This document shows positions 1 to 39,813 of a DNA stretch of 39,813 nucleotides, one piece after another (position 1 is the first letter of the stretch; every line of letters begins with the position of its first letter). Location: positions 1 through 39,813 of the forward strand of contig CAYFHS010000039.1 in the NCBI GenBank assembly GCA_964342815.1. Reading direction: 5' to 3'. Source of the DNA: an uncultured archaeon (GTDB lineage Archaea > Thermoplasmatota > Penumbrarchaeia > JASLWR01). Position numbers and translations under genes: made by a program. Below the pieces are notes generated by a model. That model did not search any database, was not told the origin of the DNA, and worked only from the letters and a program-made list of their open reading frames with translations.

Positions 1-256
1 CTTTACCAAGAAGTCAGTCCAAATGTTCCTGACTTTACGTGTAAAGACACACCTGTTGGCTTGTCAAACTTTCAAACCGGGCCAGTATTACCCGGCTTTT
101 CAAGTAACGATGAACATCAGGTGTCCTAGGCGGTTGAACTGGATCAACTAAGGGCAAAGGAGCTGACGGGAAAGGAAGGCTGATAGTACTGGGTGGGTGA
201 AAATGAAAGAGCTTATGGTGTTATCATGATCCAAGGGAAAGTAGCCCTGCTGATAT

Positions 257-303
257 CCGGGAAAATTATCCGATAACAGTCTTCTCCCGGAATAAATATA
301 TAA
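257..303 (+). promoter_or_regulatory. Nested inverted-repeat operator candidate and TATA box upstream of fprA
   Basis: CCGGGAAAA (257-265) and TTCTCCCGG (282-290) form an inverted repeat with 1 mismatch. It encloses TTATC-C-GATAA (266-276) and abuts ATAAATATATAA (292-303). Confidence 0.55.
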
Positions 304-354
304 GGGCGGTGTAATTATGAGTCTAATTCAAGAATTGAAAAAAGTGGTGATCAA

Positions 355-1545
355 ATGACGATCCAGGTAAAGAACAATGTATTTTGGGTAGGAAAAATTG
401 ATTGGGAATTGAGAAAATTTCACGGTAATGAATACACCACTCATCGTGGTTCTACTTATAATTCCTACCTGATCCGCGAGGAAAAGATTGCCCTCGTCGA
501 TACAGTGTGGTCGCCTTTCTCGAAGGAATTCGTCCAAAAACTATCAAGGGAGATCGATTTGGACAAAATTGATTTTGTGATCGCAAATCACGCGGAATCG
601 GACCACAGCGGTGGTCTTCCGGAACTTATGAAACATATCCCAGATACCCCAATATATTGCACTGCCAACGGTGTAAGATCACTGAAGGGGCATTACCATG
701 AAGATTGGAATTTTCATGCGGTAAAAACGGGAGATAAGATAAGTCTCGGTGAAAAAGGGTTGATATTCATACAAGCCCCAATGCTGCACTGGCCAGATAG
801 CATGTTCTGTTATCTGACGGGCGATAATATACTTTTTAGCAACGATGTTTTCGGCCAGCATTACGCTTCGGAGTATATGTTCAACGATCTCGTTGACCAA
901 TCTGAATTATTCACCGAATGCGTGAAATACTATGCCAATATCCTCACGCCGTTCAGCGGCTTCGTGGAAAAGAAGATAAAGGAAGTATTGTCATTCGGTC
1001 TGCCAGTCGATATTATCTGTACGAGTCACGGTGTGATCTGGCGAGACAATCCAACCCAGATCGTGGAAAGATATCTGGAATGGGCCAACGATTACAAGGA
1101 GAACCAGATCACGATTCTGTATGATACGATGTGGAACGGGACCCGTATCATGGCCGAAAACATTGCTCAGGGCATTCAACAAAACGATGACAAAGTGAAC
1201 GTAAAGCTATTTAACGTGGCGAAGGGTGACAAGAACGATATAATCACCGAAATATTCAAATCGAAGGGTATTCTGGTTGGTTCTCCTACGATAAACAAGG
1301 GAATTCTCACGGCAATCGCTTCCATTCTGGAAGAAATCAAAGGATTAAAATTCAAGGGAAAGAAGGCATCCGCTTTTGGATGCTATGGTTGGAGCGGGGA
1401 ATCTGTTAAAGCTATTTCGGAAATTTTGGCTGCTTCGGGATTCGACGTGGTTAACGACGGCTTGAAGGCATTGTGGAATCCCGACAGTGATAGTAGAGAG
1501 GAGTGTGTCAAATTCGGCAATAATATCGGTTCGTTATTCAAATAG
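355..1545 (+). CDS. fprA: Flavodiiron protein (FprA family; metallo-beta-lactamase domain + flavodoxin domain), O2/NO reductase-like
   Basis: Diiron ligand motifs NHAESDH, HWPDSM, NDVFG and SHG. Flavodoxin loops TMWNGT and GSPT, plus [19 protein letters not shown]. 396 aa. Confidence 0.93.
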
Positions 1546-1590
1546 TGAAGTGAAGAGGATTGATTGCATTCTACTGCGGAGAAGAAAGTA

Positions 1591-1629
1591 TTTTCCGGAA
1601 AATACCTTATATTTTACTTTCACCCGCCC
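1591..1629 (+). repeat. Boundary motif copy 1 (TTTTCCG-N16-TTACTTTCACCC), no TATA box at the expected position
   Basis: TTTTCCG starts at 1591 (within the perfect palindrome TTTTCCGGAAAA). TTACTTTCACCC starts at 1614, an offset of 23 as in the other copies. Confidence 0.7.
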
Positions 1630-1797
1630 TCCAAACACACCTTCAACAAATCCACAATTTCCAATATCGCCCCGGCGTACTTCGATAAGAGAACCCATTC
1701 ACCGGGGCGCCCTGATACCCAGAGGGAGTGGGGTAGGGATTGATAATATATTGTTGCAGATAGAAAAAGGTTGCTGTGTGGGAAGGGGGGCCGGAGA

Positions 1798-1896
1798 ATG
1801 GATGTGGTCATATGTGATCGTGATCATGTTACGGTATACAAAGTCGATATCGAGGGTCCGGAGAAGGCCGGTAGGGTCTACAAGCGTCAGAGATAG
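1798..1896 (+). CDS. Possible 32-aa small protein (MDVVICDRDHVTVYKVDIEGPEKAGRVYKRQR)
   Basis: GGAG immediately upstream of the ATG and a protein-like composition. It is below the ORF-track length cutoff and I recognise no family. Confidence 0.25.
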   Translation: MDVVICDRDHVTVYKVDIEGPEKAGRVYKRQR

Positions 1897-1963
1897 TGAT
1901 TCCGTCAAGTCTGCTCCTGCTGAATTTCTTCGCATCCCCGAGCCGATTGACTGGACATAATTA

Positions 1964-2020
1964 TTTTCCGAAAAAACTCTTTAACTTTACGTTTGCAGAC
2001 CTCTATTAACTCTTATATAT
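1964..2020 (+). promoter_or_regulatory. Boundary motif copy 2 with TATA box
   Basis: TTTTCCG at 1964, TTAC at 1987 (+23), TTATATAT at 2013, and ATG at 2042 (29 nt after the TATA start). Confidence 0.65.
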
Positions 2021-2041
2021 ATCTATCCCCTATGTTCATCC

Positions 2042-2146
2042 ATGGGCCGTTCTGCACCTATTTGTGTGATGGAATTTGGGAAATATGGGAGAATAATTTC
2101 TGGAAGAATCGCTTCTCAAGAAAGTTTTATATCTTTGATTAACTAA
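2042..2146 (+). pseudogene. 5' remnant of the small 'MGRS(V)P' helical-protein gene
   Basis: MGRSAPICVMEFGK versus MDRSVPTYRWEMEK and MGRSVPT*RWEMEK in the copies at 8454 and 4544. Promoter geometry is the same. The frame diverges and stops after 34 codons. Confidence 0.5.
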
Positions 2147-2156
2147 TATATTCATA

Positions 2157-2354
2157 ATGGGAAAGAGTGAAGTTGTCAGGATACTTCAAAATCACCCGCG
2201 GCAGTGGTTTACGGCAATAAAGATAAGCCGTGTAATCTATACTTCAAAAGTATCTGTTAGTAGATCATTGGGGAAGCTTAAACTGCAGGGAGTGGTGGAA
2301 GAACGGCGTAATCCTGAAGATACGTTCAAAGTTCAGTACAGGATTAAGCCATGA
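2157..2354 (+). CDS. Small winged helix-turn-helix protein, paralog 1
   Basis: MGKSEV..HPRQWFT..IS....SKVSVSRSL.KL, followed by a beta wing ending in YRI. TATA-like TTTTATAT at 2125-2132 suggests a leaderless transcript. Confidence 0.85.
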   Translation: MGKSEVVRILQNHPRQWFTAIKISRVIYTSKVSVSRSLGKLKLQGVVEERRNPEDTFKVQYRIKP

Positions 2355-2507
2355 TCGGTGTAGATGTAATCGGTCGCATCTGTGCGGTGACATATTTATT
2401 AGACTTCTCCAGGTTCATTTGATCCCTCCAAGAGATCGTCTGAATATTTTTGAAAAGAATATGATTTAGTGAAATATATATAATTGTGTTATATGATTGC
2501 TCTTGAG

Positions 2508-2705
2508 ATGGGGCAGGCTGAAGTTATTGAGTATTTCGAGAAACATCCCGATAAATGGCATACTTCTCTTGAAATTCGCCGGCAGATCGGGGGAACACAG
2601 AGTTCCGTGACAGCAGCGCTTAAGAAGTTACGGATGCTCGATCTCGTAGAATATCGAGAGATCCGAAATCCCCAAAAAATGTATCTCTACAAGTCCAAGA
2701 AGTGA
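2508..2705 (+). CDS. Small winged HTH protein, paralog 2
   Basis: MGQAEV..HPDKWHTS.EI...SVTAALKKL. Start placed at ATG 2508 by alignment with the paralogs. TATA box at ~2474-2482. Confidence 0.85.
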   Translation: MGQAEVIEYFEKHPDKWHTSLEIRRQIGGTQSSVTAALKKLRMLDLVEYREIRNPQKMYLYKSKK

Positions 2706-2711
2706 ATTTCT

Positions 2712-2936
2712 ATGGGACAATCGGACATTTTCGAATTCCTTGAGAAACATCCCGATAAGTGGTTTACTACAAGAGAGATTTCTAATGCGCTGGGGGTGTC
2801 TCAAGGTTCTGCAAGTGTTGCTCTTAGGGCCTTGCGTAAAAAGGAAGAGATTCGTTTTATGAAGAAAGACGATAGCGGAAAGCTGATTGTTTACAGTTTT
2901 AAGGAAGAAGCTAGTAGGCGAGGTGAAACGATATGA
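2712..2936 (+). CDS. Small winged HTH protein, paralog 3
   Basis: MGQSDI..HPDKWFTT.EIS..LGVSQGSASVAL..L. Its stop overlaps the next start (ATGA, 2933-2936). Confidence 0.87.
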   Translation: MGQSDIFEFLEKHPDKWFTTREISNALGVSQGSASVALRALRKKEEIRFMKKDDSGKLIVYSFKEEASRRGETI

Positions 2937-3286
2937 AGATATTACTTATTGTAAACGATGCTCCTTACGGGAACGAGAAATTATACAACGCACTACGGCT
3001 GGCTATGACCCTTCAAAGAGAACATGCAGCAGTTGAACTTAGGATGTTCTTGATGGCCGATTCCCTGGGTTCTGCTTTGACCGGTCAATCGACACCTAAT
3101 GGGTATTATAATATCGAAAGAATGATGAAAGCGGTAATTAAGGATGGCGGGCAGATTAAAGCATGTGGGTCCTGTGCAAGGGCTAGAGGGATCAAGCAGC
3201 TCGATATCATAGACGGCATTGAGATCAGCAATATGAAACAATTAACTCAATGGGTGGTTGACTCGGATAAGGTAATAAATTTCTGA
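2933..3286 (+). CDS. DsrE/DsrF-like (YchN-type) protein
   Basis: N-terminal ND-APYG-E...ALRLA, FLMAD, and a CGSCARARG Cys motif. GAGGTGA RBS. 117 aa. Confidence 0.88.
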   Translation: MKILLIVNDAPYGNEKLYNALRLAMTLQREHAAVELRMFLMADSLGSALTGQSTPNGYYNIERMMKAVIKDGGQIKACGSCARARGIKQLDIIDGIEISNMKQLTQWVVDSDKVINF

Positions 3287-3309
3287 AATAGTATGTTTTG
3301 GTGGTTCCC

Positions 3310-3507
3310 TTGGGCCAGGCCGAAGTTGTCGAATTCCTCAGAAATCATGCTGATTCATGGTTCACTTCAAAAGAGATATGGGAGAATATCAATATATCTC
3401 GAGCTGCCGTTGTGGAATCGTTGAGGAGGCTGAAACTGCAGGATGTGGTGGAAAAACGGCGGAACCCCGATGAAAGATACGGATTTCAGTACCGTCTACT
3501 GACTTGA
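3310..3507 (+). CDS. Small winged HTH protein, paralog 4 (TTG start)
   Basis: (M)GQAEVVEFL.NH..SWFTSKEI...ISRAAVVESL..LKLQDVVE. TTG at 3310 aligns with Met1 of the paralogs and is preceded by GTGGT. Confidence 0.83.
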   Translation: MGQAEVVEFLRNHADSWFTSKEIWENINISRAAVVESLRRLKLQDVVEKRRNPDERYGFQYRLLT

Positions 3508-3508
3508 T

Positions 3509-4381
3509 TTGTTCTCATATCATGAAATATTTGGAGGGATTTCCACGAGTGAAGAAACAAATAAGGCTCATATTAATCTTGATGCAATACAATATCATTT
3601 AGACGTTTCATTGGGTAAAGTTCTTCAATTAACATCTGTCGGTTTAAATGCTTCTCAAAATATCCTTGAAATATCACCTCCCTTCCCAGGTGTCACTTTT
3701 TCCATTGAGCCTCCGATCATTCTCTGGAAAGATTTACCTTCGATAAAAAAGGCTTTCAACAGATGGTTATTGATTAACGGTCTTAATGAGTTAATTGAAG
3801 CGGTAGGTTGGTCCTTGGAAGAAGTACGAAAAATTTGTGCCTTTATTTCCTTAAGTGAAGGAGGCATTATTTCAAAAGATATTGATGTAAATAATGAAAT
3901 ATTCGGCCCACTTAAAAAATTTCACAAATTTGGTCTACCCAATAAACTTGATTATCTTTCAGACAAATATGGAGTTAATATAATCCCAGAAAGTTCGGAA
4001 TGTCTTCGATCAATAAAAAAAGCCAGAAATTGTGTTGTCCATCGTAATGGAATTGTCTCCGATTTAGATACTAATTCTGGTGATGTTTTAATTGTCAAAT
4101 GGAAAACTCTAACAATATTTCGTACACAACCAGATGGTAAAGAAGTGGTTTTGGGTAATGAACCTCGTACTCTAAAAAACGGTACTGTTTCTGTTAGACC
4201 TGTTGAAAGTAAAAAGATATTCAAAAAAGGAGAGGAAATTACCTTTACAAACCAAGAATTTGTACATATATACCATACTTTGAGATTATGTATGATGGAC
4301 ATAATTAGTGAAGTTAAAAAGTATGCAAACTCAAAAGGCGTCCCTGAAAGAAATTCAAGAAAACAACAATCCAATGATTAA
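3509..4381 (+). CDS. Hypothetical protein with an RxxxxH (HEPN-like) motif; start uncertain
   Basis: KARNCVVHRNG (R at 4025, H at 4040) in a helical context. Visibly AT-rich. Begins 1 nt after the stop of HTH paralog 4. Confidence 0.7.
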   Translation: MFSYHEIFGGISTSEETNKAHINLDAIQYHLDVSLGKVLQLTSVGLNASQNILEISPPFPGVTFSIEPPIILWKDLPSIKKAFNRWLLINGLNELIEAVGWSLEEVRKICAFISLSEGGIISKDIDVNNEIFGPLKKFHKFGLPNKLDYLSDKYGVNIIPESSECLRSIKKARNCVVHRNGIVSDLDTNSGDVLIVKWKTLTIFRTQPDGKEVVLGNEPRTLKNGTVSVRPVESKKIFKKGEEITFTNQEFVHIYHTLRLCMMDIISEVKKYANSKGVPERNSRKQQSND

Positions 4382-4464
4382 GGTCATGTGCGCAGTATCC
4401 TGCAGACTGCAGGCCGATGGGCAGACCTCCACAAATCCCCGGGTGGATAGCCAAGAACCAATTA

Positions 4465-4522
4465 TTTTCCGAAAAAAATTCTCTATTTTACTTTTACCCA
4501 TCTCTAGATCACCCTTATATAT
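4465..4522 (+). promoter_or_regulatory. Boundary motif copy 3 with TATA box
   Basis: TTTTCCG at 4465, TTACTTTTACCC at 4488 (+23), TTATATAT at 4515, and ATG at 4544 (+29). Confidence 0.75.
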
Positions 4523-4543
4523 CCTAATTCCCTAATTTCTTCC

Positions 4544-4895
4544 ATGGGCAGATCCGTACCGACCTAAAGGTGGGAGATGGAGAAGGTTATCGGACGATGG
4601 GGGGTTTACCGCCGTGGATTGAATTCCGACAACCAGCGCTTGTTCGACAGGATGATAACAGGGCGCGGGTGGATGTGAGTGATGGATATTGCCAACGCTG
4701 TGAAATTCGAAGTTCACAGTTTGACAATGTTAGCGGTATCGTGTGCAAGCGCCAGATATCGCTGAATCCTTTCAATGCTACCATGATCCTGCGATGACGA
4801 TATTTCTATGCATCATGCTCGACCAGCTTGGGGAGCTTCGAGAGATGAAGAAGGAAGCGTGCAGAAGGATTTTCAAAGAGAATATGATTAAATGA
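4544..4895 (+). pseudogene. Pseudogene of the small helical 'MGRSVPTYR...FDR..N.AR.HADAA..Y...DP...FL.IML.Q' protein
   Basis: TAA replaces TAC at codon 8. There is a 1-nt deletion near 4657 relative to copy B and a hairpin insertion. The C-terminal frame is still open (DPAMTIFLCIMLDQLGELREMKKE). Confidence 0.8.
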
Positions 4896-4967
4896 AAAGT
4901 TTTCGAATCTTGTCCTAAAAACATTATATATTTTACATTTAGTATTATAAATCGAGGTGTCTATAAA

Positions 4968-7900
4968 ATGATAAATCTTAACGATAGAAAAACCGGCCTG
5001 TTATGCTATTTTGCGATATTTTCGTTTGTGATATTCCCTATCATATCAATAGGGATAGGAACTACCGAGGCACAAGGATTTGTTTCTGGTCCTCCGGATA
5101 ATAAAGTTGTTGTATACTACAGTTTTGATAACATTAACGATGTCGAAAATGATGACTCTGGAAAAGGTCTGGACATAGACCAGATCTCGGGAGCCATACA
5201 AACAGGTAATGGTCTACATGGAAGAAACCTATATTTTGACGGAGATGCCGATTTTACCAAAACAAATGCTGATCCTGATCTAAACATTGTTGAGGATATT
5301 ACTATTAGCGTATGGGTTTACTATATAAAACCTCCCTCTAGCGAAAAAAGAGCAACTATTGTTATGAAACAGGGTAATTTCCGGCTTCATATCAATAGTG
5401 AAGGTAATGATCAAGTGCGTTTTGAAAGTGGAAATGCAAACTGGGATTTTGTTCAAAGCTCTTCATCAATCCCTGAATATGAATGGACCCATATTGTTGC
5501 AACAAGGGATGGAGATGGATCTGTTGCAAATAGTATAAAGATTTTCATTAATGGGATAAGGGATGTCCAGGGCAGTATCAATCCAGATTCTACACCTAGT
5601 GGGGGCTTAACAAATGATATGTATATAGGTAGTTGGAAAGGCACAAAACATTATTTTCAGGGATATATAGATGAGGTACGTATCTCCGATGTTGTTCGAA
5701 AGGGAGGCGGAACTGTTGCATTCTGGAATTTCAATGAAGGATCGGGATCGTCTGTAAGAAATCGATCTCCCCAAAATATCCCCCGTGGGACGATTAGTGG
5801 TGCTTCATGGGGTACAGGGAAATATGGAAAAGCTCTTACTTTCGATGGCTCCAATGATTACGTCATAGTCGCACCGGAGGATAGTATGCATTTGACAGGG
5901 GATTTGACCATTGAAGCATGGGTCCGATATGATGCGGGAAGCGGTGGTGGGACCCGTGGTACCATCGTAGCTCAACCGGGTCATTTTCGATTTCATTATG
6001 ATAAATCTACGGGGAAAGTCCGTTTTGAAGGTGGCAATTCTCCGTGGTGGCCGATTGTTGAAAGCTCGATTGCATTACCAGATGATGTTTGGACCCATGT
6101 CGCCGTGACCCGAAGCGGAGATGGAGAAGGTAGTAACAGCGTAAAAATATATATTAACGGTATGTTGAATGTTCAAGGTGACACATATGAACCAACAGGT
6201 ACTTCGCCTAGTTATACTTATATTGGTAGTTGGAGTGGGACCAATCATTTTTTTAAAGGTCGAATTGACGAACTGAGGATATCAAATTATGTGAAAACCT
6301 TCGGTGCAACCAATGGGTATGGAGGAGACGTTTTACTGTTGCCTTTCGAAGGTGGATCATATAACGAAAGAAAGCAGGACCATTCGCCCCATAATAATCA
6401 TATTTCCTCAATATGTGGAAATCCAGATTATGGTAGTGGTTATGGTAAATATGGTGGTTGTCACGCATTTGATGGTATCGATGATTACCTGTACACTTCT
6501 CCCAACCTTGATCCCTCGATGAATCCTACAGCCATGCTATCAGTTGAAGCGTGGATACATCCATATAAATTGGAATTAGCCTGTATCGTCGATAATTCTA
6601 ATAGGGCGGCAGTTTATGGGGATCGAGGAGGTTTTATATTACGATTAAGGGAAGACGGCAAGATACAATTCTATTTCTACATTGACCATGATACTACAAA
6701 ATCGGTAACCAGTAATGTGGCTGTAACAACAAACAGGTGGTTTCACATCGCCGGAGTCTATGATGGTTACAATCTCAGGGTATACATAAATGGCGTCTGT
6801 GAGGGTATTACACCATATCAGGGGACAATTTTTTATGGGAAGGACTGGGGTTTATTTATTGGATGTGGTTACAAGGCAGATAAACAATGGTTTGAAGGGC
6901 TGATCGACGAAGTAAGGATTTCGAATTATCCGCGATCCTACCATGAGGATACTGATGGAGATGGTATGTCCGATATGTATGAAATTATGAGGAGTATAGA
7001 ATCAAATCAATACAATCCGATGGAACATAACGGTAGGTATGGATTACTAGTTGCACCAGTTCGAGAAAATGAGGATATTCAGTTTAAATATGATATCACC
7101 CAGATGCGTCATTATTTAAAAAGTATAGGTTGGAATGATGATGACATGATATTCCTAACTTGTGATACGGATCGAACTGGTTTAACTCTTGGAGACGAAT
7201 ATAACGGAGATTGGATTGATGGAGAAGCTTATCATGATAATTTAGATGGATCTGCACAGCACGATACTGCCTTTGACGCTTTTAAAAATGGTGGAGCATA
7301 TAAACTCCAGGATTCCAACGGCAACTGGAATTCTTTTTTCTTTTCTAAAATAACGAATAAAGATATTTTTTTGTTATATCTGAGAAATCACGGAGGTTTA
7401 AAAAATAATAATTATATTTTTGGTACTTATTCCCATAATAACTATGGAGCTAATGAAAACGATTATTGGACTGCAACGGATCTTGATACCCGATTAGATA
7501 ACGACGTTGATTGTAAGTACATGGCATGTGTCCTCGACTTTTGTGATTCCGGTATGTATAGGTATAGTCTTACTGGTGATAGACGTCTAATTGTTACTTC
7601 CACGTCTTATACTATCAGCGGCAGTTATAAATACCTATTTTACGGCAGAATTCGCGGCGATGTTAATGTACATTACGCTGTATTTGATGACGATGCATCT
7701 ATGACCGACCAAATCATATGTGAGGAAAAGCATTGGACCGATCTTGATGGAGATGGGCGAATTGACGTGTATTATAATTATAATTATCAAGAATACCAAG
7801 ATGATGGTGATCGAATATTTGAACCCGATACGGACGATACTCTAATCGGAAATCAAATAGGACAAAGTTTAAGGGAAAATAAATACGATCACTATCCACC

Positions 7901-8108
7901 ATTCGATGGAAATGAAGAAATTAATAATGCTGATGGAATCTCTGGAGTAAATGGTAATCGAGATAGAGAAGATAGCATTTATTATCGAGATAAATTCATA
8001 TCAATTCAAGAAGCACATTATATGGGTAATGTCGTGTGCTACGACAGGGGTGGGGGGGAACCACAGATTTCAAAGGGGATTCAAATACCATCGCAACTCT
8101 ATCTGTAA
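4968..8108 (+). CDS. Secreted protein: signal peptide + 3 LamG-like jellyroll domains + DTDGDG Ca-binding motif + C-terminal caspase/legumain-fold (clan CD, C13-like) peptidase
   Basis: Three repeats of W.H...T/Y.G....IYING...G.IDE(V/L)RIS. DTDGDGMSDMYE motif. Catalytic-type LRNHGG (H808) and VLDFCDSG (C859). GAGGTG RBS. No C-terminal TM helix. Confidence 0.82.
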   Translation: MINLNDRKTGLLCYFAIFSFVIFPIISIGIGTTEAQGFVSGPPDNKVVVYYSFDNINDVENDDSGKGLDIDQISGAIQTGNGLHGRNLYFDGDADFTKTNADPDLNIVEDITISVWVYYIKPPSSEKRATIVMKQGNFRLHINSEGNDQVRFESGNANWDFVQSSSSIPEYEWTHIVATRDGDGSVANSIKIFINGIRDVQGSINPDSTPSGGLTNDMYIGSWKGTKHYFQGYIDEVRISDVVRKGGGTVAFWNFNEGSGSSVRNRSPQNIPRGTISGASWGTGKYGKALTFDGSNDYVIVAPEDSMHLTGDLTIEAWVRYDAGSGGGTRGTIVAQPGHFRFHYDKSTGKVRFEGGNSPWWPIVESSIALPDDVWTHVAVTRSGDGEGSNSVKIYINGMLNVQGDTYEPTGTSPSYTYIGSWSGTNHFFKGRIDELRISNYVKTFGATNGYGGDVLLLPFEGGSYNERKQDHSPHNNHISSICGNPDYGSGYGKYGGCHAFDGIDDYLYTSPNLDPSMNPTAMLSVEAWIHPYKLELACIVDNSNRAAVYGDRGGFILRLREDGKIQFYFYIDHDTTKSVTSNVAVTTNRWFHIAGVYDGYNLRVYINGVCEGITPYQGTIFYGKDWGLFIGCGYKADKQWFEGLIDEVRISNYPRSYHEDTDGDGMSDMYEIMRSIESNQYNPMEHNGRYGLLVAPVRENEDIQFKYDITQMRHYLKSIGWNDDDMIFLTCDTDRTGLTLGDEYNGDWIDGEAYHDNLDGSAQHDTAFDAFKNGGAYKLQDSNGNWNSFFFSKITNKDIFLLYLRNHGGLKNNNYIFGTYSHNNYGANENDYWTATDLDTRLDNDVDCKYMACVLDFCDSGMYRYSLTGDRRLIVTSTSYTISGSYKYLFYGRIRGDVNVHYAVFDDDASMTDQIICEEKHWTDLDGDGRIDVYYNYNYQEYQDDGDRIFEPDTDDTLIGNQIGQSLRENKYDHYPPFDGNEEINNADGISGVNGNRDREDSIYYRDKFISIQEAHYMGNVVCYDRGGGEPQISKGIQIPSQLYL

Positions 8109-8374
8109 TAGAAAAATAATCCCTTAGATACATAAACGGATTATATCCTGTTTATAGTCCCTCGCCTCACTATAGCAGATCGACTCATATAAAAGGCCCA
8201 AAGAATCTTGAGCTTCGAGTCTTTTTTTTTCTTTTTTTTACATAAGCTTCCGTTCGTCTTTTCAACGGTGAGAATTCAGGCGAAGCCATTTCCGGAACCC
8301 GTTTGATCAGTACTGTTGTCTTTCCTGGAAATTTCTCGGGAAGATATGATGCCCAAAGGGCGCTCCTTTTGTTA

Positions 8375-8432
8375 TTTTCCGATATATTTATCAACCCTTA
8401 CTTTCACCCACCCTTTCAATGCCGTTATATAT
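8375..8432 (+). promoter_or_regulatory. Boundary motif copy 4 with TATA box
   Basis: TTTTCCG at 8375, TTACTTTCACCC at 8398 (+23), TTATATAT at 8425, and ATG at 8454 (+29). Confidence 0.75.
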
Positions 8433-8453
8433 TTTCATCTACTATTTTCTTTT

Positions 8454-8816
8454 ATGGACAGATCCGTACCGACTTACAGGTGGGAGATGGAGAAGGTTAT
8501 CGGACGATGGGGCATTTACCGCCGTCGATTGAATTCCGACAACCAGCGCTTGTTCGACAGGATAATGAACAGGGCGCGGGCGCATGCGAGTGATGGATAT
8601 TGTCAACGGTGTGAAGTTCGAAGATAATTCGAAATTCACAGCTTGGCAATGTTCGCGGTATCGTGTGCAAACGCAGATGCCGCAGAATCCTATCAATGTA
8701 ACCATGATCCTGCTATGACGATATTTCTCAGTATAATGCTCGATCAGGTGAGTGAGTTATGAGGAATGAAGATGGAAGTGTGCAGTAGGATTTTCAAAGA
8801 GAATATGATTGAATAA
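8454..8816 (+). pseudogene. Second interrupted copy of the small helical protein gene
   Basis: One frame reads MDRSVPTYRWEMEKVIGRWGIYRRRLNSDNQRLFDRIMNRARAHA-[insert containing TAA at 8625]-DAAESYQCNHDPAMTIFLSIMLDQVSEL*GMKME. The TGA at 8760 corresponds to CGA in copy A. Confidence 0.8.
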
Positions 8817-8888
8817 AAGGTTTTCGAATGTTGTCCTAAAAACAATATATATTTTACAGTTAGTATAATAAATCGAGGTGTATATAAT

Positions 8889-11800
8889 ATGATGAATCTA
8901 AACGATAGAAAAACCGGTTTATTTTGCGTTGTTGCGACTATCTCGTTGCTGTTATCACCGATTATATCGATAGGGATAAAAAAAACCGAAGGACAAGGGC
9001 TTATTGGAGCTCTTTCGGATAATAAAGTTGTTTTATATTATAGTTTTGATAATATGGATAATGTCGGAAAGGACGACTCCGGAAAAGGCCGGGACATAAA
9101 CTTGGTATCGGGAGCTAAACAAACAGGTAATGGTCTTTACGGAGGAAATCTGTATTTTAATGGTGAAAGTGATTACACAATGACAAATGCTCATAGTAGT
9201 TTTCATATCACTGAAGACCTTACGATAGAAGCCTGGGTGAATTATGAAGATGGAGATGGAGTAGGCGGATCAAGAGGTACTATTGTAATGGAGAAAGGAC
9301 ATTTTCGCCTTCATATAAGCAAGGATAATGATAAAGTGCGTTTTGAAAGTGGAAACCCATATTGGGATTATGTTCAAAGCCATTCATCAATTCCTGAAAA
9401 TGAATGGACCCATATTGCTGTAACTAGGGATGGAGATGGAACTGATTCTGATAGTATAAAGATTTATATTAATGGGATGTTGGATGTTCATGGTGAGATA
9501 AATGAATATTCAAAACCAGATGGTACCTCTGAAGATGCAATTTATATCGGTAGCTGGGAAGGATATAATCATTTTTTTCCGGGATATATCGATGAAGTAC
9601 GTATATCCAATGTTGTTCGAGAGGTAGGCGGAACCATTGCATTCTGGAATTTCAATGAGGGAGCTGGAAATGTTGTTCGAAACAGGTCTCCAATAGGTGA
9701 CTATATTGTTGGGCAGCTTAGAAATATGGATGATAATGATTGGGTATCCGGAAGGTATGGAACGGGATTAGAATTTGATGGCTTAAATGACTATGTAGAT
9801 GTAGGTGCCCATTATATACTTAGGCCTGATATTATTACTGTGGAAACTTGGATTTATCCAACGGCTACTGGTCATCAATATATCATTGATGGTGCGGATC
9901 ACCTTTCCAGTCCGAAAGGGGGTTATTTCTTAAGAATTCAAGATGATAATGAGATTGAATTCAGGATATATACCTCTGGGAGTACCCACGTTAGTGTTAC
10001 TAGTACAACAACAATTAGTGCTAATAATTGGTACCAAATAGCCGGTATATTTGATGGATCGACACTTGCATTGTATGTTAATGGCGTGTGTGAGGATACT
10101 GTCTCGTATAGCGGTTCGATCCATTATGAGCAATATGTTGGGATGCATATAGGCTCTAACGTGGATCCATATAGATTTTTTCAAGGTATAATTGACGAAG
10201 TTAGGATATCGAATTATGGTAAACAATTCCGTTTTGATGATGGAAATGCATTGGGCACCGATCAAGGAGATTACGGTGCCGACGTATTATACTTACCGTT
10301 TGAGGGTACTGATCTCAATGGTGATGAAGATGATGGTATTCTTGATGATAAAACTCCGTATGACAACGATATTACTTATTCCACTGGAGTGGACATTACA
10401 AATGGCAAATACGGCGGTGGCCTTTATTTTGATGGCCATAGCGATTTTATTCAGCGTTCTACACTTCCAGATTCCCTCGAACCCGACGTTATATCAGTAG
10501 AAGCCTGGATTTATCCGAAGGCTACGGGTCATCAATATATCATTGATGCTGCAGATCACATTTATAGTTCATACGGGGGTTATTTTTTAAGAATAAAAGA
10601 TGATAATAAGATTGAATTCAGAATATATACCACGTGGGGTAATTCAAATGTATTTAGTACCACACAAATTGAGATCAATAATTGGTATCACATAGCTGGT
10701 GTCTATGATGGATATGCATTAAGATTGTATATAAATCGCATCTGTGAGGATATTGTATTAATTGATGAGAATATGAAATATTCATATGATTATGGATTGA
10801 ATATTGGGCGCTCTAACGGTAATTGTAGATTTTTTAAAGGTATAATTGACGAAGTCAGAATCTCTAATTATCCAAGGTCTTTTCATGAAGACACCGATGG
10901 AGATGGAATGTCCGATATGTATGAGATAATGAGGTCTGTGAATTCAAATCAATATAATCCAAAAGAGCATAATGGAAGACATTCTGTATTGATGTGCTGG
11001 GATGATGAAGATAATTCCAATGCTTTTTGGAAAGCTCTTACATTTACTTATTCTTCACTGAAAGCACTTGGATACCATGATGAAGACATACGAGTGCTAA
11101 ACAAGAATGATCCCCCGTCTTCAGGGACTTATGCGGACATTGTAGATGATATTATCAATGATAATTCCATTGAAACTGCTATGAATGAGATCAATTCAAT
11201 ATCTACATCCTCTGATTTCATTTTCATATATGGTACAGATCATGGTTACGTGAAGGATGATTATACTCAATCATTTATTAAGTGGGATGATAATAATTTT
11301 TACTACGATGACGATTTAGCAAATGACGTGAACCGAATATCAAATTACAGAACCATGGTAATCTTATTGGATTATTGCTATGCCGCAGGATTTATGGATG
11401 ACCTCAGCGATATAAATGAAGATAGAGTAATAATGACAGCTTCACCGTATAATTTAGGAGGTTGGATGAAAAGTAATGGTATACAATACCTTACAAATAG
11501 CTTCATAGGGGCTCTATCATACCGTAACTTTTATGCAGATAAAATTAATGCGGACACCGATATATACGGTTTAGAAGATGGGTTTGTTTCAGTTTCGGAG
11601 GCATATAATTATGCTTTTGACAAGGCTCTCGATGATAATCCAAAAAATTATTACATGTATGATGACAATGGAATAGACTTAGATATATCGGATGTTGCAG
11701 ATAACTCTGCACTTTATAATCCAACAGATATACATTCGGAAGAGATTCCCAATGAACCCCCAATCGAAGAACCATTATACGACGTTGTTGGGAATAAGTA

Positions 11801-11942
11801 TTACTGGGATACTGTATGGGAAACCGATCACAGACCTAATATATTAAGTAATTATATAGATGGGCCGGGTTATCATGGAACTGTTGGAATTGGGTTTACT
11901 TCATGGGATGAAGGTGAACTGGGTGCAAGAACATACCTATAA
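8889..11942 (+). CDS. Secreted protein: signal peptide + 3 LamG domains + DTDGDG motif + clan CD (C13/legumain-like) peptidase; paralog of 4968-8108
   Basis: Same layout as the paralog. Catalytic-type YGTDHG (H785) and LLDYCYAAGF (C830). GAGGTG RBS. Confidence 0.83.
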   Translation: MMNLNDRKTGLFCVVATISLLLSPIISIGIKKTEGQGLIGALSDNKVVLYYSFDNMDNVGKDDSGKGRDINLVSGAKQTGNGLYGGNLYFNGESDYTMTNAHSSFHITEDLTIEAWVNYEDGDGVGGSRGTIVMEKGHFRLHISKDNDKVRFESGNPYWDYVQSHSSIPENEWTHIAVTRDGDGTDSDSIKIYINGMLDVHGEINEYSKPDGTSEDAIYIGSWEGYNHFFPGYIDEVRISNVVREVGGTIAFWNFNEGAGNVVRNRSPIGDYIVGQLRNMDDNDWVSGRYGTGLEFDGLNDYVDVGAHYILRPDIITVETWIYPTATGHQYIIDGADHLSSPKGGYFLRIQDDNEIEFRIYTSGSTHVSVTSTTTISANNWYQIAGIFDGSTLALYVNGVCEDTVSYSGSIHYEQYVGMHIGSNVDPYRFFQGIIDEVRISNYGKQFRFDDGNALGTDQGDYGADVLYLPFEGTDLNGDEDDGILDDKTPYDNDITYSTGVDITNGKYGGGLYFDGHSDFIQRSTLPDSLEPDVISVEAWIYPKATGHQYIIDAADHIYSSYGGYFLRIKDDNKIEFRIYTTWGNSNVFSTTQIEINNWYHIAGVYDGYALRLYINRICEDIVLIDENMKYSYDYGLNIGRSNGNCRFFKGIIDEVRISNYPRSFHEDTDGDGMSDMYEIMRSVNSNQYNPKEHNGRHSVLMCWDDEDNSNAFWKALTFTYSSLKALGYHDEDIRVLNKNDPPSSGTYADIVDDIINDNSIETAMNEINSISTSSDFIFIYGTDHGYVKDDYTQSFIKWDDNNFYYDDDLANDVNRISNYRTMVILLDYCYAAGFMDDLSDINEDRVIMTASPYNLGGWMKSNGIQYLTNSFIGALSYRNFYADKINADTDIYGLEDGFVSVSEAYNYAFDKALDDNPKNYYMYDDNGIDLDISDVADNSALYNPTDIHSEEIPNEPPIEEPLYDVVGNKYYWDTVWETDHRPNILSNYIDGPGYHGTVGIGFTSWDEGELGARTYL

Positions 11943-12019
11943 GAAAAACCGCGAGATTCACAACAACATCAACTAATGCAAATAAGGATTGAAAACGGGA
12001 TCACAGTAAATCTGGTTGA

Positions 12020-12077
12020 TTATCCGGTTTTTCACTAAATCTTTACTTTCACTCACCTTTTGTGAAACAATATAATG
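12020..12077 (+). repeat. Boundary motif copy 5 (degenerate)
   Basis: TTATCCG at 12020, TTACTTTCACTC at 12043 (+23), and AATATAAT at 12069. Confidence 0.6.
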
Positions 12078-12545
12078 ACCCTCTCCATCCTTCCTTTTCA
12101 CTATCCCCGTGATGGCTCGTAGACCCTCAAGGCTTTCGCCGCCCCCTGGCTGTGGGTCGTTTCATCACAGAGGACGGGCCGTTTCGGGGATAGTTGTTTT
12201 TTGTAACTGTGTACGTGGACCCCGCAGAGCTTATCAAAGTCTGCCCGGAATGTTATTTTCTCATTCAAAATCCGGGTTCTTATCAGGTCTCTCCTTGAGC
12301 GGGTAGTATGCTCTTACTGTAGCGATGAATATCTTGTATCCGCTGCGGTTGAGTTGGATTCACATTGGATAACAGGACTGAGTTTGGAATAGAAGGCTGG
12401 AAATGTCAGTTGGGTGAGGATAGAGAAAGGTATGTGGGGATTGAGGTTGAAGAAAATGGCGCCCGCTATGATCTACATGTGAACGGGATAAGGAATCCAA
12501 GGGGATAAATGAGGTAGAGAACTGTGAAAACGAAAAATAACAAAG

Positions 12546-12619
12546 CGGGCCCGAGGGGATTCGAACCCCCGGCCGATCGGTTAAGAGCCGATCGCTCTAC
12601 CTAGCTGAGCTACGGGCCC
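12546..12619 (-). tRNA. tRNA-Lys (anticodon CTT), 74 nt, intronless, CCA not encoded
   Basis: Reverse complement GGGCCCGTAGCTCAGCTAGGTAGAGCGATCGGCTCTTAACCGATCGGCCGGGGGTTCGAATCCCCTCGGGCCCG folds as a cloverleaf. Anticodon loop is CTCTTAA and the T-loop is TTCGAAT. Confidence 0.97.
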
Positions 12620-12703
12620 ACAAGCTTGAGCGAAGCGAGTGGTTGTGGGCCCGTCAGTTGTATCCGAAGGCATACTTGCCGAGGATGCAACGCTACGGGC
12701 CCA
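12609..12703. repeat. 12-bp direct repeat of the tRNA 5' end bracketing a 71-bp structured element
   Basis: GCTACGGGCCCA occurs at 12609-12620 and 12692-12703. ACGGGCCCACAA (12612-12623) and TTGTGGGCCCGT (12643-12654) form an internal inverted repeat. A second hairpin spans 12657-12691. Confidence 0.8.
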
Positions 12704-13042
12704 TTACGAGTGAATGAAAGAGAATGAATACTCATCTCTACATACACCCAAAGTCCGCCGTGGGTAGTGAAATTTCCATAAATAAACCTATTGGTGAATT
12801 TGAATCATAGATATTCCGCAGAATCGGTTCCTACGGACTCCCACTTCGCTCTGTTGTATCTTCGACACAACTGAGCCTTCGATTTCCTCCAGAAATCTAC
12901 AGGCTTCGATTCTGCTAACATTATCAAATATACAAACATCGACTTTTTGTCGAAGTTTGCTCATTTGACAATATACGAGCATAGCTCACTTACTGACCAA
13001 TATGCAAGAAGAAATTAATATCAAATCCATCATAGTCCCGGT

Positions 13043-14137
13043 ATGGATACCGGCGAGAATATCCGCGGTAATGAATACGCCGATGTTACCTTTCTTGAAG
13101 TGGGAAAAGAGTATGCGGAGCCTGTCCGGCGGAAATTGTTACAGGAAAATATTCTCCGTTTCGACTCTTCGATCATAACTAAGGGCGATATGGTATGTTT
13201 TCCCATCTATAAGGGAATTCCCGAGGAACAATTATTTTCGGTACTGCGCCTATATTCTCGTAACTTCTCTATTTCAGTGAGCCGCGTTCTCCTCAAACCG
13301 AAAAAGATCAACAGCTTTCGCGACCTTATCGACATCCCGGAAGAATTTCTTGAATTTCTACCGTCATCATGGGACGTCGTGGGTGATATTATTTTCGTAA
13401 AGCTGTCTGACGAAATACTTTCATTCAAAACCAAAATTTCCCAAGCCCTTCTCGCAGCGCACGGGAACATCCGCTCAGTATACTGGGTAAAAAAAATATC
13501 GGGTGACTGCCGGATCAGGGAGTTGGAGCACATCGGCGGGGATGAAAATACAGTGACCGCGGCCAAGGAGTTCGGAATAATTATGAACCTCGACGTGGCG
13601 AAAGTATACTACAGCCCAAGGCTTGCCACGGAGCGGTGGAGGATCGCCCAACAGGTAAGCGAGGGTGAATTGGTTCTCGATATGTTTACCGGGATCGGTC
13701 CTTTTTCCCTTGTCATTTCTCGTCATGCACGGCCGTCATCCATCCATTCCATAGATATCAATCCCGAAGCAATCCGTTATCTGGAAACGAATATCAAGCT
13801 TAACCGTATCGAAAATATAGAATATCATCTCGGAGATGCTGTGGAAATATGCAAATCGCTTTCCGATCTATACAAATTCGATAGGATCATAATGAATCTG
13901 CCCCACAGCTCTTTGGATTTTTTCGAGATAGCACTCGCCTGCTCGAAAATACAAACGAAGATTCATCTCTACGTGATCCGTGAGCTGAGCAGTATCGACG
14001 ATATGGTTGATGATTGTATAGCAAGTGCCGGAAAACAAGGCTGCCAAATTAGTGAAAAAGCCCGGGTAACCGTAAGAAGCTATTCACCGTCAGAGGCCAA
14101 TGTCTGCGTTGATTTTTCAGTGGACGATATTCGCTAA
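13043..14137 (+). CDS. trm5: tRNA (guanine37-N1)-methyltransferase, Trm5/Met-10+ family
   Basis: SWDVVGDI, YYSPRLATER, SAM-binding DMFTGIGPF, DINP and IMNLP motifs, with an N-terminal D1-like domain. Confidence 0.88.
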   Translation: MDTGENIRGNEYADVTFLEVGKEYAEPVRRKLLQENILRFDSSIITKGDMVCFPIYKGIPEEQLFSVLRLYSRNFSISVSRVLLKPKKINSFRDLIDIPEEFLEFLPSSWDVVGDIIFVKLSDEILSFKTKISQALLAAHGNIRSVYWVKKISGDCRIRELEHIGGDENTVTAAKEFGIIMNLDVAKVYYSPRLATERWRIAQQVSEGELVLDMFTGIGPFSLVISRHARPSSIHSIDINPEAIRYLETNIKLNRIENIEYHLGDAVEICKSLSDLYKFDRIIMNLPHSSLDFFEIALACSKIQTKIHLYVIRELSSIDDMVDDCIASAGKQGCQISEKARVTVRSYSPSEANVCVDFSVDDIR

Positions 14138-14347
14138 CAGAATACTCCGTGTGTATCTAAATCGCTGTGGCTCTTTTTCTTATCATGGCCCGGTTCTGTT
14201 CCTATAATTGTCTTGAACCGCGTAAGTTCATACATTACATAATTCGAACATCGTTCTAAAAATATTATATATTATCAACATCATTCGCTGGATATGTCTG
14301 GTACTGGAATTCTTTTGCTGGTAAAGGCGACCCTCATGGCTCGCCAA

Positions 14348-14373
14348 ACTTGTCAAGTAGTGACTTTACAAGT
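14348..14373. promoter_or_regulatory. Inverted repeat in the 5' region of the DUF4350 operon
   Basis: ACTTGTCAAG-N6-CTTTACAAGT (1 mismatch), located between the TATA box (~14266-14275) and the start codon. Confidence 0.35.
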
Positions 14374-14395
14374 AAAGATATGATTTATCCAACAA

Positions 14396-15766
14396 ATGGG
14401 GTTTAATATGGCAGGGCCGTCTAATACCGGAAGGAAGAAGGCGAAAAGTGTAATATTTCGTCTACTTCTGGTATTGCTAATTTTCACTGCAATTTTCGCC
14501 ACTTCCATAATCCTCCTTGGACCGGCCGAGAAGACCAGCGATCTAAGCGCCTACGGGGATTCCTGGGATGACATATCGGATTTTAGGACCGGTATCTTGG
14601 ATACTAGTGAAAATATAACAGTATCGAACATAATTTCCTCACCAACACTGCTGGATACCATCTTGGAAACAAGCGATATTCCTGTCCAGAACACTCTTTA
14701 CATTGCTATCGGTATCGAGAAAGAATACACTTTGGCCGAAGCCGCGGCAATTTATAATTTCTATCTCCGCGGCGGAAAGATCATCATAGCAGACGATTTC
14801 GGATATGCAAATTCCGTTACTGACCGGATGTTTGAGATAGAATTCCTACCTGCGAGACTTTGGGACAATACGTATGAGAAAAATCCCCTTTTCGTCAAGG
14901 TACCAATAAACGATATGGATTTTCACGGAACAATCCTGCTCAACGAACCGGCGGCAATGCAGCCGCCGCCGTCCACAAGGCCCAACGATCCCCGTATCAA
15001 GGCTCTCTCTTCTCCCCTGGGATCCAGTTGGATCGACCTTAACGGCAACGGGAAACGGGATCAGAACGAGTTCAAGAGCGAGAAATTCAGAGGATATCCA
15101 TTGGTCTACGAGTTAAACCAGCGTATAACGGGTAAGGAATATCAGGGTAGGGCACTGTTCATCTCGGACTCGTCCCTGTTTCTGAACGAGATGTGGGGCC
15201 GTGAGAACAACAGCGACTTCTGCACTCACATCGTTAGCTATTTATTGGGTGATGAGACGATCTCGTCAGGGAAGACCACAGTTATATTCGACGAATCGCG
15301 TCATGTCCCGGCCACTGCGAAGTCCACCTTTCGTCAGACGGTATATACGTATCTAGTGTTGCTGGTTACCGATTCGAATCTCCGGATACTCACCCCGGTG
15401 GTAGTGGTGATGATCCTTCTAATTTGGATAATTGTGGTGGATAACCCACCCAGGCTCCGGCACCGTTTCGATATCAAGCATATTGCCTTATACAACCTGA
15501 GAACTCCCAATATTAATACCAGAGATGCCGATCGAATCAGGGCACTATTTCTTGAAAAGATCCGTTTGGCTTCGGGAATGAACCTGGACGAGTTCAGAGA
15601 GATGTCCGCACCCGACCTGGAACAGATGGTGGGTGATACCAGTCTGACTGATTTCCTGCTGGATTGGGAAAAGAGCTATACGGTGAACCAGCTGGAAGGC
15701 CTGCTTGTAGTGATCCGGGACTGGAAGCCAAATACTTTCTTCGGGGGTGATGTCTATCTGGACTAA
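14396..15766 (+). CDS. DUF4350-like membrane-anchored protein
   Basis: N-terminal TM helix and GGKIIIADDFG. G.ALFISDSSLFLNEM..EN..F, and VIFDESRH followed by a TM helix. Confidence 0.7.
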   Translation: MGFNMAGPSNTGRKKAKSVIFRLLLVLLIFTAIFATSIILLGPAEKTSDLSAYGDSWDDISDFRTGILDTSENITVSNIISSPTLLDTILETSDIPVQNTLYIAIGIEKEYTLAEAAAIYNFYLRGGKIIIADDFGYANSVTDRMFEIEFLPARLWDNTYEKNPLFVKVPINDMDFHGTILLNEPAAMQPPPSTRPNDPRIKALSSPLGSSWIDLNGNGKRDQNEFKSEKFRGYPLVYELNQRITGKEYQGRALFISDSSLFLNEMWGRENNSDFCTHIVSYLLGDETISSGKTTVIFDESRHVPATAKSTFRQTVYTYLVLLVTDSNLRILTPVVVVMILLIWIIVVDNPPRLRHRFDIKHIALYNLRTPNINTRDADRIRALFLEKIRLASGMNLDEFREMSAPDLEQMVGDTSLTDFLLDWEKSYTVNQLEGLLVVIRDWKPNTFFGGDVYLD

Positions 15767-17000
15767 GAAGAGCGTTACTCTTATCTCCATGGCTTTGGCT
15801 ACTGGTCTTATCGGCCTGGTCCTTTTCAATATTTTCTTTATCGTAATCTCGGTATTTTTTTCAAGTATCCTATTTTTTTCCTTTGCCGCCGTGTCGGAGA
15901 ATATCAAGATAGTACGAACAATACTCAATCCCAAGGTGTTCGAGGATGACGTAATGAGCGTCAGGCTTACTGTGATCAACCGGGGAAGCGGCTTTGGTTT
16001 GGTGGAGGTCTATGACAAGCTGCCCAGCGCTATGAAAATCGTGAGCGGGTCGAACAAGGCCACATTGAAGCTTGGAAAGGGCGATCGGGCGCTGATCCAT
16101 TATTCCGTTGAGTGCCCCCTGCGGGGATTTTTCAACATTGGTCCCATGCTGGTTCGGTCCCGAGATATGTTCTGTCTATTCAGCGAGGAGAGGGAAAGAG
16201 TTGACATCACGCCTATAACAGTCTACCCCAGGATCGAGGACGCCCGGAGATTTGATGTTGACACACGGTACAAGAAGATAAATCCCGGCTCGGTGATGAT
16301 CCGGGCTCTTGGAATGGGAAACGATTTCCATTCTATCCGGAACTACGTCAGCACCGATCCCTTCAACAGGATTAATTGGAAAGCTTCGGCAAAAAAGAGA
16401 ACACTGATGGTGAACCAGTACGAGCTGGAGGATGTCTATGACCTTATGATATTCCTGGATGCCCGTTATGTGACCAAGATCGGCACACCAATAAGAAATT
16501 CTCTTGAATATATGATCAAGGCCGCCGCCAGTATTTCCAGTGCAGCTATCAAGAAGACCAACAGGGTGGGGATGGTCACCTACGGGAAGGATGTTACCAT
16601 ACTGCCGCCGGGGAGTTCCAATACCCAGATGGAGACCCTGCTTGCAACCCTTACGGCAACATACGCTGGGGGAAAGAGGACCTTTAAGGAGGCCTTGGAG
16701 CGGGCCACGCCCTTCCTCACCCCTAAATCACCGGTTATAATCATGACGCCGTTGCAGCGGGACGATACGCTCGAGGACGCGATCCAGCTTCTTCTCTCTA
16801 AGAAATACCATATTACGCTGCTTACGCCCTCCATAGTGGATTTTGAAAGATTGATAACAGGCATATATTCCCCCAAGTATCTCCTGGTAAAAATGGAGAG
16901 GCAGAACCGACTGGCCAAGATAAGGGGAATGGGTGTGAAGGTTGTGGATTGGCCGCCGGAAAGGACCGTGAGCGATATAATTTCGGAGGTGGCCTATTGA
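15750..17000 (+). CDS. DUF58 (VWA-like) protein
   Basis: N-terminal TM helices, RGFF.IGP, IRNYVSTDPFNRINWKASAK, and LMIFLDA. Start taken at the ATG after the GGGGGTG RBS. Confidence 0.85.
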   Translation: MSIWTKKSVTLISMALATGLIGLVLFNIFFIVISVFFSSILFFSFAAVSENIKIVRTILNPKVFEDDVMSVRLTVINRGSGFGLVEVYDKLPSAMKIVSGSNKATLKLGKGDRALIHYSVECPLRGFFNIGPMLVRSRDMFCLFSEERERVDITPITVYPRIEDARRFDVDTRYKKINPGSVMIRALGMGNDFHSIRNYVSTDPFNRINWKASAKKRTLMVNQYELEDVYDLMIFLDARYVTKIGTPIRNSLEYMIKAAASISSAAIKKTNRVGMVTYGKDVTILPPGSSNTQMETLLATLTATYAGGKRTFKEALERATPFLTPKSPVIIMTPLQRDDTLEDAIQLLLSKKYHITLLTPSIVDFERLITGIYSPKYLLVKMERQNRLAKIRGMGVKVVDWPPERTVSDIISEVAY

Positions 17001-18670
17001 CCAGGGCATACAGAAGAAGACGGGGAGCCCAGGCTTCCCCCCGCCGGCCAAGAGAAGACCTCCAATGGGATGAAGATTATTCTTACGAAACCTATCGGAG
17101 CCCCGGTGTGGATTGGGGTGATGATGATCCCGATGATTATTATCCGAAGGGCGGATACGGCCAACGGGAGCCTGAAATAGGTTGGGCTGATTCGTATGAT
17201 GATTACGACGACCACGGATCTTACGAGGAACCGGTCAGAGAATATGAACGCCCCGCCCGTCGCCGCCCCGCGTCTCAGGGTAGATATGACCGATATGATA
17301 CCTATTACGAAGAGGAATTTGAGGAAGATCGAGTCGTGTTCGGTGCTTATGACAGTGAGGATGTGGATTACCTCCCCTACGAACGTGATGATGATGAAGA
17401 TTTTTACCGAAGGGGTGCAGAGGACAAACGGGGTTATATGACATATTCCGAACAATACAGGCCGAGGACTCAGCAGGATTATTTGGCTCCGGGTATGATC
17501 CTTCCCGGTGAACGATTTATGAAAAAGACCCCTACAATGCCCAAAGAGGAACTCTACATGGAATATGCCCCAAAGGATTGGCGGAAGAAAAATGAGGCGA
17601 AGGGGACCGTTCCTACCCTTTATCGGATATTGAATATTTTCTACGAACCCTTTATCCTCCGTAATTTCGGTATGAAACTTCCTGCGATGCAGCTTATTGC
17701 AATGCTCGCATTGATCGAACTTTTCAATATTTCCTTTGACATAGGAGGTCCGGCAATAGAAACCTTGATTTCCAAGGCCCAGTTCCATGAATGGTTCCAG
17801 TGGTTCACTCCACTGGTCACCAGCATTCTGGGTGCCGTTCTTGGTTTGATGCTGTCGCTTTACCCATCCTTAAGGGAAGAACCCAAACGCATTATCAAGC
17901 TCTCTTTAGTGGTAATTACCTTCGTTGTGCTGCTTTTCCTGCCGCTTATGAATCTGATTTTCGTTTCGGGCTGGGGAGGTGCCGTTGACTCTTTTGTAGA
18001 AATGCTTATCATACTGGGGGAAGTGATGCTCCTTCTGTTATACGCTTCTCCGGTGTTCTTGGGTGTACTTGCCATATGGGGCAGAAAGGGCAGCGAGGGG
18101 CTAATTATCCTAACAACGGTACTGATGCTGCTGGTGGTCATTATTTCCAACGCATACGATATTTACAGGGAAGTTTCTTTGGAGGAAAGCCGGGTATCCA
18201 TGTATTTCTTGTATGCGATAATACTGTTCATTTATATGGAATGCAGTGATTCATCCGTGAAATACTACCGCTTTGCTCAAGAGATACCGGATGACCGTGA
18301 GAACCGGGACCAGATCTATTTCTTCAATAAAACACTGAGCCAGTATTTTGTGTATATGGTGGTGCTGATAGTCATTGCATTGAGCCTGGGCCTAGTGGTA
18401 TTCTACCGTACGACATTCCTCGGGGCCATGGGTTCTTTGAGACTGGCGGAAAGTCTCGAGGCCACAACCTACTTCGGATTGGTCATCTCCATGGTTGTAA
18501 TATTCACTATCCTTGGGACCGCTCTCGTAATTATCAGAAACTGGAGATTTTTTGTGTCCCCGGTGAAAAAATTATTCGATTCAATTTCTCAGCAGAGAAT
18601 GCGGAAAAAAGAAATGTTGAGGGTCGAAAACGAGGTGAGGCGCCTTAAGGCGTTGAACGAACAGTTTTAA
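16997..18670 (+). CDS. Polytopic membrane protein with a long Tyr/Asp/Glu/Arg-rich disordered N-terminus
   Basis: TTG start 7 nt after GGAGGT, overlapping the DUF58 stop. About 180 low-complexity residues precede roughly 8-10 hydrophobic helices. Confidence 0.75.
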   Translation: MTRAYRRRRGAQASPRRPREDLQWDEDYSYETYRSPGVDWGDDDPDDYYPKGGYGQREPEIGWADSYDDYDDHGSYEEPVREYERPARRRPASQGRYDRYDTYYEEEFEEDRVVFGAYDSEDVDYLPYERDDDEDFYRRGAEDKRGYMTYSEQYRPRTQQDYLAPGMILPGERFMKKTPTMPKEELYMEYAPKDWRKKNEAKGTVPTLYRILNIFYEPFILRNFGMKLPAMQLIAMLALIELFNISFDIGGPAIETLISKAQFHEWFQWFTPLVTSILGAVLGLMLSLYPSLREEPKRIIKLSLVVITFVVLLFLPLMNLIFVSGWGGAVDSFVEMLIILGEVMLLLLYASPVFLGVLAIWGRKGSEGLIILTTVLMLLVVIISNAYDIYREVSLEESRVSMYFLYAIILFIYMECSDSSVKYYRFAQEIPDDRENRDQIYFFNKTLSQYFVYMVVLIVIALSLGLVVFYRTTFLGAMGSLRLAESLEATTYFGLVISMVVIFTILGTALVIIRNWRFFVSPVKKLFDSISQQRMRKKEMLRVENEVRRLKALNEQF

Positions 18671-20380
18671 TTACCCTTTTCTGTTCTTCATGAGATATAC
18701 TGTTGCTCCTACCAGGGCTGTTACCACCACCACGAGCACAATGAATCCTAGCCACGTCGAAGAACTTTCGACTCCCTTGTTTTCAAAACCTTTTTCAAGC
18801 AGGACCTCCCGGGATATTATCCCGGTTTCTTCACCGGAATTATCGCTGGCCTTGACTTCGATAGTGTGGTTAGTATCCACGAGACCGGTGAGGTCCCACT
18901 GGAAATGCCAGGCCATTTTATCCTCCCCCCCATCCAGTACGGCAGCCGTTTCCCACTCCCCCCCATCGATCCTCACATGGACCGTGGGATTCTCCTGGAG
19001 GTCGAATACGGTCCCTGTGACCAGGAATGAATCGTTATTCGTTTTGATGGACTCTCCATGTTTGACATTGATGGTGATGGACGGAGGAGTGTTCTCCGCG
19101 TTGCTCAACAGGTCGGGGAACAGCTCAAGATATTCGTCCCAGTAACTATCACTGGCAAAATCCAGTTCGCTGTACAGGGGATCGTAGACGGCGTCTATCC
19201 CATTTGGAAAGTAAAGAGAAAGCCCATTGGCATTTCTGTGATACGGGTCTGACCGGGTCTCTACCATCATTTCCCATGCCAATTCCTGTACCTTTCTGCC
19301 AGCCGTATCCAGCTCACTGTCAAATACAACCTGGGCATCGATTTTGTCGATGAGATCGATAATGTCGAATAACGTGTATGTACTGATCTTGAAAGGGCCC
19401 GGGTTGGGTGGAAAGGCATAACATTCTGTCACGGAACGGGCTCCTTTCACCTGAAGATTATGTCTGATGTTCTTGGTAGCGAGAAGCATGGAATACCTGT
19501 TCAATTCCTGGGTCAATTCTACTATCTTATCCAGATCGAACAATGCCATTGTCACCGAGTACGAATCATCCGGATCGCTGGCCTTGTCAGTGTATGAGTC
19601 CAGGTAATCGTTCACAATTTCGCTCCCGAGCTCCTCGGGATTCATTTGGGGATCCTTGTCCATACCGGCAAATATGGTCTCGTAGGGCCAGCCGTCACCG
19701 GGCTCTACGAAGCCGGATGCCACTGAGTAATCGGCATAATCTTTGATCTGATACAGCACCGCCAGTTGAGCCATCAGGCAGGCATCGAAACCGATCATGT
19801 CGAATCCTCTCCCCATGTGTTTTCTCGAAATTTCCAGGCCTTCGCTCAATTCGGTCATTGTGATTGGGTCTCCATTTCCCTCACTGTCGTCCCAGCAAAT
19901 ACCCCAAAAAGCGCCACCGTGATCCCAGAGGTCGAGAAAATAACGTTTAGCCGGGTAATTGTCATAGGCCCAAATGATGAAATCGGCCAGGGTGGAGGGA
20001 TCGCCCATGTTTATCTCCCCCATGTCCGCAAGCTCCGGTGAATTCACAATCGCAGTGTCCTCGTCCTTTTCCATCCGATATCTCTTTGCTCCCTTCCAAT
20101 CGCCGTTCGAGGTATCATATCCCTCCGCCCGATCTACCTGCACGATAAAATTCAGTTCCTTGGACGATCCCACCGTTTCCATCTCGTTAAGGTCCTCTAT
20201 ACCGGCCCCTTCAAGATTGTTGTCGGATGCCATGTACACCATGAAGGTCCATTCGGCTATTCCGGAAGCTTCGTTCGATCCTTCTATGGCCCCGTCATCT
20301 GCCGTGGAGAGTAAAAAGGCCGGTAACAGCCCTGTGAGCAGTAAAAAAGATATGCAAATTCCAAATATTAAGCGTTTCAT
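18671..20380 (-). CDS. Clostripain-family (C11) cysteine peptidase with signal peptide, Ig-like domain and C-terminal membrane anchor
   Basis: WTFMVYMASDNNLE, DLWDHGG (catalytic His) and IGFDACLM (catalytic Cys). C-terminal hydrophobic helix followed by KNRKG. Confidence 0.92.
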   Translation of the reverse strand: MKRLIFGICISFLLLTGLLPAFLLSTADDGAIEGSNEASGIAEWTFMVYMASDNNLEGAGIEDLNEMETVGSSKELNFIVQVDRAEGYDTSNGDWKGAKRYRMEKDEDTAIVNSPELADMGEINMGDPSTLADFIIWAYDNYPAKRYFLDLWDHGGAFWGICWDDSEGNGDPITMTELSEGLEISRKHMGRGFDMIGFDACLMAQLAVLYQIKDYADYSVASGFVEPGDGWPYETIFAGMDKDPQMNPEELGSEIVNDYLDSYTDKASDPDDSYSVTMALFDLDKIVELTQELNRYSMLLATKNIRHNLQVKGARSVTECYAFPPNPGPFKISTYTLFDIIDLIDKIDAQVVFDSELDTAGRKVQELAWEMMVETRSDPYHRNANGLSLYFPNGIDAVYDPLYSELDFASDSYWDEYLELFPDLLSNAENTPPSITINVKHGESIKTNNDSFLVTGTVFDLQENPTVHVRIDGGEWETAAVLDGGEDKMAWHFQWDLTGLVDTNHTIEVKASDNSGEETGIISREVLLEKGFENKGVESSSTWLGFIVLVVVVTALVGATVYLMKNRKG

Positions 20381-20528
20381 TTTCTCACCGTCTACCGAAG
20401 ATATTGATGGTAATTATTCAAATAATTTCAATGACCATAAATAGATTTGAATTATATTTATTATTATGGATTTGAGTTTTCCCTTGTCCATTGGATTTAT
20501 ATTGTACCGGTTTAATAAAATGCATGTA

Positions 20529-23500
20529 TCACAATTCGAGATCCTCGACACCGCGCAACAGCTCATCGATCTCATCCCCTATTTCTTCATCTTCCTCCGA
20601 GCTAATTTTATCAGGGATCGTCTCTGTGCTGTTGATCGGTTTGGAATTCTCCGGTACATTTTCGGTTGGGACTGTTTCTGTATCTTCCGATTTCGTGGAT
20701 AACGAAGGTATTGTTGCTTCCTCGGGATTCTTCCCTTTGCTGCTTTCGGGTACGGGCTTAGTGACCACGGCGCCAGGAATTGGGATTATCCCTGAGCCAG
20801 TCTTTTTTTGTACTGTGTGTGAAGTGGATTCTTCAATATTATTTCCGACAACAGGCTCACTGGTTAAAACAGGTATTGTCATCAAGGTATCACTGGTGCT
20901 AACAGGTTTCGTGATAACTCTCACCGAGGCAGTCAGTGTTTTTGCAGGCGGTTTTTCGTCTCCAGTGTCGGCAGCCGCCTTGTCATCATCTGGTGGGAGA
21001 TTGGGTTTTGCAGACAAAGGTTTTGACTTGATGAGCGGTAGTCCGGTGGTGGTTTTATTAACGGGAATAGTGATGGCTTTCGGTAAAATATCACCTTTCA
21101 TCCCTACAGGTTTCGTTGTGACCTTTTTCATAGTAACTGATGCGTCTGGTGTCTTTTCCGCTGTTTTTAAGAACGGAACCAATACCGGCTTTGTAATTAT
21201 TGTCCTTCTTTTCTCGGAATGTTCATCTGTTTTGATATCCGTTCCTGCCGGAGGGAGTGATTTTATATCATTATCTGGGATATGAACGGGGATTTTTCCA
21301 TGGTTCGGTTCATAGGTGGGTGATTCATCCGAATGCACTGGAAGGACTCGAGTAACCGGGACCGTTGTGACCGTGGGAAGCGAGGGCAGGTCCGGTCCTC
21401 TCCCCTCCTTTTCCTTATTCTTTACTATAGGCGGAGTAAGACCTTTCCCCTTACCTACGAAATAGCCTTCGGACCTAGTTTCCGTTTCCTCATTCGATTC
21501 CGAATACATATCACCCCACTCGTCCAAATCGATACCTATCTCCTTTCTCTCCAACCGTCCCTGGTAAATATCGGGTCTGTACTCTCCGTCCTCGTCATAA
21601 CCTTCCATTAAATTTCGTTTTCTCAGCAGGAACAATAGTGAAAATACGATAATTCCCGAAAGTAATATTATCAAAATGATCCCTAGATAAAATAAAAATT
21701 CCGGTGCATTCTCCTTGCCTTTCTCGTCACCGAGGCTGTGAATGTCCGTTAAAACTTCGATCTCCGCTCTTATTTCGTTGTTGTCGGTGACGGATTCCGG
21801 GATGCCGTCATAGTCGTTAACAACCACGACAAGCTCACGTTTTCCTATGACCTTGGGTTTCCATTCAAAGGATATTTTCTTTATTTCGCCCTTGTCCAGG
21901 CTGCCGATCTTTCGAGAGTATATGGGAGTGGTTCCAAGATAGAATGCTATGGTTAGATTGTTTCCGTAAACTCCTTCGAACCGGTCTTCACCGAGATTTT
22001 CCACAATGACACCGACGGATATCGGATGATTTCGTTTCAATCGGGGGGTATTTGCGGAAGAAATTTCAATTCCGTCAATGGATAGGGCTCTAGTACGAAA
22101 ATCATAGTCCACCACATCCACCGTTAGAGTTAGCTGCTTTTCGAAGGAACCATTTCCTCCTGAGGTGGTATCTATCGCGAGATGATAGGTTCCCAGCGCG
22201 GCGTCTGGACGAACCTTGAGTGTCAGCACTACCGCTTTTGTTTCTCCATGTGAGAGGTGAACGTTGATTGGACTTACCGAAGCCGATAAAGGTCCGTAGA
22301 CACTTCCGTTCATTTTCAGATGTATGATATCCTGAACGTTACCAGTATTTTGGACGTAAAGCTGGTAGTCGATGGATTGATCCTTCAGCTTTCTTGCCAC
22401 TTTAAGTGGCCCGAACCCACCGAAAAGAATGTGATCGTGGTGGGGGACCACTGAGAGATGGATTTTGGTGGAATCGCGTATTGCTTTTGGATTCGATGAG
22501 GAGGCAACTTCGACCATGAAAGTATGGTGGTTGATCTCCCGGGTGGAATTGTCCGAATCCGCCTCGGTCCCCGGCGGCATGTTCACCACAACCTCAACGC
22601 TCCTCGTCTCATTGCCCTTGAGCCACACATCTCCAGGACTTCCATCATAAATGAAGCTCAACCATTTGGATTCGGCAAACACGGTGAAAGCCTCGTAGGT
22701 GTTTCCGGTGTTCTTGACCTCGAGCCGGTAGGTGACATTCTTCTCACTTGGAGAGACCTTCAAGGGTTCGGTTGCGCTGATATTGATCCCAAATTCTGGT
22801 AAAATCTCGAAATAAAAGGTAAAAGTGTCCTTTTCCACCGGCGGGTCCTCCGCAAGCACTGCGACACTCAGGGGAAAGACGTCATTGGCAGTCCCGCGGG
22901 GAACCCTGATCTTCATGAGTATCTGGGCCCAGTAGAGGCGTTCGAGGCCCCCGTGGAGCTTGCTGTCATCTATATATGTGTGCCAACCGTATGGTGTATC
23001 AACAGCAAAGGATATGGTCTCGTCCTTTCCGTTACCGGTGTTGGTTACGTTGAAGGAGATCCAAACGTCCCTCTCAGTATGTACGGCATACTCGCTGATA
23101 GCGGCTTTTATCTTCACATCGTGGTACTGTAGGACGGTGGTGCTAACGTGGGAGGAGCTCTGGACGTTGATATCCTCAAGAGAGGCTGCCGTTACCGTGA
23201 GAATGTCTGTTGAACCGTATAGGGAATTATCGGGGACAGTGGCTGTGACCTGGATGGTTTGATTATCCTGATCGCTGTTGGGGAACAGTACATCCGTTAT
23301 CGCGGATCCAATTACCTTACTGTTCCAATTATTGGATGAACTGGTCATAATGGAAAAAGAATCCGCCGAATTTCCAGTATTCTTAATTGTGAAATTATAT
23401 CTGATGGTTTTTCCCGGATAATGGCTCATACCCTGGGGGGCCATCACCGACACCTTTGGGTCCGGCAGCACATTAACGAGAAGACCCAGGGTAACATTGG

Positions 23501-25235
23501 TATTGCCATCGCTAAGCGAGTGTGCTTTTAAGCGAACCGTTGCCAGTCCCGCCGCGGCCAATGGAGGGATGGCCACGATGAGGCTGACCCCTCTCGACGT
23601 CTCCCTGCCCATGGACCGAAGGATATTGTGATCGAACACTGGTATGGACCATCCTTTCTCGCTTGGGTATTCGGTGACGTTCAATTGAATATCGTCCTTC
23701 TTCTCACCGTCGTTGTATACCGTTAACTTGAATGAAACCACACTGTTGGGTTTGCCGCTCAATGTCGATCCGTTGTAAGCCAATCGTACATCGAATGGAG
23801 AGACGACAATTTCTTTTACCACCGATTTTATATTGTTTCCAGCTACCTCGTCGTTGTCCAGCACCGTTGTTATTCCGATGGTGTACTTTCCAGGTGAGGT
23901 CACCATCCATGTGAAGGAAATGTTGAAGATGAGGGATTCCACCACCCCCTCGATACCGCCGGACCCAAGCACGGGAGCATCCTTGAACCGCTGGTGTTTA
24001 CCATTAACCGTCATCTTGACGGAACAATTTGTATCGATATTACCCCAGTTGGCTATTTTGGCTGTAACAGGTATATCCTGGTACGGGTACCATTCACCTT
24101 TTACGCGTTTTACCTCCCAGACTCCAATATCATAAAATGTTTTGCCCGTTATGCGGAATTCAAGTTCGTTCCCCGCTTGAACTTCATCAGGCGGTGAGCT
24201 GAGAACGGTCTCAAGTTTCAGAGTATAATGTCGGTTTTCCTGACCCGGCACGGCCCATTTGAAGGAAATCGGACGGGATTCCATTACACCTTGGTTTCCC
24301 GAGGTGACCGTGCTGTTTGTATGCAGGTAACCGGGTTCTTCATCGCATGTTATTGTAAGTTCTACCGGGACGTTGTTCCTGGCGTTGAAACCGTAATTGA
24401 TAACGGTGGCGTTGATATGGATATCCCTTCCGGGGAGCACTCTCGTGCCCGGTTCCGGACCCTGTACTTGGTCCATTGCCACGTCGTTTTCAATGGTACC
24501 GAAGACGATGGATTGAGAGTTTCCGGGTCTCTGATTGTTCCAAAATGGCATGTTGTAATGTACCCCGTCACCGTCGTTCAAACCGCCCGTTGGCCGCATG
24601 TTTTGAGTAACTCTTTGGTAATTGATAAGAATATTGCCGTTGTCTTTGTAGAGCACCATCTGAAAAGTACAAGTACCTCCGCCCCATTCGTACGGGGCCT
24701 GATACCAGGTTACCAGATATCGTTCGGGGTTCTGAAGGGATTTGTGATATATTCCTGCAATGGGACCGGGGTTCCAGTAATAGACATAATCCCACAGTGG
24801 GGCTATGATCTTTGCAAACCTTCCGTCGTTGCTTGGGAATTCTACATTGCTGCTGGTGCTGTATGTGGATGTGAAACTTGCATATCCGTGTGTGAAAAGG
24901 TTGATCGAACTGTATGATCCGTCGTAGAACGGGAAATTGAAACCCAGGGGAACTGTTACATAATCGCTCGATGTAAATTGTATCTTGGCTGCTCCCTGGA
25001 GCGGTTCTTCCCACCTGAAGGGAACGTTCAGCTCTTGACGGTAATTGAACGATGCTCGGGTCGTTCCGGTGGAAATTTCCTCTGAACGCACCCCGCGATC
25101 TGAGATTATATCTATATCATCATCCGATCTTGATAGAGTAAAAGGGGAGATGTTGCCCTGCCAGATGATCAGAGCCGATAAAATGAATATCCCGATAAAA
25201 AGTGTGAGAGAATGTCGTTTATCCTTGAAATCCAT
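20529..25235 (-). CDS. Giant membrane-anchored surface protein (nidogen-like N-terminal domain, CARDB/Ig-like repeats, TM helix, disordered tail)
   Basis: VPLGFNFPFY...IAPLWD...FQMVLY..G.I, then repeated 'F.V.N.GN..D' Ig-like units. TM helix FLFYLGIILIILL..., followed by a ~360-aa P/T/K/E-rich tail. Confidence 0.8.
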   Translation of the reverse strand: MDFKDKRHSLTLFIGIFILSALIIWQGNISPFTLSRSDDDIDIISDRGVRSEEISTGTTRASFNYRQELNVPFRWEEPLQGAAKIQFTSSDYVTVPLGFNFPFYDGSYSSINLFTHGYASFTSTYSTSSNVEFPSNDGRFAKIIAPLWDYVYYWNPGPIAGIYHKSLQNPERYLVTWYQAPYEWGGGTCTFQMVLYKDNGNILINYQRVTQNMRPTGGLNDGDGVHYNMPFWNNQRPGNSQSIVFGTIENDVAMDQVQGPEPGTRVLPGRDIHINATVINYGFNARNNVPVELTITCDEEPGYLHTNSTVTSGNQGVMESRPISFKWAVPGQENRHYTLKLETVLSSPPDEVQAGNELEFRITGKTFYDIGVWEVKRVKGEWYPYQDIPVTAKIANWGNIDTNCSVKMTVNGKHQRFKDAPVLGSGGIEGVVESLIFNISFTWMVTSPGKYTIGITTVLDNDEVAGNNIKSVVKEIVVSPFDVRLAYNGSTLSGKPNSVVSFKLTVYNDGEKKDDIQLNVTEYPSEKGWSIPVFDHNILRSMGRETSRGVSLIVAIPPLAAAGLATVRLKAHSLSDGNTNVTLGLLVNVLPDPKVSVMAPQGMSHYPGKTIRYNFTIKNTGNSADSFSIMTSSSNNWNSKVIGSAITDVLFPNSDQDNQTIQVTATVPDNSLYGSTDILTVTAASLEDINVQSSSHVSTTVLQYHDVKIKAAISEYAVHTERDVWISFNVTNTGNGKDETISFAVDTPYGWHTYIDDSKLHGGLERLYWAQILMKIRVPRGTANDVFPLSVAVLAEDPPVEKDTFTFYFEILPEFGINISATEPLKVSPSEKNVTYRLEVKNTGNTYEAFTVFAESKWLSFIYDGSPGDVWLKGNETRSVEVVVNMPPGTEADSDNSTREINHHTFMVEVASSSNPKAIRDSTKIHLSVVPHHDHILFGGFGPLKVARKLKDQSIDYQLYVQNTGNVQDIIHLKMNGSVYGPLSASVSPINVHLSHGETKAVVLTLKVRPDAALGTYHLAIDTTSGGNGSFEKQLTLTVDVVDYDFRTRALSIDGIEISSANTPRLKRNHPISVGVIVENLGEDRFEGVYGNNLTIAFYLGTTPIYSRKIGSLDKGEIKKISFEWKPKVIGKRELVVVVNDYDGIPESVTDNNEIRAEIEVLTDIHSLGDEKGKENAPEFLFYLGIILIILLSGIIVFSLLFLLRKRNLMEGYDEDGEYRPDIYQGRLERKEIGIDLDEWGDMYSESNEETETRSEGYFVGKGKGLTPPIVKNKEKEGRGPDLPSLPTVTTVPVTRVLPVHSDESPTYEPNHGKIPVHIPDNDIKSLPPAGTDIKTDEHSEKRRTIITKPVLVPFLKTAEKTPDASVTMKKVTTKPVGMKGDILPKAITIPVNKTTTGLPLIKSKPLSAKPNLPPDDDKAAADTGDEKPPAKTLTASVRVITKPVSTSDTLMTIPVLTSEPVVGNNIEESTSHTVQKKTGSGIIPIPGAVVTKPVPESSKGKNPEEATIPSLSTKSEDTETVPTENVPENSKPINSTETIPDKISSEEDEEIGDEIDELLRGVEDLEL

Positions 25236-25403
25236 TATGAATCACCGTAAAATGTTCTTTTTGGCAGTTTATTGTTTATTCGATATTTTTTCAGATCGAT
25301 TTTATTAGATAATCGGTAATGTTCACACCTGAAAAGAGTATGGTTTTATAATGTTGAATTAATAGATAATGTTTGTCATCGTTTTAAGTGCTTTGGGAAT
25401 CCT

Positions 25404-25418
25404 GATAACCCTGTTATC
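25404..25418. promoter_or_regulatory. Short palindrome in the divergent promoter region
   Basis: GATAAC-CCT-GTTATC followed by a long T/A tract, between the two divergently transcribed giant genes. Confidence 0.3.
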
Positions 25419-25517
25419 TTTTTTTTTAAAAAATAAAAAACTATTAATATTAGAGACCCCGTTTTTTATTGGTTGTTTCGTATGTTCATATGAAATAGTG
25501 AACTATATGCTAGAGGG

Positions 25518-28500
25518 ATGGTAATGAAACAAAAGAAAAACGTTTTTATCGTATGGTTTGCAGTAATGCTATTCAGTCAGGGGTTGATAGGTGCTGACCT
25601 GTTTTTTCCGGGAGGTATTACACCTACCTTCTCAGCTAGAGGAGCCAACATTATCGTGGATGATGACGGGCAGCGGGATTACGCCAGCATTCAATCAGCC
25701 ATCAATAATGCCGTGGAAGGAGATGTCCTGTATGTACACGCTGGGACTTATAACGAGCACATAGTCGTGAACAAAGCTCTTACAATTATCGGTAACGGCA
25801 GTTCTGACACCATCGTCAGCGGTGGGGGAACAGGGGACGTCCTGAGGGTAACTGCCAGCTGGGTGAACATTACCGGCCTCCGGTTAATAAACAGCGGATC
25901 AAACTCCAATGACGGGGGACTCGAGTTGGATAGCGCGGATCATTGCCGGATCACGTATAATTCGATGACTAACAATCAACAAGGTATTCGCCTTATTTCA
26001 GCCGATGATAATTTCATAGCCAATAACCAGGCTGATTCCAATACTCTCTACGGTCTCTACCTATCCTCCTCCACCAACAATACCATCGACAAGAATTCTT
26101 TCAAGTCGAACAACGATGACGGGATCCGTTTGTCGGGATCACAATATAATGTAATATCGAATAATACGTGCGTCTCGAATATGGAGAAGGGAATCCACCT
26201 CTATCCGCCAGAATCTCTCTATACTGTCATAAAAAACAACACCATATCCGGTAACGACTACGGTATATACATGTCATCAGGTGAAAACACTGTTACGGGC
26301 AATACCATTAATTCCAATACCAACTATGGTGTCAATATCTATGCGGGTGACAGTAATTATATTCATCATAACAACTTTATAGCCAATAACGGTACCGGGG
26401 TGCAGGTATACGATGACGGTACGGGCTCGGGATTGAATGATACTATTGGTGAAGGGAACTACTGGTCGGATTATACGGGCAGGTATCCCGGAGCTTCTTA
26501 TGTGGTGAAGGTGTGGAATGTCCCTTACGGGGCATGGGGAGGTGCGGCAAATGTCGATTATTATCCACTTGTCCGACCATTGAATCTTGATGAGGACAAC
26601 AGTCCCACCACCGGGACAACGGGCGACCCGTTCGTTTTCGATATTTGGACTTCGGATATCATCGATATCGGAGGCGTCATGATCTCATGGAGCCACGGCG
26701 GTAAAGGGGGAAATAACGCTACGGTGGATGACGGTGACGGGACCTGGAGCCTTACAATTTTCCTGGACCACAGCCTTGCTGATATGACCTATACTGTTCA
26801 GGTGAACGATACATTCGGTGGTAATTTCAGAGAACTTCCAAGGAAGGTTACTGTAACGGATAACGATATTCCAGGGATAGTCAGCGACGATTCGCCAGTC
26901 CAGGGGACAACGGGCGACGTTTATGCTTTCGATCTGACCCCTTGGGACAATATCGGGGTTGGCAGTCTCAACGTAAGTTGGCAGCACGTGAACCTTGGTG
27001 GTAATCTTCCTCTTAATAATGATGGGGACGGAACCTGGAGTCAAACGGTGGTCCTGGGTCATTCCATGACTCCCATGACGTATTCAGTCCAGGTGAACGA
27101 TAGTTCGGGAAACCTGTATCGGCAAGCTACGCGAACCGTGGTTTTGACTGACAACGATAATCCCACCATCGAGGATGATAATTCCGATCAGGCCGGCACC
27201 ACCGGAGATCCATTTGATTTCAATATCAGTACATCAGATAATATTAATACGAATTCGGTATATGTGAACTGGGTCCATGGTAATCGACACGGGAATTTTT
27301 CGTTGGAAAGGGACGGTGATTATTGGCGGGGCACCATCGTGCTGGACCATAATATCGGTGATCTGAATTATATCGTCTGTATCAACGACTCCTCCAACAA
27401 CTATGATGTCGGGCCGCTGCGGAACGCTCCCGTCACTGATAACGATAGACCCGAATTCGGAACCCTTTGGAACAGTGAACTGGCCACGGGACGATCCGTT
27501 CTCTTTTCGGCGAATATCACCGAAAATATTGGTTTTCAGGACATAGCTTTCAATTTCTCGATAAACGGCGGTCCTCGTGTAAACTGGTCGGTCAGTAACC
27601 ATACCGGCAGTTCATGGTACCTACCCATTCCAATACCGGAGAACGCGTTTTCCATTGAATATTATTACTGGGTGCGGGATACCTCCGGAAACGTGAATCG
27701 CACCGGAAATGTCCAAAGGTCCGTGGCAGACAGGGACCGGCCAACGTTGGGACTTCCATTCCATAAACCCGGAACCACCGGGGACCCCATGGAGTTTTCC
27801 ATCAACGTGGACGACAACATTGCCGTCAGTGAAGTATACCTGTTTTATACCGTTGAAGAAGATTCCTACAATATTTCCGTTCTACACGATGTGGATACCA
27901 GGTGGAACGTTACCATAATCGCACCGGAAAATCACACTGCTTTCAGCTATCATTTCTCAGCAAAGGATACCTCGAACAACTGGAACAGGACCAATACGCG
28001 CAATGTCTTGATCGTGGATAATGATGCACCTTATCTGATAAGGGATCTAACTGTGGGAAAACCGTCCACGGGGGACCCATTCAACATTATCGCAGGTGCC
28101 GGTGACAACATAAAGATAATGGAGATGTGGTTGGTGTATAATTTCGATGGAATATCAAACACCTATGTAAAGATGGGGCTTGGGGCTGATGGAACCTGGT
28201 CAAGGGAGATACCGGTTCCCGACGACGCGCTGTTGTTAAAATATAAATTCGATATGGAGGATAAAGCGAAAAACAGCTATATCACCAATGAAACATCATT
28301 GAACGTACTTGACAACGACCCCGCTGAGTTTACGGATGAGACCGTGGGGACGCCCAGAACTGGAGAAGAGTTCACCGTTGCGGTGAATGTGACTGACAAT
28401 GTCGGTCCGGTATCTGTGATCTTGAACTACATGCACAATGAAAACCAATTCACAAGCTCAATGCAGCGCACCAGGGGTAATACCTGGAAACTTCCCATAA

Positions 28501-30545
28501 TGGTACCCGTTGACTCCACCTATTTTCAATATTCGTTCCTCATATCCGATGCTTCCAACAACAATATAAGCTCGGACAATGTTTCCTTTCAGGTACACGA
28601 TAACATACTTCCCGTGGCGGTGGCGGGCCCATCCATCGTAATAGACCAGCACGAGAATGTTACCTTCGACGGTACGCAGACAACGGATAACATCGGGATT
28701 TTCAGATATGAATGGTCTTTCTTTTATGACGGGAGCCTGGTGCTGCGTTATGGTGAAGAACCCGTTTTCACCTTCGATATTGTGGGAATTTATTCTGTGA
28801 CTTTGAACGTAACCGATCTCACAGGAAATTGGGACCGGGACGGCCTGACCGTTACCGTGCTAGACGTGACACCACCCGTGGCGGAAGCAGGGTCCGATCA
28901 TCTTACCGAGCCCGGGTGGAAGGTGGTGTTCGACGGGCGCGGGAGCACGGATAATATTGGGATTTCCGGTTATGTTTGGAAATTCACTCACAATGATGTT
29001 CCCGTGGTGCTGGAAGGGGCCGTGGCCACCTATACGTTCTACACTCCGGGTGATTATCCGATTACTCTCACCGTTTCCGATACATCCGGATATTACGATA
29101 CCGATGTTATTCTCGTGACTGTGGTGGACAATACTCCCCCAACCGCACATGCGGGAGAGGACCTGAGCTATCCCGAGGGAAGCCTTGTCACCCTGACCGC
29201 GGCCGGATCCACCGACAATGTGGGGATAGTAAATTACAGCTGGAAATTCCTGCAATCGAACCAGTACCGAGTGCTTTACGGAAAACAGACCAATTTCACT
29301 TTTAATACGCCTGGGAGATATAACACCACACTTACTGTAAGAGATGGTAGAGGATTGATTGGTATCGATCACGTGATCATTACTATTTTGGACATTACCC
29401 CCCCTGTTGTAACTGTTTATGTAAAGGGGGATTACATCGAGGTGGGGGATCAGGATCAATATAATCTTCTCTTACCTTCCACGATAGAGCTGAATGCATC
29501 GGGGAGCACGGATAATGTTGGCATCATAAGCTATCGATGGACCGTTGAATATCGTGGTATAACGGTCAATAACTTCGGTCGAACCATCAGCTACCAGTTC
29601 ATTGATCCCGGTGAACACAATGTCACTCTGAAATTAACCGATGAGGCAGGAAATTACGGTATACGAACATTCAAGGTAAATGTGCCGTTAATGCCGTCGG
29701 CAGGTGGGGATCCCACGGAAACCGACGCGGGGTTTATGAGCTGGGTTGGGGACAACGGCTGTCTTATGCTGTTGGTGGGTGCCATGATCCTGATATTCCT
29801 CTTGGTTATCACAATCTTCTGGACCCGTAGTGAAAAAGTTAAGAAGGTCCGAAAGGTGAAGATAAGAAGAAAGATACGGAAAAGGAGGGTGAAAAAGGGT
29901 CAATCGGAGTTCGACAGATTGTATTCGCAGGACGCAGATCTGGCAAAATACGCCCTGGTTGAAGGTCTCTCGGAAAACGCTGTTGAGGAAGAATATTCAC
30001 CTGATTTTGATTATGAGGAAGAGGACTTCGTCGAGCAGGATATGGTTGAAGAAGATCTTGCCGAGCCGGATATGGTGGAAGGTGTCCTCGCGTTGTATGA
30101 AATGCCGGAAAACGGTCTTACCGAGAACGGGGCGGACTTAGAGGAAGAGGGAGAAACGGTGGAACCAAAAATGATTTTTCCGGACAGTGAAGCTCTTCAG
30201 TTGGCTATAGCCCCCACATCCGCCGCACCTTCTCTTTCCCCCGGTCTGGATGTGAGCGTTACCGTGACGGAAACCGAGTTGAAGACCTACAGGGAGATCG
30301 AAACCCTCTTTGACGATGTTGACCTGAGTTCTCTCAAGAACGAATTATCCAAGGTACCGTCGGAGTCCAATGGGGTGGAGGCATTGGGTGGACGCATAAT
30401 CGATATCGAAGAGAAGCAGCCGCAGCTTCCCGAAGCCAGAGATACCGTTGACGAGGATGAAACGGAGAAGAAATCGTGTTCGAACTGCGGCAAGCGGATC
30501 GACGTTTTCTGGGCGGTTTGCCCCGGATGCAAGAGGCCGGTATAG
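25518..30545 (+). CDS. Giant surface protein: NosD/CASH beta-helix, ~7 'DNDxP' Ig-like repeats, ~4 PKD domains, TM helix, acidic tail and C-terminal zinc ribbon
   Basis: SIQSAINNA..GD.LYV.AGTY.E and GNYWSDY. PKD motifs P.A.AG...FDG..STDN.GI..Y.W.F. TM helix followed by a basic patch. Ends with CSNC-x10-CPGC. Confidence 0.85.
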   Translation: MVMKQKKNVFIVWFAVMLFSQGLIGADLFFPGGITPTFSARGANIIVDDDGQRDYASIQSAINNAVEGDVLYVHAGTYNEHIVVNKALTIIGNGSSDTIVSGGGTGDVLRVTASWVNITGLRLINSGSNSNDGGLELDSADHCRITYNSMTNNQQGIRLISADDNFIANNQADSNTLYGLYLSSSTNNTIDKNSFKSNNDDGIRLSGSQYNVISNNTCVSNMEKGIHLYPPESLYTVIKNNTISGNDYGIYMSSGENTVTGNTINSNTNYGVNIYAGDSNYIHHNNFIANNGTGVQVYDDGTGSGLNDTIGEGNYWSDYTGRYPGASYVVKVWNVPYGAWGGAANVDYYPLVRPLNLDEDNSPTTGTTGDPFVFDIWTSDIIDIGGVMISWSHGGKGGNNATVDDGDGTWSLTIFLDHSLADMTYTVQVNDTFGGNFRELPRKVTVTDNDIPGIVSDDSPVQGTTGDVYAFDLTPWDNIGVGSLNVSWQHVNLGGNLPLNNDGDGTWSQTVVLGHSMTPMTYSVQVNDSSGNLYRQATRTVVLTDNDNPTIEDDNSDQAGTTGDPFDFNISTSDNINTNSVYVNWVHGNRHGNFSLERDGDYWRGTIVLDHNIGDLNYIVCINDSSNNYDVGPLRNAPVTDNDRPEFGTLWNSELATGRSVLFSANITENIGFQDIAFNFSINGGPRVNWSVSNHTGSSWYLPIPIPENAFSIEYYYWVRDTSGNVNRTGNVQRSVADRDRPTLGLPFHKPGTTGDPMEFSINVDDNIAVSEVYLFYTVEEDSYNISVLHDVDTRWNVTIIAPENHTAFSYHFSAKDTSNNWNRTNTRNVLIVDNDAPYLIRDLTVGKPSTGDPFNIIAGAGDNIKIMEMWLVYNFDGISNTYVKMGLGADGTWSREIPVPDDALLLKYKFDMEDKAKNSYITNETSLNVLDNDPAEFTDETVGTPRTGEEFTVAVNVTDNVGPVSVILNYMHNENQFTSSMQRTRGNTWKLPIMVPVDSTYFQYSFLISDASNNNISSDNVSFQVHDNILPVAVAGPSIVIDQHENVTFDGTQTTDNIGIFRYEWSFFYDGSLVLRYGEEPVFTFDIVGIYSVTLNVTDLTGNWDRDGLTVTVLDVTPPVAEAGSDHLTEPGWKVVFDGRGSTDNIGISGYVWKFTHNDVPVVLEGAVATYTFYTPGDYPITLTVSDTSGYYDTDVILVTVVDNTPPTAHAGEDLSYPEGSLVTLTAAGSTDNVGIVNYSWKFLQSNQYRVLYGKQTNFTFNTPGRYNTTLTVRDGRGLIGIDHVIITILDITPPVVTVYVKGDYIEVGDQDQYNLLLPSTIELNASGSTDNVGIISYRWTVEYRGITVNNFGRTISYQFIDPGEHNVTLKLTDEAGNYGIRTFKVNVPLMPSAGGDPTETDAGFMSWVGDNGCLMLLVGAMILIFLLVITIFWTRSEKVKKVRKVKIRRKIRKRRVKKGQSEFDRLYSQDADLAKYALVEGLSENAVEEEYSPDFDYEEEDFVEQDMVEEDLAEPDMVEGVLALYEMPENGLTENGADLEEEGETVEPKMIFPDSEALQLAIAPTSAAPSLSPGLDVSVTVTETELKTYREIETLFDDVDLSSLKNELSKVPSESNGVEALGGRIIDIEEKQPQLPEARDTVDEDETEKKSCSNCGKRIDVFWAVCPGCKRPV

Positions 30546-30858
30546 GTGAAATACAAAAATGGCACTCATAAATCTGGTGGAAATCGAGAACAAATATTTT
30601 ACTTCCAATGCGCTCGGTATTTCGATAATACTCAACTACCCAATAGTCCGAAGTCTACTTCTAGCAAACGTTGCCATAAAGTAGCTTGGATTCCATTCCA
30701 ACAAACTCAACTACTTCGCGATATGCCCCACGACAAGGAGGGAATGAGGAAGTATCTTGAGGAGTACATCATTCCTGATTAGACCCTGGTTCATGCGCCT
30801 TATGATTCACTTCCTCACTCCGCCAAACCCTCCGTGCGAATCTCTACAGTCTGCATGA

Positions 30859-30925
30859 ATTCCCCCCTGTCATCGGATCCAAGGCCACTCGATCGGAGAC
30901 GTTCAGCGATGACGCAGGGGGGAAT
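30859..30925. other. Strong hairpin between convergent genes (terminator-like, or a miniature repeat)
   Basis: ATTCCCCCCTG-TCATCG pairs with CGATGA-CG-CAGGGGGGAAT: 17 bp with a 2-nt bulge. Confidence 0.55.
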
Positions 30926-31040
30926 GGGGACATTGAATTAATGCTTGCTCCAAGTTTAAGTTTTTTCTTACTTTGGCAAATGTGCTCCCGCGTTGTATGT
31001 TTGCTAGATTTCAAGGCGCAATAATCTTATTTTAATATTT

Positions 31041-31595
31041 TTATGCACCTCCTGCATATGATTGACCTTCTAGAATATTCCACCCATTTGTTATTGTCCC
31101 TCTAATATTAACAATATAGCCTCCATAATCATGAGTGGATGTAAAATCGATATCAATCTCAATATCCGATTTCTTAAATGAATCCATATATATCCAGTAT
31201 TCTATATTTCCATTTTTATTGATATTATTATCAATAGATTTTTGCATACTAAATGGATAATGTAGAAAATCAGAGTTTGAGAGATAAGACCTTAATGTAA
31301 TTTTACCATTTCCAGAAATATTTAATCCAATCCCATAAAAACTATTTTGTATTTGAAAAACGGCCTCCCCTTCAACAACCTTTAATTCATTGTAAACACT
31401 TTCTATTGACTGATTTGTGTCTAGCTCATATAACACAGGAATTAACAATGTAAAATTTATTCCAGAAGTAATTTCGATTTTTAATTCAGAATAATTTGAT
31501 TCTATTGTTTCATTACGATCATTATCAACACAGCCAGTACTAAAGATAAAAATGATTAAAATATTTAGAATAATGATTACAGAATCATTATTCAT
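31041..31595 (-). CDS. AT-rich predicted lipoprotein
   Basis: Hydrophobic leader ending FSTG-C (Cys22). The GGGGGTGA RBS contains the stop codon of the upstream metalloprotease gene. Confidence 0.75.
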   Translation of the reverse strand: MNNDSVIIILNILIIFIFSTGCVDNDRNETIESNYSELKIEITSGINFTLLIPVLYELDTNQSIESVYNELKVVEGEAVFQIQNSFYGIGLNISGNGKITLRSYLSNSDFLHYPFSMQKSIDNNINKNGNIEYWIYMDSFKKSDIEIDIDFTSTHDYGGYIVNIRGTITNGWNILEGQSYAGGA

Positions 31596-31600
31596 TATTA

Positions 31601-32785
31601 TCACCCCCATGATACTTTTGTGAAATCAATTGCATTCCAACAGTTGGAACAATAACCTGGTTTCCCATCAGTAACTACACTCTGAAGAGGACAGTCATTA
31701 TTGCTACAATGGCCTGAATTATCAAGGTGGACCGCTAAAGGATTGGTGGATTCAACCCCGATAATATTATGCCCTATTTCATGCATGAATATATTGGCAA
31801 TATCAACAGAATCTCCTGCGCCTCCTTCAATGGCAATTTGATCGCCATTATATTCTCCTGCGGCACCCCATCCCGAGGAGTCCTTTCCCCACCAATTACC
31901 TGTAAGTTTGTTAACCATGGTGCAATAATGAAATACTCCAATTCTATTTGAAGATGAACCATCTGGGAAGATAAAAAAATGGTCATCATACATGTCTTTC
32001 CATTCATCAAATGTTGTACTTGATTCAAAATCAATACTCTCACCCCCACCCATGCCTCCTCTATCAATGTGGAGTGTTATATCTTTTTTCGAAAATGCTT
32101 TAACTACATCTTTAGCTGCATCATTACTCATTCCATCTGAAGTGTAAAATCCATAATGAAATGGCGAGATCCCCCCTAAACCCGGACAAAACCATTTACA
32201 TTGATAGCTCCAGTGCCAACCGCTATAATATGGCATCCAATCAACTTCAACGAAGATATCTTTGTGGGTAGGATTCGCTTCGTATGGATAAAAACTGTGT
32301 TCTGCTTCCCATAGGTCATCAATCCCGTCTTCATCGGTGTCCTTATCCGCATCGTTAGGATCAGAACCGAACCATCCTTCCGCCCAATTTTTTAAACCAT
32401 CTCCATCAGAGTCATTTTTACCCGAAGCATCCTTTGTATTTGAATCAACCAAATTATGGAATGCAAGGTAATTCCCAAATCCCTCCGCAACCTGTGATGC
32501 GGAACATTTATCAACAGGTAGAACAAATGCTTTTCCAGCTTCCAGTGTATATGCATTCTTTGGATCATCCGGATTGTTTATACCTTCTGTGAATAAACAA
32601 TACGAGAAAAATGGTTTTCGTTCACTTAAAAAATGTGCGGGATCATTGGCATTGTTAGGGTCATCGTCGTAAATATCTATTGCATCGCTAATCGCTAAAT
32701 CTTCGGAGTCCCCCTCTGTAATATCATCCTCACCCCCACCCAAGCATCCGTCATCGATGTGCAATGATATTTCCACTTTGGGCAT
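31601..32785 (-). CDS. Zincin-type metalloprotease with DxDxDG Ca-binding repeats; no signal peptide
   Basis: FMHEIGHN (31769-31783) followed by GHC...C.L. DSDGDGL and DTDEDGIDD.WE repeats. GGAGG RBS, with an in-frame stop 3 codons upstream of the ATG. Confidence 0.8.
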   Translation of the reverse strand: MPKVEISLHIDDGCLGGGEDDITEGDSEDLAISDAIDIYDDDPNNANDPAHFLSERKPFFSYCLFTEGINNPDDPKNAYTLEAGKAFVLPVDKCSASQVAEGFGNYLAFHNLVDSNTKDASGKNDSDGDGLKNWAEGWFGSDPNDADKDTDEDGIDDLWEAEHSFYPYEANPTHKDIFVEVDWMPYYSGWHWSYQCKWFCPGLGGISPFHYGFYTSDGMSNDAAKDVVKAFSKKDITLHIDRGGMGGGESIDFESSTTFDEWKDMYDDHFFIFPDGSSSNRIGVFHYCTMVNKLTGNWWGKDSSGWGAAGEYNGDQIAIEGGAGDSVDIANIFMHEIGHNIIGVESTNPLAVHLDNSGHCSNNDCPLQSVVTDGKPGYCSNCWNAIDFTKVSWG

Positions 32786-32894
32786 AGATACTCATCCTCC
32801 AAGTATGTAATATATTACGCCGCATATACTTTTGTTTTGTGGTTTGATGATTACGGAATAAACTGTAACTCATATGTTAATACGTATGAAATTT

Positions 32895-33057
32895 TCCTCC
32901 TTTCGGAGGATGGAATAGAAATCATGGTAAACTGAACCCTCTGCCGAGGACAATGTAAAATAGGAGGACACTTCATGACTCTCGGCTCATGGTCGGGTTG
33001 CCACCCGCTCCACGTTATACAAAATACATGAAGTGCCTGGTTTTCCGGGGGAAAACC
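32895..33057. other. Cluster of hairpins in non-coding DNA
   Basis: TCCTCC-TTTC-GGAGGA (32895-32910). CACTTCATG (32969-32977) and CATGAAGTG (33027-33035) enclose CGGGT-TGCC-ACCCG. GGTTTTCC-GGG-GGAAAACC (33039-33057). Confidence 0.45.
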
Positions 33058-33143
33058 TCATTTGACCGAATAAGCTTCGTTTACCAAGAAGAAGAGAAAG
33101 AGAGTATGAGTTTCAGCAGTTTAGATTTCGTTGAAATGAATGT

Positions 33144-33563
33144 TTAATAGTCTGAATCAAATCCCTCAATCCCAAGTTTGCTTAGGAATTCCTTTGGGGT
33201 ATAGTATTCATCAAAATCGGTAAAATCGACATCGAAGGCAATAAGATACGGTATATCAAATTTCTTTACAGTGGCAATATGCTCAAGATCCTTACGTTTT
33301 ATCTTCCCTTCCCATTTCCTCATTTCACCTTCAATTTCATAGAGATAATGTACCTCGAAATGTGTCCGCAATATTGATTCAATCATGTAAGCAAAATTTC
33401 TACCTCTTTGTCTTTTCATATACCTTCTTACTTCTTCAATGACCTTCTCATTGATAATTCCCTGAAATTTCCCCTCAAGTATCATGTTAAAAATAATTGC
33501 GGAATTGGATTCCTCATACTCGAAACTGAAAATAATGGTAGAACTATCCGGAAATAGTCTCAT
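33144..33563 (-). CDS. vapC: PIN-domain (VapC-like) toxin
   Basis: Acidic tetrad pattern: D in FPDSST, E in EEVRR, D in KDLEH, and D in AFDVDF. ATG at 33563 overlaps the end of the antitoxin gene. Confidence 0.8.
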   Translation of the reverse strand: MRLFPDSSTIIFSFEYEESNSAIIFNMILEGKFQGIINEKVIEEVRRYMKRQRGRNFAYMIESILRTHFEVHYLYEIEGEMRKWEGKIKRKDLEHIATVKKFDIPYLIAFDVDFTDFDEYYTPKEFLSKLGIEGFDSDY

Positions 33564-33795
33564 TCTTAACACTCTCGATTTGGCTCAATATTTCCTGAGG
33601 ATCCTTGCTAGTTCCAGACAGATTATCTCGAATTGATTTCACCAATTCCCGGACATCTATGATCCCGGTATCGAGGGCAAACTTCAATAAGGCCATTCTG
33701 ATAGCTTCACTTTTTGTCTGAGCAATGCCGTTTTCGGTGATTGAATCCAGTATCTTCTCCTGGACTCCTTCAAACTTCACTGTTAGGGTCGTCAT
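33544..33795 (-). CDS. Ribbon-helix-helix-type antitoxin (VapB-like)
   Basis: 83 aa with an N-terminal beta strand LTVKF and a helix TKSEAIRMAL. Lies upstream of, and overlaps, the PIN gene. Confidence 0.8.
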   Translation of the reverse strand: MTTLTVKFEGVQEKILDSITENGIAQTKSEAIRMALLKFALDTGIIDVRELVKSIRDNLSGTSKDPQEILSQIESVKNETISG

Positions 33796-33847
33796 AGTAA
33801 TTACCTATTTATCTTATAGTGATTCACTATTAAATATACTTTCGGGT

Positions 33848-36800
33848 CTATTTCTTTGTCTCAGGCGGGATGGCAGATTTATCTCCGCATTCATCACCAG
33901 GGACGGACCTTGCAGTGCTTTTCAATTTCACCCTTTTTCGGACCATTATCTTACGGACGGCGTGATGTGATGTATTCTTCATAATACACCCCTCGATCAC
34001 AAGTTCCTCATTTCTCTTCCAATGGTTTTTTACAATCAAGCTCAACACGATCCCGGTAGAAAGAACTGCCATGATTACAAGTATATAAATTGAGCCATCG
34101 GGCATCTTTTCTCTTGGCTTATCATTCTTTTCTGCATATTGTGCTGCTACCGTAAAGCTATCGACGAACTCGTCCACTTCGCCGTCGTCATCGGTCACCT
34201 TCAACTTGACAGTGACGCTACCCGCATATGAAAAAGAAGTTTTTATTGTCTCTCCCCTGTAGGTTCTCCCATCTTCGAATTCCCAATCGAATTCGACGAT
34301 CCGCCCGTCTCTATCGAATGCGGCGGAAGCATTAAACACAACCTTCTGTCCCGTTATTATCCTATCCGGTACCGAAAATATTGCAGTTGGTGCCCTGTTC
34401 AGTATCTCAGCTTCAAGGAAATGGCTGCTGCGCCCCCCGTCGTTATCCATGGCAGTGATGTTTATTTCATAGGTCCCGTCATCGGTGTAACGATGCTCCT
34501 TTGTGATATTAAACCTCGCTCGGTAGTTCAGCAAAGATAATCCCATTGATGAAATATATGTATCGTTCCCGTCCCCCCATCCCACGGATAAATTGATGAT
34601 GAAGCCGTCCAGGTCCCTCACGCCGGAAAGGTTCAGAAACAGGGTGGAGAAAGTTTTGGCTTCATTGGTGTTGAGCGCTGCTTTGACGACCGGAGGTCTG
34701 TTGGATATGAATATATCACGCTTATTCGGGATCACATTTACCTTGCCAATATCGTTTTTCACGCGAAGCTCAACCTTATATAAGCCATATTTGTAATATA
34801 TATGCTCCATAAGGGCCGAGTAGGTCCAGCCGCTGTTGTTCCCGTCCCCGAAATCGAAAAAGTATTGAGTAATATTATTATTCTTATCGAACGAGAGGGA
34901 TCCATTAAACAGGATGCTGGTAAGTGTCTCGGTGGAAAAAAGGCCCGAAGGGTTATGGGAACTCATCCCGGCAGAGATCCTCAATATGGAAATTGGTGTG
35001 AAATCCATTGGGTCCGGGTCGTCCCCGTCCTCGAGTTCGTCCCCGTCGCTGTCCGGGTCGAAAGGATCAGTCCCCGCCGCGTATTCGGCAAGATTATCAA
35101 GCCCGTCCCCGTCGTGGTCAATTTCACCGTCGGATCGGCTCAAAGGGTCCGTACCCATACTGAGTTCCCACCCATCAGGCATCCCGTCCGAGTCACTGTC
35201 AGCATTATTCGGATCGGTTCCCATATCAAGCTCGCTGCCGTCACAAATACCATCGTTATCGGTATCGGGATCAGTGGGGTGTGTGCCGACAGTCCATTCC
35301 AGGTAGTTCAGAACCCCGTCCCCGTCAGAGTCCCAGATCCCATCCTCTCCCGAGAATGGTTCCAGAAAGAAACGTTCCTCCCACCAGTTGGGCATTCCGT
35401 CGCGGTCGAGATCATTCTCATAGAGCTTTTCACCGTCGGGTATCCCGTCGTAATCGGAGTCATAGCTTCCCGGGTCCGTTCCATAATGAAACTCTTCGAG
35501 ATTTGACAGTATCTCCCGCTCGTCCAGAACCCCGTCCCCGTTCCAATCGAATCCATCGCGATCCGCGTCCAGCCCGGCGTCCGTATTACTTGACGGATCC
35601 ATCGTGTAGCTGCTATTGTTCGGATCCCATCTTGTGTAGGTAGTTTCCCATTTGTCCGGTATCCCATCCCTATCGCTGTCTTTGGTAACGGGGGTGCAAG
35701 CCCATTCGAATTCCCCGACATTATCAAGCCCGTCGCCGTCCTGATCACCATTGGGATCTTGCACCGTGGGATCGCCCGCAGCGTAATGCTCCCACCCGTC
35801 CGGCATCCCATCGCCATCGGTGTCGGGATTGAGGGGGTCGCAGTTCAGTTCCATCTCAATTCCATCCGCTAATCCGTCAAGGTCGGAGTCAGCTTCGGCA
35901 GGCTGAAGAGCGTTCCAGTATTCCTCCAAATTTGAAAGTCCGTCCCGGTCCGGGTCAGCCCAGCGGTCATCCGAATATTTATCGCTCCCGTATTCAAGTT
36001 CCCAGGCATCAGGCAGTCCATCCTCGTCCGTATCTCTGCTTACATTCAGCGATATTTCCACGGAACCCCCGAAAAGGAACTCGGCTCCGGTACCTTCAAT
36101 TTGGCTGAGTTCCATAAGGAGCCGATGCTGCCCCTCCTGGTGAAAGAACAGCTCGAAAGAGATCTCGCGATTCTTCCAAGGTTCAACGTCCAGGCTTCCG
36201 CTTGCCAATATTTCGGCCTCATCCTCCCGCACAGCCCGTGAAACATTCGACCTACCGGATAGCACTTTTATGAGGAGCCTGCAGTTTTGGGTGCCGACGT
36301 TGCTGATCTTCATTTTCAGCTTCACCGGCTGACCTGCCAGAGCATACTCCGGTTCTATGGAAACGTCTTCCCGGCAAAATTCTATCATGGCTCTCGACCT
36401 GCCGAACGCGTATAATTTGCCGTCCGGGGCATCGCCGCTTACGAACATTATTTCGGAAGACACTGCGGAGGACGCCGTTACGTCCGCAGCAGTTTCGTAG
36501 GTAAATTTGTGACTGCCCGTATCCACATCCAGGGCGATTATATTATTTCCTTTGAGACCCAGGTAGAGGGTCCCGTTTGCTACCGTGGGAGAGGCTATTG
36601 CATAAGCGCCTGTATTGTAACTCCACAGCTTCGTACCGTCGTACTTGTTGAGAGCGTGAACCTGCCCGTCCGATCGATGTCCTACCACGAATAACCGGTT
36701 TCCGGAAACAGCTGGAGACGAGTAGAGGAAATCACCGATGAAAGTCTTCCAGATACCTTGGCCGTCAGATCCGTTCAACATATATACGAAACCATCCCAG

Positions 36801-38329
36801 GAGCTTATTGCCACGTTCCCGGTTGTGGGGTCGAAGGTCGGCGATGACTTGACCGCATGTCCCGTTGAGAAATTCCAGATAAGATCGGACCCGTTAAGGG
36901 ATTTTCCCTGCAGCCCCTGGTCGCCGTCTGCCATACCGTTCATGTCCAGTGCATAGATATCGTTATCGTTTGAACCCACATAAACCAATCCCAGTTCGGG
37001 GGAGATGGCCGGTGATGAATGAATATCGCCGGAAGCATTGAAGGCCCACAGCAGCTTTCCTGTTTTTGAATTCAGGGCCAGCAATTGGCCCTTCCGCGTC
37101 CCCACATCGGAGCCCACGAATAATTTTCCGTTGTATACCGTGGGGGATGAACCCACCCAGCCGCCTGTATCGTACCGCCATATTTCCTTCCCTGTCTCAT
37201 AGTCCAGAGCATATACATTGTGATCATATGAGCCTATAAAAACCATTTCTTCTGTAATGGATGGGGTGGAATGAATGCCTTTTTCCGAATCGTCAGTCTG
37301 AAACTCCCAGATTGCCTCTCCCGTGAACTTGTTGAACGCCGATACCTTCCCGGTATCCCCGCCTACGATCACCTTGTCCCCGTGGACGGACGGAGAGCTC
37401 TTGGCTGCGGTGTAACTCCCGATGTTGATGTTATCCACAGACCACAGCAGCTCTGCTCCCCGGGGTCCGTCGAAACCGGTAAAACCCGAGTTATATATGT
37501 CGTGTCTGAACATTGGCCACGAGCTGTTATCCACCGGGTCTACGTATATCTTCCGGCAGGCAAGATTGTTCGTCGGATCAAGGTCTTCCGGAGAAACATG
37601 GTCGATGCTCACCCAAATGATATGATTGCCCGGGACCGCTTTCCAGCTGAAGGAAACACATTTTTGGCCTTTTTGGGAAACATTCAAAAACGTTTCTCCG
37701 ATAAGATTTTTAGATGAAGTCCCGTCGAGGAAAACCGATACGCGACAATGCCCGTCTCTTCCGCCTATGTTCCGAACATAACTGTTTATCTGGACCGTGG
37801 AATTGACGGTGGGCAGATCGGGTTCCACGAATATATGTTTCGAGTTGATGAGAAGATCAGGGGCGTTCTCTTCTACCTTTACGGTAGCTCGGTATTGCGA
37901 ATATTCGTGGGTCATATCTCCGCTGAACACCAGCAAAACGGTGTATTCACCCGGGGGTCTATGAACTGTCTGATTGAATGAGAATCTCCCGAGATCTCCC
38001 CCAACCTTTCCGGTAGTGGTCTCACTCACCAGTTCGTTGTCCCAGAATAGTTTTATTTTCTTGTCCAGGAGACGCGTGTGCTCCTCCGTGGTCATGAGAA
38101 GGCCCGATATACCATAGATATGCTCATTAAAAACCTTGGGGGGCGGAAATGCCTCGATAAAGGTTGAAATCTTCTCCTCCGCCCTGACTTCCGGATCATT
38201 TTCTATGGTATTGAGTGTATGGCCCTTAGCATCCTCTATCTTTGGAATCACTGCTTGGAGATTGAAAAGTAACAGAATGACGACAGTGGAAAATATGTAA
38301 AATGAGATAAAATTTTTCGGACGACGCAT
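33848..38329 (-). CDS. Giant surface protein: CARDB + PQQ-type beta-propeller + about a dozen TSP3-like DxDxDG repeats + PKD domains + TM anchor
   Basis: WPMFRHD..NSG. Repeated SSP.V....VF.GS.D..VYAL...TG...W blades. Many DSD.DG(L/M/I)PD.WE units. FDFGDG and FDWEFEDG PKD cores. C-terminal TM helix. Confidence 0.87.
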   Translation of the reverse strand: MRRPKNFISFYIFSTVVILLLFNLQAVIPKIEDAKGHTLNTIENDPEVRAEEKISTFIEAFPPPKVFNEHIYGISGLLMTTEEHTRLLDKKIKLFWDNELVSETTTGKVGGDLGRFSFNQTVHRPPGEYTVLLVFSGDMTHEYSQYRATVKVEENAPDLLINSKHIFVEPDLPTVNSTVQINSYVRNIGGRDGHCRVSVFLDGTSSKNLIGETFLNVSQKGQKCVSFSWKAVPGNHIIWVSIDHVSPEDLDPTNNLACRKIYVDPVDNSSWPMFRHDIYNSGFTGFDGPRGAELLWSVDNINIGSYTAAKSSPSVHGDKVIVGGDTGKVSAFNKFTGEAIWEFQTDDSEKGIHSTPSITEEMVFIGSYDHNVYALDYETGKEIWRYDTGGWVGSSPTVYNGKLFVGSDVGTRKGQLLALNSKTGKLLWAFNASGDIHSSPAISPELGLVYVGSNDNDIYALDMNGMADGDQGLQGKSLNGSDLIWNFSTGHAVKSSPTFDPTTGNVAISSWDGFVYMLNGSDGQGIWKTFIGDFLYSSPAVSGNRLFVVGHRSDGQVHALNKYDGTKLWSYNTGAYAIASPTVANGTLYLGLKGNNIIALDVDTGSHKFTYETAADVTASSAVSSEIMFVSGDAPDGKLYAFGRSRAMIEFCREDVSIEPEYALAGQPVKLKMKISNVGTQNCRLLIKVLSGRSNVSRAVREDEAEILASGSLDVEPWKNREISFELFFHQEGQHRLLMELSQIEGTGAEFLFGGSVEISLNVSRDTDEDGLPDAWELEYGSDKYSDDRWADPDRDGLSNLEEYWNALQPAEADSDLDGLADGIEMELNCDPLNPDTDGDGMPDGWEHYAAGDPTVQDPNGDQDGDGLDNVGEFEWACTPVTKDSDRDGIPDKWETTYTRWDPNNSSYTMDPSSNTDAGLDADRDGFDWNGDGVLDEREILSNLEEFHYGTDPGSYDSDYDGIPDGEKLYENDLDRDGMPNWWEERFFLEPFSGEDGIWDSDGDGVLNYLEWTVGTHPTDPDTDNDGICDGSELDMGTDPNNADSDSDGMPDGWELSMGTDPLSRSDGEIDHDGDGLDNLAEYAAGTDPFDPDSDGDELEDGDDPDPMDFTPISILRISAGMSSHNPSGLFSTETLTSILFNGSLSFDKNNNITQYFFDFGDGNNSGWTYSALMEHIYYKYGLYKVELRVKNDIGKVNVIPNKRDIFISNRPPVVKAALNTNEAKTFSTLFLNLSGVRDLDGFIINLSVGWGDGNDTYISSMGLSLLNYRARFNITKEHRYTDDGTYEINITAMDNDGGRSSHFLEAEILNRAPTAIFSVPDRIITGQKVVFNASAAFDRDGRIVEFDWEFEDGRTYRGETIKTSFSYAGSVTVKLKVTDDDGEVDEFVDSFTVAAQYAEKNDKPREKMPDGSIYILVIMAVLSTGIVLSLIVKNHWKRNEELVIEGCIMKNTSHHAVRKIMVRKRVKLKSTARSVPGDECGDKSAIPPETKK

Positions 38330-38368
38330 GAGCTTAATAATGTTTCAATGAAATAAAAGTCTTTTCCC

Positions 38369-39319
38369 TCATCTCCGTCTGTCCTTTCGCCCGTTTTTCT
38401 TTTTTCCACCAAGGGTACCGGATGAAAGAAGCAGTTTAAGATCATCGAGTCCCATCTTCTGTTCCTTTTCCAGTTTATCTTTGGCTAGGGTTAATTTTTC
38501 ACGGTTGCTCAACCTCAGTTTGTTTCCCCGTGCATGTTCCTTTCGCCGTTTGAGATATCTTGCCTCGGCCTGCACCCTTGTCTTTGCGATCCTAACCGCT
38601 TCGATGGTCAGGTAGAGGTCGTTGATCTCCTTTTTGAGCTGCGAGATCTCATTCGAGCGCACGTCCATGTCACGGCTGAGGCGACCCTTCTCCTTGAACT
38701 TACCCAGTGATGCGAAGTGCTCTTCCTGCGCCATTTGTTTCTCTTGGTTTATTTCCTGATAGGCGTTCCACTGTTCTTCCTGCTTTGTTTTCAAAATTTT
38801 ATAGTTCGCAACCATCTCCTTGTGGAATGCGTCCGCCTTCATTCCCGCCTCTATTCTCTTCTGCAGATCCGGGATCATGTTGAAAAGAAGGATTTCCTCC
38901 TTGAGGCTTATCTCCATGGTAAGAAGAGTATTGAACTGTCCAGTGATCTGTTTTTTAAAATATTCCACCTTTCCCCTTGCTTTCTTATTATAGCTATCTC
39001 TTTCCGCCTTCAGCTGCGACACCTTTTCCGAAAGAACATCTATCTCTTTTTTCAGGGCCTTCACATACTTTCTTCTGGGAGAAACCTTTGTGTGAAGTTC
39101 ATCCCGTTTATCCCTGTGGTCCTTTCCTTCACCGATCAGTTTCCGAATATTGTTGAGGATCTCCTTCTTTTCCTCGTACAGTTCGTCTATCCGTCTTCTT
39201 TTCTCGTCGATGAGACCCATTATCCGATTCACTTCGCTCTCCTTTTTGAAGGCGTTCTTTTCCACTTTCCGGAGGTCCCTTTCAAGTTCATCCTTGCTTT
39301 CATACACTTTTGCGGACAT
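38369..39319 (-). CDS. Archaeal long coiled-coil protein (COG1340-like)
   Basis: Heptad-rich K/E/R sequence with RDKRDELH..V, ERDSYN.KA, AD.FH, and A..KLE...K..LDDL.LL near the end. Confidence 0.65.
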   Translation of the reverse strand: MSAKVYESKDELERDLRKVEKNAFKKESEVNRIMGLIDEKRRRIDELYEEKKEILNNIRKLIGEGKDHRDKRDELHTKVSPRRKYVKALKKEIDVLSEKVSQLKAERDSYNKKARGKVEYFKKQITGQFNTLLTMEISLKEEILLFNMIPDLQKRIEAGMKADAFHKEMVANYKILKTKQEEQWNAYQEINQEKQMAQEEHFASLGKFKEKGRLSRDMDVRSNEISQLKKEINDLYLTIEAVRIAKTRVQAEARYLKRRKEHARGNKLRLSNREKLTLAKDKLEKEQKMGLDDLKLLLSSGTLGGKKKNGRKDRRR

Positions 39320-39325
39320 TTTCGT

Positions 39326-39813
39326 CTACCTGCTCTTTTTTTCTACATTATTCGGTGTGCGCTCGCTTTTTTCCACCCCGTTTTCCCCCTTCTTTTTTTC
39401 ATCGTGAACAGTCTCTTCATTACTTTTTTCTTCGATGGGTACAAGTACCACCAGATCGCATTCTTTAGGCTGAATTGCCTGCTGCTTCTCATTCTGCTGA
39501 GGAACCGACGAGGTATCTGGTTCTTCATCCTTTTCGACCATTTTGTTTATCTCGTCGACTTTCTTATCATTCTCCGCTTCGGATGTTTCCTTTATGGTTT
39601 TATCTACTTCGACATTCTTATCTTCATCTGTTACGGAGCTTTCCCTTTTGGTTTTATCTACTTCGACTTTCTTATCTTCATCTGTTACGGAGCTTTCCTT
39701 TTTTGTTTTATCTACTTCGACTTTCTTATCTTCATCTGTTACGGAGCTTTCCCTTTTAGTTTTATCTACTTCGACATTCTTATCTTCATCTGTTACGGAG
39801 CTTTCCTTTTTTG
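39326..39813 (-). CDS. 3' part of a low-complexity acidic/Lys-rich protein, truncated by the window edge
   Basis: The frame of the 39326-39541 ORF has no stop from 39813 downward. It encodes (ESSVTDEDK[K/N]VEVDKTK[R/K])n, and its stop lies 6 nt before the coiled-coil start. Confidence 0.8.
   Translation of the reverse strand, partial: KKESSVTDEDKNVEVDKTKRESSVTDEDKKVEVDKTKKESSVTDEDKKVEVDKTKRESSVTDEDKNVEVDKTIKETSEAENDKKVDEINKMVEKDEEPDTSSVPQQNEKQQAIQPKECDLVVLVPIEEKSNEETVHDEKKKGENGVEKSERTPNNVEKKSR
39597..39813. repeat. 54-bp coding tandem repeat, at least 4 near-identical copies
   Basis: TATCTACTTCGAC recurs at 39601, 39655, 39709 and 39763. A degenerate unit lies at ~39543-39596. The array runs off the window edge. 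Confidence 0.95.

Follow-up and report, generated by a model that had tools for sequence, protein, structure and literature searches.

The five repeats found between positions 1591 and 12020 of the window (the whole stretch of 39,813 nucleotides that was analysed) are quite probably paralogs that go back to a single archaeal promoter module, which, to judge from the sequence, was spread by segmental duplication within an acquired island. The first-pass annotation had proposed either a repeatedly copied, regulator-bound promoter element or a recombination site used to stack cassettes. The archaeal promoter anatomy of the copies, together with the occurrence of their proximal box before repair genes, where it is kept at orthologs, supports the first of these two possibilities, with a regulator that would bind the box.

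Anatomy of the copies

The pattern TTWTCCG-N16-TTAC has five exact matches in the window, at positions 1591, 1964, 4465, 8375 and 12020, all of them on the + strand, and the start-to-start spacing of the two half-sites is exactly 23 nt in all five. The number of matches expected from shuffles of the window is 0.09, and none of 100 shuffles reaches five. The whole 4.35-Mb genome contains nine matches, the four outside the window lying in unrelated contexts. The pattern is absent from three related genomes (G001-G003), and in the public collections (185,579 species genomes and a metagenome collection) it gave single chance matches only. The details that the first-pass annotation gave for the five copies were reproduced: the second half-site continues as TTACTTT(C/T)AC(C/T)C in four of the five, and in copies 2, 3 and 4 it is followed, 26-27 nt after TTAC, by TTATATAT (starting at 2013, 4515 and 8425) and, 29 nt past the start of the latter, by an ATG (2042, 4544 and 8454).

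Copy 1 (1590-1632, + strand) consists of a distal box ATTTTCCG at 1590-1597, which is here a palindrome, TTTTCCGGAAAA, and a proximal box TTACTTTCACCCGCC from 1614; there is no good TATA box at the expected +26/27. It is followed by a hairpin-rich element (1656-1770) with paralogs at C56:10246-10359 and C2:1669-1759. In copy 2 (1963-2044, + strand) the distal box (1963-1970) precedes a degenerate proximal box TTACGTTTGC (1987-1996), which has three mismatches in TTACTTTCAC, the TATA box TTATATAT (2013-2020) and the ATG at 2042, which is also the predicted transcript start. Copy 3 (4464-4546, + strand) has its distal box at 4464-4471, the proximal box TTACTTTTACCC at 4488-4499, the TATA box at 4515-4522 and the ATG at 4544, and the corresponding elements of copy 4 (8374-8456, + strand) are found at 8374-8381, 8398-8413 (TTACTTTCACCCACCC), 8425-8432 and 8454. 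Copy 5 (12019-12076, + strand) combines a distal box ATTATCCG (12019-12026), a proximal box TTACTTTCACTCACC (12043-12057) and a TATA-like sequence AATATAAT (12069-12076). The spacers have diverged between copies, even between the two duplicated units, whereas the boxes have stayed invariant, a pattern that resembles a footprint. Most of the island copies lack the long C-tract typical of the housekeeping promoters.

Transcription from copy 5 is predicted to start at the first base of a candidate folded RNA of about 95 nt (12100-12204, + strand), which has a closing stem (12100-12109 with 12185-12194) and is followed by a T-run. Its folding energy is -49.6 kcal/mol (z = -4.4), and none of 200 shuffles is equally stable. 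The candidate has no match in Rfam and was not found among 30 relatives.

The island and its cargo

The description of the region as a tRNA-adjacent island is supported by its GC content (35-41% vs 45% for the genome), by its absence from the same-genus genome G001, which lacks the entire island and not merely single modules, and by a unique flanking repeat of 58 nt. The right copy of this direct repeat (12208-12265, + strand) is a candidate, attR-like island boundary. Its sole counterpart in this genome, with 84% identity to it (36 of the first 38 nt), lies at C1:342851-342907, immediately past the gene that stands next to tRNA-Lys in G001. In that genome a MATE gene, tRNA-Lys and trm5 are adjacent, and here the MATE gene is found at the end of contig C1; the tRNA-Lys (CTT) gene (12545-12619, - strand) is syntenic in G001, as is the gene at 13043-14137 for a methyltransferase of the Trm5/TYW2 type.

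A tandem duplication occupies 4464-12019 (+ strand). Its units, 4464-8373 and 8374-12019, each contain a promoter, a small-gene relic and a LamG/C13-peptidase gene, and they are 78-90% identical in blocks. Each unit opens at the distal box, in agreement with the earlier statement that a 3.9-kb duplication starts at the motif. The similarity is contiguous from TTAC onwards (4488/8398). Upstream of TTAC only the ATTTTCCG box is common to the two units, and the 16-nt spacers of copies 3 and 4 are about 25% identical.

The copies had been thought to separate unrelated cargo. Pfam matches in the window confirm a flavodiiron FprA-like protein, a DsrE protein and two LamG proteins, of which one also matches a C13 peptidase, and also identify four small winged-helix proteins; the protein previously called HEPN has no Pfam match. 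The idea does not hold for the DNA directly after copies 2-4, which carries homologous relics of one small gene. This gene, which encodes a class-wide protein of about 91 aa starting with MGRSVPTYR, has a resident copy at C2:2797-3069, and the same box precedes both the resident gene and its G001 ortholog. The ORF that follows copies 3 and 4 is a member of this family, which is present in 24 of 31 related genomes. Behind copy 2 there is an N-terminal relic (MGRSAP..., 2042-2142, + strand; family D16) and a C-terminal relic (ending in IFEKNMI and the stop, about 2443-2469); the first winged-helix gene (2157-2354) separates the two. The paralog behind copy 3 (4544-4895, + strand) is dead: its eighth codon is TAA, and the frame changes. 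The one behind copy 4 (8454-8816, + strand) is of full length and in one frame, with two in-frame stops; a palindromic multi-copy element of 90 nt (8594-8683) splits the gene, whose first open stretch is 57 aa long (8454-8627). The motif is essentially the ordinary promoter of the small-gene family, the outcome that the first-pass annotation had set against cassette stacking. In G008 and G010 the family gene comes directly after another ORF; that of G008 weakly matches Rad51 in Pfam (RadB-like).

The proximal box in the genome

The proximal box, TTACTTTCAC(Y)(S)ACC followed by a C-tract, is found genome-wide just upstream of TATA boxes. TTACTTTCAC occurs 52 times vs about 11.5 expected. The 16-mer TTACTTTCACYCACCC occurs 15 times in this genome, nine times in the same-genus genome and once in each of four other relatives, and its reversed control has no match. 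Nearly all of the 24 strong sites are followed by a C-tract and TATA and are directed at a downstream ORF, and some promoters carry tandem boxes 43 nt apart. The genes behind the box encode Rad51/RadA, a RadB-like protein, an RPA/SSB-type protein, MCM, a tyrosine recombinase, the large subunit of ExoVII (xseA) and several unknowns. According to NCBIfam, the recombinase is a XerA equivalog (222 bits, cutoff 220), and the strongest matches of the RPA-type protein are SSB/replication-factor-A models, none of them over the curated cutoff.

Orthologous promoters in the relatives retain the box: that of radA in G001, G002 and G003, those of mcm and the recombinase in G001 and G003, and those of rpa, the radB-like gene, xseA and several unknowns in G001. 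These promoters span three genera of the family. Both Orc1/Cdc6 genes of the genome lack the box. A multi-copy winged-helix-like family with tandem boxes was not found in G002, though the radA of G002 has the box. Sequence comparison makes the proximal box a candidate, lineage-specific replication/repair regulon box, which would unite radA, the radB-like gene, rpa, mcm, xseA, the XerA/integron-type recombinase and the gene of about 91 aa.

Only in the island does the distal ATTTTCCG box occur at the exact motif spacing. A looser distal element, WTWT-N0-2-CGR, situated 22-31 nt upstream of TTAC, is present at six of 19 other regulon promoters, including those of radA, the radB-like gene and the recombinase, vs 7.7% of control windows, a pattern that was defined post hoc, after the data were seen.

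Origin and possible function of the copies

From these observations we infer transcription, a regulator and an inducing signal, which may be connected as follows. The AT-rich island next to tRNA-Lys would have been acquired horizontally, and the promoter modules would then have multiplied inside it by segmental duplication. Three or four parts can be told apart in each module: a distal box ATT(T/A)TCCG, about -80 relative to the predicted start, then, between about -57 and -40, a proximal box TTACTTTCAC(Y)C that abuts the BRE/TATA region, and a TATA box centred about 26 nt before the start. The predicted start of copies 2-4 is the ATG, so that their messages would be leaderless, and that of copy 5 would begin the small RNA. 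A DNA-binding protein would dock on the proximal box. As the box lies just upstream of, and not over, the BRE/TATA region, this protein is more likely to be an activator than a repressor, and through it the box-bearing genes would respond to DNA damage or follow the replication cycle. The distal box would offer a second protein-binding site, possibly occupied by the same regulator or by one of the four winged-helix mini-proteins of the island. Copies 2-4 would have been duplicated along with paralogs of the small regulon gene, which decayed afterwards. Because the genes directly behind these copies are dead or truncated, the promoters could be decaying too, or they may still feed transcription into the genes downstream.

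It is unlikely that the decay has gone so far that the copies are functionless relics, that is, promoters of a duplicated, dead small gene that can still be recognised only because the duplications are too recent. Stops, a frame change and the 90-nt insertion do break the small-gene copies that follow copies 2-4, copy 1 has no good TATA box, and the proximal box of copy 2 is degenerate. However, between the units of copies 3 and 4 no similarity is left in the 16-nt spacer or in the DNA that follows the LamG genes, whereas the boxes and TATA are letter-identical, which is the pattern expected under selection. The exact 23-nt spacing in all five copies and the stable RNA that begins at the predicted start of copy 5 also argue against mere relics. 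The arrangement copy-unit-copy-unit-copy is what unequal exchange between flanking repeats would produce, and the copies could then be promoters that also served as patches of homology, the tandem LamG duplication having arisen by unequal crossing-over with no dedicated recombinase. We consider this quite improbable: there is no sign of the predicted chimera, the sequence that precedes copy 4 being unlike that before copy 5, and the copies now have about 20 conserved bases in common, too few for homologous exchange, so that any unequal crossing-over must be old.

There is very little to be said for the copies being attC-like sites used by a tyrosine or serine recombinase to stack cassettes beside tRNA-Lys, even though they sit between functionally different gene blocks, one of them begins the tandem 3.9-kb duplication, the island is missing from a same-genus relative, and the genome encodes an integron-type tyrosine recombinase with attC-like repeats beside it on contig C7. 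These repeats, CTCCTTGGCCCTAACGGGCACGCATAACTA, of which there are nine copies on C7, C14, C42, C47 and C69, are unrelated to the motif copies and absent from their contig. Neither hairpins nor inverted repeats are predicted for the motif copies (z from -1.5 to +0.5). Every copy points, in uniform orientation, into TATA and a start at fixed distances, and the proximal half is a housekeeping promoter box with conserved orthologous positions in three genera. The view of the copies as cassette-stacking sites is largely refuted. The lack of the pattern in G001-G003 and its chance matches in the public collections point the same way, as does the absence from G001 of the whole island rather than of individual modules. 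The first-pass statement that the window encodes no recombinase agrees with the tested ORFs, those outside 25518-30545 and 33848-38329, none of which yielded one.

Comparison with known systems

Archaeal integrons were reportedly described by Ghaly and colleagues in 2022. The motif copies resemble integron attC arrays in being same-orientation repeats between gene blocks of a variable region; unlike attC sites, they have neither a hairpin nor an adjacent integrase, contain TATA and a start, and differ from the attC-like repeats of the same genome. In the bacterial SOS regulon a LexA box precedes recA, ssb, uvr, prophage and integron-integrase genes, and SOS control of intI is said to have been found by Guerin and colleagues in 2009. 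Here, too, one operator-like sequence precedes radA, rpa, an integron-type tyrosine recombinase and genes on acquired DNA. The promoters, however, are of the archaeal TBP/TFB type, and a site upstream of TATA would suggest activation and not occlusion of the LexA type.

Upstream activating sequences are known in archaea from the GvpE UAS of haloarchaeal gas-vesicle promoters and from the Ptr2 sites. The box described here is likewise positioned directly upstream of BRE/TATA, in some promoters in bipartite or tandem form (43 nt apart), but its sequence and regulon are unrelated to theirs.

In Sulfolobales, a DNA-damage element 5'-ANTTTC-3' (20-bp consensus AATAGTTTCRGWDTACTCWS) is bound by the Orc1/Cdc6 paralog Orc1-2 (PMC6061795; PMC5817253). 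Both this element and the present box are short promoter-proximal sequences common to a set of archaeal genes and located in the neighbourhood of the core promoter, the link to damage being presumptive here. The box contains ACTTTC, which fits ANTTTC, a match of five specified bases and hence weak evidence of relatedness. It belongs to another phylum, has a longer consensus (TTACTTTCACYSACC and the C-tract) and precedes other genes, and, unlike in the Orc1-2 system, neither Orc1/Cdc6 gene carries it. The highly UV-induced genes of Sulfolobus include upsA, upsE, tfb3 and cedA1 (PMC6061795), and the expression of repair genes is reported not to increase in the UV response (PMC2246294). The candidate set described here, in contrast, includes genuine genes of repair and replication (radA, rpa, mcm and xseA).

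Promoter layout of the five copies

The window contains five matches to TTWTCCG-N16-TTAC, all on the forward strand (copies 1 to 5 at 1591, 1964, 4465, 8375 and 12020), against an expectation of 0.09 in shuffled sequences. As the first-pass annotation had observed, the second half reads TTACTTT(C/T)AC(C/T)C in four of the five copies, and in copies 2, 3 and 4 the TATA box TTATATAT begins 26-27 nt past TTAC (2013, 4515 and 8425, + strand) and is followed by an ATG 29 nt past its start. When the five copies are aligned, the blocks ATT.TCCG and TTAC.TT..C are invariant, and the spacers between them have diverged. The whole assembly (4.35 Mb, 45% GC, 116 contigs) contains nine bipartite matches, the four outside the window lying in unrelated context. 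In a position-weight scan, which the annotation had proposed, the five copies score 34-40 and everything else scores 27 or less.

With the TATA box centred about 26 nt upstream, the predicted transcript starts behind copies 2, 3 and 4 coincide with the A of the ATG at 2042, 4544 and 8454, and the messages are thus predicted to be leaderless. A good TATA box was not found at the expected position behind copy 1. Judged by sequence, the layout of the copies is that of an archaeal TBP/TFB promoter with predicted starts, placed in one fixed orientation towards the gene, and the five copies are paralogous promoter modules. The annotation had left a choice between a promoter element and a cassette-recombination site. 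The promoter reading is borne out by this layout and by the proximal half of the motif, which recurs throughout the genome and is kept at orthologous promoters.

The proximal box as a candidate regulon element

The proximal box, TTACTTTCAC, was found 52 times in the genome, where about 11.5 occurrences are expected. The 16-mer TTACTTTCACYCACCC occurs 15 times in this genome, nine times in the same-genus genome G001, and a single time in each of four further genomes, two from the other genera of the family and two more distant; its reversed control gave zero matches in every genome. The proximal 18-mer has zero matches in viral contigs. Downstream of nearly all of the 24 strongest sites come a C-tract and a TATA box (26-31 nt from TTAC), and the sites face a downstream open reading frame (ORF).

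About 15 distinct gene families lie behind the strong sites, and it is from this gene list that an enrichment in recombination, repair and replication was judged. According to Pfam and NCBIfam, they include RadA/Rad51, a RadB-like protein, an RPA/SSB-type protein, MCM and the large subunit of exonuclease VII (xseA). The best NCBIfam matches of the rpa-type protein are SSB and replication-factor-A models, with scores under the curated cutoffs. A tyrosine recombinase behind the box exceeds the cutoff of the archaeal XerA equivalog and also has good scores against integron-integrase models. The other box-bearing genes encode a winged-helix-like family of ~150 aa and several proteins to which no function is assigned, one of which, a 359-aa protein, has no sequence match in the PDB and none in NCBIfam.

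The box is kept at the orthologous G001 promoters of rpa, the radB-like gene, xseA and four genes of no assigned function. At radA it is kept in G001 and in G002 and G003, which represent other genera of the family; at mcm it is kept in G001 and G003. The box at the recombinase promoter is kept in G001 and G003 and is partial in G002. In two genomes of other families, the box was not seen at the radA and mcm promoters. These observations make the proximal box a candidate signature of a lineage-specific cis-regulatory element controlling a replication, recombination and repair regulon, and the box would tie the five copies in the window to that family-wide regulon. As the box abuts the BRE/TATA region from upstream, analogy with known archaeal regulators favours an activator. 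A box of 19-20 nt just upstream of TATA, common to repair and replication genes in three genera, is a concrete candidate regulon, and it could serve as a bait for finding the regulator.

The distal box

The distal box, ATTTTCCG, at its exact start-to-start spacing of 23 nt from TTAC, is confined within this genome to the low-GC region to the left of tRNA-Lys that is described below as an acquired island. The bipartite pattern was not found in G001, G002 or G003. Public collections gave only chance single matches, seven among 185,579 species genomes and ten in metagenome contigs; the seven genomes are unrelated bacteria, and the metagenome matches have no similarity to this genome. The distal box is intact where the adjoining 16-nt spacer is randomised, even between units 3 and 4, the tandemly duplicated LamG units that start at copies 3 and 4, and this survival argues for constraint. 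Of 19 other regulon promoters, six have a looser form, WTWT-N0-2-CGR, placed 22-31 nt before TTAC; those of radA, the radB-like gene and the recombinase are among the six. In control windows the frequency is 7.7%. As this pattern was picked after inspection of the data, the enrichment is only suggestive.

Genes and RNA elements behind the copies

Homologs of the 57-aa ORF behind copy 4 (8454-8627) are present in 24 of the 31 related genomes, mostly one per genome. They form a family of proteins of ~91-96 aa that start with MGR(S/T)VPT(Y/F)R. The family had no match in the Pfam and NCBIfam libraries searched and carries the precomputed Pfam label PF26485. A homolog with 87% identity comes from a metagenome-assembled genome labelled Candidatus Thalassarchaeaceae. 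The resident gene of this genome (contig C2:2797-3069, minus strand) and its G001 ortholog both lie behind the regulon box, and in this family of genomes a leader consisting of a hairpin and a T-run, together with an ORF of 35 aa, lies between the box and the small gene. In genomes G008 and G010 another ORF lies directly before the small gene; the one in G008 has a weak Rad51 (RadB-like) Pfam match.

The small genes in the window are, as their sequences read, decayed paralogs of this family. The one behind copy 4 is full length and in one frame, with a 30-codon insertion (8594-8683) and two in-frame stops; in the one behind copy 3, codon 8 is a stop and the frame changes. Behind copy 2 only relics are left, an N-terminal one at 2042-2142 and a C-terminal one at about 2443-2469; the winged-helix gene at 2157-2354 separates them and is one of four in the island, the others lying at 2484-2705, 2712-2936 and 3298-3507. 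As copies 2, 3 and 4 each precede a small-gene paralog, the repeated unit would be a promoter plus a small regulon gene. The first-pass view that the copies separate unrelated cargo does not hold for the DNA directly behind copies 2-4, which is homologous.

Copy 5 appears to drive an RNA. Its TATA-like AATATAAT at 12069 (+ strand) predicts a start at about 12100, exactly where a closing stem of 10 bp begins. The candidate, a hairpin-type RNA of ~95 nt at 12100-12204, is closed by pairing of 12100-12109 with 12185-12194 and ends in a T-run. Its fold has an energy of -49.6 kcal/mol (z = -4.4), and 200 shuffles gave no fold as stable. Searches of 30 related genomes and of the rest of this genome yielded no homolog.

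Behind copy 1 lies a hairpin-rich element (1656-1770), with two paralogs in this genome at C56:10246-10359 and C2:1669-1759; searches of 30 relatives did not find it. In all three a GC-rich hairpin is conserved (CGCCCCGG...CCGGGGCG), and GCCCTGATACCCAGAGGGAG and a TATA-like TGATAATATATTG come after it. The C2 paralog is likewise located downstream of a TTACTTTCAC box, and a degenerate bipartite motif (TCTTTCCGG-N15-TTACACATCTCAC) lies ahead of the C56 paralog. An Rfam search of window positions 1-13200 at E <= 1 matched tRNA-Lys alone; the RNAs behind copies 1 and 5 had no match.

An acquired island beside tRNA-Lys

On contig C44 of G001, a MATE-type gene is followed by a spacer of about 150 nt, tRNA-Lys and a gene for a Trm5/TYW2-type methyltransferase (trm5). 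In this genome, the part syntenic with the left side of that region is C1:323639-342845; contig C1 stops at 343106, with the MATE gene at its end. The tRNA-Lys gene is in the window, at 12545-12619, after at least 12.2 kb of DNA that is extra relative to G001. A 58-nt direct repeat has just two copies in this genome, at C1:342851-342907 and at window 12208-12265; they are 84% identical, with 36 of the first 38 nt matching. This repeat flanks the DNA missing from G001, and its copies are candidate attL and attR sites. The GC content at 2-12 kb of the window is 35-41%; the genome as a whole has 45%, and the DNA to the right 45-51%. The conserved G001 flanks, the att-like repeats and the low GC content together argue for an acquired island of at least 12.2 kb that holds all five copies, and the tRNA-adjacent island of the earlier annotation is upheld by them.

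No integrase gene was found at the island end in the assembled part; the gap between C1 and C39, the window contig, is unassembled, and its contents are unseen because both contig ends consist of multi-copy repeats. Partial copies of tRNA-Lys, sought as att sites, were not found. Alignment of the 58-nt repeat with the G001 spacer as an empty site is suggestive and does not rise above shuffles.

The recombination-site alternative

The alternative was that the copies are sites at which cassettes are stacked next to tRNA-Lys, in the manner of an integron. The DNA folds of the five copies have energies of -0.6 to -3.3 kcal/mol (z from -1.5 to +0.5) and include no attC-type hairpin; a small palindrome is present in copy 1 only. 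In integron arrays an IntI-type tyrosine recombinase with attI adjoins the sites. The earlier remark that the window has no recombinase agrees with the scan of its tested ORFs, two large ones not among them, which gave no recombinase domain. The genome does possess a XerA/integron-type recombinase, on contig C7 (C7:140280-141561, with counterparts on G001:C142 and G003:C186), beside a different repeat of 30 nt. This attC-like repeat, CTCCTTGGCCCTAACGGGCACGCATAACTA, is unrelated to the window motif. A scan allowing up to 7 substitutions placed nine copies of it at C7:143401 and 144653, C14:101999-108574, C42:18946, C47:20562 and C69:191. The two on C7 are just downstream of the recombinase gene, and there is none on C39. 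As the copies form no hairpins, differ from this repeat and have no recombinase among the scanned ORFs of the window, the cassette-recombination reading is unsupported. Nor was the chimera that unequal crossover would leave seen: the stretches of DNA upstream of copies 4 and 5 share no meaningful similarity. The lead towards a new cassette-stacking recombination system is thereby removed, and the copies are best described as promoter modules.

The promoter of the C7 recombinase itself has the regulon box directly upstream of TATA. In bacteria, integron integrases are under SOS control, and the box at the promoter of an integron-type recombinase recalls that arrangement. Prophages and integrons in bacteria tap host repair signalling; by analogy, the presence of the box at the recombinase promoter and five times in the acquired island suggests that archaeal mobile DNA does so too.

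Candidate regulators and possible meaning

The closest characterised system is that of the Sulfolobales, in which the DDRE (ANTTTC), with a 20-bp consensus, is bound by Orc1-2 (PMC6061795). The box described here holds ACTTTC, which fits ANTTTC, but hexamers with one free position turn up often by chance, and the match is too short to count as evidence; the 20-bp consensus otherwise does not align with the box. This genome has two genes containing a Cdc6_C domain (Orc1/Cdc6); no box lies upstream of either, so that autoregulation of an Orc1/Cdc6 regulator through the box is not supported.

The basic winged-helix-like family of ~150 aa has 11 matches in this genome, two in G001 and eight in G003, and none in G002 or in other families. 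Since G002 keeps the box at radA and no member was found there, the family is unlikely to be the master regulator. Its loci are C1:221852-222313, C1:287475-287882 and C11:46628-47089, with others on C3, C5, C9, C14, C15, C30 and C33. The copies have diverged to about 70% DNA identity, and each lies behind tandem TTACTTTCAC boxes 43 nt apart and has a conserved leader (GAACATTTGTCCATCAG...GGGATTTCCGTTGCC). The AlphaFold model of the family is poor (pLDDT 50).

The motif thus offers a candidate archaeal repair regulon that would include an integron-type recombinase and would have been co-opted by an acquired island. A fuller reading, which is tentative and on balance rather unlikely, is that the archaeal family, an uncultured and non-methanogenic one, has an undescribed SOS-like damage or replication regulon (radA, rpa, mcm, xseA and the integron-type recombinase), into which the island is wired through five promoters with a distal operator of its own, perhaps read by its winged-helix mini-proteins. 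A search for mcrA was negative at 89% completeness, and methanogen identity was rejected. If the reading is true, the small RNAs, regulators and secreted LamG peptidases of the island would be switched on with the host repair response, and control of the recombinase by the regulon would parallel the SOS control of bacterial integron integrases. To our knowledge, almost nothing is known of how repair and replication genes are coordinated in archaea outside the Sulfolobales. The literature searches yielded no description of a control element of this kind in the lineage; those by concept returned Sulfolobales work only, and those for the motif as literal text returned primers and unrelated sequences only.

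Multi-copy repeats

Several repeats were seen alongside. A palindromic element of ~65-90 nt is present at window 8594-8683, inside the small gene behind copy 4, and at 12907-12974; on C2 another copy follows the resident small gene. The element has about 15-20 copies in this genome, with matches in both orientations, many sites in this genome, G001 and G003, and dozens in relatives. In appearance it resembles a MITE- or REP-like hairpin element and not a one-off insertion. To the right of tRNA-Lys, window 12813-12976 is a multi-copy element of ~165 nt that comprises the palindromic element and a minus-strand ORF of 64 aa; it is missing at the orthologous site of G001, where 21 nt correspond to 171 nt in this genome. 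The interval 12635-12753 is about 60 nt longer than its G001 counterpart.

A 65-nt tandem unit (CTTTACGTGTAAAGCCGTCCCATTCTGG...AAATGTTCCTGA) forms short arrays at many loci and at contig ends (C3, C8, C27, C54, C79 and others). The units are near-identical, and the arrays are therefore not CRISPR arrays. Contig C39 begins within such an array (window 1-110), and one copy of the unit follows the gene of the ~150-aa family on C11.
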